In this document: positions 1 through 64,000 of the stretch, piece by piece
Position numbering within the stretch: the first letter of the stretch is position 1
How the letters are laid out: every line of letters starts with the position of its first letter
Source of the DNA: Chloroflexota bacterium
GTDB taxonomy: Bacteria > Chloroflexota > Anaerolineae > UBA2200
DNA length: 64,000 nucleotides
NCBI GenBank assembly: GCA_014360755.1
Contig: JACIWX010000006.1
Coordinates: 27,748 to 91,747, forward strand
Direction of reading: 5' to 3'
Notes under the pieces: generated by a model
What the model was told of the DNA's origin: nothing
Seen by the model: the letters and a program-made list of their open reading frames with translations, nothing else
Databases searched by the model: none
Position numbers and translations under genes: made by a program

Positions 1-573
1 CCAATCATAACCATCATGACCATCATACCAAATGTGATGCTCAGCGAGGCGAGAGAAGTAGGCAGCTATTGGGCGACTATCCCCTGGGCCACAGCTATTC
101 AAATCACAACTGTAGGCACCATATTCCTTGCGTGCATAGTCTGCGCCATTATTGAGCGACGTGTTAAACCAAGCTGCAACCTTGCCATCCTTGCGATAGT
201 CGGGATAGCTGTGGTCAAAAACAGAGGTCATGTCAGTCAACCAATCGCCGCGGAATGGGAGATATAGGAACGGCTCTATGGAAGGCGGACGGGGGTTTCC
301 CTGCCTTTGACAGTTCTTCGTTGCATCCCTTGTCACAGGTTCACCAATGGTAGCTGGGCCACTGTCTGCATAGCGTCCTTCTGTATCCCGGTGCGTTGTG
401 AGGCTGGTTGCCGAAGGGGATTCGCGGGGAGTTTCAGTAGCTACCTGCTGCGCTCGGCTCATTTGTATTGTGCTTGATCCCAAACTTGAGAGGGCCAAGC
501 CGAGAAAGACAACCGCGCAGAGAAACTTGCCAAGAGCTTTACTTCGAGCGACTGAGGCAAACGACTTTCTCAT
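1..573 (-). CDS. Secreted protein, probably an M23-family metallopeptidase. This is the N-terminal part only; the gene runs off the left edge of the window.
   Basis: Reverse-strand ATG at 573-571 is preceded by GGAGGTG (578-584). The ORF is stop-free to position 1. It translates as MRKSFASVARSKALGKFLCAVVFLGLALS... (signal peptide) followed by ...HHIWYDGHDGYDW, which fits the HxGxD zinc motif of M23/LytM peptidases. It is absent from the ORF track because there is no stop codon inside the window. Confidence 0.4.
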   Translation of the reverse strand, partial: MRKSFASVARSKALGKFLCAVVFLGLALSSLGSSTIQMSRAQQVATETPRESPSATSLTTHRDTEGRYADSGPATIGEPVTRDATKNCQRQGNPRPPSIEPFLYLPFRGDWLTDMTSVFDHSYPDYRKDGKVAAWFNTSLNNGADYARKEYGAYSCDLNSCGPGDSRPIAAYFSRLAEHHIWYDGHDGYDW

Positions 574-1081
574 CTCACACCTCCATCATGCAAGCAAGGA
601 TAACCTCATGAAGGAGCGCCTCGCCCTGTCAGTACAATGTGCTTACCGTACGCTAAGGGCGCTCCGTCGTACCTGGGCCCCGTCGGCCGGATGCTGGCAG
701 GCTAGCCAGGATATGTATGGGCTGCATAACGGCACCGAGCTGAAGCGCTGTGCGACGCGCAGCGGAGCACGGTTGGCTTCAGCGAGTGGTTAGGCCATCT
801 CGTACGACCATATTGTATGTTGCTATGTTTCCCCGGTCAAGCGGCGGTCGAATTACTTGGCAGCATTATCTCAGGGCTCGTCGAATCCCCTCTTCAACCT
901 CGCTGCCCTTTTCTTCCCTCTTGGCGCTTGCTGCAGCGCCACCGATAAACATCATTATGGCCAGAACTATGTATATCCCTGCGATGAACCCGGGTATAGC
1001 AGTGAGCCACAGACGGGTCGGCGCGTCGGTGGCAAAGATTTCTCTACAGTTTCACTTATGCTATGCAGCCAATGAGGCTGG

Positions 1082-1213
1082 TCAGGACAACTGTCCTACT
1101 TTTTGGTACAATCGCACCGCCAATTCCCGGCGCAAGCGAGTCAGTTTCTCTTCGGGTAGCACTCGAAGCGCGTCCGCCAACTCATCAGGGATCTCCAGGA
1201 CCATTCTGCTCAT
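1082..1213 (-). CDS. UPF0175-like small protein (putative antitoxin), apparently truncated at 43 aa.
   Basis: Reverse-strand ORF MSRMVLEIPDELADALRVLPEEKLTRLRRELAVRLYQKVGQLS*. It is preceded by AGGAGG (1224-1229) with 10-nt spacing. The motif order resembles UPF0175 proteins (EIPDELA..LRRELAV.LYQ), but the ORF is roughly half the usual length. Confidence 0.3.
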   Translation of the reverse strand: MSRMVLEIPDELADALRVLPEEKLTRLRRELAVRLYQKVGQLS

Positions 1214-1360
1214 CACACGCGTTCCTCCTACGCGAGGATTCCATCTGAATTTTCTCTAGAAGGCGAATCACTGTCCTGCCTTCAGCACTGGGAGAGCTAG
1301 CGTCCAATCAACACCTTTTGCATGCCAACCAACTCCTTGCTCTACCTTTACTTCTGTGCC

Positions 1361-1405
1361 TTAAGCAAAACGCCAGCCAAGGCGCGCTTTCGCGCCTGGC
1401 TGGCG
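1361..1405 (-). terminator. Rho-independent terminator for the minus-strand DUF4258/DUF2283 transcript.
   Basis: A 15-bp GC-rich stem, CGCCAGCCAAGGCGCG-cttt-CGCGCCTGGCTGGCG (1371-1405), with AAAA immediately 5' on the plus strand. This gives a hairpin followed by TTTTGCTT on the minus strand. Confidence 0.45.
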
Positions 1406-1611
1406 TCAGGATGTATGAGATGACTGCGATGTATGACGTCGCCATGAGCAAGTTGGCGCGTCATTGGTATTGGTGAGAATTTCAGTTCTTATTTTACTCG
1501 AAGCAGTTCAGTTTGTCAAACCAACGCAAAGCAAACACAAGTTATGTGAACACTTACACAGGTATCTGTCTATGCGCGCACTGGACTGTCCTGTCATTGG
1601 ATGCGGGGCAT

Positions 1612-1824
1612 TCAGCGTGCGCTTTCAGTTTGCAGCGTTACAGTAATCTGACCCGCTCGGATTAAGCGTCGCACGGAAGCGTTTAGGAACTCGACGCTGA
1701 CTGCTTCGCCGTCCTCACCGTAACTGATGATTACACCGCCAGGTTCTTCTACCGCATCTACAGGAGGAAGATCGCGTAGGATCAGAAGTAACACATCTGC
1801 TTCGGGGTCATATTGAATGCGCAT
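1612..1824 (-). CDS. DUF2283 family protein (putative antitoxin-like partner).
   Basis: 70-aa ORF MRIQYDPEADVLLLILRD...VISYGEDGEAVSVEF, matching the characteristic DUF2283 pattern. It lies 1 nt downstream of the DUF4258 gene. Confidence 0.8.
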   Translation of the reverse strand: MRIQYDPEADVLLLILRDLPPVDAVEEPGGVIISYGEDGEAVSVEFLNASVRRLIRAGQITVTLQTESAR

Positions 1825-1825
1825 T

Positions 1826-2155
1826 TCATTCCTCCTTCCAATATTTTGCTATCTTACTTGTCCAGTATACCGTTAGCAGTTTCCGCTCATCCTGCAGCTC
1901 GACAAAGACCGCGCGTAACAAGCCATTTCCTCTCTTTGTTTGAGCTACAAATGCCTCTAGATCGCCTGACACAATTTGGGTAGGATTTCTGAGCAATTCT
2001 TCTACCTCTTCGCGGGTTATGCCCAATTTCTTGTGCCATTCCTTCTGACGCTCTTCTGCATACTTTGTCCAAGTGATTTCACGGTACTGCCCCTTAGGAT
2101 ACTGTATCTTTGAGGGGTCACAAGAGAGTGGTGAAGTTGCTCTCCAGGGTCTCAT
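1826..2155 (-). CDS. DUF4258 family protein (putative toxin-like partner).
   Basis: 109-aa ORF with a DUF4258-like C-terminal region (...RAVFVELQDERKLLTVYWTSK). It is immediately adjacent to the DUF2283 gene, a recurrent pairing. Confidence 0.8.
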   Translation of the reverse strand: MRPWRATSPLSCDPSKIQYPKGQYREITWTKYAEERQKEWHKKLGITREEVEELLRNPTQIVSGDLEAFVAQTKRGNGLLRAVFVELQDERKLLTVYWTSKIAKYWKEE

Positions 2156-2214
2156 TTGTATCTCGAATATACTGCGGAAGCACTATACTGTCAAGTTTGC
2201 CGCACATCTTATCC

Positions 2215-4323
2215 TCATTGCCCATCTGCCAAGATGCGCACGGCGCCAAGGATGATTTCGGAACCGATCACTTGGCCTGCTTCGTCCACCACTGGCAGGC
2301 GTGGCAAGCCTTCGGGGGTATGGCGATAGAAACCCAGTTGCAGTTCGTACTCACCTGGAGGGAGCCAGGAGGGGATTTCGATGATGTGGCGGTCTTCGAT
2401 GATTTCTCCAGGACGCCAGGTGTTTGTCGGGCGTGTCTCGTTAGCGGGGATGCCATCGTGCTGAGTATGTGTTTCCCCCTGAGCGACGTGGGCGAAGATG
2501 GTGTACGATTCTTTGATAGGGCTATCGGTGCTCCAGTAGAGGGTCAATTGCATGGTCTCGCCATGGTGGAATGCAAGGCTGTTGACCCGCGCTTCACGCA
2601 GGGTGATGCCGCCCTGCCAGTGAAATGGGGCAGGCAGGGTCACTGCGTCGTTCCACACAAACTGGGCTCCTGGCGATAACTGGATGTGGCGCACGCCCAC
2701 GCCATGGAAGGCAGGCACAGGCAATTCTGTGCCTTGGCTGAGCAAGAGATTGGCGACGATGTGCTGTGGGTCTACTACGTAATCCTGCCAGAGGAGCAGC
2801 CATGCGCCACGCTTCCCAGCCATGATGGGTTGCAACTGGTCAATGAACTGCAGGGTGAGCCGGTGGTCCACGCGCAACAGGGGGTCATTGGGGATAGGGT
2901 AGCGTTCGCAGCCAGGGCAATAGTAATCAAAGATGGGGAACATGTGCCCGGAGATGAGCAGGACTGCTTCATCGGGTGCACGGTGCTCACGGATGTAGCC
3001 AACAGCGGCGCGAAAGTCCGGCCGGCGCAGGTCGGGATTGCAGAAGAGGTTATAATCGGCGTAGACGGAGGTTGCCAGGACAAAGCAGATGGCTATGAAT
3101 GCTGCCAATATGGATATGGGACGCAGTTTGCTACTTCTTTGCTTTGGCACTGAAGTGCCTACTACAAGCCGTTTGGGCACTGAAGTGCCTACTACAAACC
3201 GTTTGGGCACTGAGGTGCCTACAAACCGCGTGAGCGCTGAAGTGCTCGCTACAAACTGGCCCGCGGTTGATGTGAGCTGGACAAGGGCGGCGCTGATGAG
3301 CAGGAGGAAAGCGGGGGAGATGAGCATAGAATGGCGCGGGCTGATGCGCGGCTTGCGCGAGTACAGGAAGGCAATCAGGATAGCAGGTATCAGCAGGCAT
3401 ATCCAGAGAAAAGACAGCGGGGGGATGGTGTGGGATTTCCTACATGCCTGGACAAACTGTAATGCGCTCACGATGAGCAACGCGATATAGCCGAGGGTTA
3501 CATACCAGGAGAGGGGCTCCAGCACGGACTCGCCCACGCTGAGGCTGGTGAACACACGGTACAAAGCGAGCAGGAAGGGCATGGTGGCAGCCCAATAGCC
3601 GGTGTCATATAGGTAACGATTGATGAGGACAGCGCTCCACGGTGCGTAGCCCAGCGCCCAGACGATGAGTACGCTCACGGCTTCGCGCAGGTAGGCTGAC
3701 GGACGTCCAGCCATCCACCACCACACGCCGAAGTAAAGGGCATGCGCGACAAGGACGGGTAGCGCGAAGTAATGCACATAGGCAGCAGCGAGCGAGGTGA
3801 ACAGGTACGTTGCCCACCAGAGGATGCGCCTCTCCCGGGGGCAACGGGCATTGGTGATGCGCAGGAGCAGGTCACTGGAGAGGAGGACAAGGAATGTGGC
3901 GAGGGCGTACATGCGTGTTTCTCGGGAGTAATAGAGACCCAATGGCGAAAGAGTGGCAAGGAAGGTGGCGACAAGGCCGGTTGCCTCGCCTAAAACGTGC
4001 CTGCCTATAAGGTAGATGAGTGGCAATATAGCGATACCAAATAGGGCGGAGAAGGCGCGCACCGCGAAGGCGCTGTCGCCACAAAGGCGGATCCATAGGT
4101 GAAGCAGCAGGTAATAGAGAGGCGGGTGGACATCCTGAGCGGTCCAGGCGATCGCTTTCGCCCAAGATGCTTTTGCCAAAGCAATGCTAAAGCCCTCATC
4201 GTACCACAGGCTTTGGTCTGCCAGGTTGTAGAAACGCAGTATGGTAGCCCAAAGGATGACGGCGATGAACAGCAGACGACTAGCACGTGATTTTTCAAAA
4301 TATTCGATCGTGTGCATATCCAT
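2215..4323 (-). CDS. Family 39 glycosyltransferase (ArnT/PMT-like membrane mannosyltransferase) with a C-terminal soluble domain.
   Basis: 702-aa ORF. The N-terminus FYNLADQSLWYDEGFSIALAK...VHPPLYYLLLHLW is the GT39/GT83 signature. There are more than 10 predicted TM helices followed by a large hydrophilic C-terminal domain. Confidence 0.85.
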   Translation of the reverse strand: MDMHTIEYFEKSRASRLLFIAVILWATILRFYNLADQSLWYDEGFSIALAKASWAKAIAWTAQDVHPPLYYLLLHLWIRLCGDSAFAVRAFSALFGIAILPLIYLIGRHVLGEATGLVATFLATLSPLGLYYSRETRMYALATFLVLLSSDLLLRITNARCPRERRILWWATYLFTSLAAAYVHYFALPVLVAHALYFGVWWWMAGRPSAYLREAVSVLIVWALGYAPWSAVLINRYLYDTGYWAATMPFLLALYRVFTSLSVGESVLEPLSWYVTLGYIALLIVSALQFVQACRKSHTIPPLSFLWICLLIPAILIAFLYSRKPRISPRHSMLISPAFLLLISAALVQLTSTAGQFVASTSALTRFVGTSVPKRFVVGTSVPKRLVVGTSVPKQRSSKLRPISILAAFIAICFVLATSVYADYNLFCNPDLRRPDFRAAVGYIREHRAPDEAVLLISGHMFPIFDYYCPGCERYPIPNDPLLRVDHRLTLQFIDQLQPIMAGKRGAWLLLWQDYVVDPQHIVANLLLSQGTELPVPAFHGVGVRHIQLSPGAQFVWNDAVTLPAPFHWQGGITLREARVNSLAFHHGETMQLTLYWSTDSPIKESYTIFAHVAQGETHTQHDGIPANETRPTNTWRPGEIIEDRHIIEIPSWLPPGEYELQLGFYRHTPEGLPRLPVVDEAGQVIGSEIILGAVRILADGQ
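3148..3259. repeat. In-frame 30-bp tandem repeat inside the GT39 gene, about 3.5 copies, encoding the 10-aa repeat VGTSVPKR(F/L)V.
   Basis: tgaagtgcctactacaagccgtttgggcac (3151-3180) and tgaagtgcctactacaaaccgtttgggcac (3181-3210) are near-identical. Degenerate copies follow at 3211-3259. Confidence 0.7.
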
Positions 4324-4464
4324 ACGTTATGGCTAACGTTACAGTGTCATGGATGGCCATCAACGAATGTGGAACACGGATACTGGCGCAGTACATTCGT
4401 TGTCAATTCGCTGACGACTGGCTCACAGCAACTTGCCCCGGGTTAAACTACACTCGGTGCAGCA

Positions 4465-4596
4465 GGAGAGTGTTGAAAATCTTGTCACCCTGAGCGAAGC
4501 GAAGGGTCTTACGTAACTTTAGCCTATTTTCCCAAGTACTGCGAGATGCTTCACTCCGTTCAGCATGACATTGGAAGGGCTTTTTCAACACTCTCC
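4465..4596. repeat. Nested inverted-repeat element of about 132 bp, MITE-like or a structured-RNA candidate.
   Basis: Outer perfect 15-bp inverted repeat GGAGAGTGTTGAAAA (4465-4479) / TTTTCAACACTCTCC (4582-4596). Inner imperfect inverted repeat GTCACCCTGAGCGAAGCGAAGGGTC (4484-4508) versus GCTTCACTCCGTTCAGCATGAC (4548-4569). Confidence 0.4.
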
Positions 4597-4669
4597 AGCA
4601 GAGATCTTGACAAGTTAATGCACATTGTATTGGGGTGCAGTGTTGCTGTCAAAATGGAGGTTGTTCCGA

Positions 4670-5866
4670 TCACAGCCATCTAGGCAGTAGCCGTGTAAGG
4701 GCGGCGGCCAGCGCTTCTACATCGGCAGGGGAGTTATAGCCTTGAATGGAGACGCGTATAAATTGCCGCTCTTTCCAGGTGATGATCGGTACCTCAATAG
4801 CAAATGCCTCATACAGGCGCTGTTTCAGTTCCTGTGCATCACAAGGTGGCAGGGGCAATGTGACCATTTGTGCGTACCAATCGGGCGAGTCGGGGTAGAG
4901 CGGTTCTAGGCCGGTCAGTTCGCTGATGTCGTGGTAAGCCAAGGAGGCGAGTTCATGGCATCGTTGCTGCACCCGTGGCCAGTTGTGCTCTGCCTGGAAC
5001 TGGATGGCATTAGGGACGGTCAAATAGGCAGAGATGTCGCGGGTGCCCTGCCACTCCTGCTCATCTACGAAGCGCGAGGGGCCTGGTGTATCGCTCTGCC
5101 AGCCCCAACTGACAACCAACGGTTCCAACAGGTGTTGGACCTCGCGGCGGGCGAACAGGAAGGCTGACCCTTTGGGGGCGCACAGCCATTTGTGACAGTT
5201 GCCAGCGTAAAAGTCAGCACCCAGGGATTGCAGGTTAAGCGGAATCTGACCAGGAGCGTGTGCACCATCAATGACGGTGAGGATACCAGCGTTGCGCGAG
5301 CGTTGGACCAGTTCCGCGACAGGCAGGATCAACGCGGTGGGGGAGGTGATATGGCTCATGAAAAGGACACGCGTGCGTTCAGTGACCCTTGCCCACAGGG
5401 TTTCAATGACCTGCTCAGGCGATTCCAGCGGCAAGGGAAGTGGCTGGTTCATGTAGTGTGCGCCGCGACGCTGGCAGACAAAACGCCAGGTACGATCCAT
5501 GGCACCGTATTCGTGATCGGTGCTCAGCACTTCATCGCCGGGACGCAAAGGCAACGAACGGGCGACAATGTTCAGCGCCGTGGTGGCATTGGGGGCGTAC
5601 ACTAGGTCGTCTGTATCCGCACCGACAAAAGCCGCCAATGCGGTGCGGGCAGTGCGCATCAGTTCCGTGAAACGCCGGCCGAGGAATTCCACCGGTTGAC
5701 GCTCCAGTTCCAGTTGCCAGTTCTGATAGGCAGCAAAGACAGGGCGTGGGCAGGCGCCGAAAGAACCATGGTTAAGGAAGATGACATCGGGACGCAGGAG
5801 GAAGAGTTGACGGAGGTCTTGCAACTGTTCGCTGCTTTGCCCTTGAGGAGATAAAGAGTGATGCAT
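4670..5866 (-). CDS. Class V aminotransferase-fold PLP-dependent enzyme (cysteine desulfurase / isopenicillin-N epimerase-like).
   Basis: 398-aa ORF with ...AGNCHKWLCAPKGSAFLFARRE... (PLP-lysine region typical of class V aminotransferases) and FLNHGSFGACPRPV near the N-terminus. Confidence 0.85.
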   Translation of the reverse strand: MHHSLSPQGQSSEQLQDLRQLFLLRPDVIFLNHGSFGACPRPVFAAYQNWQLELERQPVEFLGRRFTELMRTARTALAAFVGADTDDLVYAPNATTALNIVARSLPLRPGDEVLSTDHEYGAMDRTWRFVCQRRGAHYMNQPLPLPLESPEQVIETLWARVTERTRVLFMSHITSPTALILPVAELVQRSRNAGILTVIDGAHAPGQIPLNLQSLGADFYAGNCHKWLCAPKGSAFLFARREVQHLLEPLVVSWGWQSDTPGPSRFVDEQEWQGTRDISAYLTVPNAIQFQAEHNWPRVQQRCHELASLAYHDISELTGLEPLYPDSPDWYAQMVTLPLPPCDAQELKQRLYEAFAIEVPIITWKERQFIRVSIQGYNSPADVEALAAALTRLLPRWL

Positions 5867-5984
5867 GGTGTTCTCCCGTGCTATTCTTAGAGATATGCGA
5901 AAAGTATAGCCTTGCCTATGGTAAAGCCAAAATGACTAGGGAGGTCTGATTTTACTGCTGAGAAGGCAGAGAACTCAGAGGGAT

Positions 5985-6050
5985 AAGAGGACGAGGGTGT
6001 AGTTCAACTCTTATCCATATTCTGCCCCCAAACTGAACTACACCCAGAGG
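5985..6050. repeat. Palindromic element: a perfect 12-bp inverted repeat flanked by direct repeats.
   Basis: AGAGGACGAGGG-TGTAGTTCA...TGAACTACA-CCCAGAGGACGAGGG. The GGGTGTAGTTCA / TGAACTACACCC inverted repeat is separated by about 25 nt. The direct repeat AGAGGACGAGGG occurs on both sides. Confidence 0.35.
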
Positions 6051-6130
6051 ACGAGGGAGGGCGCGGAGAGTTGACTAATCGGGCAGCATGGGGTAAACTT
6101 GTGCAGCGCGAAATGGCAGACATCCCGTGT

Positions 6131-6190
6131 GTCACTCTGAGCGCAGCGAAGAGCCTGCCCTGAGTACAACGAAGGGGTCTCGCGTAACTT
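6131..6190. repeat. Second copy, with an internal duplication, of the motif GTCACYCTGAGCGMAGCGAAG..GGGTCTYRCGTAACTT that is also found at 4484-4520.
   Basis: gtcactctgagcgcagcgaag[agcctgccctgagtacaacgaag]gggtctcgcgtaactt versus gtcaccctgagcgaagcgaagggtcttacgtaactt at 4484-4518. Confidence 0.4.
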
Positions 6191-6257
6191 GGAGGGAACC
6201 TGTCTCAGCTACGAGGAGATTCTTCGTCGCTTCGCTCCTCAGAATGACAAGGAGAGG

Positions 6258-7502
6258 ATGCTGAGCCTAAACATACTGGGCAAGCGGAGGCGAAAAGGAG
6301 GCATCTTGCGAGTTCGAGCCATAATTGTGTCCCTGGCCATATTGGCGGTGGCCCTGTGGCTTTTGGTGGGCTGTAGCCACACGCCATTGGTTTATGATGT
6401 GCGCATTGAACCAGATGTCATCTCACCGAATGCAGATGGCGTAGCGGATGTCGCGCGCATCACGTACCACCTTTCACGTTATGCCCGCGTCTCGATGTAT
6501 TTCCTGGATGAACAAGGTGGAAAACACGATTTTCGCACGGATGTGCCAAGGCCAAAGGGTTCCTATGAGGCGTTGTTCAGCGGGGTAATCGGAAACCGCC
6601 TGCTGCCCGATGGGCATTATCAGTGTGTGCTAGAAGCCGTGGCGGATGACGGGGAGCGGGTTGCCGTGCAAACACCGCTGACCATCCAAGGCGGGGAGCC
6701 GAATTACATCGAGATCCGCAACTTGAATATCTATCCCACTACCTTTACCCCTAACCGCGATGGCATCAATGACCGTGTAACGATTGCCTACTATTTGACG
6801 AAAGAGGCAACTAGTGTGCAAGTCTATTTGCTCAGCGAGAAGGGGGATAAGTATCCCATCCCGGAAGACAAGATTCGACCCATGGGGCAGGCAGGCAATC
6901 ATGAGCACGATTACGAAGGCGGCGTTGATTTAGGCGCTACGCCGCCCCCAGACGGAACCTATACGGTGGTGGTGGAAGCGGAGGATGCGGTGGGCAACCG
7001 CGATGTGGCACGTGGGCAGTTGACGATCGTCAATGGTGGTGTGCCCCAGGTGGAGATCGTGAACCGTGCGGCGCAATGGTCGTCCACCGTAGTGCCGCTG
7101 GGTGGCACGCTCACCTTCACCTGTACGGTGCGCAACATTGGCAAGGTAGGAGTGCGCACGAAAGGGCCAGAGCCAGGCACGCTCTATACCACGAGCGAGA
7201 ATTTCAACAGCAAGGGGTTCTATGAAGAGCCTGGCATATTCCGCATCGGTTTGGACTATGAGGGCAATAGTTCCGGGCGCATTTATCCATTTCGCTGGCA
7301 GTTGGGCCGCGATGACGAGTTGACCGTAATTGATGGGCAGAAGTACCTCATGCCCGGTCAGACTGCTACCGTGGTAGGCCATATCCAGATTATTGACAAG
7401 CCGGTGAAGGTCGCCCCCTACTATTGGCTGGGCTTGATCCATGAGCAAGTGTGGATCGTCGAAGACCGTGTGGAGCCCGTGCCTATCACCATCGGATTCT
7501 GA
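6258..7502 (+). CDS. Lipoprotein with tandem FlgD-Ig-like domains.
   Basis: The N-terminus is KRRRK followed by a hydrophobic stretch and the lipobox LLVGC. Repeated motifs ISPNADGVADVARITYHLS and TFTPNRDGINDRVTIAYYLT match the FlgD immunoglobulin-like fold. An alternative start is TTG at 6306, after AAAGGAGG. Confidence 0.75.
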   Translation: MLSLNILGKRRRKGGILRVRAIIVSLAILAVALWLLVGCSHTPLVYDVRIEPDVISPNADGVADVARITYHLSRYARVSMYFLDEQGGKHDFRTDVPRPKGSYEALFSGVIGNRLLPDGHYQCVLEAVADDGERVAVQTPLTIQGGEPNYIEIRNLNIYPTTFTPNRDGINDRVTIAYYLTKEATSVQVYLLSEKGDKYPIPEDKIRPMGQAGNHEHDYEGGVDLGATPPPDGTYTVVVEAEDAVGNRDVARGQLTIVNGGVPQVEIVNRAAQWSSTVVPLGGTLTFTCTVRNIGKVGVRTKGPEPGTLYTTSENFNSKGFYEEPGIFRIGLDYEGNSSGRIYPFRWQLGRDDELTVIDGQKYLMPGQTATVVGHIQIIDKPVKVAPYYWLGLIHEQVWIVEDRVEPVPITIGF

Positions 7503-8440
7503 TGGATCTCTCTGTTATTATCGTCAGTTGGAACGTCAAAGGATTGCTGGCTGAGTGCCTGGCTTCTGTCTATGACGCTTTGGGCAGGAGCCATTTTGCC
7601 TGCGAAATATTGGTTGTGGACAATGCTTCCTCCGATGGCAGCCCTGAGATGGTGCGCGAGCGTTTCCCGCAGGTTTCGCTCTTGGCGAATGCTGAGAACA
7701 GGGGTTTTGCCGCTGCCAATAACCAAGCCATGGCACTAGCACAAGGTCGCCTGGTGCTGTTATTGAACCCGGACACCGTGGTGCGCCGCGACGCTTTGGA
7801 CATACTAGTGCGCTTTATGGATGAGACCCCCACAGCTGGCATGGCTGGTCCGCGCTTGGTCTACCCCGATGGGCGTTTCCAACACGCGGCATTTCGTTTC
7901 CCTACGCTGGCGCAGGCTTTCTTTGATTTCTTCCCCGTGCATTACCGGCTGTTGGAATCACCATTGAACGGGCGCTACTCGCCTTCCCTGTATGCTGCCG
8001 GGCGTCCCTTTGTTATAGACCATCCTTTAGGGGCGTGCATGATGGTCCGGCGGCAGGCGATTGACGAGGTAGGGGGCATGGACGAGGGCTTTTTCATGTA
8101 CTGCGAAGAAATAGACTGGGCAATGCGCCTGAAACGCGCTGGATGGGGAATTTACTGTGTGCCAGCGGCGGAGGTGGTGCACTATGCTGGGCAGAGCACA
8201 CAGCAATTCCGCGAGGAAATGTTCGTTGCCCTGTGGCGCAGCCGCTTTCGCCTCTATGCCAAGCACTACGGACGGTTCGATAACTGGATGTTGCGTCGCG
8301 TGGTGCGTTTGGGTTTGTGGCAGGAGAGGCGGAGGGCGCAACGTCAGGCTGAGACAGGCGTGATTTCACAGGAGGATCTGGCTCGCCGCATGGCAGCCTA
8401 TCAGCGTGTAGAGGAGATGACGGATAGCAGTGTGTGGTAG
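7502..8440 (+). CDS. Family 2 glycosyltransferase.
   Basis: MDLSVIIVSWNVKGLLAECL...VVDNASSDGS, a GT-A fold signature. The ATG overlaps the upstream stop as TGATG. Confidence 0.85.
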   Translation: MDLSVIIVSWNVKGLLAECLASVYDALGRSHFACEILVVDNASSDGSPEMVRERFPQVSLLANAENRGFAAANNQAMALAQGRLVLLLNPDTVVRRDALDILVRFMDETPTAGMAGPRLVYPDGRFQHAAFRFPTLAQAFFDFFPVHYRLLESPLNGRYSPSLYAAGRPFVIDHPLGACMMVRRQAIDEVGGMDEGFFMYCEEIDWAMRLKRAGWGIYCVPAAEVVHYAGQSTQQFREEMFVALWRSRFRLYAKHYGRFDNWMLRRVVRLGLWQERRRAQRQAETGVISQEDLARRMAAYQRVEEMTDSSVW

Positions 8441-9290
8441 CCAGTTACCATCGGGTAGAGCAGGAGATAGCCAATGCGCGGCTGGAAGCCCATCTGGTAC
8501 GGCGCAAGGTGAGCCGGAGTTAGCCGTAGTGGTGTTGACGAAGAACGAAGAGGGCAATATCCGCGATTGCTTGCAAAGCGTCTGCTGGGCTGATCGGCTG
8601 TATGTGCTGGACTCACTGAGCAGCGATGGCACGGTGGAACTGGCGAGCCAGGCTGGTGCGGAAGTGCGTCAACGTCCCTTTGTTAACTATGCGGATCAGC
8701 GTAATGCGGCTTTGGAGATGTTCCCTGCACAGTGGATTTTCTTTGTGGATGCCGATGAGCGCGGCACGCCGGAATTGGGCGAGGAAATACGGCGCGTCAT
8801 TCGGCAGGAGGATGCGGTGGGATGGTGGGTGCCACGACGGAACTATATTTGGGGACGTTGGATACGCCACGCAGGATGGTATCCGGATTACCAGTTACGT
8901 TTGCTGAAGCGGGGCTTTGCGCGCTATGACCCAATACGCGAGGTACACGAGATCGTCATCTTGAATGGCGCGGAAGGCTACTTACAGAATCCGCTGATCC
9001 ATTACAACTATGCCACCGTGCGCCAGTTTCTGCAGAAGCAGGATTTCTATGCCACTTATGAAGCCGACGTTTTCATCAAGCAAGGCATACGGCCTCGCCC
9101 GCACCATTTTGTCTCGCAGCCGCTGCGCGAGTTCCTCCGCCGCTATTGGACGCTGCAAGGCTACAAGGACGGGGGGCATGGGTTGTTGCTGAGCCTGCTC
9201 ATGGCTTACTACACCTTCATAGCCTACTGGCGGGCATGTAAGATGATTGATAGCCCATGCCACTGTGTAGGAACTGTTAGCAAGGGCTAG
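8430..9290 (+). CDS. Family 2 glycosyltransferase (LPS-core/WaaE-like).
   Basis: LAVVVLTKNEEGNIRDCLQSV...YVLDSLSSDGT. The true start is probably a GTG near 8527, after a GGAG motif. The track start at 8430 overlaps the previous stop. Confidence 0.8.
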   Translation: MCGSQLPSGRAGDSQCAAGSPSGTAQGEPELAVVVLTKNEEGNIRDCLQSVCWADRLYVLDSLSSDGTVELASQAGAEVRQRPFVNYADQRNAALEMFPAQWIFFVDADERGTPELGEEIRRVIRQEDAVGWWVPRRNYIWGRWIRHAGWYPDYQLRLLKRGFARYDPIREVHEIVILNGAEGYLQNPLIHYNYATVRQFLQKQDFYATYEADVFIKQGIRPRPHHFVSQPLREFLRRYWTLQGYKDGGHGLLLSLLMAYYTFIAYWRACKMIDSPCHCVGTVSKG

Positions 9291-9520
9291 GTTTCCGTCT
9301 GCATCTATTCACGCTGTAGAGGGATGGGGTCCAAGCGCCAGCATCCCAAGCCTCTCGCTTCTGTACGATCGTCTGCTCATTCCAAGCCCAAACCTCGCCA
9401 AAGATGGTGTTGTTCGATATACCCGAAAATTCAAAACTGGCGAAGAGCTGCGTGCCTCCGCTGGGCTGATGGGTCGGCCGTCGTCCGTAGCATCGCGGCT
9501 GAATTTTGTCAAAATGTGGC

Positions 9521-9549
9521 TTGTGCTTCCATCGCCTATATGCTATACT
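9521..9549 (+). promoter_or_regulatory. Putative sigma70-type promoter of the helicase-nuclease-recJ operon, nearly leaderless.
   Basis: TTGTGC (9521-9526), a 17-nt spacer, then TATACT (9544-9549). The ATG at 9561 lies about 5-8 nt from the predicted transcription start. Confidence 0.3.
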
Positions 9550-9560
9550 AATGCTTGATC

Positions 9561-11699
9561 ATGGCTGATATCGAATTAACCCCCGAACAGAAAAGTCTCG
9601 TTCTGATGCCTGTTGGTGAGCCACGCACGGTTTTCCTGGAGGGACCGGCTGGCTGCGGCAAGACGACGGTGGCAGTGCAACGGTTGCTCTACCTCCTGGA
9701 TGTGGGTGTGCGCGCCGATCACATTCTGGTATGGGTGCCGCAACGTTCACTAGGCTGGCCTTATGTTGAGGCACTCCGCCGTCCAACGATCCCTGCCGGA
9801 GCACGGGTGGATGTGCTCAGCGTGGATGGGCTTGCGCGGAGGGCGCTAGACCTTTTCTGGCCGGTGATCGCCGAACGGGCTGGTTTCAACCCCACGCAAG
9901 AACCCAGGTTCCTGACGCTGGAGACGGCACAGTACTATATGGATCAGGTCTTGGAGCCATTCATCCGGGAGGGGGCTTTCGGTGATGTGACGGTGTCGCG
10001 CAACCGTTTGCTGAGCCAGATTATTGATAACTTGAACAAGGCAGCCTTGGTTGGCTTTCCACACACAGAGATTGGGGCACGCTTGATCGCAGCCTGGAAT
10101 GGGCCCAGCAGCCGTGAGAGGGTGTACGAGGCGGTGCAGCGTGCGGCGAATGCCTTCCGTGAGTATTGTCTGCAGCACAACTTGCTGGATTTTTCGTTGC
10201 AAGTGGAGACGTTCATCCGTCATGTATGGCCGCAATCAGAATGCCGCGCTTATCTCCTGCGGCGCTACCGCCATTTGATTGCGGATAATTTGGAAGAGGA
10301 TATTCCTGTAGCCCATGATTTGCTGCGGGAGTGGCTGGAGCAAGCTGCCTCTGCTCTGTTGGTGTATGATCAGGATGGGGGTTTTCGGACTTATCTGGGT
10401 GCGGATCCCGAAGGGGCGCTGGCATTGGGAGAGCGGTGTGATCAGAGGGTGATCCTAGACAAGCCGTTTGTTCCCTCGCCAGCCGTGCAGGCGTTGGGCA
10501 ATGGCCTGGCGAAGCAAGCCACAGGGAAGCGCCCCCACCCAGCCGAACCTCTTCCCGATGCGACACAATTGGAAGAGGCGTTGCGCTTTGTGGAAGGGCA
10601 TTTCCATACCGCCATGCTGCACAATGTGGTGGAGGAGGTGCTGCATTTGGTGATGGATGAAGGCGTAGCGCCGGGCCAGATTGCGATATTGGCGCCCTTT
10701 GTAGATGATGCCCTACGCTTTACGCTCATGACGGAGTTCGAACGCCATGGCGTGCCGGTGCGTTCGCACCGTCCATCGCGCGCCTTGCGGGAAGAGCCGG
10801 CAGTGCGCTGCTTGCTGACACTGGCGCAATTGGCACATCCACAATGGGAGATGTGCCCACCGCGCAATGACGTCGCGCAGGCATTGGTGCAGGCAATCGC
10901 AGGTCTGGATTGGGTGCGTGCCAGTTACCTTACCGAAATTGTTTACACTACGAAAGAGCATCGTCCCCATTTGTATCCCTTTGGGCAGCTTCAACCAGAG
11001 GTGCAAGAGCGGATCACGTTCAGCCTAGGAACCCGCTACGGCGACTTGCTGCGCTGGATGGAAGCCTATATGGCAGCGCCGCCTTTGCCACTGGATCTGT
11101 TCTTTAGTAGGTTGTTTGATGAATTGCTGGCAAAGCCAGGCTACGGTTTTCATAATCATTACGATGCCGCGGCTGCCGCTGCCCACTTGATTGAGTCGGT
11201 GCGCAAATTCCGCTGGGCGCTGGATGTGGCGGATGTGGATGAATTGGGCAAGCGTTATATCCGCATGGTAGAAGGGGGAGTCGTAGCAGCGCAATACTTG
11301 CGCGGCTGGCGATCTGCAGAGCAGAATGCAGTATTCATTGCTCCTGCCTACACCTTTTTAGCCGAGAACCGCCCGGTTGATTACCAGTTTTGGCTCAATG
11401 CCAACAGCCTCTCCTGGGGGCGGCGCTTGTACCAGCCACTGACTCATCCCTTTGTGCTTACCCGGCATTGGCCGCCCGGACGCCGTTGGGACGAAGAGGA
11501 TGAGTTCCAGGCTGGGCAAACCATGCTGCGGCGTGTCGTGCTAGGGTTGCTGCGTCGTTGCCGCGTGCGGGTATATCTGGGGATCAGCGAGTTGAATCCC
11601 CGTGGCCGTGAGGAGCGAGGACCATTGTTGGATTGGGTGCAGCGGATGCTGCGCGAGGTTGCCCTCACCCCTAGCCCATCACCCGAGGATAGAGGGTAG
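9561..11699 (+). CDS. UvrD-like SF1 helicase paralogue with an intact Walker A but degenerate downstream helicase motifs (AddB/RexB-like inactive helicase).
   Basis: GPAGCGKTTVAVQRLLYLL resembles UvrD motif I. The later motifs are degraded: WVPQRS replaces the TFTN(K/R)AA motif, and LLDFSLQ replaces LLDFDDLL. No DExx or VGDxxQ motif was recognised. Confidence 0.8.
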   Translation: MADIELTPEQKSLVLMPVGEPRTVFLEGPAGCGKTTVAVQRLLYLLDVGVRADHILVWVPQRSLGWPYVEALRRPTIPAGARVDVLSVDGLARRALDLFWPVIAERAGFNPTQEPRFLTLETAQYYMDQVLEPFIREGAFGDVTVSRNRLLSQIIDNLNKAALVGFPHTEIGARLIAAWNGPSSRERVYEAVQRAANAFREYCLQHNLLDFSLQVETFIRHVWPQSECRAYLLRRYRHLIADNLEEDIPVAHDLLREWLEQAASALLVYDQDGGFRTYLGADPEGALALGERCDQRVILDKPFVPSPAVQALGNGLAKQATGKRPHPAEPLPDATQLEEALRFVEGHFHTAMLHNVVEEVLHLVMDEGVAPGQIAILAPFVDDALRFTLMTEFERHGVPVRSHRPSRALREEPAVRCLLTLAQLAHPQWEMCPPRNDVAQALVQAIAGLDWVRASYLTEIVYTTKEHRPHLYPFGQLQPEVQERITFSLGTRYGDLLRWMEAYMAAPPLPLDLFFSRLFDELLAKPGYGFHNHYDAAAAAAHLIESVRKFRWALDVADVDELGKRYIRMVEGGVVAAQYLRGWRSAEQNAVFIAPAYTFLAENRPVDYQFWLNANSLSWGRRLYQPLTHPFVLTRHWPPGRRWDEEDEFQAGQTMLRRVVLGLLRRCRVRVYLGISELNPRGREERGPLLDWVQRMLREVALTPSPSPEDRG

Positions 11700-11703
11700 G
11701 AAT

Positions 11704-14001
11704 ATGTTTCGACCACGACGGGGGCAGCAAGAGGTATTGGCTTACCGTGGGGGGCTGATGGGGGTGGCAGCAGTGCCTGGTAGCGGCAAGACGGAAGTGC
11801 TCTCCGCCCTGGCAGCAAAACTAGTGGCTACCAGCCTGGATGAAGGGCAGGAAGTGCTGATTGTTACCCTGGTTAATTCGGCGGTGGACAATTTCACCGC
11901 ACGCATCCGGAGATTTTTACGGGAGGAATACAAACTCCTGCCTGGTATGGGCTACCGTGTGCGCACGCTGCATGGCTTATCGCATGACATTGTGCGCGAG
12001 CGCCCAGGTCTGGTAGGATTAGCAGATGACTTTGCAATCGCGGATGAACGAGAAGCAAGGGGCATCCTCGAAGATGCGGTGTATTCCTGGTTGCGCACGC
12101 ATCCTGACTTGCTGGAAATGTATCTCAGCACGGAACTGGAAGAATGGCGCGTGCGCGTTGTTGCCAAAGACTGGTGGCCTGATGAGGCTTGCGAAGTGGC
12201 GAACGCCTTTATCCATCGTGCCAAAGACCGACAGTGGACGCCAGAGATGCTGCGGAGCTGGCTTTTGCTACGGGATGAACGTTTGCCTTTGGCGGAGTTT
12301 TGCATTGATGTCTATGCAGATTACCAGCGCAGTTTATCCTACCGCGGCAAAGTGGATTTCGATGATTTGGTGGCTTATGCGATTACGGCGCTGCGGTTGG
12401 ACAAGGATTATCTCGGGCGCTTGCAATATCGCTGGCCTTTCATTTTGGAAGATGAGGCGCAGGATTCGAGCGAGTTACAGCAGGACTTGTTGGCATTGCT
12501 GGCTGGGCCAAATGGGCGCTGGGTGAGGGTGGGCGATCCCAACCAAGCCGTGTACTACACTTTCACGACGGCTAACCCGCGCCTATTGCGCGAATTTTTG
12601 GAACGCCCTGAAGTGCAGACTGTAGAAATGTTGGAGTCAGGACGTTCAGCCCGCCCCATCATCGAGTTAGCCAATTATCTGTTGGATTGGACTGTGAACG
12701 AGCACCCGTTGGAAGAAGCACGGTTGGCTTTTCGACCGCAACATATCTTACCCACCGCTGAAGGCGATGCGCAGCCCAACCCGCCTGACGAAGAGTGTCG
12801 CATCTACTTTCATCCGGGGCGGCTGACACCGGATGGCGAAATACGCACAGTAGTCAAATCGCTCGCCAAGTGGGTGCCAGCGCACAGGGAGCAAACGGTT
12901 GCTGTGCTGGTGCCGGATAACGAGCGGGGTTTCAAGTTCGCTGAGGCACTGCGTCAAAAGGGCCTGGCTTGTGTGGAATTGCTCAATAGCACTGGGCCGA
13001 CCCGGGATACGGCAGGCATTTTGGAAGCGATTTTGATGCACTTGGCGGATCCAGACAACCCCAAACGGCTAGGACCGGCATTTCTGGCTTGGCATTGGCG
13101 CGAGCGGGTGGATAAGGAACGCTACCTGTATTTAACCCGGCTGTCGCGCTTGCTGGGGAAGTGTATGAAAGTAGAAGATTATCTATGGCCACGCCTGGGC
13201 GTGGATTGGCTGCGCGAGCAAGATTTTAGCGAGGATGATGAGGCATTTGCCCTCTTGGCTGAATTCCGCGAAAAGGCACAGCGCTGGCATAAGGCAGCAG
13301 GTTTGCCAATTGATCAATTGATACTCACTTTATCCCAAGATCTGTTCGATGAGCCGGCTGATTTAGCTCGTGCGTACCACTTTGCAGTAGTACTGCGCGA
13401 TTACAGCGAGGCTAACCCAGCGTGGCGTTTGGCTGATCTGGCGCAGGAATTGCATGTTATCGCGCGCAATGAGCGGCGTTTTATAGGCTTGTCTGCCGAG
13501 GACACGGGTTTTGACCCAGAACGCTACAAGGGACAGGTGGTGGTTGCGACCATGCATCGCGCCAAGGGGCTAGAGTGGGATCGCGTGCATCTCACAGCGG
13601 TAAATAACTATGATTTCCCTTCTGGGGAGGAGATTGACCGCTACAAGAGTGAACGCTGGTATGTACGCGGCGATTTGAACCTGGTGGCGGAAGCGTTGGG
13701 GCAATTGGAAGCATTGCGTCCTGGTGGAAAGCCGTATGTGGAGGGGGAGCCCTCTCGGAAAGCGCGCCTTGAGTACATCCGGGAACGATTGCGCCTTCTC
13801 TATGTGGGCATTACGCGGGCGAAACGAGAACTGATCGTAACGTGGAATACAGGCAAGAACGAAAGGGACCCTAAAACGCCGGCATTGCCTTTCACAGTTT
13901 TGCGCACCTATTGGGAAGGAACAGCCTCCAAAAAGTTCGCCGCATTGAGCCCACAGAAGGATGAACAGAAGGAGAAGGGAGGAGGAACGCATGGTCCCTG
14001 A
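11704..14001 (+). CDS. UvrD/REP-family ATP-dependent DNA helicase with no nuclease domain.
   Basis: Walker A AVPGSGKTEVL, motif II DEAQDSSELQ, motif III VGDPNQAVYYTF and motif VI ATMHRAKGLEWDRVHL. The ATG lies 2 nt after the upstream stop. Confidence 0.85.
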   Translation: MFRPRRGQQEVLAYRGGLMGVAAVPGSGKTEVLSALAAKLVATSLDEGQEVLIVTLVNSAVDNFTARIRRFLREEYKLLPGMGYRVRTLHGLSHDIVRERPGLVGLADDFAIADEREARGILEDAVYSWLRTHPDLLEMYLSTELEEWRVRVVAKDWWPDEACEVANAFIHRAKDRQWTPEMLRSWLLLRDERLPLAEFCIDVYADYQRSLSYRGKVDFDDLVAYAITALRLDKDYLGRLQYRWPFILEDEAQDSSELQQDLLALLAGPNGRWVRVGDPNQAVYYTFTTANPRLLREFLERPEVQTVEMLESGRSARPIIELANYLLDWTVNEHPLEEARLAFRPQHILPTAEGDAQPNPPDEECRIYFHPGRLTPDGEIRTVVKSLAKWVPAHREQTVAVLVPDNERGFKFAEALRQKGLACVELLNSTGPTRDTAGILEAILMHLADPDNPKRLGPAFLAWHWRERVDKERYLYLTRLSRLLGKCMKVEDYLWPRLGVDWLREQDFSEDDEAFALLAEFREKAQRWHKAAGLPIDQLILTLSQDLFDEPADLARAYHFAVVLRDYSEANPAWRLADLAQELHVIARNERRFIGLSAEDTGFDPERYKGQVVVATMHRAKGLEWDRVHLTAVNNYDFPSGEEIDRYKSERWYVRGDLNLVAEALGQLEALRPGGKPYVEGEPSRKARLEYIRERLRLLYVGITRAKRELIVTWNTGKNERDPKTPALPFTVLRTYWEGTASKKFAALSPQKDEQKEKGGGTHGP

Positions 14002-14860
14002 AGGCTTTGTCTTCAGCCAAAGCAGCCTGCAGGACTATATGGATTGTCCGCGGCGCTTCCAATTGCGCTATTTGGAGCAGTGTCTCTGGCCTGCGCCGGA
14101 GACGGCGGATGCACTGGATTTTGAACGGTTCATGCAGCGAGGCCAGGCGTTTCACCGCTTGTTGCGCCAGCTTTATAGCGGTGTGCCGCGGGAAGCCTTG
14201 GAGGCAGTGGCAATGGCTGATCCTGACTTGGCACGTTGGTGGCTGAATTATCGTCATGCCTCGCCACAGGATTTGCCAACTGCAGTACAGGAAGCGGAGG
14301 TGGCTTTGTCTGTGGCTATTGCGCTGCCTGAGCAGGGAGAGCGCGCTGAGGGCGGAGATGGACGCTTTCGCCTGGAGGCGCGCTATGATTTGCTGGCAGG
14401 GGAGCCAGGCGGACGTTGGGTCATTGTGGACTGGAAGACAGGGCAGCACCGCAACAGTCGCGCCTGGCTGCAGCAGCGGTTGCAGACACGTATTTACCCT
14501 TATGTGCTGGTACAGGCTGGCGCTATGTTCAATCAGGGTGAGCCGATTGCTCCACAGCAGGTGGAAATGCTGTATTGGTTTGCCGAGTTCCCTGCCCAGC
14601 CGGAGCGTTTTTCCTATAGTGAAGAGCAATTTGCTGCAGATGCCGCTTTTTTGGCTGATTTGGTGTACGAGATCGCAAGGCGGCCTGAGGAGGTATTCCC
14701 CAAAACAGAGCAGCGCCGCTTGTGTCGCTATTGCGTATATCGCTCTCTGTGCTGGACAGACGTGGAAGCTGGCTTGCTCGCTGAGGCGGGGGAGGTGGAA
14801 GCAGTTGAAGCCGCTTTGGAAGACCTCGACTTGGAAAGCATCGCCCCGATTCCGTTCTAG
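13991..14860 (+). CDS. PD-(D/E)XK nuclease of the Cas4 / AddB-nuclease type with an Fe-S cysteine staple.
   Basis: N-terminal Cys in DYMDCPRRFQLRY, IVDWKTG (DxK), QxxxY-like IYPYVL, and C-terminal CRYCVYRSLC (Cx2Cx5C). It overlaps the upstream helicase by 11 nt and has a GGGAGGAGG SD. Confidence 0.85.
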   Translation: MVPEGFVFSQSSLQDYMDCPRRFQLRYLEQCLWPAPETADALDFERFMQRGQAFHRLLRQLYSGVPREALEAVAMADPDLARWWLNYRHASPQDLPTAVQEAEVALSVAIALPEQGERAEGGDGRFRLEARYDLLAGEPGGRWVIVDWKTGQHRNSRAWLQQRLQTRIYPYVLVQAGAMFNQGEPIAPQQVEMLYWFAEFPAQPERFSYSEEQFAADAAFLADLVYEIARRPEEVFPKTEQRRLCRYCVYRSLCWTDVEAGLLAEAGEVEAVEAALEDLDLESIAPIPF

Positions 14861-14866
14861 AGAGGG

Positions 14867-17164
14867 TTGCTGATGAAATGGGTAGAGCCGCCGCCGGTTG
14901 AGGTGCCGGCAGAATTACAAGCAGCCGTGGGTGGGCATCCACTGGTGGCGAAAGCGTTGGTGGAGCGCGGCTTGAGCACGCCGCATGCTGCGCTGGCTTT
15001 TCTAGATCCAGCCTATTATCGCCCGTCCTCGCCACTAGAATTGCCTGATATGGCAGCAGCCGTGGAGCGATTACAGAGCGCCATTGCCCGAGGGGAACGC
15101 ATTCTCGTGTGGGGTGACTTTGATGTGGATGGTTTGACAGCCACGGCTTTGCTAGTGGAAGCACTGCGGGCGCTGGGGGCGCAGGTAGACTGGTACATTC
15201 CTGACCGTCGCACGGAATCGCATGGTGTTCATTGGCGCTCGTTGCAGCCTTTTCTGGGGCGGGGAGTACGCGTGCTCTTGACCTGTGATACAGGGATATC
15301 CGCGCACGAGGTGGTGGCGTTGGCGCAACACGCGGGATTGGATGTGCTCATTACGGATCACCACGCGCTACCCCCTACACTGCCGCAGGCACAGGCCATT
15401 GTAAACCCCCGGCGCTTGCCAAGCGAGCATCCCCTATACCATCTGTCCGGTGTGGGCGTAGCTTACAAACTCGCAGAAGCGCTGGGCGTAGGTGAAAAAG
15501 GGTTGGATTTGGTTGTGCTGGGGCTGGTGGCGGATGTGGTGCCGCTGCAGGGAGAGGTGCGCTATCTTGTACAACGCGGGCTACAGATGCTACGCCAAGT
15601 GAGACGTGTGGGGCTGCAAGCGCTATTAGAGGTCGCCGAAATCGGCCCCGATGCATTGGATGAGGATCAGATTAGCTATGCCTTAGCGCCGCGTTTGAAT
15701 GCCCTTGGCCGAATGACGGACGCTTCTGTGGGGGTGGAACTTTTCCTGACGGAAGACCTAGCCCGGGCGCGTGTGATCGCTGCGGAGATGGAGGCATGGA
15801 ATGTACGCCGTCAATTTCTCAGCCAGCAAGTGTTTGTTGCCGCGCAGGAACAGATTGAGAAGGACCGTTCTTTGTTGTCCCAGCCGGTGCTGGTGCTGTC
15901 CCATCCCCAGTGGCCCACTGGGGTGCTGGGTATTGCTGCCGGACGCCTAGCCGAGCGCTACAACCGGCCGGTGGTACTCCTCTCTGCGCCACCTGGTGGG
16001 ATGGCGCGTGCTTCCGCGCGCTCTGTGCCTGGCGTGGATCTCTATGCCGCATTGGCTGCACATAGCCGGCTGCTGGCTAGTTTTGGTGGCCACCCTATGG
16101 CGGCTGGCTTTTCTATTGCGCTTGATCGTATCCCCGAATTGAGACGTTTGCTGGTAGAGACGGTGGCAGCGCAGATTGGTGTGTTGCCACCAGAACGCGA
16201 GTTACCCATTGCAACCTACCTTTCCCTGCCCGATCTTACTTTGGAGTTGTTGGATGAGGTAGCGCGTCTAGCGCCGTTTGGGCCAGGCAATCCACCGTTG
16301 TATTTGGCATCACGGCGGTTGCGTGTGACCGCCGAGCGCACTATTGGACGCATAGGCGAACATCGCCGGTTGGAGGTACAGGATGAAGAGGGACATGCAT
16401 TGCCAGCAGTGTGGTGGCAAAGCGCTGATTTGCCTGTGCCCGAGGGTCTTTTTGACCTGGCTTATGTGCTGCGTGCAGGGAATTTTGCCAGAGAGCGTAC
16501 TCTCTACCTGGAATGGATTGACGCGCATATAGTGGAAAAGCCAGTGGTGGAGAGGATTGTGCCCACCATAGCCATTGCTGTGGCAGACTATCGTACGGTC
16601 AAGGAGCCATTACCGATTTTACAGGCGTTGTGGGAAGAAGGGACGATGGCGCTTTGGGCAGAAGCGGTGGCAGTTCCTGGCTTTCCGGCGCATGGAAGGA
16701 GCGATCTGCAGCCCAACTCTATCCTGGTGGTATGGACGATTCCACCGGGTCCAAGGGTGTGGAAGCAAGTTCTGCATCGTGTGCAGCCCTCACAGGTATT
16801 TTTGTTCGGCGTGGATCCAGGATTGGATACCGTGGATGCCTTCTTACGCCGCCTGACGGGGCTGGTCAAGCATGCCCTCAGTGCTTACAATGGTAAATTG
16901 AACTGGGAGGCGCTGGCGACTGCCATGGCTCATTGCGAGGAGACGGTGCAAGCGGGCGTGCGCTGGTTGATGGCTCATGGATTGGTGTCTCCGGTGACAC
17001 AACAAGGGGATATCCTCATTGTGGAGGGCGGAGGGCACACTGATGAGGCGGCTGAGCGTCGGGTGCGGCGCGAACTGGAAGAGTTGCTGCACGAGACAGC
17101 GGCGTACCGCGCCTATTTTCGCGAGGCAGATGCAAGGAGGCTGGTGGCATGGGATATGTTGTAG
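14867..17164 (+). CDS. recJ: Single-stranded-DNA-specific 5'-3' exonuclease RecJ.
   Basis: DHH motifs (ILVWGDFDVDGLTATALL; LITDHH), a DHHA1 region and an OB-fold C-terminal extension. The start lies 6 nt after the nuclease gene stop. Confidence 0.9.
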   Translation: MLMKWVEPPPVEVPAELQAAVGGHPLVAKALVERGLSTPHAALAFLDPAYYRPSSPLELPDMAAAVERLQSAIARGERILVWGDFDVDGLTATALLVEALRALGAQVDWYIPDRRTESHGVHWRSLQPFLGRGVRVLLTCDTGISAHEVVALAQHAGLDVLITDHHALPPTLPQAQAIVNPRRLPSEHPLYHLSGVGVAYKLAEALGVGEKGLDLVVLGLVADVVPLQGEVRYLVQRGLQMLRQVRRVGLQALLEVAEIGPDALDEDQISYALAPRLNALGRMTDASVGVELFLTEDLARARVIAAEMEAWNVRRQFLSQQVFVAAQEQIEKDRSLLSQPVLVLSHPQWPTGVLGIAAGRLAERYNRPVVLLSAPPGGMARASARSVPGVDLYAALAAHSRLLASFGGHPMAAGFSIALDRIPELRRLLVETVAAQIGVLPPERELPIATYLSLPDLTLELLDEVARLAPFGPGNPPLYLASRRLRVTAERTIGRIGEHRRLEVQDEEGHALPAVWWQSADLPVPEGLFDLAYVLRAGNFARERTLYLEWIDAHIVEKPVVERIVPTIAIAVADYRTVKEPLPILQALWEEGTMALWAEAVAVPGFPAHGRSDLQPNSILVVWTIPPGPRVWKQVLHRVQPSQVFLFGVDPGLDTVDAFLRRLTGLVKHALSAYNGKLNWEALATAMAHCEETVQAGVRWLMAHGLVSPVTQQGDILIVEGGGHTDEAAERRVRRELEELLHETAAYRAYFREADARRLVAWDML

Positions 17165-18108
17165 GAGTGGACTTGGGCGGGACGCAGATCCGAGCCTGTC
17201 TAGCGGATATGAAAGGGAGTATTCTTTGCGAGGCTCGCCAGCCGACGCTGGCAAAAGAGGGGCTACAACCAGTATTGCAGCGTATGAAGGAAACGATCGC
17301 CCAAGTACTGCATGGCATCTCTGGAATAGAGGTCCTGGGCATTGGGGTAGGCTCGCCGGGGCCGCTTGATCCACGGACTGGCGTGGTGATTGCACCGCCT
17401 AACCTGCCGGGATGGCGCAATGTGCCATTGCGCGAGATCTTGTCGCAGGAATTTGGATTGCCGGTATATGTGAATAATGATGCCAATGTAGCAGCTCTGG
17501 CGGAGCAACGCTTCGGCGCAGGGCGCGGTTGTTCGGATATCGTGTATTTGACGATTAGCACGGGTATTGGGGGCGGTGTTATCAGCAGTGGGCAGTTGTT
17601 GCTGGGTGCGCATGGCTTAGCTGGGGAGCCGGGCCACACCACTGTCGAACCTGCGGGGCCACGCTGTAATTGTGGCAACGTAGGATGCCTGGAAATGATG
17701 GCGGCTGGCCCAGCTATTGCCCGCCATGCGCTGGATCTGATGCAGCAAGGCCAGCATTCGACCTTGTGGGCAGTGGTGCAGGGTGGGATGGAACTCACAG
17801 CAGAGATGGTGGGCAGGGCGGCACAGGAGGGGGATGATGTGGCATTGCAGGCCGTTGCGCGCGCAGCCCACTACCTGGGGATTGGTGTGTTGAACCTCAT
17901 TCATATTTTCGACCCAGATCGGGTGATTTTGGGCGGTGGGGTGAGTAAACTAGGTTCCCTACTTTTTGACCCGGTGCGCGCCTGGGTGCGAGAACACGCC
18001 ATGACCGATTTGCAGCGTGAGACGCCTGTTGTGCCAGCAGCATTGGGGGATCAGGTCGGATTGCTGGGGGCTGTAGCATGGGCAATGGACAGGATTTCGT
18101 CCTTGTAG
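17149..18108 (+). CDS. ROK-family glucokinase.
   Basis: VGVDLGGTQIRACLAD at the N-terminus and the CNCGNVGCLE zinc motif. It overlaps the recJ 3' end by 16 nt. Confidence 0.85.
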   Translation: MGYVVGVDLGGTQIRACLADMKGSILCEARQPTLAKEGLQPVLQRMKETIAQVLHGISGIEVLGIGVGSPGPLDPRTGVVIAPPNLPGWRNVPLREILSQEFGLPVYVNNDANVAALAEQRFGAGRGCSDIVYLTISTGIGGGVISSGQLLLGAHGLAGEPGHTTVEPAGPRCNCGNVGCLEMMAAGPAIARHALDLMQQGQHSTLWAVVQGGMELTAEMVGRAAQEGDDVALQAVARAAHYLGIGVLNLIHIFDPDRVILGGGVSKLGSLLFDPVRAWVREHAMTDLQRETPVVPAALGDQVGLLGAVAWAMDRISSL

Positions 18109-18128
18109 TATAATCTCGTCGAAACTGC

Positions 18129-19019
18129 ATGAAAGGGGGAGGCATGGGCCTGAGTGACATTTTTAACATTGTATGGATTCTGTTCCTGCTGTCTACGTTG
18201 ATGCCAGCGTTGACCCGGCGCGCTATCGAGGCACGGCGGCGCATGGTCATTGATGCCATTGAACGTAAGCGTGGTTCCCGCCTGATTACGCTCATCCACC
18301 GGCAAGAGACGATGAGCCTGCTGGGCATTCCCATTAGTCGCTACATTGACATTGAAGACTCAGAGCAGGTATTGCGTGCCATCCGCTTGACGGCTGATGA
18401 TGTGCCGATAGACATTGTGCTGCACACGCCTGGAGGGCTGGTGCTAGCGGCAGAGCAGATCGCCTGTGCGCTCAGCCGGCATAAAGCGAAGGTTACTGTG
18501 TTTGTGCCACACTATGCCATGTCTGGTGGCACATTGATTGCCCTCGCTGCGGATGAGATTGTGATGGACCCCAATGGCGTGCTAGGCCCAGTGGACCCTC
18601 AATTGCAAATGCCGCAGGGCGGGGGCTATGTCCCGGCGGTCTCTGTGCTGGCTGCGCTCGAAGTGGATAATCCCAACCGCGATGACCAGACCCTTATCAT
18701 GGCTGATATGGCACGCAAAGCAATCCAGCAGGTGCACAATACAGTCTATACCTTGTTGCGCAACAACGGTATGGAGGAAGAAAAGGCGCAAGAGATCGCA
18801 CGGAAACTCAGCGCTGGGTGTTGGACGCACGACTATCCCATTTCCGCGGATGAGGCGCGTGAACTGGGATTGCCTGTTTCCGAGGACATGCCTAAGGAAA
18901 TCTATGCCTTAATGGACTTGTATCCGCAGGCAGGGCAAAGGCGTCCTTCCGTGGAGTTTATTCCGACACCCTATCGCCCTTCGCCAACCCGACCCGGACA
19001 GGGTGAGCCAGGCCGCTAA
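18129..19019 (+). CDS. SDH-family Clp-fold serine protease (S49-like), membrane-anchored.
   Basis: N-terminal TM helix, then ...HTPGGLVLAAEQIA...YAMSGGTLIALAADEIVMDPNGVLGPVDPQ, typical of the serine dehydrogenase proteinase family. Confidence 0.75.
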   Translation: MKGGGMGLSDIFNIVWILFLLSTLMPALTRRAIEARRRMVIDAIERKRGSRLITLIHRQETMSLLGIPISRYIDIEDSEQVLRAIRLTADDVPIDIVLHTPGGLVLAAEQIACALSRHKAKVTVFVPHYAMSGGTLIALAADEIVMDPNGVLGPVDPQLQMPQGGGYVPAVSVLAALEVDNPNRDDQTLIMADMARKAIQQVHNTVYTLLRNNGMEEEKAQEIARKLSAGCWTHDYPISADEARELGLPVSEDMPKEIYALMDLYPQAGQRRPSVEFIPTPYRPSPTRPGQGEPGR

Positions 19020-19792
19020 TGCGTATCCTGGTGATTACCCAAGGTGAATATGGCAAGCGCATGGTGCAGAATTTGCGTGCCCATGCGCCACCAGGATGGG
19101 TGATCGAAGAATGGCTAGCACCGGAGAATTTGCCTCTGGTGATGGATTATCCAGAGGAATATATCCCCGATGTATTGCCACCAGTGGATTTGATCCTTTC
19201 TTTGGGCGAGAACCCGGGTGTGGCTGAGCTCATTCCTGAGATAGCGAAACGCACCGGCGCCCGTGCTGCCATTGTCCCCATTGACCGCAAGGAATGGATG
19301 CCCAAAGGACTGGCACGGCAGTTAGGGCATTGGCTGGAGGACATTGGTGTGACAGCCGTTTTCCCCAAGCCGCTCTGTTCACTAACCGAGACACATTACA
19401 ATGTAGGGCGACACCGTGTGGAATACCATCATGACCTCGTTGCAGAATTCGCCCGTTTCTTTGGCCGTCCTCGCTTTATCCTCACCGTAGATCCATCCAG
19501 CAAGGCTATTGTCGAAGCAAAGGTAGAACGCGATGCGGTGTGTGGCTGCGCACGCCATGTTGCGGCGGGATTGGTTGGAGTGAACGTAGATGAAGCTGAA
19601 TTCCAGGCTGGCATGCTCCATCACCATTATCCCTGTTTAGCGGCGATGGGCATTGATGAGGATTTCGCCGATACCCTGATGCATGTTTCAGGCAATATCG
19701 CGAAAGAGGAAGTGAAAGCACAAATCAAGCCGTATCTTACCATCCAGTACTTTGTGCCACATGGCCGTGTGGAGGAGGGAAGTGATGAGTGA
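19019..19792 (+). CDS. Uncharacterised Cys-rich protein that abuts the upstream protease gene (1-nt TAATG junction), possibly DUF166/COG1810-like.
   Basis: 257-aa ORF starting at a TAATG overlap with the protease stop. It contains CGCARH and HHHYPC motifs. The family assignment is from memory only. Confidence 0.55.
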   Translation: MRILVITQGEYGKRMVQNLRAHAPPGWVIEEWLAPENLPLVMDYPEEYIPDVLPPVDLILSLGENPGVAELIPEIAKRTGARAAIVPIDRKEWMPKGLARQLGHWLEDIGVTAVFPKPLCSLTETHYNVGRHRVEYHHDLVAEFARFFGRPRFILTVDPSSKAIVEAKVERDAVCGCARHVAAGLVGVNVDEAEFQAGMLHHHYPCLAAMGIDEDFADTLMHVSGNIAKEEVKAQIKPYLTIQYFVPHGRVEEGSDE

Positions 19793-19806
19793 TGAGTGAT
19801 GAGTGG
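19781..19806. repeat. Heptanucleotide microsatellite (AGTGATG) of about 3.5 copies at the junction of two convergent gene ends.
   Basis: agtgatgagtgatgagtgatgagtgg. It supplies TGA stops in all three plus-strand frames for the upstream gene and abuts the TAA stop of the minus-strand DedA-like gene. Confidence 0.6.
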
Positions 19807-19807
19807 G

Positions 19808-20488
19808 TTATTTGCTGCCCGTGAGTTTCCAAGCCCATGCTTGGAGTTGATCGCCGTAGAGCAAAAACAATGCCGCGAGGAGGGCAGAGGCGGCGATCAG
19901 CAATGCCCACTGTGTGGTTGTAAAGTTCATGGCGTTGGCTCCCACCCAGCAGGAAACAAAAATACCTGGCAGTCGTCCTGCCATGGCGACCAGTACTAAC
20001 GCTGGGATGGGGATAGGAGACAAGCCAGCTACGAAGCAGGTTAGATCATCGGGCAAGAAGGGTATCAAGAAGACCAGCAGGAAGAAGAAAAGCCCACGGC
20101 GCTGTGCGCCATCGTCCAAGCGTTTCAAGGTAGGCGCAGGGGTCAAGCGCTCCACCAACGGACGTCCGAAAATCCGTGCGAGAAGAAAAGCGATTGCCGA
20201 TCCCAGTGTGGTGCCGGCTATACTGTACACAGTCCCCCAGACAACGCCAAAGAAGTAACCACTGACCAATCCCACTACCTGACCTGGAACAGGCGCCAGG
20301 AGCACTTGAGCCATTTGCAGGAAGACAACCGCGACGGGTTTCCATACTCCCCATTGGCTTACCCAATCGCGCAAGTGTTCTTGGTCTTGGAACAAAGCCC
20401 ATTGGTTTGGCAGGAACAAGGCGAGGAAGAGCACTGCCAGGAGGATGAACAACGCTATCCCAATGTGTATAGATGGATGGGTTTTCAT
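19808..20488 (-). CDS. DedA / TVP38-TMEM64 family membrane protein.
   Basis: 226-aa polytopic protein with ...FLPDDLTCFVAGLS... and the conserved DedA G-rich re-entrant region. Confidence 0.8.
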   Translation of the reverse strand: MKTHPSIHIGIALFILLAVLFLALFLPNQWALFQDQEHLRDWVSQWGVWKPVAVVFLQMAQVLLAPVPGQVVGLVSGYFFGVVWGTVYSIAGTTLGSAIAFLLARIFGRPLVERLTPAPTLKRLDDGAQRRGLFFFLLVFLIPFLPDDLTCFVAGLSPIPIPALVLVAMAGRLPGIFVSCWVGANAMNFTTTQWALLIAASALLAALFLLYGDQLQAWAWKLTGSK

Positions 20489-20529
20489 GTTTACCCGCTG
20501 TCCTGTGGTACGTTTAGGCTGCTGATAGC

Positions 20530-20556
20530 AATAACAAAGAAACCGGCAGATGCCGG
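20530..20556 (-). terminator. Possible intrinsic terminator of infA.
   Basis: On the minus strand: CCGGCA-tc-TGCCGG hairpin followed by TTTCTTTGTTATT. Confidence 0.35.
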
Positions 20557-20641
20557 CTTCTATGACAAACCGTATGATTCCACGGAAGATGCCAATTCCT
20601 TGCTACTTGCGATAGGAACGGGAACGTAGGGATAAATGCTA

Positions 20642-20881
20642 TTACTCTGCGGGTGTCTTGTAGCGATAGACAATGCGCCCCTTTTCCAAATCGTAGGGAG
20701 ATAGTTCCACTCGCACTCTATCGCCCAGCAAGACCTTGATGTAGTAACGGCGCATTCTGCCTGAAAGGTAGGCTAAGACTTGTTGCCCGGTATCAAGGTT
20801 GACACGGAACATGGCATTGGGCAAAGCCTCAACAACAGTGCCGTTCACCTCCAATCGCTGTCTTTTTTCTCCCTCGGTCAA
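20642..20881 (-). CDS. infA: Translation initiation factor IF-1.
   Basis: ...[64 protein letters not shown] is the canonical S1-like IF-1 sequence. The start is a TTG preceded by AAGGAGGTG at 9-nt spacing. The upstream 700 nt of the track ORF is not part of the gene. Confidence 0.85.
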
Positions 20882-21137
20882 TGGATCACCCACCTCCTTG
20901 TATTCAATCTGTGCTGATGTGCAGTGCAGAACTACCCCGATTCTGAGCGAATCATTGCATTTGTAGGCAAAATTATAATTCGGCTCTATTCCAATGTCAA
21001 ATGCAGAGGCTCTTGTTTGAATCGCAATCCATTTGACGAAATTTGAAAGATAAATATAATGAGTTCGAAGGAGATATGAAAGAAAAGTGTGCAAATGGCC
21101 GTGTCTGGGCAGTGTGGTTTCATAAGGAGGTTTGCGG

Positions 21138-21917
21138 GTGTTAGATACGAATGAGAAGCGAAAGTTAGCCATTTTGGAAGAACTAGCTAATACGCACCGA
21201 GTCCTGGTATCAGATCTCAGCCAGAAATTTGGTGTATCAGAAGTTTCGATTCGTCGCGATTTAGAGGAGTTGGAAGCGCGGGGTTTGTTGCGCCGAGTGT
21301 GGGGCGGGGCTGTCAGTGTGCCGCAGACTATCCTCGAGTGGTCCTTCAACGAGAAGATGATGATGCACAAAGAGCAGAAAGAACGCATCGGACGCGCTGC
21401 TGCTGCACTGGTGAAAGATGGAGATGCGATCATCATGGATTCGGGGACAACCGTGGTCCATGTTGCCCGATATATATCACGCGATATCCTAACCGCGGGA
21501 CATCTGACAGTCATTACCAGTTCCTTGCCAATTGTGCGAGAACTGGGTTGTTGGAAAGGCGTGCATTTGATTTTGCTGGGTGGCATCTATTTGCCCCAGC
21601 AGGAGGTTGTCGTAGGACCGCAAGCGATTGCTAGCCTGTCAGGATTGCACGCGGACAAGATGTTCTTGGGCGCGGGTGGTTTGAGTCTGGATGTGGGGGC
21701 AACAACTGTTACCGTGCTCGATGCCGAAGTGGATCGCGCTTGTGTCAAAGCTTCGGAGCAGGTCATTGCCGTGATTGATTCCAGCAAAATCGGGCGTAAG
21801 GGATTGGCAACTGTCGTGCCCTTAACGGACATTGATATCCTCATCACCGATGATGGCGCCCCGCCCGATTTTGTCGCTCAGGCAACGGCGTTAGGAGTTG
21901 AGGTAAGGCTTGTCTGA
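21138..21917 (+). CDS. DeoR/GlpR-family transcriptional regulator.
   Basis: N-terminal HTH ([39 protein letters not shown]) and a DeoR C-terminal sugar-binding domain. Confidence 0.85.
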
Positions 21918-21950
21918 CGCCAGGATTTTAGATATAAAAATTTTGGGAGA

Positions 21951-24044
21951 GTGAGGAGCATGGTTAAGAGGAATACATCGAAGAAGAACCTACAAGAAAT
22001 CATGCAGGAAGAAGGTCTATGCAAGGATGACCTTCTCAACTATCTGCGGCAAATGTTAGAGATTCGCTATTTCGAGGAAACTGTGTATGAACTCTTGGGT
22101 AAAAACCTGATCAAAGGGGCTTCGCATCTCTATGCCGGCGAGGAAGCAGTTGCCGTAGGCGCGATTTCCGCCCTGCGCGATGATGACTTGATTACCAGCA
22201 CACATCGTGGACATGGGCATTGTCATGCGCGAGGAGATAGCCTCGCCAAGACACCACAGGAGAAGCAAGAGCACCTGAACAAAATGATGGCGGAATTGTG
22301 CGGGCGTGCCACGGGGTATTGCAAGGGGCGCGGTGGTTCCATGCACATTGCAGATGTCGAGCGGGGCAATCTGGGCGCCACCGGCATTGTAGGTGGTAAT
22401 ATCCCTGTTGCCACAGGCGCAGCTCTGGCGGTGAAGATGCAAAATCAGGATCGGGTGGTGCTTTGTTTCTTCGGCGATGGCGCCTCGAACACGGGCAATT
22501 TCCACGAATCGCTGAACCTGGCTTCTGTTTGGAATTTGCCCGTAGTGTACATCGTGGAGAATAACCTGTATGGCATGTCCGTGCCCTTCGCCAAAGCCTC
22601 CAAGCTACCGGATGTAGCAGCGCGGGCTTGTGCTTATGGCATCCCGGGCGAAGTTGTAGACGGGATGGATGTGCTGGCAGTTCGCGCAGCGGTCAGGAAA
22701 GCGGTTGAACGTGCTCGGCGAGGCGAGGGTCCATCGTTGATTGAGTGCAAAACCTACCGCTGGTTTGGCCATTCGCGTTCAGATCCTTGTGTCTACCGTA
22801 CGCGTGAAGAGGAAGAACAATGGAAAAAGTGCGATCCCATCGTAGTGCTTGAGGAGCGGATGAAAGCAGAGAGCATTGCTACGGAGGAAGAGATCCTGGA
22901 CGTGGAGAGGCGGGCAGCCACTGCCATCAAGACTGCTACAGACTTTGCCCTGAACTCGCCGTTACCGCATCCATCTGAACTGTACCAGGATGTGTATGCT
23001 CCCAGCAAAACGACAGCAGCCGATATCGAAGCGGAGCGACAGTTGCGCCAAAGGGTGCGCAGCGATCCTAGTATGCGCCAGATACCGTACTGGCAGGCGA
23101 TTAACGAGGCTTTGCGCGAAGAGATGGACCGTGATCCACGTGTCTTTATCATGGGTGAGGATGTGGGTATCTATGGTGGGGCGTACGGAGTAACGCGTGG
23201 CCTGATCGAGGATTATGGTCCAGAACGTGTGCGGGATACGCCCATTTCTGAGGCGATTATTGGAGGAGCAGCGGTAGGTGCGGCGATGGCTGGCATGCGG
23301 CCGGTCGCAGAGATCATGTATGTTGATTTTACTCCGCTGGCGATGGATCAGATTGCCAACCAGGGAGCCAAGAACCGCTATATGTTTGGGGGCAAGACGA
23401 TTGTGCCGATGGTCATACGAACGGAAGGTGGGACAGGACGTTCCATTGCTGCCCACCATTCGCAGAGCTTGGAAGCGTTGTGGCTGCACTTTCCGGGCAT
23501 TTACGTCGTGATGCCGGCAACGCCTTATGATGCCAAAGGCTTGCTCAAGGCAGCCATCCGTGATGACAATCCGGTGATGTTCATTGAACATAAGATGCTG
23601 TATAAAGTGCAGGGGCCAGTTCCGGAGGGGGACTATCTCATTCCCTTGGGTGTCGCCGATGTGGTCCGTGAGGGAAGCGATGTAACGGTTGTGGCTTATT
23701 CGCGCATGCGTTATCGGGCTCTAGAGGCTGCCGATATACTCGCCAAAGAGGGCATTAGCGTTGAAGTGATTGATCCGCGTACACTGAAGCCGTTGGATTT
23801 GGAGACCATTGTTAACTCGGTGAAGAAAACGGGGCGTTTGGTGGGGGTAACTGAAGCCTACAAGACAGGGAGCTTCATCAGCGAATTGTTCACTCTGGTG
23901 AACGAGGTAGCTTTTGATTACCTGGATGCACCTATGGTGCGCGTGGCTGGTGCGGATGTCCCTATTCCGATGAGCGAGCCGCTGGAGGCAGCGGCTATCC
24001 CCAGCACAGAGCAAATTGTCGCTGCAATACGCAGCATATTGTGA
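21951..24044 (+). CDS. 2-oxo acid (pyruvate/acetoin-type) dehydrogenase E1 component with fused alpha and beta subunits, TPP-dependent.
   Basis: The alpha-subunit TPP motif (GDGASNTG..FHESLNLA..NNLYGMSVP) is followed by a beta-subunit transketolase-like domain in a single 697-aa ORF. Confidence 0.9.
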   Translation: MRSMVKRNTSKKNLQEIMQEEGLCKDDLLNYLRQMLEIRYFEETVYELLGKNLIKGASHLYAGEEAVAVGAISALRDDDLITSTHRGHGHCHARGDSLAKTPQEKQEHLNKMMAELCGRATGYCKGRGGSMHIADVERGNLGATGIVGGNIPVATGAALAVKMQNQDRVVLCFFGDGASNTGNFHESLNLASVWNLPVVYIVENNLYGMSVPFAKASKLPDVAARACAYGIPGEVVDGMDVLAVRAAVRKAVERARRGEGPSLIECKTYRWFGHSRSDPCVYRTREEEEQWKKCDPIVVLEERMKAESIATEEEILDVERRAATAIKTATDFALNSPLPHPSELYQDVYAPSKTTAADIEAERQLRQRVRSDPSMRQIPYWQAINEALREEMDRDPRVFIMGEDVGIYGGAYGVTRGLIEDYGPERVRDTPISEAIIGGAAVGAAMAGMRPVAEIMYVDFTPLAMDQIANQGAKNRYMFGGKTIVPMVIRTEGGTGRSIAAHHSQSLEALWLHFPGIYVVMPATPYDAKGLLKAAIRDDNPVMFIEHKMLYKVQGPVPEGDYLIPLGVADVVREGSDVTVVAYSRMRYRALEAADILAKEGISVEVIDPRTLKPLDLETIVNSVKKTGRLVGVTEAYKTGSFISELFTLVNEVAFDYLDAPMVRVAGADVPIPMSEPLEAAAIPSTEQIVAAIRSIL

Positions 24045-24054
24045 AAGGAGAGAC

Positions 24055-25287
24055 ATGGCAGTCGAAGTCATCTTGCCCGTTTTGGGCGAAACCATGGATG
24101 AGGGTACAATTATCAAGTGGTTTGTGGATGTAGGCCAGCCCGTCCAAAAGGGAGAGCCTCTCTATCAAATTGAAACCGATAAAGCCATATTGGATGTAGA
24201 TGCACCGGCGAGCGGAGTGTTGCGCAAAATCTTTTATCCCGCGGGGAGCAAGATCCCTGTGCTGACTGTGGTGGGGCTGATTGCTGATCCCAATGAGGAT
24301 GTCAGCGTCTACGAGCAGGGTGGCTTAGAGCCTAGTAAAACAATATCAGAAACGGTAGCGGCTGAACGGAGGCCCATGGCAGAAGGTCCTCGTAAGGGAT
24401 TGATCCCCCCGCGTGTTTTTGCTTCTCCACGAGCACGAAAATTGGCAGCAGAACACGGCATAGACCTCACGCGTTTGAAGGGCACTGGGCCTGGAGGGCG
24501 CATTGTGGAACAGGATGTGCGCGCCGCTATCGCAGCCATGGAGGCAGAGATAAAGGAACCCGCGTTGGCGCCAGCAGCAGTGGAGGCAGTGCCATCGCCA
24601 AGTGAAAGTAAGCCGTTAGCCGGGGTACGGCGCATCATTGCTGAGCGCATGAGCACTAGTGCACATACCACCGCGCCTGTGACTTTGACTACTGAGGTGG
24701 ACGCAACGAATCTGGTACAACTGCGCACTTTGTTGAAGGAGCAATTAGAACCCACCCTAGGCTTTGCTATCTCGTATACAGACATCCTTGTGGCGATTGT
24801 TGCGCGGGCTTTGCGCGAATATCCGTACATGAATGTACGCTTGGTCCAAGACGAAATCCAACAAGTGGCGCAGGTTCACATTGGGGTGGCAGTGGATACC
24901 GAGAGAGGCTTGTTAGTACCTGTGATCCGACATGCAGATCAGAAAGGGATTACAGAGATTGCGCGAACTTTGCGCGATTTGGTAGCACGGGCGCGGTCTG
25001 GGAAGAGCTTGCCAGATGACCTGAGTGGAGGCACGTTCACCATTACCAACCTGGGGATGTATGATGTTGATGCGTTCACACCGATTATCAACTTGCCAGA
25101 ATGTGCTATCCTGGGGGTAGGGCGTTTGCGTGAAGTGCCTGCGGTTTACCAGGGGCAGGTCTGTGTGCGCCAGATGATGGTGCTGAGCCTAACATTCGAT
25201 CATCGTTTGGTGGATGGTGCACCGGCAGCGCGTTTTCTGCAGCGGATAAAACAACTGGTAGAACAACCTTATCTATTATTGGCTTGA
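24055..25287 (+). CDS. Dihydrolipoamide acyltransferase E2 component.
   Basis: Lipoyl domain IETDKAILDV, a peripheral subunit-binding domain and the catalytic DHRLVDGA motif. The SD is GAAAGGAG. Confidence 0.9.
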   Translation: MAVEVILPVLGETMDEGTIIKWFVDVGQPVQKGEPLYQIETDKAILDVDAPASGVLRKIFYPAGSKIPVLTVVGLIADPNEDVSVYEQGGLEPSKTISETVAAERRPMAEGPRKGLIPPRVFASPRARKLAAEHGIDLTRLKGTGPGGRIVEQDVRAAIAAMEAEIKEPALAPAAVEAVPSPSESKPLAGVRRIIAERMSTSAHTTAPVTLTTEVDATNLVQLRTLLKEQLEPTLGFAISYTDILVAIVARALREYPYMNVRLVQDEIQQVAQVHIGVAVDTERGLLVPVIRHADQKGITEIARTLRDLVARARSGKSLPDDLSGGTFTITNLGMYDVDAFTPIINLPECAILGVGRLREVPAVYQGQVCVRQMMVLSLTFDHRLVDGAPAARFLQRIKQLVEQPYLLLA

Positions 25288-25300
25288 CAGAGGAGGGAAC

Positions 25301-26689
25301 ATGACGATTCGTTGTGACATTGCGATTGTTGGAGCTGGTCCAGGTGGATATGTAGCTGCCTTACGGGCAGCACAACTGGGAGCCAAAGTGGTGCTTGTGG
25401 AAAAGGACAAGTTGGGAGGAGTTTGCCTGAACTGGGGGTGCATCCCGACCAAGACTTTGCTGCGCACGGCAGAGGTCCTCCGTTTGACACGCGAAGCTGC
25501 TGAGTACGGGGTAATGGTGGATGGTGTCAGGTTGGATTGGGCGGCAGCGCAGAAGAGGAAAGAGGGGGTTGTCCGGCGTCTGACCGGTGGAGTCAAATTC
25601 CTTTTGGAAAGGGCTGGCGTGCAACTGCTGTTTGGAACGGCGCGTTTTGTCTCGCCAACCGCTTTGGAGGTCGTCGGAGCGAATGGCCAGGAACGGGTGG
25701 AGGCAAGGGACTATGTGATTGCTACAGGTTCACGCCCCGCTTCTCTGCCTATTCCAGGGCTCGAGGGTCCAGGTGTGTTGACTAGCGATGAGGCTTTGGC
25801 TCTGGAGGCACTACCGGAAAGCCTGCTGGTCATAGGCGCAGGGCCGATTGGGGTGGAATTCGCGACATTGTTCCGTGCTTGTGGCGTTCAGGTGACGCTG
25901 GTAGAGCTGTTGCCGCGGGTGCTACCTACACTGGACGAAGATCTGGGTGGAGAAGTAGAGCGCGCATTGAAAAAGGCAAAGGTAGCGGTATATACAGGAA
26001 GCCAAGTCTCCAAAGTGGAGAGGAGCAATGGTAAATATACCGTTACCATTCAGCAAGCGGATCAGCAGAGTGCGGTTGAGGTGGATAAGATACTCGTCGC
26101 CGTGGGACGGCGGCCGAACGTGGAAGGGCTGGGGTTGGATGTGCTTGGGGTACAGGTGGAGAAATCCGGCATTAAGGTGGATGAATTTATGCGCACCAAT
26201 GTCCCCCACATCTACGCAGTTGGTGATGTGACAGGTGGCATCTTGTTGGCGCATGTCGCCATGCATGAAGGGGTTGTGGCTGTGGAGAACGCCATGGGCT
26301 TGCAACGCGCGATGAATTATGCTGCTGTGCCCAGTTGTGTGTTTAGTTCTCCGGAAGTAGCCAGCGTGGGATTGAGTGAAGAACAGGCGCGACAACAGGG
26401 CTATGACCTTCACATAGGGAAGTTTCCCTTCCGGGGGAATGGGAAAGCGCTGGCGCAGGGCGAGTATGAAGGGTTGGTCAAGATTGTGGCGGAGAGCAAG
26501 TATGGTCAGATCCTCGGTGTGCACATCGTTGGTCCTCATGCCAGCGACCTTATTCAGGAAGGCACTCTCGCATTGACTTTGGAAGCAACATTGGATGAAA
26601 TCGAAGTTACCATCCATCCACATCCCACCTTGAGCGAAGCAGTGGCTGAGGCTGCTCTGGCAGCGAAAGGACGTGCTTTGCATAGCTAG
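25301..26689 (+). CDS. lpdA: Dihydrolipoyl dehydrogenase E3.
   Basis: GAGPGGY FAD-binding motif, the redox disulfide [13 protein letters not shown] and the C-terminal HPHPTLSE motif. Confidence 0.9.
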
Positions 26690-26705
26690 GAGGTCTGGTT
26701 CGGCG

Positions 26706-28058
26706 ATGGCCGAGATCGTAGTGATTGGTGGAGGGTTGGCTGGTAGTGAAGCAGCATGGCAGGCGGCGCAGCGGGGCGTGCGTGTAACGCTCTATGAGAT
26801 GCGCCCTGCGGTGATGACGCCTGCACATCGCACTTCCTATCTCGCCGAGTTGGTGTGCAGCAACTCTCTTGGCTCGGATTTGCCCGATCGGGCGCCGGGT
26901 TTGCTGAAAGCGGAACTGCGCTATCTTAGGTCTTTGATCCTGGCGTGCGCGGATGAAAATGCAGTGCCTGCTGGGGGTGCTCTAGCAGTGGGGCGAGAGT
27001 CCTTTGCCCAAGCAGTTACGGCTAAGATCGAGGCACATCCCCTGATCTCTTTGCAACGTATAGAAGTGCAGCGTATTCCCAAGGAAGGGATTGTGGTTAT
27101 TGCCACAGGACCGCTTACTTCAGAGTCACTTGCTGAAGACATTGCGCGTCTGACAGGGCAAGAGTATTTATACTTCTACGATGCCATGGCTCCTATTGTT
27201 ACGCTTGAGTCCATTGACATGAGCCGGGCATTCCGGGCTTCCCGCTATGGGCGAGGCCAAGATGACTATATCAACTGCCCCATGACGCGTGAGGAATATG
27301 AGCACTTTGTGGACGAATTATTGAAGGCGGAGACAATCCCTTTGCGTGATTTCGAACGGGAGGATGAGCGTTTCTTCGAGGCATGCCTGCCGGTGGAGGT
27401 GATCGCACGGCGTGGGCGGGAGGCATTAGCCTTTGGCCCTTTGAAACCGGTGGGGTTGGTAGACCCGCGCACAGGCAAACAACCCTATGCAGTAGTGCAA
27501 TTGCGCCAAGACAATTTGGCTGGCACCTTGTACAATTTGGTTGGCTTTCAGACCAATTTGAAGTGGAGCGAGCAGAAGCGTGTCTTCTCGCTCATTCCAG
27601 GGCTGGAACATGCGGAATTTGTGCGCTATGGGCAGATGCATCGCAACACATTTATCAATGCGCCAACTTTGTTGGATGCGACGATGGAATGTCGGCGCCG
27701 GAGGGGCTTATTTTTTGCCGGGCAGATTACAGGGACTGAAGGATATATTGCCTCTACGGCCAGTGGCTATGTTGCGGGACTCAATGCTGCTCGCTTGGCT
27801 ATGGGGATGCCTTTGGTGGAATTTCCGCGTGTTACGATGCTCGGTGCACTTTGCCATTATGTGGCATCGGCAGAAGCCACAGGATTCCAGCCGATGAAGC
27901 CAAATTTTGGGCTGATGCCACCTTTGGATGACAGGCAGAAGGGCAAGCGGCGGCGGTACCAAGCATATGCGGAGAGAGCGCTGGCGGCTCTGCGGGATTT
28001 CGTCGCAGAGCATGGCATCCTTCCCGCATCCCTACATGAAGGGCAAGTGCCAGAGTAG
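26706..28058 (+). CDS. trmFO: Methylenetetrahydrofolate--tRNA-(uracil54-C5)-methyltransferase TrmFO.
   Basis: [29 protein letters not shown]...SNSLGS is the characteristic TrmFO/Gid N-terminus. Confidence 0.9.
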
Positions 28059-28211
28059 CATCCAAAAAGGTGGGGTAGGGGAGGGCAGAAAGATCAAGCA
28101 TGGCAAGGGCCATGACCGTTCTGGGTTTTCAAGGAGGGCGCACAAGTGTTTTCGTGTAGCCAAAACAACTTGGCGTACAGCACCAGGGCGAATTTTCTTT
28201 CCGGAAGGATG

Positions 28212-29102
28212 AAATGGGCTATGCGAAGAGGCGCGTTTCCCTTTTGGAGAATGATCGGGGTTTTATTGCTGATCGTCCTTCTGCCAACGGCTTGCGTGCG
28301 CAGTGAGAAGCAGTTCGATGGGCAGAAGGCTTACCAGCATGTGCTCAATCAGTGCGCATTCGGCCCTCGTCCTGTAGGCTCTGAGGAAAGCCGCCAGACA
28401 GGCGATTACATCATCACGGAACTACAGAAATGGGGCTGGGTAACCGAGGTGCAGGAATTTACCTACCAAGGTGTTCAGGTACGCAATATCATTGGTGCAC
28501 AGGGCAGGGGACCTCTGATCATCCTCGGAGCACACTACGACACGCGGCCTATCGCTGACCGTGATCCTGTGGACATCAACCGCCCGATCCTCGGCGCCAA
28601 CGACGGAGCCAGCGGAGTGGCAGTGCTCTTGGAACTGGCACGGGTCCTGGACCTAAGCAGGGCTGGAGTGCAGGTCTGGCTTGCCTTTTTTGATGCCGAG
28701 GATTTGGGCAATATCCATGGCTGGCCATTTTCAGTGGGTGCTTCCTACATGGCACAACACCTCTCTGTGCGACCTAAGGCAGTGGTTGTCGTGGACATGG
28801 TTGGAGACAGCGAACAGGAAATCTTCTGGGAAAGGAACTCTGACGAGCCTCTGTTGAAGACACTATGGGCTATCGCAGCCGATTTGGGTTACGAATCGTA
28901 TTTCATTCCCCAGTACCGTTATGCTATCATAGATGACCACCTGCCATTCCGCCAACAGGGACTGGCAGCAGTGGACATCATTGATTTTGACTATCCCTAC
29001 TGGCACACGACGGAAGATACCCCAGACAAAGTGAGCGCGGAAAGCCTGCTGCGAGTAGGCCGTGTGCTGGAAACCTGGATCGAAGAACACCACTCACCAT
29101 AG
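28212..29102 (+). CDS. M28-family peptidase (aminopeptidase / glutaminyl-cyclase-like), lipoprotein.
   Basis: Signal peptide with an LPTAC lipobox, plus the M28 metal-binding motifs HYDTRP, GANDGASGVAV, FFDAEDLG and DMVGD. Confidence 0.8.
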   Translation, partial: KWAMRRGAFPFWRMIGVLLLIVLLPTACVRSEKQFDGQKAYQHVLNQCAFGPRPVGSEESRQTGDYIITELQKWGWVTEVQEFTYQGVQVRNIIGAQGRGPLIILGAHYDTRPIADRDPVDINRPILGANDGASGVAVLLELARVLDLSRAGVQVWLAFFDAEDLGNIHGWPFSVGASYMAQHLSVRPKAVVVVDMVGDSEQEIFWERNSDEPLLKTLWAIAADLGYESYFIPQYRYAIIDDHLPFRQQGLAAVDIIDFDYPYWHTTEDTPDKVSAESLLRVGRVLETWIEEHHSP

Positions 29103-29112
29103 GAGGAACGCT

Positions 29113-30276
29113 GTGAAACTGGCCAAACGAATTGCTGACCTTCCACCTTATATCTTTGCTGAAGCGGGCCAAAAACTAGAGCAAATGAAGGCGAAGGGCA
29201 TAGATGTCATCAACTTGGGCATTGGCAGCCCGGACCTGCCACCACCACGCCCGATTATTGATGCCCTCTACGAATCTGCTTTGAAGCCGGATAACCATGG
29301 TTATGCCGGCTACTATGGGCTACCCGCTCTGCGCAGGGCAATCGCCGATTATTACGCCCATCGCTTCGGCGTGGAGATCGATCCCAACAAAGAGGTTGCC
29401 GTGCTCATTGGATCGAAGGAAGGTATCTTCAACACCTCTTTAGCCTTCCTAGATTCCGGTGATGTAGCCCTGATTCCAGACCCAGGCTATCCGACCTATA
29501 GTGTAGGAACACAAATGTCTGGGGGAGTATGCTATCCACTGCCTCTATGGGAAGAACATGGGTTCCTACCCCAATTGGAATCCATCCCTGCTGACGTCGC
29601 CCATGCAGCCAAGATTCTATGGCTGAATTACCCAAACAATCCTACAGGAGCAGTAGCGGATCTGGAATTCCTCTCTCAAGCGGTGCACTTTGCCCAGTGC
29701 CACGATTTACTGCTGTGCTATGATAATCCTTACTGTGATTTGACCTTCGATGGCTACCGTGCGCCAAGCATCTTACAAGTACCAGGAGCAAAAGAGGTAG
29801 CACTGGAGTTCAACTCCCTGTCCAAAACCTACAACATGGCAGGGTGGCGGGTGGGTATGGCCGTTGGCAACCGCGAAGCAGTAGAAGCCCTGCGGCGCGT
29901 CAAAACCAATGTGGATTCAGGCATCTTCAAGCCTATCCAAGAAGCAGCTATAGCCGCCTTAACTGGCGACCAGAGCTGGATTGCAGAGCGCAACGCCATC
30001 TATCAGAGGCGTAGAGATGTTGTGATGGAATTCCTGCCCTTGGCTGGGATGAGCGCAATGCTACCCAAGGCTGCGCTCTATGTCTGGGCTCGGATTCCTG
30101 GGGGTTACACCTCTCAGGAGTTCAGCCTCTACATTTTGGAAAAGACTGGCGTCTGGATGACTCCTGGCACTGCTTTTGGTGAACATGGCGAAGGATATGT
30201 GCGCATCGCACTGACGGTGCCGGAAGAAAGGCTACGGGAAGTTGGTGAGAGATTGCGGCAGGCAAAATCGAACTAG
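29113..30276 (+). CDS. Class I (fold type I) aminotransferase of the LL-diaminopimelate / aspartate aminotransferase type.
   Basis: LPPYIFAE...GIDVINLGIGSPDLPPP...SKTYNMAGWRVG. The start is GTG at 29113, 6 nt after AGGAGG. Confidence 0.8.
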   Translation: MKLAKRIADLPPYIFAEAGQKLEQMKAKGIDVINLGIGSPDLPPPRPIIDALYESALKPDNHGYAGYYGLPALRRAIADYYAHRFGVEIDPNKEVAVLIGSKEGIFNTSLAFLDSGDVALIPDPGYPTYSVGTQMSGGVCYPLPLWEEHGFLPQLESIPADVAHAAKILWLNYPNNPTGAVADLEFLSQAVHFAQCHDLLLCYDNPYCDLTFDGYRAPSILQVPGAKEVALEFNSLSKTYNMAGWRVGMAVGNREAVEALRRVKTNVDSGIFKPIQEAAIAALTGDQSWIAERNAIYQRRRDVVMEFLPLAGMSAMLPKAALYVWARIPGGYTSQEFSLYILEKTGVWMTPGTAFGEHGEGYVRIALTVPEERLREVGERLRQAKSN

Positions 30277-30297
30277 GAGAGCACAATTTAGCAAAGT

Positions 30298-30365
30298 GCG
30301 CACTATAAACGGGTTAGTCGTGAGCGCTAAAGCGCTCACGACGCACCAAAATACGCACTATAAAC
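30298..30365. repeat. Structured intergenic element: a 12-bp-stem hairpin flanked by direct repeats of CGCACTATAAAC.
   Basis: gcgcactataaac GGG ttagtcgtgagcgct-aaa-agcgctcacgac gcaccaaaata cgcactataaac. The hairpin is not followed by a U-tract. Confidence 0.5.
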
Positions 30366-30423
30366 AGGATGCATCAGGCGAGGAGAAATTTCTATTCGAC
30401 AGCCTTGCCATCCAGTAGTAAAA

Positions 30424-31770
30424 TTGCAGTTGTTGGACGAACTCGCTAGGAGGAAAAGCATTACCAAAAACAGAAACTTGTATCCAATTCCTGCTGAGCC
30501 AGAGAGAGCCTATCTGGTCGGCGTAGAAGTAAAAGGGGCAATACATCCATGGCGGTTGGAAGATTCCCTTGCCGAACTGGCTGAACTGGCTAGGACAGCT
30601 GGTGTAGAAGTAGTAGGCCAGACAGCACAGCGGCTTGACGAGGTTAACCCAGCCACCTACGTGGGCAAAGGCAAAGTCGAAGAACTGAAACTGCTGGCAC
30701 GACAACTGAACATAGATACGTTTATCTTCGACGATGAATTATCACCCGCACAGCAACGCAACCTCGAGGAAGAGTTAGGAACAAAGGTCATTGATCGCAC
30801 TGCGCTGATCCTTGACATCTTTGCTAAACATGCCCGTACTCGCGAGGGTGCGTTACAAGTGGAACTGGCTCAATATATTTACCGCTTGCCACGCTTAACA
30901 CGTGCTTGGACCCACTTGGCACGTCAGGTGGGCGGAGCAGCGGCTCGTGGTGGCCCTGGTGGTGTAGGACTACGCGGTCCTGGCGAAACCCAACTAGAAA
31001 CCGACCGCCGGCTCATCCGACAGCGCATTACACAACTCAAGAAAGAGCTGGAACATGTACGCAGCCATCGCCAGCAGTACCGGCGACATCGCAAAGAGCA
31101 GGGTATGCCCGTTATCTCCTTAGTAGGTTACACCAATGCGGGCAAATCTACCTTGCTCAATACGTTGACACATGCTGGTGTATTGGCTACGGATATGCTC
31201 TTCGCAACGTTGGATCCAGTTACGCGGCGGCTGATTCTGCCAGGGGGTAAGGAAGCATTGCTCACTGATACAGTAGGCTTTATTCAGAAGCTACCCACAC
31301 AGCTTGTCGCTGCCTTTCGCGCTACACTAGAAGAAATCGGCGAAGCCGATCTGATCCTCCATATTGTTGACATAACACATCCTAACGTACGGGAACAGGT
31401 GCATACGGTAGAGCAGGTGTTGCGGGAGATAGGTACGGCAAACAAACCCGTGTTAGTTGCCCTGAATAAAATTGACCTGCTCTCGGATCCCCGAAAAGCA
31501 GAATTAGTCACTACGCAGTTCCCCAACGCGGTAGCTATCTCCGCGCTATACGGTCAAGGGTTGGACAACCTCTTGCGGCAAATCGAGCGCATGCTGACAC
31601 AGCAGATGGTACAGGTGCGCGCACGTGTACCCTATGCGGCAAGCGAATTGGTGGCGCTATTCCATAGGCACGGGATTGTTACGCAAGAGCGCCATGGCCA
31701 GAATGGCATCCTCATCGAAGGCAAACTCCCGCCCGGCCTGATGGGACGTTTCGAACCGTATCTTGAATAA
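30424..31770 (+). CDS. hflX: GTPase HflX.
   Basis: HflX N-terminal domain ([32 protein letters not shown]) and the G-domain motifs [10 protein letters not shown] and DTVGF. The start is uncertain: the track start is TTG, and an ATT at 30460 follows AGGAGG at 6 nt. Confidence 0.85.
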
Positions 31771-31785
31771 GGCGTCTGGAAAATG

Positions 31786-31852
31786 AAACCAGTGCCTGAG
31801 GGTACCTTCTCAGGCACTGGTTTCACATCTCTGATGAGCGCGAAAGCGCTCA
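31786..31852. terminator. Bidirectional terminator region between the convergent hflX and dehydrogenase genes, with two hairpins.
   Basis: A 16-bp stem GAAACCAGTGCCTGAG...CTCAGGCACTGGTTTC, then TGAGCGC-gaaa-GCGCTCA, followed by a TTTTT tract that overlaps the minus-strand gene stop. Confidence 0.5.
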
Positions 31853-31866
31853 CTACTAGTCCCTTT

Positions 31867-33003
31867 TTACTTCGTGTTTGCTCTTACCTGTTCGGCAATG
31901 GCATCTCCGACTTGATAGGTCAGCGCATTTCCGCCGAGGTCATACGTTCTGGGACCGTACTGCAACACTTGCTCCACAGCTTGCTCTATTGCCTGCGCAG
32001 CATCTACCTCACCGAGGTGTTCCATCATCATCGCTCCAGCAAGGACAGCAGCCATGGGATTGGCTTTCTGCTGGCCCTTATAGCGCGGCGCTGAGCCGTG
32101 GATGGGCTCGAACATCGAGAGGCCCTCCGGATTGATATTGGCGCCCGGAGCCAAGCCCATTCCTCCCTGAATGGCTGCCCCCAAGTCCGTAATAATATCC
32201 CCGAACAAGTTTGGCGCCACGACGACCTGGTAGTGCTCCGGCCTGCGGATAAACCACATAGTAACAGCATCTACCAGGTTGTACTCATATTCGATGTCAG
32301 GATAATCCCGGGCAACGCGTTCAAAGCATTCGCGCCAAAACTCGTAAATATCAGGCATGGCATTCACTTTATCTACCCCTGTAACGCGTTTCAGCCCCTT
32401 ACGGCGTGCGAGCTCGAATGCGTAGCGAATAACGCGTTCGCAACCCCGTCGGCTCAGCACTCCGATCTGATAAGCCAGCTCCTCCTGGGGCTCAACTCTC
32501 ACCGATACATCGAAATATGCGGAGTACAGCCTACGATGCATCGCACCATGTATGGTGGCTTCGCCCTCGCGAACCCGCCCGCCTACGCCACTATAGAGAT
32601 CCTCAGTGTTTTCACGCACGACATAGAAATTGATATCCGCCGCCGTCTTGTCTCTCAGCGGGGTATCCGCACCACGCAACAGTTTCACCGGGCGTAGGTT
32701 GACGTACTGGTCAAAATAGGTACGGAGCTTTAACACGATGCCGCCCAATGTCACGCGCTCTGAGACGCGAGGATCACCCAGCGCTCCCAGAAGGATAGCA
32801 TCCGTTTCCGCAATGCGACGCAGAGCCTCGTCGTCCACGACCTTGCCAGTCGCCAAATAGTGCTCCGCACCGAAGGGAAACTCGATCCACTCGCAACGAA
32901 AATCAAAGACTCGCCCCGTTGCTTCGAGAACTTTTTTCGCTTCCGCAATCACTTCTGGGCCAATGCCATCACCCGGAATCACGCTAATCGTATAATGTCG
33001 CAT
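31867..33003 (-). CDS. Isocitrate/isopropylmalate dehydrogenase-family enzyme (tartrate / D-malate dehydrogenase-like).
   Basis: N-terminal ISVIPGDGIGPEV and the central NLFGDIITDL motif. Confidence 0.85.
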   Translation of the reverse strand: MRHYTISVIPGDGIGPEVIAEAKKVLEATGRVFDFRCEWIEFPFGAEHYLATGKVVDDEALRRIAETDAILLGALGDPRVSERVTLGGIVLKLRTYFDQYVNLRPVKLLRGADTPLRDKTAADINFYVVRENTEDLYSGVGGRVREGEATIHGAMHRRLYSAYFDVSVRVEPQEELAYQIGVLSRRGCERVIRYAFELARRKGLKRVTGVDKVNAMPDIYEFWRECFERVARDYPDIEYEYNLVDAVTMWFIRRPEHYQVVVAPNLFGDIITDLGAAIQGGMGLAPGANINPEGLSMFEPIHGSAPRYKGQQKANPMAAVLAGAMMMEHLGEVDAAQAIEQAVEQVLQYGPRTYDLGGNALTYQVGDAIAEQVRANTK

Positions 33004-33011
33004 ACCGCCGC

Positions 33012-34274
33012 TTACTCCTTATCAGTTTTCTGATAACGCTGTGCAGCACGCCGCAGTGCCTCTACCACGGGCAGTTCTTGCCCGGACAGAAAGCGCACCA
33101 TGCCGCCTCCCGAGGTACAGACGTACCCCATGCGCTCCAATACACCGAACTTTGCCCCAGCAGCGACACTATCTCCGCCACCGATTACTGAGTATCCAGG
33201 TGCATCGGCAATCGCTTTCCATAACTTTTCAGTCCCTACTGCGCTCAAAGGATCCTCATAGATGCCGGCTGGCCCGTTCACGAAAATAGTGGCGGCTTGC
33301 TGTATCACTGTGATATAACGAGCGATAGTCTGTTGCCCGATATCCACAATAAGGCGCTCTGTAGGCAAATCCTCCAATCCAATTTCTTTTCGCCCTTGAT
33401 CATCTATCGCCACATCTATGGGGTAGAGGATCTTGTCCCCATAGCGCTGGAGGAGCTGTTGTGCCCTCGCGACAAAGGGAGTCAGCCCTTTTTCATGGAT
33501 GATACGCTCCGTCGGCTCTCCCAGCGCATACCCTTTAGCCAGAAGCATCACTTCGCCATTCAGTCCCGAGGTCAAGACATAATCCGCGGTGCCCTCACTC
33601 AGAACCTGTTCCATCATGCTAAAGGCATCAGCAATGCGCGCCCCACCCAAGACATACACGCAAGGATGCTTCGGGTTCTCCTTCACGCGCACAAGGGCGC
33701 CAAATTCCTCGATAAAGAGCCGCCCGCCTGCCGAAGGCAACACCTCCGCAAAGCCAACTAACGATGGTGTATAACGATGAGCAGCAGCAAACGCTTCGCA
33801 CACGTAATAGTCTGCCAGCGGAGCCAAGTTGCGCACCAACCAGGTCTTGGCAAGTTGCTCCGGGGTCAATTTCACAAATTGAACGAAGGTGGATACTTCT
33901 TCAGTCAGATAACGAACATTGTTCAAGAGCAGTAAATCCCCTGCTCGTAGTTCTTTCACTCGCTGCAAAGCCGCTGGCCCTACGATGTCGTCAATGAATG
34001 CCACAGGCCGGCCGAGCAATTCCGCAAGGCGCTGGGCATGAATCTCCAAGGGAATGAGATTGTGATAATCCTCGATATCCCCTTGATGAGCAAGCATCAC
34101 TACGCGTGCCCCTGCTTCCGACAATTCCTTAATCGTGGGCAGGCTTTTGCGAATGCGGTTGTCATTAGCCAAACGACCCGTCTTGTGGTCAATAGGAGAA
34201 TTGATGTCCACGCGCAGGATAACGGTCTTGTCATGGAAATCAAAATCATCTAATGTGAGGATCCCAGCTTCCAC
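33012..34274 (-). CDS. pgk: Phosphoglycerate kinase, archaeal-type sequence.
   Basis: LTLDDFDFHDKTVILRVDINSPID...ARVVMLAHQG resembles archaeal PGK N-termini rather than the bacterial VRVDFNVP type. 420 aa. Confidence 0.85.
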   Translation of the reverse strand: MEAGILTLDDFDFHDKTVILRVDINSPIDHKTGRLANDNRIRKSLPTIKELSEAGARVVMLAHQGDIEDYHNLIPLEIHAQRLAELLGRPVAFIDDIVGPAALQRVKELRAGDLLLLNNVRYLTEEVSTFVQFVKLTPEQLAKTWLVRNLAPLADYYVCEAFAAAHRYTPSLVGFAEVLPSAGGRLFIEEFGALVRVKENPKHPCVYVLGGARIADAFSMMEQVLSEGTADYVLTSGLNGEVMLLAKGYALGEPTERIIHEKGLTPFVARAQQLLQRYGDKILYPIDVAIDDQGRKEIGLEDLPTERLIVDIGQQTIARYITVIQQAATIFVNGPAGIYEDPLSAVGTEKLWKAIADAPGYSVIGGGDSVAAGAKFGVLERMGYVCTSGGGMVRFLSGQELPVVEALRRAAQRYQKTDKE

Positions 34275-34295
34275 AACACTCCTCCCAAGAAGAAC

Positions 34296-35324
34296 TTAGC
34301 GTCCCGGTTTGAGCCCTAGGTATTTGTTCGTTAGTCCCACAGCCTCCAAACGGTCGGTCTGCATGACCATGCAAGCCCGCACGCCATCAATGGTTTCTGG
34401 AATGGTTACTGCCTCTTGAGGGATGTTGATAGCAAACATCACATCATTACCGGAAAAACCAATACATTCTTCCCACACCGCAATTTCGTACATATCGCTG
34501 CGCTTGTTGCCCAAGTGCCGCGCATATTGGAAAAGGGCTGTATTCGAAGTAAAGCCATCAGCGAGACGGACAACGCGGATGCGCGGATGTTCCCGGAACG
34601 TTTCCAGCAAAGCCTCTTTGCTCACGGTTTTCTTCGGTGTGGCTACGATATTGATGATATGTCCATGGGTAACCGGGGTGTGCACCAAAAGGCCAGTGGC
34701 TTGTACATGGGGCATAATATGCATCAGGTCTACTGCCTGGTGGCTCGGTACTGCATCTGGCCGAAGCAAGTCTACATAGCCACGGTGAGTATCCCCGGGA
34801 TCAGCCACGCGGCGGATAATGGTAATGGCTATCTTCTCCACACCCACCATACGATCCAAAGCATCTACGGCGCGAATCAGGCCGGTGGTATTGCAGGAAG
34901 TAAGTTTCAAAAACCTCTGGCCGATGCCTTTTTCATAGTTTGCATATCCATGGAAGAAGACATCGGCAACCTCATCTTTTTCGCCACCTTGGAAAATCGC
35001 CTTTACTCCGTGCTTGAGGTATAGTTCCTTATTCTTGATGCCTATTCCGCCTGGTGCCGCATCCAGGACGACGTCTACCTGATCCAGCAACTCTTCGAAA
35101 GTGCCCGAGACAGGGATCCCGAGGGCATCAAACTCGGGCTTGCGTTTGGCATCCACGAGGAAAAGGCGGTAGGGCATACCGCTCTCGTAAAGAGCGCGAA
35201 TAGGCAGCGTGGGAGCGACATCGGCGACTCCTACCAATTCCATATCTTCCTGTCGCGCCACGCCATCCGCTAGACGCGTACCAATCGTGCCATAACCTGC
35301 TACTGCAACTCTGACCTTACTCAT
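34296..35324 (-). CDS. gap: Type II (archaeal-type) glyceraldehyde-3-phosphate dehydrogenase.
   Basis: VAVAGYGTIGTRLADGV, IFQGGEK and the active-site SCNTTGL match archaeal GAPDH. GGAGG SD with 8-nt spacing. Confidence 0.85.
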   Translation of the reverse strand: MSKVRVAVAGYGTIGTRLADGVARQEDMELVGVADVAPTLPIRALYESGMPYRLFLVDAKRKPEFDALGIPVSGTFEELLDQVDVVLDAAPGGIGIKNKELYLKHGVKAIFQGGEKDEVADVFFHGYANYEKGIGQRFLKLTSCNTTGLIRAVDALDRMVGVEKIAITIIRRVADPGDTHRGYVDLLRPDAVPSHQAVDLMHIMPHVQATGLLVHTPVTHGHIINIVATPKKTVSKEALLETFREHPRIRVVRLADGFTSNTALFQYARHLGNKRSDMYEIAVWEECIGFSGNDVMFAINIPQEAVTIPETIDGVRACMVMQTDRLEAVGLTNKYLGLKPGR

Positions 35325-35384
35325 CTGATAACCTCCTTTGCAACTATTCTGTCTTGAATCTACCACCTTACATTGAAGGCAATG

Positions 35385-36200
35385 CTACAATGAGCGGAAA
35401 TAGCCGATAGCCAACTCCGCAGCAGTCTGGCTATCAGGCCAAGGAAGGATTTCGGCACTGATATAGCTTGCATAGCTTATTTTGCGTAATGCTGTCACTA
35501 CCTCTTGGAAATTGATGTGACCCTGCCCTGGTGCGCGACGATTGCTATCCACCAGATGTACATAACCAAGACGTTTCCCCGCCAGTTCCAGCGCTTTGGG
35601 CAGGGACACTTCTTCGATATTCATGTGGAAAGTATCTGCCAACACAACCACGTTGTCCAGACCCACTTCATCTGCAAATGCCAGTGCTTCAGCAACAGTG
35701 TTCAGAAAATTGGTCTCGTAGCGGTTGATTGGTTCAATCGCCACACGCACCCCAACGGACTGGGCATATTCGGCGTAGCTACGGACTGCCTCCAGAGCCC
35801 ACTTGCGCTGTTCAGCCTGCACAGCAGGTTCCTTGCTGAGCACCCCTCGCACCCCACCAATGATCAGAAATCCCTGCCAAGGAGCCAGAAAATCGAGGAG
35901 GCGTTTCATCCTTTCGCGCAGCCTTGCGTGCACCGCGGGGTCAGTGTTAGCCAGGGACAAGCCATCTGTGTAGTAGGATTGCCCCGTAGCCACGGCTGAT
36001 AGTGCCAAACCTTTTTGGCGTAAGGCGCTGGCAATATGCCCCAAGAGGTCTTTCGACGGATCGAGCAAGCTCAGTTCTACCGCATCATATCCCAACTTAG
36101 CCGCTTGCTCTACGCCCAATTCCCAATTACCGGCAAAAAGCAATGGGGCAAAATTGGCTGGCAGTGGGGAAATGGCCATGCTGGTTTTGAACATCCTCAT
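35385..36200 (-). CDS. Sugar-phosphate isomerase/epimerase (xylose-isomerase-like TIM barrel).
   Basis: AP-endonuclease-2 / xylose-isomerase-like fold pattern (GYDAVELS...HLVDSN). Its ATG overlaps the upstream stop as ATGA. Confidence 0.8.
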   Translation of the reverse strand: MRMFKTSMAISPLPANFAPLLFAGNWELGVEQAAKLGYDAVELSLLDPSKDLLGHIASALRQKGLALSAVATGQSYYTDGLSLANTDPAVHARLRERMKRLLDFLAPWQGFLIIGGVRGVLSKEPAVQAEQRKWALEAVRSYAEYAQSVGVRVAIEPINRYETNFLNTVAEALAFADEVGLDNVVVLADTFHMNIEEVSLPKALELAGKRLGYVHLVDSNRRAPGQGHINFQEVVTALRKISYASYISAEILPWPDSQTAAELAIGYFRSL

Positions 36201-37156
36201 CTCCTCAGCAAACGAGCTGCCTTCTCCAAGACATAATGGGCTGCTTCCGCGATATGCTGCGGCGACATACCGTACTTGTGCAATAGTTCTGCATTTGTGC
36301 CACACTCACCATAGCAATCGCAGAGCCCAACGCGTATCATGGAGGTAGGCGCATGCTCTACGAGGACTTCTGCTACCGCGCTTCCCAAGCCGCCATATAT
36401 GTTGTGATTTTCTGCGGTAACAATGCCTCTGGTCTCCTTAGCTGCCTGTATCACCGCTTCTATATCAATAGGCTTGATCGTGGGCATATGGAGCACGCGG
36501 GTGCTGATTCCTTCTCTTCCAAGAAGCTGCGCGGCCTCCACACACTGCGAGGTCATCATGCCACTGCCAATGAGGGTTACATCTGAGCCTTCTCGCACTT
36601 TCACCGCTCTTCCCAATTTGAACTGATAACCCTCAGGCGATACACGAGGCCAGACATCCCGCGTTGCGCGCAGATAGACTGGCCCAGGATAAGCGACAAT
36701 CGCCCGCACCGCCTGCTCCATCTCGATGTCATCCGCGGGGTCTACCACAGCCATATGAGGGATTGCACGCATGATCCCCACATCTTCAACCGCTTGGTGT
36801 GTAGCACCATTATTGCCGCTGACAATACCGCTGTAAGCTCCGATGATTTTCACATTCAGCCGGCAATGGGCAACAGAGATAGCCACTTGATCACAGGCAC
36901 GCCGTGAAGCAAAGACACCAAAAGTGCTGACAAAGGGGATTTTCCCCATCAAAGCCATGCCTGCAGCCACTCCCATCATATTCTGTTCGGCAACTCCCAT
37001 TTGGAAAAAGCGCTCTGGAAATTCTTGAGCAAAGTATACCACGCGAGTAGAACTGGCCAAATCCGCATCCAACACGACAATGTTAGGATTTTGCCGTGCC
37101 AATTCTACCAGCGTGCGACCTAACGCTTCTCGTGCTGATTCTACCATGACTGACAC
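36197..37156 (-). CDS. Transketolase, C-terminal (pyrimidine-binding) subunit of a split enzyme.
   Basis: The 319-aa ORF aligns to the Pyr and C-terminal domains of transketolase (GVAEQNMMGVAAGMAL...). Confidence 0.9.
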   Translation of the reverse strand: MSVMVESAREALGRTLVELARQNPNIVVLDADLASSTRVVYFAQEFPERFFQMGVAEQNMMGVAAGMALMGKIPFVSTFGVFASRRACDQVAISVAHCRLNVKIIGAYSGIVSGNNGATHQAVEDVGIMRAIPHMAVVDPADDIEMEQAVRAIVAYPGPVYLRATRDVWPRVSPEGYQFKLGRAVKVREGSDVTLIGSGMMTSQCVEAAQLLGREGISTRVLHMPTIKPIDIEAVIQAAKETRGIVTAENHNIYGGLGSAVAEVLVEHAPTSMIRVGLCDCYGECGTNAELLHKYGMSPQHIAEAAHYVLEKAARLLRR

Positions 37157-37159
37157 TCC

Positions 37160-37999
37160 TTACTCTTGAGAACATCCCAATTCAGCGAGCGCTTGGGCTA
37201 GTTGTTCCTGATTGGGAGCCTTGCCATGCCATGCTGATTGGCCTTCCATGTACGAGACTCCCTTGCCTTTGACTGTATGAGCGATAACAATGTGGGGCTG
37301 GCCTTTCACTTCTTTTATTGTTTCCAGGGTAGTAATGAGCTGCCGCATATCGTGTCCGTTGACCTCTGCTACTGCCCAATTGAAACTGCGCCACTTGTCC
37401 GCAATGGGCGCTATCTCCATCACTTCTCTCAGGGGACCCATCAACTGCACGCCGTTGTAGTCCAAGATAACAGTGAGGTTATCTACCTTATAATGCGCAG
37501 CAGCTTCAGCGGCTTCCCAAATTTGCCCTTCTTGGTTTTCGCCATCGCCGATGAGACAATAGACATGAATCCCCTTGCCATCCAGACGCGCTGCCAATGC
37601 CATGCCCAAGGCTACCGACAAGCCTTGCCCCAGGGCACCTGTAGAGACTTCTACTCCCGGTACCAGATGCATATCTGGGTGCACTTGCAAACGGCTGTCA
37701 ATGCGGCCAAATGTCTTGAGCCAGTCGATAGGGAAAAAGCCGCGCTCTGCTAGTGTAGCGTAGAGGCCTGCCGCACCATGGCCCTTTGACAGTACAAAAC
37801 GATCCCTTTCTTCCCACTGCGGGCGCTGAGGGTCTATCTTCATAATATGAAAATATAATGCCGTGAGAATATCCGCTTCCGATAGCGAGCCACCTGGGTG
37901 GCCCACTCCTGCCTCGGAAATGGTACGCACAACGTGACAGCGGATCCTACGTGCGGTCTCTTCCAAATAACGGATTCGTTCTTCTGTAAGCAAAGTCAT
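37160..37999 (-). CDS. Transketolase, N-terminal (TPP-binding) subunit of a split enzyme.
   Basis: SEAGVGHPGGSLS, GDGENQEG and ILDYNGVQ are transketolase TPP-domain motifs. The gene lies 4 nt upstream of the C-terminal subunit. Confidence 0.9.
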   Translation of the reverse strand: MTLLTEERIRYLEETARRIRCHVVRTISEAGVGHPGGSLSEADILTALYFHIMKIDPQRPQWEERDRFVLSKGHGAAGLYATLAERGFFPIDWLKTFGRIDSRLQVHPDMHLVPGVEVSTGALGQGLSVALGMALAARLDGKGIHVYCLIGDGENQEGQIWEAAEAAAHYKVDNLTVILDYNGVQLMGPLREVMEIAPIADKWRSFNWAVAEVNGHDMRQLITTLETIKEVKGQPHIVIAHTVKGKGVSYMEGQSAWHGKAPNQEQLAQALAELGCSQE

Positions 38000-38084
38000 T
38001 GTGATACTTTTCCCCTTCCAGAATTGAGGGCATTGGGGGTTTCCCCCAATGCCCTCATATGCCATTGAAGGTTACCCGAGAAAA

Positions 38085-39116
38085 CTACAGGCCAAGACGG
38101 CTGGCGTAGTCCATGATATTGCTCTTGTCCACCACCGTCGCCTGCGTCACGATCCGCTCCGGCACCGGCTTCCCATTGATGTAGTCAATCAGCGCCAAGA
38201 TCGCATCACCAGCCTGCTTCCCTGGCCGCTGATCACACGATACCACCATCCGCCCTTCGTAAATCGCCTTCAGCGCATCGTTGTTGGCATCAAACCCACT
38301 CACCAACGTCTTGCTCAATCGCCCAGCCGCCTCCAACGCCTCGATCGCACCCAACGCCATCTCGTCGTTGCACGCCAATACCGCATCAATCTCCGGATAC
38401 GTCTGCAGCAAGTTCTCCATCACCTGCATGCCCTTCGCACGCTGGAAGTCAGCCGTCTGCGATGCCAATACCTGGATGCCTGGATACTTCGCCAATACGT
38501 CATCTATCGCCTTCTTGCGGTCTATCGCCGTCTGCGAACCTGTGGCTCCCTCCAGGATCACCACCTTCCCCTTGCCACCCAGCTTCTGCACCATGTACTC
38601 CGCTACCAACGTCATCGCTTCATAGTTCTCTATGGCCGAGAAGGTGATCACCTTGCCACCAAAAGCCTTCGTGTTCGCCGTGGCTACGGGAATGCCCGCC
38701 TGATTCGCTCGCTCAATCACCGGCACAATGCCCGCCGAATCCACCGGCACCAAGACTATGCCATCTACTTTCCGCGCAATCAGGTCATCCACCAACCGCG
38801 TCTGCTCTTCCAGGTTGTTCGGCTTCGTCGGCGCTAAGTAAATCAACTCAATGCCATGCTCCTCAGCAACCTGCTTGGCACCCGCATACATCATATCCCA
38901 GAAGGGGTTGTTCAGCGCCTTCGTGACCAGAGCAAAGGTCAGCTTCTTTGGCGCTGCCGTGGGCGCAGGCGGAGCTGTCGGCTTCGCCGCTTCCGTCGGC
39001 TTGGGTGTTGGTGTAGGCACAGGCGTGGGCGTGGCTGCTGGTTGACAGGCTGACAAGCCAATGCCTACCGCCAGCAATATTGCGATCAGCAAGTAACTAC
39101 GGTTGTTCTTGTACAT
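38085..39116 (-). CDS. Sugar ABC transporter substrate-binding lipoprotein (ribose/monosaccharide-binding family).
   Basis: Lipobox LSAC, a Pro/Thr-rich linker (TPTPVPTPTPKPTEAAKPTAPPAPTAAPKK), then a periplasmic binding protein type I fold. Confidence 0.85.
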   Translation of the reverse strand: MYKNNRSYLLIAILLAVGIGLSACQPAATPTPVPTPTPKPTEAAKPTAPPAPTAAPKKLTFALVTKALNNPFWDMMYAGAKQVAEEHGIELIYLAPTKPNNLEEQTRLVDDLIARKVDGIVLVPVDSAGIVPVIERANQAGIPVATANTKAFGGKVITFSAIENYEAMTLVAEYMVQKLGGKGKVVILEGATGSQTAIDRKKAIDDVLAKYPGIQVLASQTADFQRAKGMQVMENLLQTYPEIDAVLACNDEMALGAIEALEAAGRLSKTLVSGFDANNDALKAIYEGRMVVSCDQRPGKQAGDAILALIDYINGKPVPERIVTQATVVDKSNIMDYASRLGL

Positions 39117-39233
39117 ATTTCCCTTTCCTCCTCCTTTTCAAATTACAAATTTGGGCACAGAAACTCGAAAAGTGAACCGCTTGGTTTATGGATTCTCACC
39201 CCCTTTCGAAGAATTTTGCGGCTATCTATCGCT

Positions 39234-40172
39234 TCATGCCGTCTTCTTCTTGATCCACATATCCAGCCAAACTGCCAACACAACCACTAAGCCAATGGCA
39301 AATTGCTGCCAAAGTGAGGAAATCCGCAACAGATTCATGGCATTCACCAGAACTGTCATGATCAACGTGCCGATAATCGTGCCTCCGATTCCACCACGTC
39401 CCCCCGTCATGCTCGTGCCACCCATCACGGGGCTTGCAATAGCAGGGAGCAGGAAGGGAGCCCCAATATCCTGGTCTACAGCATTGAGCCGCGCCGTCAA
39501 GATAATCCCACCTAATGCAGCTAACAACCCGCTGAGCATATAGGTGTAAATCAAAATACGATCCACGCGCAAGCCTGAAGCTTTGGCAGCATAGGGATTC
39601 GCCCCTACCGCGTAGATGCTCTTGCCCAGCGTGGTGTACTTCAAGAAGAGATAAACCACCAGTGCTACAGCGACCATGATCCATATCGGCACAGGAATGC
39701 CCAACAAGATTCCGCGCCCGATATAGCGGAATGCATTGGGGAAGCCAAAATAGGGAAAAGCACCCATGATCGCAAAAGCAAGGCCTCGACCTACCCAGAG
39801 CATGCCATATGTGGCAATGGCGGAAGGCAATTTGACTTTGGCAACCAGAATGCCGCTGACCAAACCACAGAGCAATCCGGAACCCAACGCGGATACAATC
39901 GCAATTGACCAATGCAGCTTCGTCTGGGTAAGCACATAACCTGCAATGATGCTCGCCAGCGTCACAACTGAACCTATGGAAAGGTCTATGCCACCTGTCA
40001 GCAGCACGATCGTCATGCCTGCCGAGATAATGATTTGAGGCGAAGCCTGGCGCACGATATTGATGAGGTTGCTGATTTTCAGAAAGTTCGGGTTGAGCAC
40101 AGCGACAACCATGCTCAACAGCACCAGCGCTAGCAATCGTGAAAACCTAAGCAAAAAAGATTTTAATGTCAT
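39234..40172 (-). CDS. Sugar ABC transporter permease (RbsC/AraH-like).
   Basis: 312-aa polytopic protein with branched-chain / ribose-type permease topology. Confidence 0.85.
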   Translation of the reverse strand: MTLKSFLLRFSRLLALVLLSMVVAVLNPNFLKISNLINIVRQASPQIIISAGMTIVLLTGGIDLSIGSVVTLASIIAGYVLTQTKLHWSIAIVSALGSGLLCGLVSGILVAKVKLPSAIATYGMLWVGRGLAFAIMGAFPYFGFPNAFRYIGRGILLGIPVPIWIMVAVALVVYLFLKYTTLGKSIYAVGANPYAAKASGLRVDRILIYTYMLSGLLAALGGIILTARLNAVDQDIGAPFLLPAIASPVMGGTSMTGGRGGIGGTIIGTLIMTVLVNAMNLLRISSLWQQFAIGLVVVLAVWLDMWIKKKTA

Positions 40173-40200
40173 TTCCTGCCATCTCCTCCATGATCTTGCG

Positions 40201-41157
40201 CTATTTCTGCGCTCCGCCTTCTACCAGGACAGACAAGACAATGGCGCCGATCAGTACGGGGCCAATAATAGCCAGCTGGATGTAGGTCGGTATGCCCATC
40301 ACATTCAGCCCATTTCTTAGGATGAGGATAAACAAGACGCCAATCACCGTTCCAATAGCTGTGCCACGCCCCGCGGCGAAACTCCCGCCCAAAACAACGG
40401 CAGAAAAAGCTTCGAACTCCATGCCTAAACCGACGGTTGGCTGAGCACACATATTGCGCCCTGTGATCACGATAGCTGCCAGGCCTGCCATGAGGCCGGC
40501 ATAGACATACACTAGAGTCTTATACCACCAGGCTGGCTTGCCAGTGAGCACGAGCGCTTGTTCGTTGCCACCCAAGGCATAGACATAGACGCCAAAAGGT
40601 GTAAAGTTCAGCAAGGTGAAAGAGCATAGAAAAGCCAGGACAGATAACCACATGGGCACTGGCAAATGCAGAAATGTGCCGTTGCCCAGGTACCCTATGG
40701 ACGCAGGCAATCCCCAAATCACATTCCCGTTGTTCATTCCCAGAGAAATCCCTGCCGCGATGCCCTGTGTGCCCAGAGTAGCAATAAAAGAAGGGATGTC
40801 CATCTTGGTAACAAAGAAGCCATTCAACAAACCACACAAGCCCCCCACGATGAGGCTGAGCAGCAAGGCTACCGGGATAGGCAGCTTGGCATAAGCCAGA
40901 GCCCAAGCCATCACCATACCCGCCAGGGTCATCACGGCACCGACCGAAAGCTCAATGCCACCAGTGATCTTGACTACGATGACGCCCATGCACAGGATCA
41001 TCAAGATGGAACCTTGCGTCAGGAGATTGACAGCATTCTTCAGGGTGAAGAAAGCTGGGGCAAAGCGAGCAAAGAACAGGATCATGCCCAGCAATACCCA
41101 CACTACTGTTGGGACTTGACGAAGGAGTGTTTTCCGTGAACCTGGACTCATTTGCAT
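40201..41157 (-). CDS. Sugar ABC transporter permease (second subunit).
   Basis: 318-aa polytopic paralogue of the adjacent permease. Confidence 0.85.
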   Translation of the reverse strand: MQMSPGSRKTLLRQVPTVVWVLLGMILFFARFAPAFFTLKNAVNLLTQGSILMILCMGVIVVKITGGIELSVGAVMTLAGMVMAWALAYAKLPIPVALLLSLIVGGLCGLLNGFFVTKMDIPSFIATLGTQGIAAGISLGMNNGNVIWGLPASIGYLGNGTFLHLPVPMWLSVLAFLCSFTLLNFTPFGVYVYALGGNEQALVLTGKPAWWYKTLVYVYAGLMAGLAAIVITGRNMCAQPTVGLGMEFEAFSAVVLGGSFAAGRGTAIGTVIGVLFILILRNGLNVMGIPTYIQLAIIGPVLIGAIVLSVLVEGGAQK

Positions 41158-42668
41158 GCTTTCGCTCCCATAGCACAGCGGATAATCTCTTCGGCATCTG
41201 TACCGCGTGGGAACTCGCCCACGATAGAGCCCTCATGCATCACATAAATGCGGTCGCTCATCCCCAAAATTTCTGGCAACTCCGAGGAGATCATCAAAAT
41301 CGCGTTTCCCTCGTTAGCCAGTTGATCCATAAAAGCGTGGATTTCCGCTTTAGCGCCCACATCAATGCCACGAGTTGGCTCATCAAAGATAAAGATTTTA
41401 GGCCCAGTACAAAGCCACTTAGCCACCACTACTTTCTGCTGGTTGCCTCCGCTCAGATACTGTACCTCACGAGCCAAGTCAGGTGGAGAGACTCGCAGTT
41501 GCTTTACGTATTTCCCTGCTTCCAGTTGCTCCTTCTTGGGGTTCAAAATGCCACGAGGGAACAACTGCTTCAAGCTCGCCATCACGACGTTGGTTTGCAG
41601 CGGGAGGATGGGAAAAATCCCATCGCGTTTGCGATCCTCGGGCAACAATCCGATACCCATCTCCACGGCGCGCGGTGGATCAATATGGTCTACTTTCTTC
41701 CCCATAACCTCGATGGTGCCGGCAGTGCGAGGATCCAAGCCAAAGATAGCGCGTGCCGTTTCCGTGCGACCAGAACCAACCAAGCCAGCCAGGCCAACGA
41801 TCTCTCCAAAACGCACTTCGAAAGAGACATCGCGCAATTTGTCATGGGTACAAAGGCCTTGAACGCGCAAGGCCACCTCACCTGGCTGGCAATAGCGGCG
41901 TGGGAAGAGGTCTTTGATCTCCCGACCTACCATCATCTTGATCACTTCATCCGCATTGGTCTCCGCAACTCGCCGCGTGCCAATGCGCTGACCATCGCGC
42001 AAGACGGTTACCCGATCTCCGATAATGAACAACTCTTCCAAGCGATGGGAGATGTAGATGATGCCCACGCCGCGGGCTTTTAGCCGACGGATGGTTTCGA
42101 AAAGCTGCTCGATCTCACGAACGGTGAGGGCAGAGGTTGGCTCATCCAGCACCAGGATGCGCGCTTCCTGGGAAAGGGCTTTGGCGATTTCCACCATCTG
42201 TTGCTGGGCGACTCCCAGCTCCATCACCGGAAGGCGCGTGTCTATGGGTACGCCCATGGACTCCATCAGGCTGTGAGCTTCCTGATGCATGACTCGCTTG
42301 TCCAGAAAGAACCCAGCGCGCGTTTTCTCACGCCCCAAAAAGATGTTCTCGGCAACGTTACGGTACGGGACCAGCGTAAATTCCTGGTATACCATAGCAA
42401 TGCCATGTGCCTTCGCTAGGGCCGGATTCCAATGTGCCTGTACCTCGCCATCAATGACGATTTCCCCGGCATCCCGTTCGTAGGCACCAGCGAGAATCTT
42501 CATCAGGGTAGACTTTCCAGCGCCATTCTCACCGACCAGTACATGCACCTCACCCGGGTACAAGTCCAGGTCTACCTTATCCAGGGCCTGAACCCCTGGG
42601 AATGCTTTGCTGATGCCTCGCATTTCCAGCAGCGGTCTATCCTTTGCCAGCACAGATCCTCCTACCAT
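41148..42668 (-). CDS. Sugar ABC transporter ATP-binding protein with duplicated ABC domains (RbsA-like).
   Basis: Two Walker A motifs (GENGAGKST; first domain) and two LSGG signatures in 506 aa. Confidence 0.9.
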   Translation of the reverse strand: MVGGSVLAKDRPLLEMRGISKAFPGVQALDKVDLDLYPGEVHVLVGENGAGKSTLMKILAGAYERDAGEIVIDGEVQAHWNPALAKAHGIAMVYQEFTLVPYRNVAENIFLGREKTRAGFFLDKRVMHQEAHSLMESMGVPIDTRLPVMELGVAQQQMVEIAKALSQEARILVLDEPTSALTVREIEQLFETIRRLKARGVGIIYISHRLEELFIIGDRVTVLRDGQRIGTRRVAETNADEVIKMMVGREIKDLFPRRYCQPGEVALRVQGLCTHDKLRDVSFEVRFGEIVGLAGLVGSGRTETARAIFGLDPRTAGTIEVMGKKVDHIDPPRAVEMGIGLLPEDRKRDGIFPILPLQTNVVMASLKQLFPRGILNPKKEQLEAGKYVKQLRVSPPDLAREVQYLSGGNQQKVVVAKWLCTGPKIFIFDEPTRGIDVGAKAEIHAFMDQLANEGNAILMISSELPEILGMSDRIYVMHEGSIVGEFPRGTDAEEIIRCAMGAKACK

Positions 42669-42711
42669 GAGTTTATGTTTACATAACGATTTCTAACCCT
42701 AGTGGCGCGCC

Positions 42712-43869
42712 CTACATTTGGAAGACCACTTTGAGCGCATCCTCTTCAAACGACTTGTCAATCGCTTGCTGCGCCTGATCCAACGTAAAGCGGTGCGTGA
42801 TCAGCTTTTCGAAGGGAAATTCGTGGCGATGGCGGTACATCATTTCCATAGCAACGTAGTAGCCATCGTGGGGGTGGTTGGTATTGCCAAAGAGCAGGAC
42901 ATTCTTGGCAGCGATATGGCGGTGCACATTCAGGGTTACGGTGTTGCCGGTGTCCACAAAGTTGCCCGTTTCCAAATATGTACCGCCACGGCGTAACATC
43001 TCCAAACCTACTTTGAGCACCTCAGGACGCCCCACGTTCTCCACGACTACGTCTGCGCCACGTCCTTCCGTCTCATCGCGAATGATTTGTACCAATTCTT
43101 TGTCAGAGAGTCCTTTGACATTGATGCCCATGTCGGCGCCAAACTGCTTGGACAACTCTAGTTTCATATCGCTCTCATCGAGGGCGATGATCTTGCCCGC
43201 GCCGAGCAGGCGTGCCTTCGCCACCATCATCATACCCACTGCACCCACGCCTTGGACCACCACCGTATCCCCAAAATGGAAGCCTTTGCCTGCGTACGCG
43301 GCATATTCCTTCGCGCGGTCCAGCAGCGCGGTTACGACAAAGAGTTCGGTGAGGCAAGCGTATTCCACGGACAGGTATTCCGGCACTTTGTATACCCACG
43401 CTTTGGGGGGCAAATACATGTACTCAGCCCAACCACCGACAATATACGGAAATTGGTCAGAGCGATAGGTCATGCCTATGCCCTGGTGTTTCGCGCAGTA
43501 TGGATAACCGTGCACGTGGCGGCAATACCAGCATTCGCCGCAGATCACGTTGGGGCAGTTCGTGACTCGATCGCCGACTTTTAAATCCTTGCCGCTGTAC
43601 TCGATCTCCGAACCTTTGCCGTTCATCTCCACCACAATGCCGGCGTTCTCGTGGCCATGCACGCAGGGAAACACCATGTCCTGCTCTGCTTCTGTACCCC
43701 CGTAAAGGGTCAATTCTCCCTTATAGGCATGCTTGTCTGTGCCACAAATGCCGGACATTTCCATCTTGACAATGACTGCTCCTGGCTCCAGGTGATCAGG
43801 GTAGGGCAGTTCCTGCACCTCGATTTTCCCAGGTGCTACCATCACGGCTGCTTTTACTTTCTCTGGCAT
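42712..43869 (-). CDS. Zn-dependent medium-chain alcohol/polyol dehydrogenase (threonine/sorbitol dehydrogenase family).
   Basis: Catalytic Zn motif GHENAG, structural Zn site CGECWYCRHVHGYPYC, and the Rossmann motif VQGVGAVG. Confidence 0.85.
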   Translation of the reverse strand: MPEKVKAAVMVAPGKIEVQELPYPDHLEPGAVIVKMEMSGICGTDKHAYKGELTLYGGTEAEQDMVFPCVHGHENAGIVVEMNGKGSEIEYSGKDLKVGDRVTNCPNVICGECWYCRHVHGYPYCAKHQGIGMTYRSDQFPYIVGGWAEYMYLPPKAWVYKVPEYLSVEYACLTELFVVTALLDRAKEYAAYAGKGFHFGDTVVVQGVGAVGMMMVAKARLLGAGKIIALDESDMKLELSKQFGADMGINVKGLSDKELVQIIRDETEGRGADVVVENVGRPEVLKVGLEMLRRGGTYLETGNFVDTGNTVTLNVHRHIAAKNVLLFGNTNHPHDGYYVAMEMMYRHRHEFPFEKLITHRFTLDQAQQAIDKSFEEDALKVVFQM

Positions 43870-43926
43870 GTTTTTCTCCTATGTCCGAAAAGTAGTGTGA
43901 TCATGCAGCGCTCTAAGTAGTGCCTA

Positions 43927-44856
43927 TCATGGCGGGTAGGCAACTGTGTATAGGTGTTTGCCACCCTTTGTGGGCCCCTTCAGCAGTGCCTCAATTTCTT
44001 CCGGAGAGCGCTGGGTCAGTTTCTCAGCGGGCGGCAGCACCCCGGCCGGGTAACGTGCCATGATGTCATTGATCAACTTCTCCAGGTAGTCCAAGATGGC
44101 ATAAAGCCCCGGCTTTGCCTTGTCCATGTCTGCCAGCGTGGCACAGCCTACCACGCCTTCGGGCGTAGCAATGACCTCGATCGTGGAAGCGCCGACATGC
44201 TGCCAGAAGGGGATGGGGAGATCGTACGCTGAGCCGGACATGTCAATGTGCCCAGGGGGCATGAGGCTTTCACCCTTGGTGTCTACGGCGTCCTCCATCT
44301 TGATCATTTCAGGGAACAAGGCTAGCGAGTAGGAAGTTTCGCATTCATCGGCATGGATAAAAGGAGTTTCAAAAGGCCCACCGTGTTTCTTGTCGCGGAT
44401 GTGCGGCTTGATGGTGAACCACCAGTTCACGTTGATCAGCAATGCCGGCACCTGATACTTTTTCGCCCACTGATGCATGGCTACGGGAATCGCATAATCC
44501 TGGCCATGACCATTCAGCAGGATCTGCTTGCGGAAACCGGTATTCCAAAGGCCGGCGATGACCGCACGCAAGTAGGCAATAAAAGTCTCTTCGGGGACGA
44601 CAATGGTACCCGGCATCCCTAAGTGGTGGAAAGGATGGGAGCCGTACCAAAGAGGTTGTGCTACCGTACAACCTGTCTTTTGCGCGACCAGTTCCGCCAT
44701 ACGGGTAACAAGAAAGGTATCTTCGCCTGAGCAGGCATGGGGTCCATGGTTTTCCGTGCTGCCAATGGGCACGATGATCAAATCATTTTTCTTCAGCCGC
44801 TCTTCGATCTCCTTGCCGGTCATATTCTGCAGGTAGATACCGGTTGCCCGATCCAT
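43927..44856 (-). CDS. Creatininase-family amidohydrolase.
   Basis: IVPIGSTENHGPH...and the HADECE motif are typical of the creatinine amidohydrolase family. Confidence 0.8.
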   Translation of the reverse strand: MDRATGIYLQNMTGKEIEERLKKNDLIIVPIGSTENHGPHACSGEDTFLVTRMAELVAQKTGCTVAQPLWYGSHPFHHLGMPGTIVVPEETFIAYLRAVIAGLWNTGFRKQILLNGHGQDYAIPVAMHQWAKKYQVPALLINVNWWFTIKPHIRDKKHGGPFETPFIHADECETSYSLALFPEMIKMEDAVDTKGESLMPPGHIDMSGSAYDLPIPFWQHVGASTIEVIATPEGVVGCATLADMDKAKPGLYAILDYLEKLINDIMARYPAGVLPPAEKLTQRSPEEIEALLKGPTKGGKHLYTVAYPP

Positions 44857-44936
44857 GTGCCCACCTTCTGGTGGGAGCTTCCATTTTTCCATTGCTTCGA
44901 TGCTCCTTTCTTATCCTTTTGTGTTGATGCCATTAT

Positions 44937-45611
44937 TTAATCCTCAGGCAAATCGAGGAATTGCAACAATCGCTCTTTGACAGCGTGGATATGTTCTGCC
45001 ATGCGCCGACTGGCTAACTCAGCATCTCGCTGGAGCAGGGCTTCCACGACGCGACGGTGCTCCTCTGCCGAAGCCCGCACGTTTTCCATAGAGCGCAGCG
45101 ACAGCACGCGCTCGCGGTGGATGAGCTCTTGAACGCTCTCCATCATCTTGATGAGCCAATAATTTTGGGCGTGTTCGATGAGAAATGAGTGCAAATCAAT
45201 CTCGGTTTGGAGGAATGCATCGAGGTCTCCACGCTCGGTAGCAGCAGCGTTTTCCTCATAAAGACGCTTCAAGCGGGCTAATTCGTCATCCGTGAGCGCG
45301 AAGGCAGCTTTTTTTACCGCATGGCTCTCCAAGAGTTCACGCAGTTCGAACAGCTCTTCCAAATCGCGTTTGGTGATTTCTGTGACAAAAAAACCAACGC
45401 GAGGCACTATGCGCAACAGACCGTCTCGTTCCAGTCTGAGCAATGCCTCGCGTATGGGAGTGCGGCTGATATTGAGCTGTTCAGCCAGTTCATCAATATG
45501 CAACTGGGCTCCGGGATCTATCTTGAGGGTGAGGATACTGTCTTTGATGACCCCGTATGCCCAATCCGTCAATGCTGCTGGTTTACCTCTTTGGACAGGA
45601 AGCTCAACCAT
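44937..45611 (-). CDS. GntR-family transcriptional regulator (FadR/FCD subfamily).
   Basis: Winged HTH (LHIDELAEQLNISRTPIREALLRLERDGLL) and an FCD-type C-terminal domain. Confidence 0.85.
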   Translation of the reverse strand: MVELPVQRGKPAALTDWAYGVIKDSILTLKIDPGAQLHIDELAEQLNISRTPIREALLRLERDGLLRIVPRVGFFVTEITKRDLEELFELRELLESHAVKKAAFALTDDELARLKRLYEENAAATERGDLDAFLQTEIDLHSFLIEHAQNYWLIKMMESVQELIHRERVLSLRSMENVRASAEEHRRVVEALLQRDAELASRRMAEHIHAVKERLLQFLDLPED

Positions 45612-45623
45612 CGAATTTTCCTT

Positions 45624-45656
45624 GTGATATATTATATACTATATATAGTATATCAC
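45624..45656. promoter_or_regulatory. Palindromic operator in the divergent GntR / ptsI promoter region.
   Basis: GTGATATAttaTATACTATATATAGTATAtatCAC contains a perfect 18-bp palindrome, TATACTATATATAGTATA, inside imperfect GTGATATA..TATATCAC arms. It lies 13-45 nt upstream of the GntR start codon. Confidence 0.5.
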
Positions 45657-45829
45657 ATACTCCCAAATTTGTCAAATTTTGGAGAACGCCAGGTAAGTTC
45701 TGTCTTGGGGCAAATATTATGAGGTAACGATCTGGCTGAATACTGGCAAGTTAACCAAAGCCAAATTTGGCATCACAGAGAACTTGGGCCATAATATGTG
45801 AAAATTCTATGTTCTATCGGAGTGAAGAC

Positions 45830-47557
45830 ATGAAGACATATCAGGGGCTTGCTGCCTCGGGCGGCATCGCGATAGGCCCGGCCTACATCTATCTTCCAGA
45901 GGTGCAATGCGCACAGTTGCCCTGTGGTCCGGTCGAACCCGCGGCCGAACTTGCTCGACTCGAGCGAGCCATCGTTGAAGCCCAGAAGCAACTAGCCGCT
46001 ATCTACGAGAAATCCGTCGCCGAAGTAGGGGAGGAGGCGGCAGCCATTTTTCTGGCGCATCAGGAATTTCTCTCCGACCCGGAATTGCTTGCCGAGGTGA
46101 AGCGGCAGATCCAGGAGCAGCATGCACCCGCGGAGACAGCGGTAGAAACTGCCTTTGAGATATACGCCCAGCAACTGGAGGCTCTGGAGGATGCGTACTA
46201 CCAGGAGCGAGCCTTGGACCTACGCGACGTAAGCCGCAGACTGCGTCGCATCCTGGCAGGAGTGCAGGATCAGGAAACCCTGACTAACCTGACTTCTCCA
46301 GTCATTATCATTGCGCGCGACCTAACTCCGTCGGACACAGCGCAGATGAACAAGCGCATGGTGCTGGGATTCTGCACTGCCACGGGCGGCTTAACCTCAC
46401 ACACAGCGATTATTGCGCGTATCCTGGGCATCCCCGCCGTGGTGGGCATCGGCGAAGACATCCTGAACGTGCAGCCTGGTGCGCCATTGATCGTGGATGG
46501 CCATGAGGGAATCGTGCTGGAAAACGCGGATGAGGACACGATGACAAAGTACAAAAAGCAGCGGGATGCAGAAGCAGAGAGACAGAGGAAGGAAAAAGCG
46601 GCTGCACATAAGCCAGCAGCCACTGCTGATGGCCATCGTGTGGAGGTTGTCGCAAATATCGCCGATGCCGCATCAGCGCAAATCGCCCTGGACTTTGGTG
46701 CTGAAGGGGTAGGGTTGTTCCGCACCGAATACCTGTTCCTGAACCGCCAGAGCGTTCCTACAGAGGAGGAACAATATCGGGATTACCGCGCGGTAGCGGA
46801 TGTGCTGGGCAATCGTCCTCTGATTATCCGCACCCTGGACATCGGCGGCGACAAGCAACTCCCTTATCTGAACATAGGACAAGAAGCCAACCCCTTCCTC
46901 GGCTGGCGTGCCATCCGCCTTTGTCTGGACAATCCGCATATCTTCGAGCCCCAGCTCCGTGCCATCCTGCGCGCCAGCGTGGAGCGCAACGTACAGATTA
47001 TGTTCCCCATGATCGCCACACTGGAAGAAGTACAGCGTGCCAAGGAGGTCCTGGCACGAGTGCAGGCACAACTCGCCCAGGAAGGAGTCCCCTTCGATCC
47101 TCACACGCAAATTGGGATTATGGTGGAGGTGCCCTCGGCAGCGCTGATCGCCGATATATTGGCTCCGGAAGTGGATTTCTTCAGCATCGGCACGAATGAC
47201 CTCATCCAATACACTATGGCCTGCGACCGGGTCAACGAAAAAGTGGCTTACCTATACGATCCCTTGCACCCGGCGGTACTGCGCCTGATCCAGCATGTGA
47301 TTCAGGCAGCCCATCGCGTAGGGAAATGGGTGGGCATGTGCGGGGAAATGGCTGGCGATTTGGAGGCTATCCCCATATTGTTAGGGTTGGGGCTGGACGA
47401 GTTCAGCATGAATGCTCCAACTATCCCGGCAGCAAAAAGTCTGATTGCTTCCTTGACCCTGCCGCAAGCACAGGAAATTGCCCAGACCGCGCTGAGCAAG
47501 AGAACGGCTGAAGAAGTGCGGGATTATCTGCGCAGCCTAGGCCTTGCACAGCAGTAG
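45830..47557 (+). CDS. ptsI: Phosphoenolpyruvate-protein phosphotransferase (PTS enzyme I).
   Basis: The N-terminal domain GLAASGGIAIGPAY, the phospho-His region (TGGLTSHTAIIAR) and a PEP-utilising C-terminal domain are all present. GGAGTGA SD with 5-nt spacing. Confidence 0.9.
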   Translation: MKTYQGLAASGGIAIGPAYIYLPEVQCAQLPCGPVEPAAELARLERAIVEAQKQLAAIYEKSVAEVGEEAAAIFLAHQEFLSDPELLAEVKRQIQEQHAPAETAVETAFEIYAQQLEALEDAYYQERALDLRDVSRRLRRILAGVQDQETLTNLTSPVIIIARDLTPSDTAQMNKRMVLGFCTATGGLTSHTAIIARILGIPAVVGIGEDILNVQPGAPLIVDGHEGIVLENADEDTMTKYKKQRDAEAERQRKEKAAAHKPAATADGHRVEVVANIADAASAQIALDFGAEGVGLFRTEYLFLNRQSVPTEEEQYRDYRAVADVLGNRPLIIRTLDIGGDKQLPYLNIGQEANPFLGWRAIRLCLDNPHIFEPQLRAILRASVERNVQIMFPMIATLEEVQRAKEVLARVQAQLAQEGVPFDPHTQIGIMVEVPSAALIADILAPEVDFFSIGTNDLIQYTMACDRVNEKVAYLYDPLHPAVLRLIQHVIQAAHRVGKWVGMCGEMAGDLEAIPILLGLGLDEFSMNAPTIPAAKSLIASLTLPQAQEIAQTALSKRTAEEVRDYLRSLGLAQQ

Positions 47558-47675
47558 GCGATACCACGTTCATTACATAATATTTTGGGCATTCTCTCGC
47601 CCCAAGATTGCCCTGACCGTTCTTCTTGCCATGTCTATGACATAATTTCAGCGAAATTGAAGAACATTTGCAGTA

Positions 47676-48287
47676 TCAATATGACATAATAAGAATAGCC
47701 CATGCGCTGCTACTGGAATGGCTTTCGCGTAGAGTATCTAGAGAGTACAACAAGCGCTGACCTCCAATGCACAAATTGTGCAGAGGGCGAATGCAGCCCA
47801 CAGATCCGACGCGCGGATTACGAGAGCGCTGAGCCTTGTTATTGAAGCGCGAGGAGAAACGGAGCATCTCGCAGTAGCCAGGGAAAGCAATCACAACGAT
47901 GCTTACTCTTTTGCGATAGACCCAAGGTAACAAGATCCTCTCCAACGCCTTCGTATACGGATTCGCAAGAGAAGCAGTATCCATTGCCATGAAGCCGCCT
48001 ATTCCATTTACATAAATCAATCTTACAAGGGCGTCAGAATGTGCGAAAAACTAAGGGTTGAATTTCGCACTATGAATCTTATGTATACTAAAGCATGGGT
48101 TTTCCAGGAACTGCCAAGGGATTGCCAGCACCATAGGCAAGAACCTATTGGCATAGCCTCGTGGGTAAGGCACATGCCGTCCAAGTGATACGAGATACTT
48201 TGCTGCCTCTCCGTTTTTCTTCGCTTTGCTCAGGGCAATGCTCAGGATCAGGCTCAACATGACCCAAGGTACATCGCCGCGCAGCAT
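47676..48287 (-). pseudogene. Probable pseudogene: a membrane-protein ORF of about 200 codons interrupted by a single in-frame TAG, inside an AT-rich patch.
   Basis: The track ORFs 48051-48287 and 47676-48020 are in the same frame, separated by one TAG (48051-48053) and 10 sense codons. Local composition is visibly AT-richer than the flanking DNA. No confident family assignment. Confidence 0.3.
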
Positions 48288-48553
48288 CAGCCGTTAACGA
48301 ATGCCCAAGAACATGCTACGCCAATATTCGTTTATTCGTTCCCATATTTATTCGTTGATGGCCCGCTTGACCTGTTGCTTGCCGTTGTCGCATTCATGTG
48401 ATAAAATGAGTATTGTGAATCGCAGAGATTTCGCCTGCTTTTCTGTTATGTCAAATGTAGTCGTCTATCCCCTAGCGAGGAAGGGGATGATTACTCCCCT
48501 GCCCCGTTTGAGCATTGGATGATGTTCTGTTATGAAAATGCTTGAGGAGGAAT

Positions 48554-49756
48554 ATGAATAACTGGCAGAAATGGGCCATTGCCGCCCTGTTGATTGTCCT
48601 GTTGACTACCACGGCATTCGCCGCTGGCTTTGGCGTAGGCCGCTATGTCGTGCCGCCCTACCTATACCCGACCCAAAGGACTGCCGAGAAGCAACAAGAA
48701 CAGTTACGGATCTTTTGGGAAGCATGGCAAATTATTGAGGACAAGTTCTACTCCGAAGAGCCCCTCGATTTCAAGTCCATGGCCTACGGCGCGATCCGTG
48801 GCATGGTGTCTTCCCTGGGAGACCCTCACACGGTGTTCCTCACGGCAGAGCAAGCCAATGTATTTCATGAGGACCTCGAGGGCGAATTCGGGGGCATTGG
48901 CGTGACAGTCAATATGACCGAAGAAGGATATTTGCAGGTAGTCAAACTCATCCCTGGTGCACCCGCTGAGAAGACAAGCCTGAAGCCTGGGGACATTATC
49001 CTAGAAGTAGACGGCAAATCCATCCAAGGCTTGGACATGGCACAAGCAATCAGTCTGATTCGTGGGCCAAAGGGCACGCAAGTGCGGCTGCTAATCAAGC
49101 ACCCTGAGGGAGAGACGGAAGAAATTACCATCACGCGTGCAATCGTGGAAATCCCCACGGTCGAGAGCCGCATGCTGGATCACAATATCGCCTATCTCCG
49201 TCTGTGGGAATTCAACGCGCGGGCTACCGCCCTCGTGCGCGAAAGCCTCAAGGAACTGCTGGGGAAGAATCCCTCTGGGCTTGTCCTCGATCTGCGTGGC
49301 AATCCAGGCGGCTATCTGCACATCGTCGTGCAAATTGCGAGCGAATTCATCCCCGAAGGAACGGTGCTCATTGAGCGCAATAGCAATGGCCAGGAAACTA
49401 GACACTCCGTCTCGGGCTTGGGCATCGCGACCCAAATACCCCTAGCCGTGTTGGTGGATAAGGGCAGTGCTAGCGCAGCGGAGATCCTCGCCGGCGCGAT
49501 TCAGGATCACAAACGCGGTGTCTTGATTGGAGAGCGGACGTTTGGCAAGGGTTCGGTGCAGATCACCGAGCGTCTGAGCGATCAATCTGCGTTGCAGGTA
49601 ACCATCCAACGCTGGTATACGCCGGCAAACCGAGCGATCGAGGGACAAGGCCTAACCCCGGATATCGAGGTTGGCATCACGGCGGAAGACTGGCAAGCCC
49701 AGCGCGACCCGCAACTGGAGCGCGCCATTGCTTACCTGCTTTCCCAGGCACCATGA
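48554..49756 (+). CDS. ctpA: Carboxyl-terminal processing protease (S41 family).
   Basis: N-terminal TM/signal region, a PDZ domain (GGIGVTV..LKPGDIILEVDG), and the S41 catalytic region (GNPGG...ASAAEI). GAGGAGG SD 3 nt before the ATG. Confidence 0.9.
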   Translation: MNNWQKWAIAALLIVLLTTTAFAAGFGVGRYVVPPYLYPTQRTAEKQQEQLRIFWEAWQIIEDKFYSEEPLDFKSMAYGAIRGMVSSLGDPHTVFLTAEQANVFHEDLEGEFGGIGVTVNMTEEGYLQVVKLIPGAPAEKTSLKPGDIILEVDGKSIQGLDMAQAISLIRGPKGTQVRLLIKHPEGETEEITITRAIVEIPTVESRMLDHNIAYLRLWEFNARATALVRESLKELLGKNPSGLVLDLRGNPGGYLHIVVQIASEFIPEGTVLIERNSNGQETRHSVSGLGIATQIPLAVLVDKGSASAAEILAGAIQDHKRGVLIGERTFGKGSVQITERLSDQSALQVTIQRWYTPANRAIEGQGLTPDIEVGITAEDWQAQRDPQLERAIAYLLSQAP

Positions 49757-50208
49757 GCGAGATCAAAGTTATTGCCACCAACCGCAAAGCCTATCACGAC
49801 TACTTCCTGCAGGATACCCAGGAAGCGGGCATTGCCCTGACCGGCACGGAGATCAAGTCAGTGCGGGCAGGGCGCGTCAACCTACGCGATAGCTATGTGC
49901 AGATACGCAATGGCGAAGCGTGGTTGATGAACGTGCACATTGCCCCCTACGCCGCGGGCAGCAGGGAGAACCCCGACCCGCGCCGTGACCGCAAGCTACT
50001 GTTGCACCGCCGTGAGATCGCTCGGCTGCAGAACGCAGTGCAGGAAAAGGGCTTTACTATCGTGCCGCTGCGGCTGTACCTGAAAAATAACCGCGCCAAA
50101 GTAGAAATCGCCCTAGCACGGGGGAAAAAATTGTACGACAAGCGCGAAGCACTCGCCAAGAAAGAAGCACAGCGCATAATGGAGCAAGAACTCAAAAGAC
50201 GGCGCTGA
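49753..50208 (+). CDS. smpB: SsrA-binding protein SmpB.
   Basis: IATNRKAYHDYFL...GTEIKS is the canonical SmpB sequence. The ATG overlaps the ctpA stop as ATGA. Confidence 0.9.
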   Translation: MSEIKVIATNRKAYHDYFLQDTQEAGIALTGTEIKSVRAGRVNLRDSYVQIRNGEAWLMNVHIAPYAAGSRENPDPRRDRKLLLHRREIARLQNAVQEKGFTIVPLRLYLKNNRAKVEIALARGKKLYDKREALAKKEAQRIMEQELKRRR

Positions 50209-50239
50209 GTCCAAGTTTTCCGTTGTCATTCTCCACAAT

Positions 50240-50268
50240 TTGCCATTTTTCCGCATATATAGTATAAT
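50240..50268 (+). promoter_or_regulatory. sigma70-type promoter of ssrA.
   Basis: TTGCCA (50240-50245), a 17-nt spacer, then TATAAT (50263-50268), with the tmRNA 5' GGGG at 50280. Confidence 0.5.
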
Positions 50269-50279
50269 TTTTATCGCTT

Positions 50280-50691
50280 GGGGATGACAGGTCTCGACGG
50301 GGAGGGCTGACTCGAGACTGCAAGCTGAGGTGCCTCCACCTCGTAAAACAGGGGCAAAATACAAGTGCCAACACAGCACGAATGCCGGCGTATGCTTACG
50401 CCATGGCTGCATAAAGCGGACCTAGCGTAAGCAGACGCTTTGGCCACTACGAGTGGCCACGTCCATCCCGCTCTCGCTTCCGGTGGAGTGGGGTCGGGCG
50501 TCATAGGAACCGGAGTGCGGTCGCCCCCATGCTGATAAGGGCGGCCTAAGCCCCTCCAACGAGGGGATCAGCTGGCTCCATGGCAACTCCGTCGGTTGAG
50601 GTGCATGGAGCGAGAACAAAAAGCCGACTAAGCTTGTAGGATGTCTCCAGTCGAACTCTTCGGACGCGGGTTCGATTCCCGCCATCTCCAC
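50280..50691 (+). ncRNA. ssrA: tmRNA (transfer-messenger RNA).
   Basis: 5' GGGGATGACAGGTCTCGACGGGG, a typical tmRNA 5' end. 3' GGACGCGGGTTCGATTCCCGCCATCTCCA, a T-arm plus a 7-bp acceptor stem complementary to the 5' end. Internal tag ORF GCC AAC ACA ... GCT GCA TAA encodes ANTARMPAYAYAMAA. The gene lies immediately downstream of smpB. Confidence 0.85.
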
Positions 50692-50707
50692 TGTTTGGTG
50701 TGGAGCG

Positions 50708-50732
50708 ATTGCCGCACAGCGGCAATATTTAT
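50708..50732 (+). terminator. Intrinsic terminator downstream of ssrA.
   Basis: ATTGCCGC-aca-GCGGCAAT hairpin followed by ATTTAT. Confidence 0.55.
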
Positions 50733-50752
50733 CCCGTGGAGGGAACCCTGCT

Positions 50753-52210
50753 GTGGATGAGAAGCGCATCCGCCTCCCACCCAAAGGCAAGAGCAAAGAT
50801 GAAATCCTGGCAACGATGAAAGCCCTCCGCCAGGAAGATGTCCCATGGCAACAAGGCCGCCTCTTCAGTCTGGTGTATTATGCCAGCGACGAAGTTACAG
50901 AGCTGGTGAAAGAAGCCTACTCCCTCTTCTTCTCTGAGAATGCACTCAACCCCACCGTTTTCCCCAGCCTGCGCCGCATGGAGACAGAAGTGGTGGCCAT
51001 GGTTGCTGATTTGCTGGGTGGGGATGAAAACGTCGTGGGCAGTATGACCTCCGGAGGCACGGAGAGCCTCCTGATGACGGTGAAAGCAGCGAGAGAATGG
51101 GCACGCGTACATAAGCCAGACATTCAATCCCCAGAGATAGTGTTGCCCGTTACAGCCCATCCGGCTTTGGAGAAAGCAGCACACTATCTTGGACTGAGGA
51201 CCATTCGCTTCCCGGTGCGCGATGATTTCCGCGCCGATGTAGAAGCAGCGCGAAAGGCTATCACCCCGCACACCATCCTTCTGGTCGGTTCCGCTCCCTC
51301 CTACCCGCATGGAGTGATAGATCCTATCGCTGAGCTAGCCCAACTAGCACAGGAACAGGGCCTCTGGTTTCACGTAGATGCCTGCGTGGGTGGAATGATG
51401 CTGCCGTTTATCCGTCGCCTGGGCTATCCTGTGCCAGATTTTGATTTTCAAGTGCCTGGTGTAACCTCGATATCCGCGGATTTGCATAAATACGGCTACA
51501 CCGCTAAGGGTTCATCCGTGATCCTCTACCGCAATCGAGACCTGCGCCGCCATCAGTTCTTCGTCTATACCGATTGGCCCGGCGGTATCTATGCCTCGCC
51601 CACGATTGCTGGCACTCGGCCCGGCGGGCCCATCGCTGCTGCCTGGGCACTGATGCACTACTTAGGCGAGGAAGGGTACCTGGCTTTGGCAGACAGTGTG
51701 ATGAAAACTGCCCTCACACTTCGCCAAGGGATCGCCGCTATCCCTGGACTGCGCATCTTGGGCAGCCCGGATATGAGCATCATGGCTATTGCTGCGGACA
51801 AATTGAACATCTACGAGATTGGCGATGAGATGGCTTTGCGCGGCTGGCACCTCGACCGGCAACAATTCCCTCCCAGCCTACACCTAACGGTTACGCCAGC
51901 TCATGCCCGCATCGCCGATCTTTTCCTACACGATCTAGCCGCCGCAGTGGAGGTGGCTAAGAAACCCAGCCTGCAGAAGATAGGAAGCAGCCTGGCGGTT
52001 ACGCTTGCCAACGCCGCTGCCAGGCTGTTGCCAGAGAAAGTAGTCAGTCGGTTGATGTCCCGCGCGGGGGCATTCTTGGGCGGAAAAGGCACAGGATTGC
52101 CCCAGCGTTCGGCAGCGATGTATGGCATGATGGGCTCGCTGCCCAACCGCGGTGACTTACGCGAGCTCGTTCTCGATTTGCTGGACCGCCTGACCCGACC
52201 AGAAGAATAA
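50753..52210 (+). CDS. PLP-dependent group II decarboxylase (sphingosine-1-phosphate lyase / glutamate decarboxylase family).
   Basis: 485 aa with an SPL-like N-terminus (EDVPWQQGRLFSLVYYASDEV) and the PLP-lysine region SISADLHKYGYTAKGSS. GTG start 9 nt after GGAGGG. Confidence 0.85.
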   Translation: MDEKRIRLPPKGKSKDEILATMKALRQEDVPWQQGRLFSLVYYASDEVTELVKEAYSLFFSENALNPTVFPSLRRMETEVVAMVADLLGGDENVVGSMTSGGTESLLMTVKAAREWARVHKPDIQSPEIVLPVTAHPALEKAAHYLGLRTIRFPVRDDFRADVEAARKAITPHTILLVGSAPSYPHGVIDPIAELAQLAQEQGLWFHVDACVGGMMLPFIRRLGYPVPDFDFQVPGVTSISADLHKYGYTAKGSSVILYRNRDLRRHQFFVYTDWPGGIYASPTIAGTRPGGPIAAAWALMHYLGEEGYLALADSVMKTALTLRQGIAAIPGLRILGSPDMSIMAIAADKLNIYEIGDEMALRGWHLDRQQFPPSLHLTVTPAHARIADLFLHDLAAAVEVAKKPSLQKIGSSLAVTLANAAARLLPEKVVSRLMSRAGAFLGGKGTGLPQRSAAMYGMMGSLPNRGDLRELVLDLLDRLTRPEE

Positions 52211-52260
52211 CTCGCCGCTCAGTACGCCTGACCCTGTCAGGTAGAAAGGAGCAAACAGAG

Positions 52261-53730
52261 ATGAACATGCAGCCAGGGCGTGAGCAAACGCCCCAGCAGG
52301 TAGCGCTCGAGAAGCTGCCCCCACTTTCACTGCTGGTCAAGCTGATTTATGGTTCTGGCGAATGGAGCTATGCCAGCTATGGCACATTGCGCCAGATCTT
52401 CTATGCCATCTTCCTCACTGACGTGGTTGGACTCGATGCGCGCCTGGCTTCTGTTGCTGCACTGTTGGGCACTATCTGGGATGCGATCAATGACCCCATC
52501 GTGGGTGCCATCAGTGATAACTTAAAGACACGCTGGGGACGGCGACGCCCCTTTTTGCTCTTCTTCTCCATCCCCTTTGGACTGAGCTTCTTGCTCCTGT
52601 GGTGGGCACCTCCCTGGTCAAGCCAGATCGCGTTGATGCTCACGGTAATGCTAGCCTTCATGATCAGCGATACCATGCAAACTTTGGTTTCCGTCCCTTA
52701 TGTCAGTCTCACCCCAGAGATTACCCCTGACTATGATGAACGCACCACCTTAGCCAGCTACCGCATGTTTTTCAACCTGCTGGCTTCGCTGATCACTGCC
52801 GTGTCGGCACCGATGATTGTGAAAGCTGTGCTGAGGGCAGGCTTCACCCAACAGCAAGGGTATCTCACTGTGGCGGCCTTGTTTGGTGGATTGGCAGCCT
52901 TGCCATTCCTGCTGATTTTCTTCGTGATACGGGAGCGTTTCGCGGAGCGCATCCGCGTAGTGGAGCCGGTTTCCCTACGCAAGATTGTGCAGGCGCTTTG
53001 GCGCAACATTCCCTTCCGCTTTGCCGTCGCAATCTACATGCTGAACTGGATTATCTTTGACTTGGTGGCGATGGTGCTGCCCTTTTTCCTGTTGTATTGG
53101 GTTGCTCAGGGCGATTTATTGGCTTCAATCAATCTCGGGGGCGAAAAAATTGCCCTGGAATCCGTAGTCCTGGGGCTATTGTTAATCACTGCGGTGGTTG
53201 CGTTGCCCTTGTGGAACTGGTTGTCCCACCGCTTCAGCAAGCGCAGTGCTTATCTCCTGGCAATGAGCGCTTGGGCAATCGTGCAGGCTTTTGTCTTGGT
53301 TATCCAACCTGGACAGATGGGCTTGATTGTCATGCTGGCAGTGCTAGCAGGAGTATGTGTTTCCGCTGCTCATGCGCTTCCAGACGCCATTTTCCCCGAC
53401 GTGATTGATTGGGATGAACTATGTACACGCCGTCGTCGCGAGGGAATTTACTACGGCATCAAGAACTTTGTACGTAAACTGGCTGGAGCGCTCGCTATCT
53501 TCTTTGCGCTGCAAGTACTGGGCTGGTTTGGTTACCAGTCCCCGCCTAAGAATGCGATCCAATTCCAGCAAGCCCCCATCACTTTAACAGCCATCCGCAT
53601 GTTAATTGGTCCTGTGGGGACATTTTTGCTCGCTACTGTCGCAGTAGTCACTTGGTTTTACCCCCTCACCCGCGAACGGCATGCGCGGGTGCAACGCCTG
53701 CTCGCCCGGCGGCGGCAGCTTCACAGTTGA
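52261..53730 (+). CDS. MFS transporter of the GPH (glycoside-pentoside-hexuronide : cation symporter, MFS_2) family.
   Basis: 12-TM protein with the GPH signature YGSGEWSYASYGTLRQIFYAIFLTDVVGL...DAINDPIVGAISDN..RWGRRRPFLL. Confidence 0.85.
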   Translation: MNMQPGREQTPQQVALEKLPPLSLLVKLIYGSGEWSYASYGTLRQIFYAIFLTDVVGLDARLASVAALLGTIWDAINDPIVGAISDNLKTRWGRRRPFLLFFSIPFGLSFLLLWWAPPWSSQIALMLTVMLAFMISDTMQTLVSVPYVSLTPEITPDYDERTTLASYRMFFNLLASLITAVSAPMIVKAVLRAGFTQQQGYLTVAALFGGLAALPFLLIFFVIRERFAERIRVVEPVSLRKIVQALWRNIPFRFAVAIYMLNWIIFDLVAMVLPFFLLYWVAQGDLLASINLGGEKIALESVVLGLLLITAVVALPLWNWLSHRFSKRSAYLLAMSAWAIVQAFVLVIQPGQMGLIVMLAVLAGVCVSAAHALPDAIFPDVIDWDELCTRRRREGIYYGIKNFVRKLAGALAIFFALQVLGWFGYQSPPKNAIQFQQAPITLTAIRMLIGPVGTFLLATVAVVTWFYPLTRERHARVQRLLARRRQLHS

Positions 53731-53740
53731 CCCCTCTTCT

Positions 53741-53768
53741 TTGACATCCCAGCCCAATAGCTTATAAT
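53741..53768 (+). promoter_or_regulatory. Near-consensus sigma70 promoter upstream of mtnP.
   Basis: TTGACA (53741-53746), a 16-nt spacer, then TATAAT (53763-53768). About 75-nt leader before the ATG at 53848, which has an AGGAGGAGAGG SD. Confidence 0.5.
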
Positions 53769-53847
53769 ACGCTCGCTTTTCGCATGACTGAACGGGGCTT
53801 ATCCGTGTGCCAGGCGGATCTCTGAAAATCAACACAGGAGGAGAGGA

Positions 53848-54717
53848 ATGGAACAAGCAATCCTGGGTGTTATTGGTGGTAGCGGTGTATACGATGTCGA
53901 GACATTGCAAGATGTCAAAGAAGTGCGCATCAAGACGCCATTCGGCGATCCAAGCGATGCTATTGTGCTGGGCACGTTAGCTGGCGTGCGGGTGGCTTTC
54001 CTGCCGCGCCATGGCCGCGGTCATCGCATCATGCCCAGCGAAGTGAACGCCCGCGCCAATATCTATGCCCTCAAGTCTTTGGGCGTGCAGTATATTGTCT
54101 CCATCAGTGCTTGCGGGAGCATGCGCGAAGAGATTGCTCCGCGACACATCGTGATCCCCGACCAAATCTTTGACCGCACCAAAGCCAGGCCGAATACCTT
54201 TTTCGGCAATGGGCTGGTGGTGCATATCAGCTTCGATGAGCCGTACTGCCCGGTTTTGAGCGAACTGGTGTATCAAGCGGTCAAAAAGACTGGAGCAACG
54301 GTGCATAAAGGTGGGACATTCATAGTGATTGAGGGCCCACAATTTTCCACCAAAGCCGAGTCGCGCATCTACCGGCAATGGGGCGTGGACATCATTGGGA
54401 TGACTGCCCTACCGGAGGCGAAACTAGCGCGCGAAGCGGAGATTTGCTACGCAGCCATGGCACATGTAACAGACTATGACGTCTGGCACGAAACCGAAGA
54501 GCCGGTTACAGTTGCCATGCTCATTGAGAACCTGCTTGCCAACGCCGCAACGACCAAACAGGCACTCACCTACTTGGCGCCTCTGGTTGCCGCGCAAAAG
54601 GAGCGCACCTGCAAATGCGCTACTGCCCTATCGGCAGCCATCATTACCCAGCGCGATATGATTCCAGAGACGGTCAAGGCACAATTGGGATTGCTGCTGG
54701 ACAAGTATCTCAAATAG
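53848..54717 (+). CDS. mtnP: S-methyl-5'-thioadenosine phosphorylase.
   Basis: ILGVIGGSGVYD...KTPFGDPSD...FLPRHGRGH is the MTAP / PNP-family signature. Confidence 0.9.
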   Translation: MEQAILGVIGGSGVYDVETLQDVKEVRIKTPFGDPSDAIVLGTLAGVRVAFLPRHGRGHRIMPSEVNARANIYALKSLGVQYIVSISACGSMREEIAPRHIVIPDQIFDRTKARPNTFFGNGLVVHISFDEPYCPVLSELVYQAVKKTGATVHKGGTFIVIEGPQFSTKAESRIYRQWGVDIIGMTALPEAKLAREAEICYAAMAHVTDYDVWHETEEPVTVAMLIENLLANAATTKQALTYLAPLVAAQKERTCKCATALSAAIITQRDMIPETVKAQLGLLLDKYLK

Positions 54718-54799
54718 GTTCGCGTAGCCTATTCTGCCTTTCCAGACAGCTTGGTCTTATTCCCTCCCCTGCGCCACTCTTGTGATGACTACACGAAGG

Positions 54800-57679
54800 T
54801 TAAGCGGCCCTAGACAACACCTTCTTCAAAAACTGCCCTGTGTACGAATGCGGCATCTCCGCCACCTGTTCCGGTGTGCCCTCCGCAATCACCCACCCGC
54901 CTGCGTCCCCTCCTTCTGGCCCCAGATCTATGATCCAATCCGCACTCTTGATCACATCCATATTGTGCTCAATGATGATCACTGTGTTGCCAGCATCTAC
55001 CAGCCGGTTCAACACTTGCAACAAGCGGGCAATGTCTGCAAAATGCAACCCGGTCGTCGGCTCATCCAAGATATACAGGGTACGCCCCGTTGCTTTCCGC
55101 GACAATTCTCGCGCCAGTTTCACGCGCTGCGCCTCACCGCCAGACAGCGTGGTCGCTGGCTGGCCGAGACGGATATACCCCAAGCCCACATCATACAGGG
55201 TTTGCAACTTGCGCCGGATGGGCGGGATATGCTCGAAAAAGCGCAGGGCTTCATCTACGGTCATGTCCAGCACATCGGCTATGCTTTTGCCCTTGAACTT
55301 GATTTCCAATGCCTCGCGGTTGTAACGCCGGCCATGACAGACCTCACAGGGAACATAGACATCGGGCAGGAACTGCATTTCGATGCGGATAATGCCATCG
55401 CCTTGGCAAGCCTCACAACGACCCCCTTTGACGTTGAAGGAGAAACGTCCCGGACGATAGCCGCGCATCTTGGCTTCGGGTAAAGAGGCAAATAACTCAC
55501 GAATAGGCGTGAATACGTTGGTATAGGTGGCGGGGTTGGAACGCGGCGTGCGCCCTATGGGAGATTGGTCAATATCCACCACTTTGTCCAAATACTGGAT
55601 GCCACGGATGCCCTGGTGTGCTCCGGGGCGGACCTTGCTGTGGTAAAAATGCTGTGCGAGGGCTTTGTACAATACCTCGATAATCAGGCTCGACTTGCCT
55701 GAGCCGGACACCCCGGTCACACACACGAACTTGCCCAATGGGATGCGCACGTTGATTTGCTTGAGGTTGTTCTCTGCTGCCCCCAGGATCTCCAATACCT
55801 GACCATTCCCCGGACGGCGTTGCTTGGGCACAGGCACGGATTTTTCGCCGCGCAGGTACTGTCCCGTAATCGAATCTGGACAAGCCATGACATCTGCCAA
55901 TGTCCCTGCAACTACTACCCGGCCACCCATCTCCCCCGCTCCAGGACCGAGGTCAATAATGTAATCCGCTGAGCGGATGGTTTCCTCATCATGCTCGACG
56001 ACGATGAGCGTATTGCCCAGGTCGCGCATACCAATCAGGGTATCAATCAAGCGGCGGTTGTCTCGTTGATGTAAGCCAACGCTGGGCTCATCCAGAATAT
56101 AGAGCACTCCCATCAAACGCGACCCAATCTGCGTCGCCAGACGGATGCGCTGTGCCTCTCCTCCCGATAAAGTCGCTGCGGTGCGGTCCAAGGTCAAATA
56201 GTCCAGCCCCACATCCACCATGAACTTGAGACGGGACCTGAGCTCCTTGAGGATCTGGTGCGCAATAGCCTGCTCACGTGGGGAGAGCATTGAGGGGAGA
56301 TGGTCCACCCACTTCATCGCCTCAGCCACAGAAAGTGCCGTTACTTCCACAATGGATTTGCCTGCCACGGTCACGGCTAGGCTCTCCGGCTTCAGGCGCT
56401 TGCCTTTGCACACAGGGCACGGTCTGGTAGACATGTAGGACTCAATCAAGGCACGGCTGTAATCGGAGGTCGTCTCCTGATAACGCCGCCGCAAATTGAG
56501 GATGACGCCCTCGAAAGTGGTCTCGTACTCGCGCAGATAGCCATAGCGGTTGCGATAGCGCAGCGTGATCACCTTATCCCCAGAGCCATAGAGGAGGACA
56601 TCCAATTGCTGGGGCGTCAAGTCTTGAATGGGCGTCTCCATCGTAAAGCCATAGTGCTCGGCTACTGCTTCCAATAACTGCCCCATATAGCTGTCTTCCT
56701 CGGCGTTACGTGCCAGGTTCCAGGGGCTTGGCGCCAATGCACCTTCGCTGAGCGACAAAGTTTTGTCCGGAATCACCAGATCCGGATCCAGTTCGAGCAA
56801 GGTGCCCAAGCCTGTACAAGCAGGGCAGGCTCCATGAGGGCTGTTAAAAGAAAACGTGCGGGGCTCAATCTCGGGCAGGCTGATGCCACAATAGCCACAA
56901 GCGAGGTGTTCCGAATAGAGGTACTCCGTGCCGTCTTCCAGTACGACCTTAGCCATGCCCCCACCCAATTTCAGCGCTGTCTCCACTGAATCTGCTAACC
57001 GCAGCTGATCTGTGCCCGTCTCCGGGTCCTCTGGGTTCTGGATCACCAGGCGGTCCACCACAGCCTCGATGGTGTGCATTTTGTAACGGTCCAGCACGAT
57101 GTCTTCGTTCACATCGCGTATTTCCCCATTCACCCGCACGCGCACCAGCCCGGAGCGTCGTATATCCTCGAAGACGCGCCGGTGCTCGCCTTTGCGGTCT
57201 TTGATCAACGGCGCCAGGATCATGATGCGGCTGCCCTGGGGCAAAGCCAGCACCGCATCCACGATTTGCTGGACGCTCTGGCGGGCAACGACTCGGCCGC
57301 ATTGCGGACAATGGGGAATGCCCACACGTGCATAGAGCAGGCGCAAGTAGTCATAGACTTCGGTAATAGTGCCTACGGTGGAACGAGGGTTGTGCCCTGC
57401 GCCCCGCTGGTCAATGCTGATGGCTGGCGACAAGCCTTCAATGGAATCCACATCGGGCTTCTCCATGAGGCCCAGGAATTGGCGGGCATACGCCGAGAGG
57501 GATTCTACGTAGCGACGCTGTCCTTCGGCGTAAATCGTGTCAAAGGCTAATGAGGACTTGCCAGAGCCAGAGATGCCGGTGATGACGACAAACTTGTCTC
57601 GCGGGATCTCCACATCTATGTTTTTGAGATTATGCTCGCGCGCACCGCGAATGATAATCTTGTCCTGAGGCATTTGCAC
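54800..57679 (-). CDS. uvrA: Excinuclease ABC subunit A.
   Basis: 959 aa with two ABC ATPase modules ([14 protein letters not shown]; [10 protein letters not shown]), zinc-finger Cys clusters, and LSGGEAQR signatures. Confidence 0.95.
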
Positions 57680-57812
57680 TCACCCCTGCCATTTTGAGCA
57701 AATAGGAATTATACTGTGAAAGCGATTGAAGAGCAACTGCACATTGCGCTTTGTAGTTCAACTTCGGGGCAAGAAATGCCTTGCATAGCCTCAGGCAGAT
57801 GAAAAGAGACTC

Positions 57813-58448
57813 TCAGTGTTTCAATGCCCTGAAGCCTAAGAAATCACCCAATCTGCGCCACAGCGAGAGCACGCCGCTTTGGCGCAGCCGGCTCATGCGC
57901 TGGCCCCATGCCTCTGGCGGGCCAAAGCCCTCCCAGTGGACGACCTGTTCCAGAGGCAAACGCGGCGTAGGCTGTTGCTCTGGAGGCACCGGATAGCCCA
58001 TAGTGATCAGTGCGATGACGCGCATGCCATCAGGCAAGCCCAGGGCTGCTGCAGCCTGCTCTTCATCGAACGCGCCAATCCAGCACGTCCCCAAGCCCAG
58101 CGCCTTGGCAGCCAGCATTAGGTTCTGACCAGCCAAGCAGCAATCGTGTACATACCAGCTACTGCGCCGTTCATCACCGCACAAGGCGATGAGCACCGGT
58201 GCCTGCGCTACATGGCGTGGCACCACGCCCATGATGCGCGTGGACTGAGCCAACGCTGCTCGGCGCTCGGGCTGCGTTACTACGACAAAATGCCATGGCT
58301 GACGGTTGACCGCGCTCGGCGCCCAGCGTGCGGAATCCAGCACACGCAAAATCAGCTCACGTGGCACAGCATCCGCCCGGTATTGCCGCACCGAGCGACG
58401 CTCACGGATGGTCATTTCCACTGGTGTGAGATTTTGTTCATCGGACAT
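57813..58448 (-). CDS. Nitroreductase-family protein.
   Basis: RRSVRQYRADAVPRELI...APSAVNRQPWHFVVV is the FMN-dependent nitroreductase fold signature. Confidence 0.85.
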   Translation of the reverse strand: MSDEQNLTPVEMTIRERRSVRQYRADAVPRELILRVLDSARWAPSAVNRQPWHFVVVTQPERRAALAQSTRIMGVVPRHVAQAPVLIALCGDERRSSWYVHDCCLAGQNLMLAAKALGLGTCWIGAFDEEQAAAALGLPDGMRVIALITMGYPVPPEQQPTPRLPLEQVVHWEGFGPPEAWGQRMSRLRQSGVLSLWRRLGDFLGFRALKH

Positions 58449-58465
58449 GGAAGGGCCTCCTGCTT

Positions 58466-58521
58466 CGTATTACGTATTACGTATTACGTATTACGTATTA
58501 CGTATTACGTATTACGTATTG
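58466..58521. repeat. Heptanucleotide microsatellite (CGTATTA) of 7 perfect copies plus 1 variant, in a divergent promoter region.
   Basis: cgtatta repeated from 58466 to 58514, then cgtattg. It sits 18-75 nt upstream of the nitroreductase ATG and about 130-185 nt upstream of the metY-like ATG. Confidence 0.8.
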
Positions 58522-58649
58522 CGTGTTTCGTGATATGCCTTGTGACTTCATTTTACCCAGGAATTCCGGTAGAGGGAAGGCTTTGCTTTTCTATGATATT
58601 GCGCTATACTATGGGCTAGCAATGTCAACTACTTGCCAGGAGGTAACCG

Positions 58650-59849
58650 ATGGACAAGGTCAGCTTGGCAACGCTGGCCGTGCACGCTGGTGAGCGGCTC
58701 AGTGTTCCTGATTACACGCCAATATCCACGCCGATACACCATGCTGTAACCTATATCTACGACGACATGCACACCTTGGATGCTGTTTTCGCTGGCAAAC
58801 GCCCCGGCTACGTCTATAGCCGCTTTGCCAACCCCACCGTAACCGCCTTGGAAGAAGCAGTTGCGCACATGGAAGGGACAGAATCTGCGGTGGCTTGCGC
58901 TTCAGGCATGGCAGCCGTGCATTTAGCGCTGTTGGCTGCAGGAGCGACTGCTGGCAAAGCGGTGCTCATGGCGCAGGACCTCTATGGGGGTACATACTCC
59001 CTGCTAACGCAGATATTCCCAACGCAGGGAGTGCACGTCCATAGTGTGGACATGACTGACCTCGGTGCTGTCTCCCAAGCCATTGCCGAAACGAAACCTA
59101 TTGCCCTGTTCGTAGAGACCATTTCTAATCCCCTGCTCAAAGTCGTTGACATCCCCGCCCTGGCTAAGCTAGCCCATGATGGCGGAGCCCAACTCATCGT
59201 GGACAATACCTTTGCCACTCCTTGCCTCTATCGCCCCGCATTGAACGGTGCGGATTATGTCGTGTACAGCGCAACGAAATACCTCAGTGGCCATGGTGAC
59301 GCGATGGGCGGACTCGTTGCCGCCTCTGCAGAACGATGCCAGGCAATACGTGAGAAGCGAAAACTGCTGGGGAGCATATTGGGACCCAACGAAGCCTGGC
59401 TCATCCTACGGGGCTTGAAAACCCTCGTCCTGCGCATGCGTCAACACAGCCAGAATGCCAACTTGGTTGCGCACTTCCTACAATCGCACCCCCGCATCAG
59501 CCAGGTGTTCTATCCCAGCCTACCGACCCACCCTCAGTTCGCCCTCAGCCGCCGTTTGTTCCCCTGCAACCTGTTCGGGGGCATGGTTTCCTTCCGGATC
59601 AAGGGGGCAGACCAGGAGAAGGTGTTCCGCTTCATGGATGCCCTACGGGTCATCGTTCCTGCCACCAGCCTGGGCGATGTCTACAGCCTCGTCCTCTACC
59701 CTGCCCACTCCTCGCACCGCTGGCTGAGCGATGAGGAGAAACAGCGTCAGGGCATTACCCCCGACTTGGTGCGCCTGTCCGTAGGCATCGAGGAAGCGCA
59801 AGACATCATCGCTGACCTCGCCCAAGCACTGGATGCCATCGGTGAATAG
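58650..59849 (+). CDS. Cys/Met-metabolism PLP-dependent enzyme (O-acetylhomoserine sulfhydrylase / cystathionine gamma-synthase family).
   Basis: 399 aa with the PLP-lysine motif YSATKYLSGHGD and the family's N-terminal pattern (HAGE..PISTPIHHAVTY). Confidence 0.85.
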   Translation: MDKVSLATLAVHAGERLSVPDYTPISTPIHHAVTYIYDDMHTLDAVFAGKRPGYVYSRFANPTVTALEEAVAHMEGTESAVACASGMAAVHLALLAAGATAGKAVLMAQDLYGGTYSLLTQIFPTQGVHVHSVDMTDLGAVSQAIAETKPIALFVETISNPLLKVVDIPALAKLAHDGGAQLIVDNTFATPCLYRPALNGADYVVYSATKYLSGHGDAMGGLVAASAERCQAIREKRKLLGSILGPNEAWLILRGLKTLVLRMRQHSQNANLVAHFLQSHPRISQVFYPSLPTHPQFALSRRLFPCNLFGGMVSFRIKGADQEKVFRFMDALRVIVPATSLGDVYSLVLYPAHSSHRWLSDEEKQRQGITPDLVRLSVGIEEAQDIIADLAQALDAIGE

Positions 59850-59897
59850 GAACGGCGCATGCAAGGCAACAAGCCATCTGCGAGGCGCAGGGAGAGC

Positions 59898-60704
59898 ATG
59901 GGAAAACCAGAAGAGATTCTGGTGCTGATACGAGGAGGCGGTGACCTGGGCTCAGGAGTCGCTCACCGACTCCACCGGGCGGGTTTCAAAGTGGTCATCC
60001 TGGAATTGCTGCAGCCCTTGGTCATCCGACGCACTGTCTCCTTTGCTTCTGCCGTGTACGAAGGGCACATCACAGTGGAAGGAGTGGAAGCAAGGCTGGT
60101 CCATGACAGCGCAGAGATCGAGGATCTGCTAGCCCAGGGCATTGTGCCGGTCATCGTTGACCCCGAGGGGGCAAGCATCCCCTTCCTGAAGCCAGAGGTC
60201 ATCGTAGATGCCCGCATGGCGAAGCGTAATTTGGGAACCACCATCACCGATGCGCCCATCGTCATCGGGCTAGGACCTGGCTTCACCGCCGGACAGGATG
60301 TGCACGCCGTCATCGAGACTGCGCGTGGCCATAACCTGGGCCGCGTGATCCTCCGAGGCAGCGCAGAAGCAGACACCCATATCCCCGGCTTGGTACAAGG
60401 CTACGGGCGCGAGCGGGTGCTGTGGGCACCATGCGCTGGGCTTTTCCATGGCTTGCTGCATATCGGGGAGCGGGTCGAAGCAGGGCAGGCAGTTGCCTAT
60501 GTCGCGGATCAGCCGGTATTGGCAAGCATATCCGGTGTCTTGCGCGGAATATTGCACGACAACGTCCCTGTGCGTGAGGGTCAAAAGGTTGGCGACGTAG
60601 ACCCACGGGGAGTTGCGGAGTACTGCTTTACCATCTCGGACAAGTCTCGCGCCATCGGCGGAGGCGTCCTGGAAGCCATTTTATACTTGCTTCGCAAGCG
60701 ATAA
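59898..60704 (+). CDS. YqeB-type selenium-dependent molybdenum hydroxylase accessory protein (XdhC-like Rossmann protein).
   Basis: ILVLIRGGGDLGSGVAHRLHRAGFKVVILE...ETARGHNLGRVI resembles the EF2563/YqeB family. Assignment from memory. Confidence 0.7.
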   Translation: MGKPEEILVLIRGGGDLGSGVAHRLHRAGFKVVILELLQPLVIRRTVSFASAVYEGHITVEGVEARLVHDSAEIEDLLAQGIVPVIVDPEGASIPFLKPEVIVDARMAKRNLGTTITDAPIVIGLGPGFTAGQDVHAVIETARGHNLGRVILRGSAEADTHIPGLVQGYGRERVLWAPCAGLFHGLLHIGERVEAGQAVAYVADQPVLASISGVLRGILHDNVPVREGQKVGDVDPRGVAEYCFTISDKSRAIGGGVLEAILYLLRKR

Positions 60705-60742
60705 CCTATATCCGCTAATCTTTGCGGGAAAGGGGTGTAGAA

Positions 60743-61618
60743 ATGATCTGTGAGGAATATATCCTAGCCTCCACGGTGGAGGAAGCGCTCGCCGCCTTAG
60801 CTTCCCTGCGTGGCGAAGGGCGCCTGATTGCGGGCGGCACTGACCTTATGCTACAATTACAGCGCGGTGAACGGAGCGTCCGTTGTCTAGTAGACATCAC
60901 GCGCATACCGGGCATAGATGAGATCAAATTAGAGGATTCGTATATCATCATCGGCGCTGCAACAACCTTTGCCCAAATTGAGCGTTCCTCCCTCATTCGC
61001 CAGCGCGCGCCGGTTCTGGCTGAAGCGGCATCCTGGGTGGGTTCTCCCCAGATCCGCAACGTGGGTACCTTGGCAGGCAATGTGGTCAACGCCCAACCGG
61101 CGGCTGATGGGTCCATCGCCCTGCTTACACTAGACGCAGAGGCGGAAATCGCCAACCTGACCGGCCGCCAGTGGGTGCCCGTAGCGAGTCTGTTTGTGAG
61201 CCCTGGCGTCTCCCGCGTAGATGCCAGTGCAGAGATGATCACCGCCTTCCGCTTTCGCGCTCACGGCCCACGAGAATCCTCCGCATTCGAGAGACAAGCC
61301 CGCCGCAAGGCTTTGTCCTTGCCCATCATCAACGTTGGAGTGCGTGTGCTATTGAATGCAGAAGGCACCCATGTGCGAGATGTGCGCATTTGCATTGGTC
61401 CAGTGGCGCCAGTGCCGTTCCGGGCGCAACAAGCGGAGGCTGCACTCAGAAACCGCGCTATTGACGAAGACGCCATCACCGAAGCGGTGGAAGCCGCTGT
61501 GCTGGAGAGCAAACCCCGCTCCAGCCTGCTCCGCGCGGGCAAAGAATACCGCCGAGAACTCATCCGTGTGTTGACCAGACGCGCTCTGCTCAGAGCGATA
61601 GCTGCTGCAAGGGGATAG
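60743..61618 (+). CDS. Molybdenum hydroxylase FAD-binding (medium) subunit (CoxM/XdhB-like).
   Basis: RLIAGGTDLMLQLQ... and the FAD-binding PCMH-type domain pattern, with the CO-dehydrogenase flavoprotein C-terminal region. Confidence 0.85.
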   Translation: MICEEYILASTVEEALAALASLRGEGRLIAGGTDLMLQLQRGERSVRCLVDITRIPGIDEIKLEDSYIIIGAATTFAQIERSSLIRQRAPVLAEAASWVGSPQIRNVGTLAGNVVNAQPAADGSIALLTLDAEAEIANLTGRQWVPVASLFVSPGVSRVDASAEMITAFRFRAHGPRESSAFERQARRKALSLPIINVGVRVLLNAEGTHVRDVRICIGPVAPVPFRAQQAEAALRNRAIDEDAITEAVEAAVLESKPRSSLLRAGKEYRRELIRVLTRRALLRAIAAARG

Positions 61619-61623
61619 AGACC

Positions 61624-62100
61624 ATGGCAAAAACTTACCCACTTAAGATGAATCTGAACGGCAAAGAGGTACAGGTTGAGGTATCCGCCTCCGCCACGCT
61701 GGCTGACGTTTTGCGCGAACAACTCGGCTTAATCGGCACCAAGATCGGCTGCGAGGAAGGAGAGTGCGGAGCCTGCACGGTCCTGATAGATGGGCAGGCG
61801 GTCAACTCTTGCATTTACCCAGCGATGAAAGCAGCAGGACGCCGCGTGCTCACGATAGAGGGCTTGGCAAAAAATGGAGAATTACATCCGGTGCAACGCG
61901 CCTTCATCGAGCATGGCGCTATCCAGTGCGGCTACTGCACGCCGGGCATGGTGCTCTCTGCGGTAGCCTTGCTGGGCCAGAACCCCCATCCCACCGAGGA
62001 TGAGATCCGCCGTGCCCTTGCTGGGAACCTCTGCCGCTGCACCGGCTATATCCAGATTATTGAAGCGATTCAAGACGTCGCGGGACGCAGCCAGGGATAA
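61624..62100 (+). CDS. Molybdenum hydroxylase (2Fe-2S)-binding small subunit (CoxS/XdhC-iron-sulfur type).
   Basis: Plant-type ferredoxin cluster CEEGECGACTV and a second cluster CGYCTPG...CRCTGY. Confidence 0.9.
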   Translation: MAKTYPLKMNLNGKEVQVEVSASATLADVLREQLGLIGTKIGCEEGECGACTVLIDGQAVNSCIYPAMKAAGRRVLTIEGLAKNGELHPVQRAFIEHGAIQCGYCTPGMVLSAVALLGQNPHPTEDEIRRALAGNLCRCTGYIQIIEAIQDVAGRSQG

Positions 62101-62114
62101 AAAGCCCAAAACTC

Positions 62115-63422
62115 TCAGCGGATAATTTGGCGGATCAACGGCGCGGGCTTTACCGGAGCATCGCTCCACGTGTAGGCAGCCAATAACTGTTCCCGCGCTT
62201 CAGCCAATCTGCTCTCGTCATTGGCATGGATGACAAGCAGTGGTTCGCCTTTCTCCACGCGGTCGCCTACCTTCTTCTTCAGCACAACCCCCACCGCACG
62301 GTCAATTTCTTCGCCTTTCCTCTGGCGCCCGGCGCCGAGGGCAACCGTAGCCAAACCGACCTTCATCGCATCGAGCGTGGCAACATAGCCGCTTTGCGGC
62401 GAAGGCAAGTCCTGCACCAAGCGCGCCTGCGGCATGAGTCCGGTGTTCTCCACAACGTGGTCATCGCCGCCTTGCGCACGCACCCATTCGCGGAACTTGG
62501 CGATAGCCCGCCCAGAAGCGATCGCCTCTCTCAGCAATGCCTTGCCTGCTTCTGCATGGGGACACTTTTCAGCCAGAAGGAGCATCTCTGCCGCAACAAC
62601 CAGGCAATGCTCGGTGAAATCTGCTGGGCCTCTGCCCTGCAAAGTGGCAATGGCTTCGGCAACTTCCAGCGCATTCCCTACGGCGTAGCCCAAGGGCTGC
62701 TCCATATCGGAGATGACAGCCGCCATGCGCCGCCCTGCCCCACGGCCAATCTTGACCATGGTTTCAGCCAAGGCAATCGCTTCCTGCTCTGTTTTCATGA
62801 AGGCTCCTCTGCCCGTCTTGACATCCAGCACAATGGCCGTAGCGCCAGCAGCGATTTTCTTGCTCATGACCGAACTGGCAATCAGGGGCAGGCTCTCTAC
62901 CGTTGCCGTAACATCGCGCAAGGCATACATTTTGCCATCCGCCGGCGCGAGGTCTGCGGACTGCCCTGCCACGACAATGCCGTGATCCCTCAATAGATCC
63001 ATAAACTGCTGGCGAGTCCAGTTCACATTGAACCCCGGAATGGATTCCAGTTTGTCCAGCGTGCCACCGGAGAAGCCCAAGCCACGCCCAGACATCTTGC
63101 CCACCGGCAACCCCAGGCTGGCGACCAGCGGCGCCACGACCAGCGTGGTCTTGTCCCCTACCCCACCCGTCGAGTGCTTGTCCAGGACGAGAGGAGCAAT
63201 GGCGGACAGGTCAAGCACATCTCCAGAATGAGCCATGGCCAGGGTTAGATCCACCGTCTCCCGCTCTGTCATGCCCCGCCAGACAATAGCCATCATCCAA
63301 GCCGACATCTGGTAGTCCGGGATGTCACCGCGCGTAAAGCCCCATACCATGAACTCAATCTCTTCTTTGGACAACTCAGCGCCATCGCGTTTCTTTCTTA
63401 TTATGTCAACCGCACGCATCAT
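62115..63422 (-). CDS. pdp: Pyrimidine-nucleoside (thymidine) phosphorylase.
   Basis: [17 protein letters not shown]..., [19 protein letters not shown] and the C-terminal alpha/beta domain. Confidence 0.9.
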
Positions 63423-63690
63423 TGGGTTTGCTCCTTTCGCACTGTAAACGTTTCTAACATAATCATAACACATCAGAGCGAAAACGCAAACCTCCGGATG
63501 GTTTCACCACAGAACGCACAGAGGACACAGAGGGGCCAGTTTTTGGAGAGAGTTGCACCCAAGGCCGAGCACTGTCAACGGATGCAGGGAGCGGATGACA
63601 CGGATTTACCTTTGAGGTAGCATCCCTCACGAGTGCCTGCCCATCCGTTCAATCCGATCCAGAAATCCGCTGACAGGCGCACTCCAACAA

Positions 63691-63870
63691 AGAGTGATTC
63701 AAGGGTTAACGCCCTTCCTCTCAAAAAGAGTTTGTAGTGAGCGCTTCAGCGCTCATCACTAATAGAGAATGATTCAGGGGTTAACGTCCTTCCTCTCAAA
63801 AAGAGTTTGTAGTGAGCGCTTTAGCGCTCATGACTAACAGAGAGTAATTCAGGGGTTAACATCCTTCCTC
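63691..63870. repeat. 73-bp tandem repeat of about 2.4 units, each carrying two hairpins.
   Basis: Units start near 63691, 63764 and 63838 (partial). Each contains AGGGGTTAACGYCCTTCCTCT and the hairpin GTGAGCGCT-tyA-GCGCTCAT. The last partial unit overlaps the stop codon of the partial minus-strand gene at the right edge. Confidence 0.7.
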
Positions 63871-64000
63871 TTCCAGCAAGGCTTTGGCACGGGCAATTTG
63901 GAGGCGTACAGCGGCCGGCGCAGTGCCGCCGAGGACATTGCGCCGCTCCACGGCGCGATGGTAGTCAAAGACAGCGTAGAGGTCTTCCGCAAAAGCAGGA
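63856..64000 (-). CDS. C-terminal end of an unidentified gene. The 5' part lies beyond the window.
   Basis: The reverse strand reads ...PAFAEDLYAVFDYHRAVERRNVLGGTAPAAVRLQIARAKALLEEEGC* with a TAA at 63856-63858. It is stop-free to the window end. No family recognised. Confidence 0.35.
   Translation of the reverse strand, partial: PAFAEDLYAVFDYHRAVERRNVLGGTAPAAVRLQIARAKALLEEEGC

Follow-up and report, generated by a model that had tools for sequence, protein, structure and literature searches.

[quoted passage not shown] The pair occupies positions 33012-35324 on the minus strand of the window, i.e. the whole 64 kb stretch of DNA analysed here, whose host is an Anaerolineae bacterium. Gene family membership, linkage of the two genes across phyla, a set of residue switches and annotated clusters from which kinase, aldolase and ALDH genes are missing were observed; on these grounds, the two genes are probably a conserved unit that completes the breakdown of sugar acids, inositol-derived or other, by a pathway without kinases. 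A more specific form of this proposal, to which we give about even chances, is a 'carboxylate glycolysis' in at least six bacterial phyla, in which a neofunctionalised GAPDH and PGK would turn transketolase-released D-malate semialdehyde into D-malyl-1-phosphate and then into D-malate and ATP.

Sequence features of GAP2 and the PGK-like protein

The GAP2 gene (34296..35324, minus strand) was assigned by family models, PDB matches and residue comparison to a bacterial clade, the HQ clade, of type II phosphorylating aldehyde dehydrogenases; its start was placed at the ATG yielding 342 amino acids, the size of nearly all near homologs. Its scores lie above the curated cutoffs for type II equivalogs, with 393.8 bits against a required 185 for the NCBIfam model NF003251 and 308.7 against 232.9 bits for TIGR01546, and the sole matches in a PDB search were four archaeal GAPDH structures, with identities of 36-40%. 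The PGK-like gene (33012..34274, minus strand), which starts 21 bp downstream of GAP2, encodes 420 amino acids, and was identified through Pfam, PDB and residue comparisons as an archaeal-type acyl-phosphate:ADP phosphotransferase without the Arg65/Lys phosphate ligand. The Pfam PGK model (PF00162) matches residues 8-399 as a full-length domain (341.8 bits), and an HQG motif is shared with archaeal PGK. The initial annotation had placed a type II GAPDH and an archaeal-type PGK side by side on this strand, citing the motifs VRVAVAGYGTIG, IFQGGEK and SCNTTGL in the former and LTLDDFDF..KTVILRVDINSP in the latter; both open reading frames (ORFs) were located there with all of these motifs, and the archaeal rather than bacterial type of the PGK is borne out by a score of 311 bits against the Pyrococcus horikoshii PGK (2CUN) vs at most 203 bits against bacterial and eukaryotic PGKs.

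Families and folds are common to the window pair and to the archaeal type II GAPDHs of Methanothermus fervidus (1CF2) and P. horikoshii (2CZC) and the PGK 2CUN. GAP2 shares with archaeal GAPDH the Ser-Cys-Asn-Thr-Thr sequence, the Arg-Arg anion site and the catalytic His, while PGK-like shares with archaeal PGK the domain architecture and an insertion at about residues 128-146, which is missing from bacterial PGKs and is common to those of Thermococcales, the only archaea in our PGK control and all that a search with the P. horikoshii PGK returned. The two-step chemistry, from a thioester through an acyl phosphate to ATP, is presumably also common to both pairs; however, the archaeal enzymes belong to central metabolism, whereas the window pair is found in bacterial hosts and in a catabolic context.

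In M. fervidus numbering, the SCNTT sequence (Ser139-Cys140-Asn141-Thr142), the base His219 in its H-x-H motif and the Ps-site residues Arg167/Arg168 (RR), which suit either a phosphate or a carboxylate, are invariant in 83/83 GAP2 sequences. The Pi-site residue His194, present in 4/4 archaeal structures, is replaced by Gln in all 83 with His193 retained, the archaeal PSHHGPD motif becoming P[S/N]HQA[V/L]D within the GAP2 clade signature VAD..LTSCNTT..P[S/N]HQA[V/L]D..THGHII..IPQE. The position of Lys33, linked to NADP+ use in a published active-site map of type II GAPDH (PMC12041015), is Asp in 83/83 sequences, and a preference for NAD+ is predicted for GAP2. An apparent difference between clades around the catalytic His in the MAFFT alignment was traced to a two-residue shift, both groups having H-x-H, and these columns were discarded. 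In PGK-like, the equivalents of Arg38, His62, Arg122 and Arg170 (human numbering) are invariant, i.e. four of the five ligands in the 3-PG basic patch established for PGK. The fifth, Arg65, is replaced by Asp in 48, Ser in 17 and Gly in 9 of the 74 PGK-like sequences; in 118/120 PGKs of Thermococcales this position holds Lys or Arg, and in two from bacteria it holds Arg. These family-wide switches agree with an altered substrate and cofactor.

Since the Ps-site arginines and four 3-PG ligands are retained, the pair may still act on GAP and 1,3-BPG, and the two proteins might be a true GAPDH and PGK acting on GAP, 1,3-BPG and 3-PG, either as the housekeeping pair of Anaerolineae or as an auxiliary pair; in the auxiliary form, they would be co-expressed with sugar operons for extra triose-phosphate flux or for GAP as a transketolase acceptor. 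We consider such an ordinary function unlikely, although the GAPDH-II and PGK family models are passed or strongly matched, the catalytic residues, the Arg-Arg site and most of the 3-PG ligands are kept, and the public annotation is type II GAPDH and PGK. The phosphate ligand of PGK-like and the Pi-site His of GAP2 are lost family-wide, and in the only published assay of a bacterial type II enzyme, that of the related clostridium P. thermosuccinogenes, which has two active type I GAPDHs, neither NAD+ nor NADP+ supported activity on GAP (PMC6543838), although this enzyme may lie outside the GAP2 clade and poor expression could explain the negative assay.

Gene neighbourhoods of the pair

In the window, the pair sits inside a cluster of 13 genes, all on the minus strand. 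The first encodes a GntR/FCD-family transcriptional regulator (44937..45611; GntR-family models, all below equivalog cutoffs), just upstream of which lies a sigma-70-like promoter match by consensus only (TTGACA-17-TATACT with a TG extension, 11/12; 45647..45675, minus strand); the match totals of promoter and terminator scans of the region were not above those of shuffled sequence. Then come genes for IolN, a 3-dehydro-scyllo-inosose (cyclic beta-diketone) hydrolase (43927..44892; NF041098, 545 bits over the full length, cutoff 245), and for an IolM-like Zn-dependent alcohol dehydrogenase (42712..43869), a candidate inosose/polyol dehydrogenase assigned at the family level (NF041097 IolM, 157 bits, cutoff 450). 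They are followed by a sugar ABC importer (38085..42668; ribose/xylose/allose-type models, all below equivalog cutoffs), consisting of an ATPase (41148-42668), two permeases (40201-41157 and 39234-40172) and an RbsB-like binding protein (38085-39116), and by both subunits of a split transketolase (TK; 36197..38065; family models), i.e. the N-terminal ThDP subunit (37160-38065) and the Pyr/C-terminal subunit (36197-37156). Between TK and GAP2 lies a gene for a xylose-isomerase-like, IolO-like TIM barrel (35385..36194; NF041099 5-keto-L-gluconate epimerase, 265 bits, cutoff 300; Pfam AP_endonuc_2), a candidate keto-sugar-acid epimerase, isomerase or dehydratase. The last gene of the cluster encodes a beta-decarboxylating dehydrogenase of the tartrate/D-malate dehydrogenase (TDH/DmlA) type (31867..33003), as judged from models (TIGR02089, 368 bits, cutoff 470; PRK03437, 390 bits vs 393) and PDB matches, the best of which was 3FLK, a tartrate dehydrogenase/decarboxylase (261 bits). 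The split TK keeps the catalytic His, Glu and Arg residues, and has Tyr and Asn at the positions of His461 and Asp469 of E. coli TktA, two positions, which we take to belong to the substrate channel, that differ from TktA family-wide; with TktA as the sole reference, no weight was placed on this difference. Profile models detected neither IolG nor a sugar kinase in the window cluster, and no tpi, pgm, eno or other lower-glycolysis genes were found within the 64 kb window. The initial annotation had left this immediate operon context, a sugar-acid/inositol catabolic cluster, unused.

Among 1.84 billion representatives, GAP2 forms a tight clade (at least 61% identity within it, at most 44% to all else), found in at least 558 species genomes of at least six phyla. 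Gene neighbourhoods were compared at 83 non-duplicate GAP2 loci, likewise from at least six phyla. At 70 of the 73 loci with room for it, GAP2 is followed by a PGK-like gene in the same orientation; GAP2 stands without PGK at L004 and L077. Other neighbours were counted at the 73 loci having at least 6 kb on one flank. A D-malate-handling gene is nearby at 47/73 of these loci (racemase at 36, malic enzyme at 20, TDH-like gene at 8), and a ThDP-dependent ketol-cleaving enzyme at 32/73 (split TK at 22, E1 at 11), while at about a quarter of the loci neither kind of gene lies within range.

The cluster of Clostridium magnum contains genes for an ABC importer, malic enzyme, GAP2, PGK, TK-N, TK-C, IolB-like, IolD (982 bits, cutoff 715), IolE (430, cutoff 290), IolG (483, cutoff 355) and a LarAH6 malate racemase (585, cutoff 500); IolC, IolJ and IolA, as well as any sugar kinase, are absent from it. 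The Dorea locus combines GAP2, PGK, racemase, malic enzyme and TK with IolO-like, IolM-like and IolN, a Spirochaetaceae MAG has IolN/IolO-like genes together with malate racemase and malic enzyme, and in Acetobacterium wieringae E1/E2/E3 genes accompany GAP2, PGK, malic enzyme and racemase. Two further clusters (L029 and L072) consist solely of the kinds of genes seen in C. magnum, Dorea and A. wieringae, with no unassigned ORF inside. The racemases beside GAP2-PGK at the Anaerolineae loci nearest to the window's matched best the LarAH6 malate racemase (505-518 bits, cutoff 500), a family proven experimentally (PMC7583248). No sugar kinase was found in the actinobacterial locus L017, and kinase, aldolase and ALDH genes are missing from the annotated clusters; at one locus, L083, a weak PfkB-family kinase match lies between IolE and GAP2.

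The idea of an ordinary GAPDH/PGK function draws further support from the GAP2 family being very common and highly conserved in Anaerolineae, and from one Anaerolineae locus of glycolytic look (L006), the single partial case of linkage to lower-glycolysis genes, where a gap-pgk-AFOR arrangement stands 5-7 kb from genes for a phosphoglycerate-mutase-like (His_Phos_1) protein and an enolase. It is at odds, however, with the lack of tpi/pgm/eno linkage in the window and with a patchy, accessory-like distribution over phyla, clostridia included; moreover, the clusters encode no other oxidiser for the TK-released aldehyde, yet do encode D-malate-specific enzymes. Phosphorylated intermediates would also need a kinase, and because none is encoded in the window, C. 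magnum and L017 clusters, the TK product there cannot be GAP. The suggestion made earlier that the glycolytic core was replaced likewise finds no support, the companions of the pair across genomes being D-malate-specific enzymes and either transketolase or an E1 complex, not tpi, pgm and eno.

A predicted route through D-malate semialdehyde

In the route that we propose, whose substrates, reaction direction and ATP yield, together with the upstream chemistry of the window's IolN-type variant, we infer from context, an imported cyclitol or sugar would yield a 2-ketose acid free of phosphate; where relatives have IolG/IolE/IolD/IolB-like proteins, this acid would be 2-deoxy-5-keto-D-gluconate, which is D-threo as transketolase donors require. 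The split TK would then take off the C2 ketol unit, releasing D-malate semialdehyde, OHC-CH(OH)-CH2-COO-, a step that an acetoin-dehydrogenase-like E1/E2/E3 complex might perform in some genomes instead. This aldehyde would be a look-alike of D-glyceraldehyde-3-phosphate with a carboxylate replacing the phosphate ester. Using NAD+ and inorganic phosphate, GAP2, as a putative phosphorylating D-malate semialdehyde dehydrogenase, would oxidise it to D-malyl-1-phosphate, from which PGK-like, as a putative ATP-forming D-malyl-phosphate kinase, would move the acyl phosphate onto ADP to give D-malate and ATP. Conversion of D-malate to pyruvate and CO2 would follow, in the window and in Actinomycetota by the DmlA/tartrate-dehydrogenase-like enzyme, while most other genomes would rely on a nickel-dependent malate racemase and L-malic enzyme. 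The aldehyde of textbook Iol chemistry is D-configured, hence D-malate, and D-malate as the product would explain why the clusters contain either a racemase or a decarboxylating dehydrogenase with D specificity.

The Bacillus subtilis-type myo-inositol pathway proceeds through IolG, IolE, IolD, IolB, IolC, IolJ and IolA, and the variant of Thermotoga maritima through IolG, IolM, IolN and IolO, via 5-keto-L-gluconate or D-tagaturonate. The upper part of the former (IolG/E/D/B-like) also occurs with many GAP2 relatives, but in place of its lower part (IolC kinase, IolJ aldolase and IolA) these relatives have GAP2, PGK-like and D-malate enzymes together with either TK or an E1 complex; IolN and IolM-like and IolO-like proteins of the latter are also present in the window, Dorea and others. 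Since 5-keto-L-gluconate and D-tagaturonate are not 2-deoxy compounds and lack the classical TK donor configuration, the window's upstream genes leave D-malate semialdehyde unaccounted for.

For IolN-type clusters, one may alternatively suppose that TK cuts a fully hydroxylated 5-keto-hexonate (5-keto-L-gluconate, tagaturonate or an epimer) to tartrate semialdehyde, that the pair converts this to tartrate with gain of ATP, and that the TDH-like enzyme following is a true tartrate dehydrogenase/decarboxylase. IolN passes its equivalog cutoff and has 5-keto-L-gluconate as its known product, the closest relatives of the downstream TDH-like enzyme are tartrate dehydrogenases, and tartrate is also epimerised by malate racemases (PMC11770544). 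We nevertheless hold this variant to be quite unlikely: IolN/IolO-like genes stand beside malate racemase and malic enzyme in Dorea and the Spirochaetaceae MAG, which indicates malate; the ~70% identity of GAP2 across all types of cluster suggests that its substrate is the same throughout; and on stereochemical grounds that we worked out ourselves, 5-keto-L-gluconate or tagaturonate would give an aldehyde that is L at the alpha carbon, opposite to GAP. By the same logic, another anionic hydroxy-aldehyde such as erythrose-4-phosphate is conceivable, but a kinase for it is absent. A tartrate semialdehyde to tartrate conversion in all clusters was also considered, and was downgraded in view of the racemase and malic enzyme in C. 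magnum, Acetobacterium and Dorea and of the 2-deoxy chemistry of IolG/E/D/B.

Split transketolases in catabolic operons that cut C2 from unusual anionic ketoses are known from the degradation of sulfoquinovose (sulfo-TK) and D-apiose (apulose-4-phosphate transketolase); to our knowledge, neither pathway has a GAPDH/PGK pair acting on the aldehyde product. A 2025 review of microbial inositol metabolism makes no mention of a TK/E1, GAP2, PGK-like or D-malate lower branch, and no description of a TK/GAPDH/PGK inositol or malate-semialdehyde route was found in the literature searched, which took in only a minority of subscription-journal papers.

The proposed intermediates resemble those of the L-carnitine pathway of Acinetobacter baumannii, in which malic semialdehyde has been proven to be converted to D-malate and then to pyruvate by a DmlA-type enzyme, like that encoded by the window's last gene (PMC11353897). 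In A. baumannii, however, an oxygenase supplies the aldehyde, and its oxidation by an ALDH-superfamily enzyme is non-phosphorylating and yields no ATP, whereas the GAPDH-type and PGK-type enzymes of the window would save the energy as ATP, which would suit anaerobes. A kinase/dehydrogenase pair acting on a malate acyl-phosphate and semialdehyde, as proposed here, is also part of a synthetic, 'non-natural' malyl-phosphate pathway, with a malate kinase and a malate semialdehyde dehydrogenase engineered from aspartate kinase and ASA dehydrogenase, respectively, but this pathway runs in the reductive direction and involves the C4 carboxyl group (PMC5481828).

If the D-malate semialdehyde route holds, thousands of bacterial database entries named 'type II GAPDH' or 'phosphoglycerate kinase' would need rereading, as would reconstructions for Anaerolineae, acetogens and gut clostridia that now score GAP2/PGK-like as glycolysis. 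A first function would be assigned to bacterial type II GAPDHs, the published missing GAP activity of such an enzyme would be explained, and anaerobes would possess an ATP-yielding, kinase-free inositol/sugar-acid route with a new lower fermentation branch. The route would also provide a physiological D-malate source for the nickel-pincer malate racemases, whose in-vivo role has been posed as an open question (PMC7583248), and account for their wide spread, and it would supply natural catalysts for malyl-phosphate/malate-semialdehyde chemistry, so far performed only by engineered proteins. In evolutionary terms, a two-enzyme unit would have crossed domains and been jointly retargeted from a phosphate ester to its carboxylate analogue.

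Bacterial setting and origin of the pair

The bacterial setting described in the initial annotation is confirmed by a tmRNA gene (50280-50693), UvrA (1547 bits) and PTS enzyme I (637 bits), and a SmpB-like ORF (49753-50208) was recognised by eye. Anaerolineae are full of GAPDH homologs with 76-98% identity, and the gap-pgk pair, with GAPDHs of ~70% identity, also occurs in Bacillota, Actinomycetota, Dehalococcoidales, Atribacterota, Spirochaetota and Planctomycetota.

A scenario in which the window's bacterium recently acquired a gap-pgk operon from an archaeal donor would fit the finding that, among solved structures, both proteins are closest to archaeal enzymes, but it is very improbable: no archaeal GAPDH exceeded 44% identity when the representatives were searched, the pair is present in hundreds of bacterial genomes with GAPDH identities of 68-99%, the locus shows no compositional anomaly (GC 0.52-0.54, the same as its surroundings), and the synteny of TK, TIM barrel, GAP2 and PGK is common to other Anaerolineae. 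Such an event was rejected on the GC content, the close Anaerolineae homologs and the shared synteny. Of the inter-domain transfer suggested earlier, the archaeal type of both proteins is thus supported, whereas an event confined to the window's genome or its lineage is not, given also the occurrence of the pair across phyla. As for a deep bacterial clade uniformly using these forms, which the initial annotation had named as the finding that would count against transfer, GAP2 does form a discrete bacterial clade, but its use across phyla is patchy and accessory-like rather than uniform. Because both proteins are archaeal-type and the nearest classical-motif outgroups of GAP2 are archaeal (Hodarchaeota and Aenigmarchaeota), an ancient origin of the pair in archaea is plausible. 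Other bacterial genes in the window include those for HflX, RecJ and TrmFO.

The archaeal-type gene pair and the GAP2 subfamily

The minus strand of the window encodes a type II GAPDH at 34296-35324 (342 aa from an ATG that matches the homolog lengths), hereafter called GAP2 together with its bacterial clade, and, 21 bp downstream, a PGK-like protein at 33012-34274 with a full-length Pfam PGK match of 342 bits. The position given for the pair in the initial annotation and every motif quoted there were confirmed, and the label archaeal-type holds for both proteins. The GAPDH passed both curated type II GAPDH models (NF003251, 393.8 bits, cutoff 185; TIGR01546, 308.7 bits, cutoff 232.9), and its PDB matches are the four archaeal GAPDHs only. 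In the PDB comparison the PGK-like protein scored 311 bits against the PGK of Pyrococcus horikoshii, but no PGK from bacteria or eukaryotes exceeded 203 bits, and it shares with the Thermococcales PGKs an insertion that bacterial PGKs do not have. The surroundings are bacterial as described previously (tmRNA, UvrA and PTS enzyme I), and further include HflX, RecJ and TrmFO; the GC content at the gap-pgk locus is the same as that of the flanking DNA.

By name, the nearest homologs of the GAPDH (at least 120 clusters at 76-98% identity) belong to Anaerolineae, Chloroflexota or Thermoflexales, and a 99% match comes from a MAG labelled Anaerolineae bacterium (L008). Relatives of GAP2 were found in at least 558 genomes in a scan with one genome per species, the best 80 of which (68-99% identity) include Anaerolineae, Dehalococcoidales, Thermoleophilia, Acidimicrobiia, Atribacterota, Acetobacterium woodii, A. 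wieringae and A. bakii, Clostridium magnum, Dorea, Christensenella, Oscillospiraceae, Lachnospiraceae, Spirochaetota, Planctomycetota and one Bathyarchaeia MAG. When 1.84 billion cluster representatives were searched exhaustively, identities were sharply bimodal, with two full-length proteins at 61-64% identity (469-489 bits), and the remaining representatives at no more than 44% identity and 275 bits. Members of the clade share a distinctive signature, VAD..LTSCNTT..P[S/N]HQA[V/L]D..THGHII..IPQE; the outgroups, Hodarchaeota and Aenigmarchaeota proteins among them, carry the classical K..VVSCNTT..PSHHGPD..TLMHxH..VHQE. This spread across phyla, the bimodal identity and the signature argue that GAP2 is a discrete, highly conserved and patchily distributed bacterial subfamily of archaeal-type ancestry. 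Inter-domain transfer, one of the two origins proposed initially, therefore does not stand as a one-off event in this genome; an ancient archaeal origin is plausible, and the other proposal, a lineage-specific replacement of core glycolysis, is unsupported.

The Bathyarchaeia MAG (L076, 3471-5800) carries a bacterial-clade GAP2 (69% identity) with the HQ signature and a PGK-like gene on the opposite strand, which reflects either a bacteria-to-archaea transfer or a binning error. Further bacterial type II GAPDH subfamilies lie outside GAP2, namely the protein matches P0132/P0273 (Caldinitratiruptor microaerophilus), P0141 (Dehalococcoidia), P0146 and P0200, in some of which the motif is an intermediate PSHQGPD and Lys33 is replaced by an acidic residue; the diversity of bacterial type II GAPDHs goes beyond "a handful of genomes".

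Gene clusters around GAP2 and the PGK-like gene

Thirteen co-directional genes, overlapping or separated by short gaps, form a cluster that extends from 45611 to 31867, with the pair close to its end. In order, they encode a GntR regulator, IolN (545 bits against a cutoff of 245), a Zn-ADH resembling IolM at the family level only, a sugar ABC importer (four genes), a split transketolase (TK), an IolO-like TIM-barrel enzyme (265 bits, below the cutoff of 300), GAPDH, PGK and a beta-decarboxylating dehydrogenase most closely related to tartrate/D-malate dehydrogenases. The cluster has no tpi, pgm or eno, nor any sugar kinase, aldolase or ALDH-family aldehyde dehydrogenase.

We scanned the context of GAP2 in 83 non-duplicate loci using as queries the proteins of the window cluster together with proteins from C. 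magnum and A. wieringae. In 70 of the 73 loci with room for one, GAP2 is succeeded on its own strand by a PGK-like gene. Partners were counted in the 73 loci whose flank on one side reaches at least 6 kb: a D-malate-handling gene is present in 47 (LarA-type racemase in 36, malic enzyme in 20, and an enzyme of the tartrate/D-malate dehydrogenase (TDH/DmlA) type, here called TDH-like, in eight), and a ThDP-dependent ketol-cleaving enzyme in 32 (split TK in 22, acetoin/pyruvate-dehydrogenase-like E1 in 11); IolD, IolE and IolG were met in 8-12 loci of the scan. The C. magnum cluster consists of an ABC importer, malic enzyme, GAP2, PGK, TK-N, TK-C, an IolB-like protein, IolD, IolE, IolG and a LarAH6 malate racemase, of which the last four exceed the cutoffs of curated models (982, 430, 483 and 585 bits against 715, 290, 355 and 500, respectively). 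That of A. wieringae comprises E1alpha, E1beta, E2, E3, GAP2, PGK, malic enzyme and malate racemase (575 bits, cutoff 500), and that of Dorea GAP2, PGK, malate racemase (583 bits, cutoff 500), malic enzyme, TK, IolO-like and IolM-like proteins and IolN. In the Anaerolineae loci closest to that of the window, the racemases adjoining GAP2-PGK also have LarAH6 as their best match (505-518 bits). An actinobacterial locus (L017) encodes a TDH-like enzyme, GAP2, PGK, a cupin, TK, an SDR, an MBL-fold hydrolase and an MFS transporter, and contains no kinase. Two clusters (L029 and L072) consist solely of IolD/E/G/B-like proteins, GAP2, PGK, racemase and TK, with no unassigned ORF within; unassigned ORFs in the other clusters are regulators or transporters, except that L083 has a weak PfkB kinase and L063 a PFK at its edge. 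In the annotated clusters GAP2 is the sole aldehyde-oxidising enzyme encoded. It is quite probable that gap-pgk is an accessory catabolic module linked to ThDP-dependent cleavage and D-malate.

Several Acetobacterium species (L060, L043, L056, L058 and L085, at about 4280-14780) share a conserved nine-gene array of a 3-hydroxyacyl-CoA/carnitine-dehydrogenase-like gene, E1alpha, E1beta, E2, E3, GAP2, PGK, malic enzyme and malate racemase, where an acetoin-dehydrogenase-like complex takes the place of transketolase. Such non-fused complexes lie directly upstream of GAP2-PGK in other genomes; in the window, a fused E1alpha-E1beta ORF (697 aa) followed by E2 and E3, an acetoin/2-oxoacid-dehydrogenase-type complex, lies at 21951-26689 (+), about 8 kb from gap-pgk on the other strand, and its link to the pair is uncertain. 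A third kind of upstream module feeding GAP2-PGK is found in another Anaerolineae genome (L001/L002, 4683-16020), where two Amidohydro_2 proteins and a cupin precede a block of TK, TIM-barrel, GAP2 and PGK, with a molybdopterin oxidoreductase of two subunits and a LarAH6 malate racemase downstream. About 3 kb upstream of the actinobacterial cluster is a phage-integrase-family gene (L017, 4544-5605), which hints that the module is mobile.

Active-site residues and a candidate route to D-malate

The residues of GAP2 were mapped onto the M. fervidus GAPDH active site (PMC12041015), whose numbering is used here. All 83 distinct sequences retain Ser-Cys-Asn-Thr-Thr, Arg167/Arg168 and the catalytic His, and all have Gln in place of the Pi-site His194, which is His in all four archaeal structures. 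The position of Lys33, which is linked to NADP+ use (PMC12041015), is Asp in all 83, a change that predicts the use of NAD+. The PGK-like family retains the equivalents of Arg38, His62, Arg122 and Arg170 (human PGK numbering). The position of Arg65, which we take from the established PGK literature to be a ligand of the 3-PG phosphate, is Asp in 48, Ser in 17 and Gly in nine of 74 sequences and basic in none, and the invariant Pro after it is also gone; 118 of 120 Thermococcales PGKs carry Lys or Arg there, and two bacterial PGKs carry Arg. Taken together, these concerted changes throughout both families are compatible with a substrate whose distal group is smaller and less charged; the arginines that remain would bind a phosphate or a carboxylate alike. 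The cluster-linked split TKs have Asp/Tyr and Asn/Thr where E. coli TktA has His461 and Asp469 in 23 of 23 cases, including that of the window (36197-37156). These two positions contact the substrate at its distal end and at the C2-OH; compared with TktA, catalytic residues are kept in these 23 cluster-linked C-subunits.

The steps of IolG, IolE, IolD and IolB end at 2-deoxy-5-keto-D-gluconate, from which the classical inositol pathway proceeds by IolC (with ATP), IolJ and IolA; these three are absent from the annotated GAP2 clusters of the IolG/E/D/B type. Taken as a ketose, 2-deoxy-5-keto-D-gluconate is 3S,4R (D-threo), the configuration of transketolase donors. TK would pass the C2 unit of this compound to an acceptor and free OHC-CH(OH)-CH2-COO-, D-malate semialdehyde, in effect D-GAP with a carboxylate replacing the phosphate ester. 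GAP2 would then be a phosphorylating D-malate semialdehyde dehydrogenase and the PGK-like protein an ATP-forming malyl-phosphate kinase, substrate assignments towards which we lean with modest confidence; D-malate would go on to the racemase and malic enzyme, or to a DmlA-like enzyme. Only an acyl phosphate as the product of the oxidation would call for a PGK-like kinase, and the D configuration predicted for the product would make necessary either a malate racemase with an L-malic enzyme or a D-specific DmlA/TDH-type decarboxylating dehydrogenase, one or the other of which the clusters carry. The route would spend no ATP and, through substrate-level phosphorylation, gain one, in keeping with its presence in fermenters and acetogens. 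Compared with glycolytic replacement, recruitment of a conserved, mobile module of the GAPDH/PGK type into the kinase-free catabolism of sugar acids and inositol is the better-supported reading.

A direct precedent for the last two steps exists in A. baumannii, in which malic semialdehyde is converted to D-malate and then to pyruvate by a DmlA-type enzyme, although the aldehyde is oxidised there by a non-phosphorylating ALDH (PMC11353897). LarAH6/Mar2 is a proven malate racemase (PMC7583248; PMC11770544), whose in vivo role was an open question to its discoverers (PMC7583248). Koendjbiharie et al. (PMC6543838), according to whom functional evidence for bacterial type II GAPDHs is nonexistent, found the type II GAPDH of Pseudoclostridium thermosuccinogenes, which may or may not belong to the GAP2 clade, to have no GAP activity with NAD+ or NADP+ and to coexist with two active type I enzymes. 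The terms "malate kinase" and "malate semialdehyde dehydrogenase" occur in the literature searched only for engineered, non-natural enzymes acting on the other carboxyl group (PMC5481828); transketolase, malate and GAPDH all go unmentioned in a 2025 review of microbial inositol metabolism, and no description of a TK/GAPDH/PGK route was found in the searchable literature, which mostly excludes subscription-journal papers.

Departures from the pattern and other loci in the window

The upper pathway of the window itself comprises IolN and the IolM-like and IolO-like proteins, with no IolG/E/D/B, and by the Thermotoga precedent this set should yield 5-keto-L-gluconate or D-tagaturonate, which are not 2-deoxy compounds and, by our reasoning, are wrongly configured to serve a classical TK. 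Either the activity of the TIM-barrel enzyme or of the ADH differs from that precedent, or the variant produces tartrate semialdehyde, which the family of the TDH-like enzyme could also take; however, Dorea and a spirochaete MAG carry the IolN set alongside malate racemase and malic enzyme, so that malate is favoured. About a quarter of the loci in the context scan have no partner gene within reach, and two (L004 and L077) have no PGK adjacent to GAP2. One Anaerolineae lineage (L006/L007, 10001-14198) has GAP2-PGK followed directly by an aldehyde:ferredoxin-oxidoreductase (AFOR)-family gene, with no TK or racemase in reach; in L006 a His_Phos_1 (phosphoglycerate-mutase-like) gene and an enolase lie 5-7 kb downstream. 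This is a different context for the clade, possibly a glycolytic one, and a dual or housekeeping role of gap-pgk in Anaerolineae is possible.

The remainder of the window was surveyed for ORFs of at least 180 aa. The PTS enzyme I gene (637 bits) at 45767-47557 (+) is divergent from the GntR gene of the cluster, and may have a regulatory role if it is a lone EI in this Anaerolineae genome. ORFs at 2215-4323 (-, 702 aa), 6189-7502 (+, 437 aa) and 9555-11699 (+, 714 aa) had no NCBIfam match at E<=1e-25. At 59859-61618 (+), a gene for YqeB, a selenium-dependent molybdenum-cofactor maturation protein (371 bits, cutoff 220), adjoins an XdhB-like gene for the FAD subunit of a xanthine-dehydrogenase-family enzyme, which suggests a selenium-dependent molybdenum hydroxylase locus extending towards the end of the window.

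Follow-up and report, generated by a model that had tools for sequence, protein, structure and literature searches.

A heptanucleotide unit is repeated head-to-tail between two divergent genes of an uncultured, Anaerolineae-like Chloroflexota bacterium, directly in front of a gene of the nitroreductase family. Is this tract a switch of gene expression, a series of sites read by a regulator, an artefact of assembly, or a product of slippage with little or no consequence? We address this question using the 64-kb stretch of DNA in which the tract lies (the whole of this stretch is referred to as the window), the orthologous sites of related genomes, and the occurrences of the same unit in other environmental genomes.

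A perfect heptanucleotide tract between two divergent genes

Direct reading of the sequence gives (CGTATTA)x7 with zero mismatches on the plus strand at 58466-58514; read in the direction of the nitroreductase gene, this is (TAATACG)x7, or (UAAUACG)n in the RNA. This core is followed by units that decay progressively: CGTATTG (58515-58521), CGTGTTT (58522-58528), and CGTGATA (58529-58535). The initial annotation of this DNA had reported the coordinates of the tract, a copy count of seven plus one variant unit, and a tract beginning 18 nt from the ATG of the nitroreductase gene, all of which are correct. The features of the region are the following:

57813-58448, minus strand: nitroreductase-family gene, 211 aa, PF00881; the CAT of its start codon is at 58446-58448
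58456-58461, minus strand: Shine-Dalgarno sequence AGGAGG of the nitroreductase gene, separated from the last unit by 4 nt and from the ATG by 7 nt; kept in L003 and L129-L131
58466-58514, minus strand (nitroreductase sense TAATACG): perfect core (CGTATTA)x7, supported by the sequence itself, Tandem Repeats Finder, shuffles, and a period scan
58515-58535, minus strand: decayed units at the promoter-proximal end, in the sense orientation CAATACG, AAACACG, and TATCACG; CAATACG and AACACG units also occur in relatives
58550-58555, minus strand: predicted -10 hexamer TAAAAT of the nitroreductase gene, proposed from the alignment; TAAAAT or TAGAAT in four relatives
58573-58578, minus strand: predicted -35 hexamer TTCCCT of the nitroreductase gene, 17 nt upstream of the -10; TTCCCG or TTCTCA in relatives
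58583-58610, plus strand: predicted promoter of the PLP-enzyme gene, TTGCTT-16-TATACT; conserved in relatives and back-to-back with the nitroreductase -35
58650-59849, plus strand: divergent gene for a PLP-dependent enzyme of Cys/Met metabolism (PF01053, "metY-like"), which heads a gene cluster

Tandem Repeats Finder described the tract as a repeat of period 7 with 8.4 copies, 98% matches, and a score of 111. It is the only array of its kind in the window. Indeed, a two-unit probe with up to two mismatches allowed gave 13 overlapping matches, every one of them within the tract, where 0.07 were expected from 100 dinucleotide-preserving shuffles, and a scan of periods 4-12 over the 64 kb found no second array of about four units. 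With its 7-nt unit, the tract is a long simple sequence repeat as defined by Mrazek et al. (2007) (a unit of 1-11 nt, repeated head-to-tail over a length greater than expected by chance). The description of this site as a genuine long heptamer microsatellite, located in a divergent intergenic region and adjoining the nitroreductase start codon, is thereby upheld.

The window has a few other repeats. One is a second, short heptamer array: the sole other perfect repeat of at least three units with a period of 5-12 in the 64 kb is AGTGATG x3 at 19781; this perfect repeat (x3.6, 19781-19805) lies at the junction of two convergent open reading frames, 19019-19792 (plus strand) and 19808-20488 (minus strand), and the stop codon of the former falls within it. 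A tandem repeat with a period of 30 (also 57), about 3.8 copies, and 83-95% matches is found at 3146-3256, with the palindrome GGCACTGAAGTGCC in each unit. At the edge of the window, a 75-nt tandem repeat (63686-63871; 2.5 copies, 90% matches) contains the GC-rich inverted repeat AGTGAGCGCTTCAGCGCTCATCACT in each of its units.

The tract was also found in two independent Logan assemblies (k=31), from runs SRR11866724 and SRR11866725, that encode a PLP-enzyme protein identical to that of the window. Each has 30 nt or more of perfect tract adjoining an identical right flank, and the two contigs stop at one and the same base within the tract, a break that implies an uninterrupted run of 38 nt or more. 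These breaks confirm that the long allele is real, and the same breaks hide its exact length; the count of seven units could be off by one unit. Together with the shorter version that is present at the same site in sister strains (see below), the Logan contigs establish that the tract is not an assembly artefact.

The flanking genes

The public records for this locus are MBC7233487.1 and MBC7233488.1, and the nearest named homologues of the proteins are from Chloroflexota/Anaerolineae metagenome-assembled genomes (MAGs). In MBC7233487.1 (200 aa), the nitroreductase is given a start that lies 11 codons past the ATG at 58448. This annotated form is probably too short, as the 211-aa form has an AGGAGG 7 nt upstream and an N-terminus that is conserved in relatives. 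No public record of the exact 211-aa protein was found, because the public annotation takes the later start. The synteny of the PLP-enzyme gene, the divergent nitroreductase gene, and uvrA downstream of the latter is kept in relatives.

The divergent gene had been labeled "metY-like". Its assignment to the Cys/Met-metabolism PLP-dependent enzymes (PF01053) holds, but the more specific part of the label is only approximate, since the protein reaches the cut-off of no NCBIfam equivalog and the models for cystathionine gamma-synthase and methionine gamma-lyase score at least as high on it as those for O-acetylhomoserine sulfhydrylase. The cluster that it heads (58650-61618, plus strand) continues with YqeB (TIGR03309, above the cut-off), which is involved in the maturation of the selenium-dependent molybdenum cofactor, and with xanthine-dehydrogenase-type FAD and 2Fe-2S subunits, that is, subunits of molybdenum hydroxylases. 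Given this context, the role of the PLP enzyme may be other than methionine biosynthesis.

The tract lies in the predicted leader of the nitroreductase mRNA

The spacer between the divergent genes is 201 bp long in the window. Read in the nitroreductase sense, it is composed of TTCCCT-17-TAAAAT, about 22 nt, the decayed units TATCACG, AAACACG, and CAATACG, the (TAATACG)x7 core, AAGC, AGGAGG, 7 nt, and the ATG. In an alignment with five orthologous spacers, the -10 and -35-like hexamers of the nitroreductase gene are kept in the window, L129, L131, L133, and L004, and so is the TTGCTT-16-TATACT pair of the opposite gene. A consensus scan added one further candidate on the minus strand, TTGCTA-18-TATCAT (58622-58593), the -10 of which is not conserved in the aligned relatives.

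The tract is downstream of the conserved predicted -10 as well as of the scan candidate at 58593-58622, so that with either promoter it would be part of the transcribed 5' leader. Judging from the promoter-like hexamers that are conserved ahead of the tract, transcription would start near 58543 (minus strand), and the tract would span positions ~+22 to ~+77 of the nitroreductase mRNA. On the opposite side, the predicted -35 of the PLP-enzyme gene (TTGCTT, 58583-58588) is ~60 bp or more away, with the tract upstream of it. A phase-variable repeat would be expected in a reading frame or between a -35 and a -10 hexamer, and the tract is in neither a frame nor the spacer of either predicted promoter.

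This placement separates the two mechanisms that the initial annotation had put forward. A change of promoter spacing by gain or loss of units does not fit a tract that is downstream of the conserved -35/-10 pair and outside the promoter of the other gene. A change in the length of the untranslated region is still possible: units gained or lost would alter the leader in 7-nt steps, as follows from the predicted location.

Some other elements were considered for this region and rejected. A promoter inside the tract is not supported, as no hexamer pair passes the scan and TAATAC and CGTAAT are poor matches to a -10. Nor is there an intrinsic terminator or attenuator, as no terminator-like site was detected in the region and no T-run follows the hairpin. 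Searched with the Rfam gathering thresholds, the window contains only a tmRNA gene (50280-50693, plus strand; RF00023, 161.7 bits) and no known RNA element at the tract. A permissive Rfam search of 58350-58750 returned only a meaningless match to mir-70 (E = 0.22, far below threshold), and no riboswitch before the PLP-enzyme gene.

Hairpin potential and access to the ribosome-binding site

The unit TAATACG equals TACGTA plus one A, and the array is nearly its own reverse complement, with two mismatches per 14 nt in its minus-strand self-matches. Because the unit consists of this palindrome and one additional base, both DNA strands and the RNA are able to fold on themselves. The fold of the tract DNA has a z-score of -5.1. 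The leader RNA is predicted to fold with -28.6 kcal/mol (z = -3.65) and to contain a core hairpin of ~21 pairs interrupted by single mismatches; by comparison, the leader folds are far weaker in two five-unit alleles (z = -0.6 and -2.2) and in a tract-less relative (z = +0.5).

When leaders with 0-12 units were modelled, predicted stability increased with copy number by ~3.7 kcal/mol per unit, and the pairing probabilities of the AGGAGG (0.61-0.65) and of the AUG (0.75-0.80) stayed flat. In every allele, the predicted partner of the AGGAGG is the CCUUCC directly before the AUG. This small hairpin at the ribosome-binding site, at 58449-58461 (minus strand) and at the same position in L129, L131, and L004, is independent of repeat number. 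The idea that the repeat hairpin masks the ribosome-binding site was therefore rejected in silico, the pairing probability being unchanged across 0-12 units. As access to this site is predicted to be flat across copy number, any effect of the tract would be on the stability or processing of the mRNA (for example, through RNase III acting on a long duplex) and not on ribosome access.

Unit number differs between lineages at the orthologous site

The alleles at the orthologous leader site range from eight units in the window, through five in L003 and L129-L131, to none in L133 and L004-L006. The window allele is CAATACG followed by (TAATACG)x7, that is, eight units of which seven are perfect. 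The four members of the sister lineage, from four samples, are 96% identical to the window at the nucleotide level in the gene and 98-99% identical among themselves; they have exactly five imperfect units, in three versions that differ by point variants. Aligning the window with the sister lineage leaves a gap of 22 columns, corresponding to three units plus 1 nt. L133 (86% protein identity) has no tract, and AATACGA AACACGC GACACTC stands at the site. L004-L006 (83% protein identity) are essentially devoid of units, and their spacer measures 155 bp, against the 201 bp of the window. In the more distant L009 (74% amino acid identity), the leader site contains only the degenerate 7-periodic AACACGC AGCACGA AACACGT. 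These last units belong to a pair of opposed degenerate 7-periodic arrays at 1420-1500 of L009 (GCGTGGT GCGTATT GCGTGTG GCGTATT ... AACACGC AGCACGA AACACGT), and such opposed arrays could potentially form a hairpin from the two orientations of one unit family.

The series resembles the textbook life cycle of a microsatellite, and would suggest that a proto-repeat expanded and was then homogenized in one lineage. A check of copy number across relatives had been proposed as a test of tract mutability, and its outcome is divided: the number of units differs between lineages (8/5/0) but is constant at five in the four sister assemblies, among which no length variation was seen. The five-unit alleles differ in sequence. 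Between L129 and L131, at leader positions 130-165, 3 substitutions are found in the 35 nt of the tract and 1 in the 150 nt of the rest of the spacer (Fisher p = 0.02). Substitutions clustered in a tract with a unit number fixed at five could reflect turnover of units under a constraint on length, or may reflect relaxed constraint. A search of JGI metagenomes with a probe consisting of a conserved 20-mer of the flank yielded one already-known contig and one chance match, and thus no further alleles.

The same unit recurs in leaders of distant phyla

The exact 21-mer formed by three units was found in at least 119 stretches of species-representative environmental genomes, where we estimate that fewer than one would be expected by chance; the window locus itself is absent from the listed loci. 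The matches listed include Chloroflexota (~28 loci), Planctomycetota, Acidobacteria, Acidimicrobiia, Poribacteria, Desulfococcaceae, Bacteroidota, Patescibacteria, and others. Some of the MAGs among them contain many tracts, such as the 15 of Planctomycetota casp150-mb.279 and the 10 of Acidobacteria B3T1L10. Tract size among the matches listed is 3-7.6 units, and 97 of the 121 tracts are outside long open reading frames according to crude calling. Seven units are reached by only 3 of these 121 tracts, which places the seven perfect units of the window in the upper tail.

Among the matches listed, the tracts are frequently flanked by arrays of other heptamers with a TACG or ACG core (CATTACG, GTTACGG, TCACGAA). 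In the 848 kb around these matches, we counted 196 period-7 arrays, 72 of which are not CGTATTA, vs 1, 3, 4, and 0 arrays of periods 5, 6, 8, and 9, respectively. According to Mrazek et al. (2007), as summarized in PMC4679880 and PMC4692102, heptanucleotides are the most abundant class of long simple repeats in most bacterial genomes, and polymerase slippage has been proposed as their cause. The initial annotation had called heptamer tracts of this length rare in free-living bacteria. This literature and our own count of at least 119 sites for the exact unit contradict the claim of rarity; seven perfect units are nevertheless long.

The orientation of the tracts was then compared with that of the downstream genes, using crude calls of open reading frames. 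Among the matches listed and over all phyla, the TAATACG sense occurs 36 times within 200 nt upstream of an open reading frame start and the reverse orientation 20 times (p = 0.04), a modest bias. For the Chloroflexota among these matches, the corresponding numbers are ~16-19 vs 5-9 within ~100 nt upstream of a start, a possible bias that hints at more than neutral slippage. As in the window, the (N)AATACG arrays of Chloroflexota tend to run in the sense of a gene whose ribosome-binding site and start codon follow 12-100 nt downstream; examples are L017, L037, L056, L081, L098, L108, L110, L118, and L121. Our literature search found no paper on the TAATACG/CGTATTA unit or on its recurrence in leaders across phyla.

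Origin and likely effect of the tract

Taken as a whole, the tract is probably a young, slippage-generated heptamer microsatellite in the leader of the nitroreductase gene, one that is prone to expansion, is probably unstable in length, and has either no effect on expression or a graded one. It would have arisen by slipped-strand mispairing from an older, degenerate 7-periodic proto-repeat, "NAAYACG", in the 5' leader. It would be transcribed as (UAAUACG)n, ending 4 nt before the ribosome-binding site, and both DNA strands as well as the RNA could fold into a long hairpin in which blocks of 6 bp are parted by single mismatches. Such folding may stabilize slipped intermediates and thus favor expansion. 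The uninterrupted run of seven units would in turn make the length unstable, each unit contributing 7 nt of leader and ~3.7 kcal/mol of predicted stability. The likeliest consequence of a change in unit number would be none, or a graded effect on the stability or processing of the mRNA; an on/off switch or a change of promoter geometry is unlikely. The tract is thus probably neutral or a mild modulator of expression, neutrality being the default reading.

A contingency locus, in which selection maintains the tract as a hypermutable switch and changes in unit number heritably and reversibly alter how strongly one or both of the two flanking genes are expressed, appears unlikely to us. The seven uninterrupted units, the difference in length between lineages, and the 4-nt distance to the ribosome-binding site are what such a switch would show, and there are precedents in leaders: the ATCTTTC heptamer of hmw1A in Haemophilus influenzae (PMC12721329) and the AGAT repeats of uspA2 in Moraxella (cited in PMC4679880). 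However, the tract is outside the -35/-10 spacers of both predicted promoters, copy numbers from 0 to 12 make no difference to how far the start codon and ribosome-binding site are predicted to be paired, and the four sister assemblies show no variation in length. Moreover, close relatives (L004-L006 and L133) do without a tract, it is the sole such tract in 64 kb, and the gene encodes a member of a cytoplasmic flavoenzyme family and not a surface or restriction-modification function.

We regard as similarly doubtful that the tract is a repeated binding site, with (N)AAUACG units at 7-nt spacing being read by an RNA- or DNA-binding regulator in a leader system like that proposed for the TAACTGA repeats. 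In a wider form of this reading, which is also improbable, (N)AATACG arrays would be a recurrent leader element of Chloroflexota and possibly of other phyla, placed preferentially in sense shortly before the ribosome-binding site and read by an RNA-binding factor or RNase III; they would correspond to the network proposed for TAACTGA, with the window tract as an expanded member. Such a role would account for the unit CGTATTA being found at its many sites in many phyla, with several per genome in some MAGs, for the sense bias upstream of starts seen among the matches listed, and for the persistence of degenerate "ACG + 4" 7-periodic units in leaders of relatives without a perfect tract (L009 and L133). 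The analogy with the TAACTGA repeats of Beggiatoaceae (PMC4679880) points in the same direction. Yet the orientation bias is modest and comes from crude gene calls, the relative with 83% identity is essentially without units, and both the copy number and the sequence of the units drift freely between strains. Furthermore, a canonical AGGAGG is present, unlike in the TAACTGA case, the 64-kb window has one tract only, and no candidate binding protein was found. The recurrence across phyla, the share of Chloroflexota, and the orientation bias are compatible with a leader element and also with a mutational bias of a hairpin-forming unit.

Finally, it is very improbable that the repeat number, or the whole repeat, is unreal: short-read assemblers do break or collapse tandem repeats, and this one interrupts the Logan contigs, but the same right flank follows the perfect tract in both independent assemblies, the five-unit version is present at the site in sister strains from ENA and JGI assemblies, and a tract of 56-70 nt is spanned by ordinary 150-nt reads. 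These three alternatives and the slippage-generated microsatellite take up most of the probability, and we leave the small remainder to explanations not listed here.

By itself, the microsatellite is an ordinary, if unusually long, environmental heptamer repeat and matters little. The leaders with 0, 5, and 8 units that occur naturally at this orthologous position could be used to examine the effects of repeats on expression outside pathogens. The recurrence of one quasi-palindromic heptamer in the leaders of Chloroflexota and other phyla is perhaps worth more than the tract itself, as it bears on the question of why 7-nt units are favored as long bacterial repeats and whether they are functional.

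Comparison with known systems

In the hifA/hifB system, phase variation of divergent promoters is due to TA repeats placed within the promoter spacer, where they alter the distance from the -35 to the -10 hexamer. The window tract is likewise a simple repeat in a divergent intergenic region, but it is outside both predicted promoters.

The (ATCTTTC)n repeats of hmw1A/hmw2A resemble it in several respects. They also have a 7-nt unit located in a leader upstream of the ribosome-binding site, as predicted for the window. They are part of a long RNA hairpin the length of which is set by copy number; a long double-stranded hairpin of this type is predicted for the window RNA too. The hmw1A leader repeat controls expression through its hairpin and RNase III (PMC12721329). 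That processing and a graded effect on expression were demonstrated for hmw (PMC12721329), whereas the window tract is known from its sequence and from predictions. Membership in the hmw type would further imply cleavage by RNase III and expression that falls as the number of units rises. In addition, the hmw repeat pairs with a separate G-rich arm and the window repeat is predicted to pair with itself, hmw alleles have at least 11 units in nature vs 7-8 in the window, and the window gene encodes a metabolic enzyme in a non-pathogen.

The TAACTGA repeats of marine Beggiatoaceae, cyanobacteria, and Bacteroidetes (PMC4679880) offer a parallel for the distribution of the unit: one heptamer is common to distant phyla with no evident mechanism of transfer, its arrays are short (usually 2-6 copies), mostly intergenic, and often in the forward orientation just upstream of starts, and the sense unit begins with TAA. 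In genes that have no canonical ribosome-binding site, TAACTGA arrays overlap the place where one would be expected, whereas the window array does not replace this site; its orientation and proximity to the start fit the comparison, and a strong AGGAGG stands between the tract and the ATG. The Beggiatoa genome has 169 sets of TAACTGA repeats, vs one CGTATTA tract within the 64-kb window.

The window tract also resembles the heptamers of the class surveyed by Mrazek et al. (2007). Other members are the GGGAATC of Xanthomonas, the GGGGA(T/C)T of Nostoc, and tandem heptanucleotide repeats of Calothrix (as summarized in PMC4679880 and PMC4692102). Like these, the window tract is an intergenic array of 7-nt units, perfect and head-to-tail, in an environmental bacterium, and 7-nt units far outnumber those of other sizes in the genomes carrying CGTATTA, among the matches listed. 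The GGGAATC arrays of Xanthomonas vary in both length and sequence among close relatives at the same intergenic sites (PMC4692102), and so do the alleles of the nitroreductase leader. The unit in the window differs in being AT-rich and quasi-palindromic, and not G-rich or quadruplex-forming. The tract is a further example of this known class, the heptanucleotide repeats of bacterial intergenic and leader regions.

Follow-up and report, generated by a model that had tools for sequence, protein, structure and literature searches.

Directly behind argH in a Chloroflexota genome lies a short tandem array of hairpins, and every unit of it also repeats the last codons of the gene. How did a gene end come to be repeated together with a hairpin, and does the array serve the operon? 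We followed this question from a 64-kb stretch of DNA (the window), which ends inside argH.

Array of gene-end copies and hairpins

Tandem Repeats Finder placed the array at 63686-63871 (period 75, 2.5 copies, 90% matches, score 309). The tandem repeat reported by the initial annotation is real, with 2.5 units in this interval, and its period is 75 nt, not 73. By repeat search, it resolved into two full units of 75 nt at 63686-63760 and 63761-63835, which are 91% identical and differ at 7 of the 75 positions, and a partial unit of 36 nt at 63836-63871. A full unit consists of module A (36 nt) and module B (39 nt). Module A occurs three times and module B twice, in the order native flank - A1 - B1 - A2 - B2 - A3 - argH (Table 1).

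Module A, AACAGAGAGTRATTCARGGGTTAACRYCCTTCCTCT, contains the last four codons of argH, the stop codon and 20 nt downstream of it. Module B, CAAAAAGA-GTTTGTAG-TGAGCGC-TTYA-GCGCTCA-TSACT, is a palindrome headed by GTAG. The 8-bp stem described initially corresponds to two reverse-complementary arms of 8 nt (TGAGCGCT and AGCGCTCA), but in practice they form a 7-bp stem with a 4-nt loop, extended by imperfect arms of 15-16 nt with 80-81% complementarity. The A copies differ from each other at 4-5 of 36 positions and B1 from B2 at 2 of 39. An exact repeat of 34 nt inside the array is common to both units.

Within the window, the A and B motifs were confined to the array, with the exception of a related hairpin cluster at 3146-3256, and none were expected from shuffled sequences. 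The complete 75-nt unit was found at the argH locus alone, in the window as well as in a scan of JGI metagenomes. Module A was not dispersed either, with one site in the window and one contig in the JGI scan.

The gene at the window edge is argH, coding for argininosuccinate lyase. Its 458-aa orthologue matched Pfam Lyase_1 and ASL_C2, and the C-terminus of the window ArgH is identical in the proteins P0121 (NCBI MBC7233493.1) and P0122. A protein search with the 47-aa ArgH fragment of the window gave no match; the orthologues were reached by scanning metagenomes with the module-A DNA pattern, and then with the full ArgH of the relative found in this way. The genes argG, argH and pdp follow each other in this order on one strand. 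The argH product ends in ...ARAKALLEEEGC*, with the TAA stop lying within the GTTAAC of the third A copy. The last partial unit had been said to supply the codons LLEEEGC and the stop. It does supply the stop and E-E-G-C, whereas the two Leu codons lie outside the repeat: the repeated coding part comprises the TAA, four codons and one further nucleotide. Because the A copy nearest the gene is intact, argH retains its normal end.

Table 1 Features of the array, its neighbouring genes and the second hairpin cluster (positions in the window; differences are to the single A copy of the closest relative).
Feature	Position	Strand	Description	Differences
Second REP cluster, GTTTGTAG family	3146..3256	-	four head-to-tail units inside ORF 2215-4323 (-)	
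pdp (pyrimidine-nucleoside phosphorylase)	62115..63422	-	next gene downstream of argH; Pfam Glycos_trans_3N, Glycos_transf_3, PYNP_C	
Module A1	63686..63721	-	non-coding copy of the argH end, pseudo-tail ..EEGR* and 20 nt native downstream sequence; adjoins native intergenic DNA	5/36; ancestral CGT codon kept
Module B1, REP	63722..63760	+	24-nt core GTTTGTAGTGAGCGCTTCAGCGCT at 63730-63753; imperfect palindrome arms 63731-63745 and 63748-63762, without counterpart in relatives	
Module A2	63761..63796	-	second non-coding copy of the argH end	4/36; CGT codon kept
Module B2, REP	63797..63835	+	core 63805-63828, loop TTTA; arms 63805-63820 and 63823-63838	
Module A3, functional copy	63836..63871	-	last four argH codons, TAA 63856-63858, 20 nt downstream	2/36; Arg codon to Cys (TGT)
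argH 3' end (argininosuccinate lyase)	63856..64000	-	continues past the window edge	

Empty sites in relatives

The sole contig matched by the module-A pattern in the JGI metagenome scan, Ga0315298_1002944, belongs to a close relative; over 4.4 kb, its nucleotide identity with the window is 94.6%. Its sequence at the orthologous site, ...GTACTCC, AACAGAGGGTAATTCAGGGGTTAACGTCCTTCCTCT, TCCAACAGGGC..., has one A and no B, and its ArgH ends in ...EEEGR*. The pairwise alignment with the window has a clean gap of 150 nt at the array. An identical empty site was present on an ENA contig (ERZ27247713 k141_566414) and on a Logan contig, both encoding an ArgH identical to that of the relative. In an outgroup (locus L133; GCA_014360885.1, JACIWS010000427.1), whose ArgH is 85% identical, the stop codon and the DNA following it are homologous (TAAACCCCTGCATCC...GTACACCTGTCAGCGGATTT...), and the hairpin is absent.

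The non-coding copies A1 and A2 keep the ancestral CGT (Arg), and the functional A3 has TGT (Cys). Judged from these alignments, the empty site is ancestral, module A corresponds to the native end of the gene together with 20 nt of its spacer, and the window lineage has gained two units of B + A. With the site empty in both the relative and the outgroup, the additional 150 bp of the window are therefore a derived insertion and not a conserved device. The insertion is not brand new, in view of the differences among the A copies (4-5 of 36 positions) and between the B copies (2 of 39), compared with ~12% divergence between window and relative in the spacer adjoining the array.

These comparisons also bear on what the initial annotation had proposed about the origin of the repeat. 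It had seen the gene's 3' end duplicated with its own downstream hairpin; gene end and hairpin are indeed repeated together, but two independent relatives are without the hairpin, which is not native to the gene. The alternative it offered, an element inserted into the stop codon, does not fit either, as the stop and the tail codons are native and were duplicated, and the REP begins 17-25 nt downstream of the stop.

The spacer between argH and pdp holds a second insertion polymorphism, in the opposite direction. A MITE-like element of ~130-156 bp, with the terminal inverted repeats GAGAGTGTTGAAAA...TTTTCAACACTCTC, occurs at 4463-4595 and 6130-6190 of the window and at 4426-4581 and 6247-6380 of locus L122. 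One copy lies between argH and pdp in the relative, flanked by the direct repeat CTCCGTAGGTT, and there the window is empty (ATCCGGAGGTT). Upstream of pdp, the motif CCTCTGTG..CTC[TC]G[TC]GGTGAAA was found in the window (~63500-63535, plus strand) and in the relative. The loci concerned outside the window are L132, with two occurrences, L134, with a diverged form, and L129. The motif may represent a conserved leader sequence or one more small repeat.

Module B belongs to a dispersed GTAG-REP family

A degenerate 24-mer from the window, GTTTGTAGNNRGCRCYTYAGYGCY, was scanned against one genome per GTDB species. It matched at least 118 stretches, compared with ~4 expected by chance, as we estimate for a pattern with 16 fixed positions and 6 two-fold ones and for 1.2e12 sites. 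Nearly all of the matches listed were from Nostocales, Coleofasciculus, Hormoscilla and other filamentous cyanobacteria, from Chloroflexota (Anaerolineae, Caldilineaceae and Thermoflexus among the matches listed) and from Ca. Parabeggiatoa. The hairpin taken initially for the gene's own is a member of this dispersed GTAG-REP family. The pattern imposed no complementarity on the stem. Among the matches listed, 119 of 133 non-redundant ones were nevertheless Watson-Crick paired at both free stem positions, with all four Watson-Crick combinations present; this covariation is supportive and not a formal test, because the copies are related.

Three forms of the family were recognized: single long palindromes (GTTTGTAGTAAGCAC-TTTA-GTGCTTACTACAAAC); inverted doublets with unlike inner stems, seen in cyanobacterial loci; and head-to-tail arrays, present in many genomes, with periods of 24, 27, 29, 30, 57, 60, 63, 81, 84 and 101. 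Long arrays of the bare 24-nt REP core, head to tail, were found in the Hormoscilla and Ca. Parabeggiatoa loci L085, L093, L119 and L084, with array-specific spacers of 0-6 nt, periods of 24, 27, 29 and 30 and up to 9.9 copies.

Module B has several features of a REP. It is a short imperfect palindrome in the 20-40 nt range that forms a stem-loop, both of its copies are extragenic, in the argH-pdp spacer, and a GT[AG]G head precedes the stem, in the form of GTTTGTAG, in B1, B2 and every family match listed. B1 and B2 do not make up a REPIN or BIME, whose replicating unit is a pair of inverted REPs that form a single long hairpin, being in direct orientation and 75 nt apart. MITEs and classical transposons have terminal inverted repeats and a short target-site duplication with a fixed length; B is palindromic and flanked by direct copies of A, the duplication of 33-36 bp is far longer than usual target-site duplications, and the site carries two rounds of it. 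A literal search of the literature for the sequence of the element returned chance matches only. The Nostoc punctiforme REP of Bertels & Rainey was considered as the same element and rejected, as its sequence is different.

Six copies of the family are present in the 64-kb window, at two sites. At the second site, 3146-3256, Tandem Repeats Finder gave a period of 30 and 3.8 copies, the first two units being exactly 30 nt long. Three of the four units carry GTTTGTAG; the fourth has GCTTGTAG, in which the GTAG head is kept. This cluster indicates that the REP family is multi-copy in the source genome. The surrounding ORF encodes a 702-aa membrane protein of the PMT_2/GT39 type, in which the cluster lies in frame and contributes FVASTSALTR-FVGTSVPKR-FVVGTSVPKR-LVVGTSVPKQ at residues ~356-392. 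The same 702-aa product was called on three independent Logan contigs, and a search through an identical 70-aa protein neighbouring the PMT_2 gene retrieved window-type contigs only.

The window also contains heptamer runs. CGTATTA is repeated 8.4 times at 58466-58531, where it immediately precedes the ribosome-binding site and the start of a minus-strand gene for a PLP enzyme, and AGTGATG 3.6 times at 19781-19805. The relative (95% identical) has only ~5 degenerate CGTATTA units, the copy number being variable. Arrays of heptamers are characteristic of heterocystous cyanobacteria and Beggiatoaceae, which are lineages that also have the module-B REP family. The small dispersed repeats (SDR) of heterocystous cyanobacteria, reportedly described by Elhai and colleagues in 2008, are said to be 21-27 nt long, with a conserved secondary structure, and to be nested and in tandem; the Nostoc genomes bearing them are said to have heptamer repeats as well. 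Going by this description, the 24-nt core, the nesting within the family and the heptamer arrays of the window resemble SDRs, and we take the likeness as a lead.

RAYT genes associated with the family

A motif search of all retrieved DNA for RAYT ORFs found PNHYHLL in three loci, one each from Anaerolineae (L030), Nostoc (L061) and Ca. Parabeggiatoa (L093). On both sides of each of these ORFs there were REPs of the module-B family. Three genomes other than that of the window have thus the arrangement of a REPtron, a RAYT gene flanked by the same REPs. The proteins from Anaerolineae and Nostoc matched the NCBIfam model of REP-associated tyrosine transposases, NF047646, with 83 and 82.4 bits, respectively (cut-off 80), and the one from Ca. 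Parabeggiatoa, for which the Pfam scan alone was used, matched Y1_Tnp with 23.6 bits (cut-off 23). The RAYTs carry NHYH, WY and YIHYNP motifs and a proline-rich N-terminus with GYPPHSPPH, and have a length of ~198 aa.

A protein search with the Anaerolineae RAYT gave 1256 relatives, including P0191 (MBC7233916.1) from a Chloroflexi MAG. Its accession comes 423 numbers after that of the window ArgH, MBC7233493.1. P0191 is 198 aa long, scored 92.5 bits against NF047646 (cut-off 80) and contains NHYH, WYR, YIHYNP and GYPPHSPPH. It thereby agrees with the definition of TnpA_REP subclass 2.8, which has NHYH, W[YH], YIHYNP, a proline-rich N-terminus and ~199 aa (PMC6006769). From the adjacency of the accessions, the MAG of the window itself very probably encodes this RAYT, the putative cognate of module B. 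Identity among the four RAYTs, which come from three phyla, is 58-68%.

Long canonical REPs with a 5' GT[AG]G are described as flanking the genes of subclass 2.8, for which the sampling was in cyanobacteria and relatives were noted in other phyla (Quentin et al. 2018, PMC6006769). The RAYTs found here resemble these REPtrons in their NHYH, W[YH] and YIHYNP motifs, their proline-rich N-terminus and their length of ~198 aa, as well as in having REPs of this type (long, canonical, 5' GT[AG]G) on either side. They go beyond that sampling, which covered Cyanobacteria only, in that the RAYT-REP pair occurs also in Anaerolineae and Ca. Parabeggiatoa.

Two of the RAYT loci have peculiarities of their own. 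In Anaerolineae (L030, 1120-1827), the RAYT frame is lengthened at both ends by REP-encoded GAEAPTTN peptides. In Ca. Parabeggiatoa (L093), the RAYT, on the minus strand at nt 6391-7560 of that strand, has a C-terminal fusion to a Uma2 domain (Pfam E = 1.6e-13), a putative restriction endonuclease, and bare-core arrays at 233-401 and 1818-1901 lie on opposite sides of the gene.

Folding and possible function

The two B copies were folded on the mRNA strand, as the initial annotation had suggested, and gave stable hairpins of -14.4 and -15.4 kcal/mol (z about -3). The empty site of the relative was unstructured (z +1.75). Behind the argH stop, the extended stem begins after 17 nt and the core stem after 25 nt, and UCUUUUUG comes after the extended stem. 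In having a GC-rich hairpin soon after the stop, on the transcribed strand and with a T-run nearby, the site resembles Rho-independent terminators and the REP stabilisers of E. coli. It differs from Rho-independent terminators in the position of the T-run. A consensus terminator scan of 63300-64000 called neither hairpin, because 9 nt separate the core stem from the T5 run; this run lies directly after the imperfect extended stem, whereas intrinsic terminators have a T-rich run 0-2 nt after a GC-rich stem. Rfam 15 recognized no family, its sole hit being a chance match of 13.7 bits to a Brucella sRNA (gathering score 241).

If they acted like the REPs of E. coli, the hairpins on the argH transcript could delay its decay by 3' exonucleases or attenuate part of the read-through into pdp. 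E. coli REPs have roles as terminators, mRNA stabilisers or protein-binding sites (background in PMC3333891, PMC3733652). Since close relatives lack it, the array does not belong to the conserved features of the operon, and any stabilising or attenuating effect would in our view be a recent by-product of selfish spread, not the reason for the array. Riboswitch and attenuator readings of the array were also considered, and rejected.

Origin of the array

We consider it highly likely that the array is a REP cluster, in which a mobile module B, from a REP population maintained by a RAYT, was amplified in place together with the native module A. Such a cluster is selfish DNA of an ordinary sort, not a novel regulatory device, and tandem clusters of REPs with their flanks are already known. 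Several other origins were weighed against this one. The closest to the initial annotation, a local tandem duplication by slippage of the gene's 3' end and its own terminator hairpin, with no mobile element, agrees with the native gene-end sequence in the unit, the collinearity of the three A copies and the restriction of the whole unit to the argH locus. It is very unlikely all the same, since neither the relative nor the outgroup has a counterpart of the 39-nt hairpin part, while the rest of their downstream DNA shows base-for-base homology, and since this hairpin matches a RAYT-associated REP family of many genomes. That both the relative (95% identical) and the outgroup lack the array also weighs against an array selected as a multi-hairpin terminator, as a stabiliser of the argG-argH mRNA 3' end or as a gyrase/IHF-type binding array between argH and pdp, and so do the terminator scan, which called neither hairpin, and the lack of an Rfam match. 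Such roles are known for E. coli REPs (PMC3333891, PMC3733652), and in their favour each B is stable on the mRNA strand, where the empty site is unstructured, and the extended stem is followed by the T-run. Moreover, the B2-A3 junction was identical on six of six independent Logan contigs examined, from different runs, and A1 has two changes of its own by which two G-T pairs in a small hairpin inside A become Watson-Crick pairs. On balance, selection for such a role is improbable. The functional array of the initial annotation thus fared poorly on its own terms: it had named a unit unique to this locus and absent or variable in close relatives as the outcome that would speak for a simple recent duplication, and the 75-nt unit is unique to the locus and absent from close relatives.

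The array could also be an artefact, the 2.5 copies being an assembler's expansion of a single REP insertion. All short-read Logan contigs end inside the array, at ~63742 and ~63792, so that its middle (63743-63791), and hence the copy number of two, comes from one assembly only. The six argH-side contigs examined each end 64 nt past the stop codon, and those from the pdp side end at 63742. However, the 7 differences between the units over 75 positions speak against the collapse or expansion of a copy, and a k=31 graph breaks on both sides at a true internal repeat of 34 nt, at which a single unit would not branch. The outer junctions, flank-A1-B and B2-A3-argH, were confirmed by independent contigs, and we hold an artefact to be most unlikely. 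The contig ends at ~63742 had also been considered as a sign of dispersed copies, and this was rejected, as the exact 34-nt repeat between the units explains the breaks. A miniature CRISPR-like or other spacer-acquiring array, to which the palindromic direct repeats and their regular spacing might point, is scarcely conceivable. CRISPR arrays have at least three repeats with unrelated spacers, whereas here there are two repeats only, and the "spacers" copy each other and the adjacent gene end; the region had no Rfam CRISPR match, and the repeat is GTAG-headed and flanks RAYT genes elsewhere.

For the REP cluster, the following course may be envisaged. Module B would have come from the genome's own REP population, which a RAYT of TnpA_REP subclass 2.8 would maintain. 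The unit may then have been amplified in place by the RAYT through nicking, extension and rejoining, as proposed for the BIME arrays of E. coli, or else by replication slippage or unequal exchange between A copies. The TnpA_REP of E. coli cleaves at CT dinucleotides in the vicinity of REPs and is able to build tandem copies by strand transfer; in the proposed amplification model it nicks, the 3'-OH is extended, and the enzyme cleaves again and rejoins (PMC3333891).

One step is not explained by these processes. The order A-B-A-B-A cannot have come from one clean insertion followed by duplication, because all such paths put a B beside the native flank or the gene. The first event must have been either the duplication of a 33-36 bp target on either side of the REP, or the landing of a REP exactly on an earlier A-A joint. 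Known transposition of the Y1 type (IS200/IS605) proceeds without target duplication (PMC3333891), and for this reason standard Y1 transposition does not account for the order. The junctions follow ...CCTCT and ...ACT, with an AAC microhomology shared with the degenerate REP tail. We do not count the CT at the junctions as evidence, given how frequent this dinucleotide is. Neither a transposition intermediate nor a donor copy was observed.

Comparison with known REP clusters

Di Nocera et al. 2013 (PMC3733652), with 24 numbered GTAG families, described clusters of GTAG-type REPs that are tandemly repeated along with their flanks. Tandem REPIN clusters that are ordered and include flanks are known from P. 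fluorescens SBW25 (Bertels & Rainey 2011, PMC3116915), and tandem BIME-2 arrays from E. coli (Ton-Hoang et al. 2012, PMC3333891). The argH element resembles the GTAG-REP clusters in being a short palindrome, with GTAG as its 5' head, that lies downstream of a gene and between two co-directional genes, and its unit in being a REP with a constant local flank, arranged head to tail and present or absent among relatives. Unlike most elements of the GTAG-REP survey (PMC3733652), its units are single REPs in direct orientation, which are rare there, and not inverted doublets. It differs from the known clusters further in that the repeated flank holds coding sequence and a stop codon, and that the host belongs to the Chloroflexota.

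Units inside ORFs have been reported for Rickettsia palindromic elements and intragenic REPs (PMC3733652). The cluster at 3146-3256 is similar to these, with its REP units inside an ORF that stays open. The family is a different one, though, and the element at the argH site is extragenic, only its duplicated flank being derived from coding sequence.

Implications

For annotation, the repeated ..EEGR* copies of the gene end are pseudo-ends and not extra small ORFs, and short-read assemblies break at arrays of this kind. The locus provides a clean pair of filled and empty sites, with a gain of 150 bp whose ancestral state is fixed by an outgroup. As the spread of REPs is still poorly understood, matched filled and empty sites are useful raw material. 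A well-conserved RAYT-REP pair is common to filamentous cyanobacteria, Anaerolineae-type Chloroflexota and Ca. Parabeggiatoa, and its distribution across phyla adds to the evidence of gene exchange among those lineages.

It is possible, though unlikely, that the locus preserves a REP integration that duplicated 33-36 bp on both sides, with the empty site still present in relatives. If true for RAYTs of subclass 2.8, REPs would be disseminated replicatively, in a way distinct from the peel-and-paste transposition of IS200/IS605. The steps would be a nick at a CT site, extension of the 3'-OH through the target, a second cleavage, and joining of the REP strand between the old and the new copies. 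Such a process would explain the frequent REP-plus-flank arrays of this family in Chloroflexota, cyanobacteria and Beggiatoaceae.
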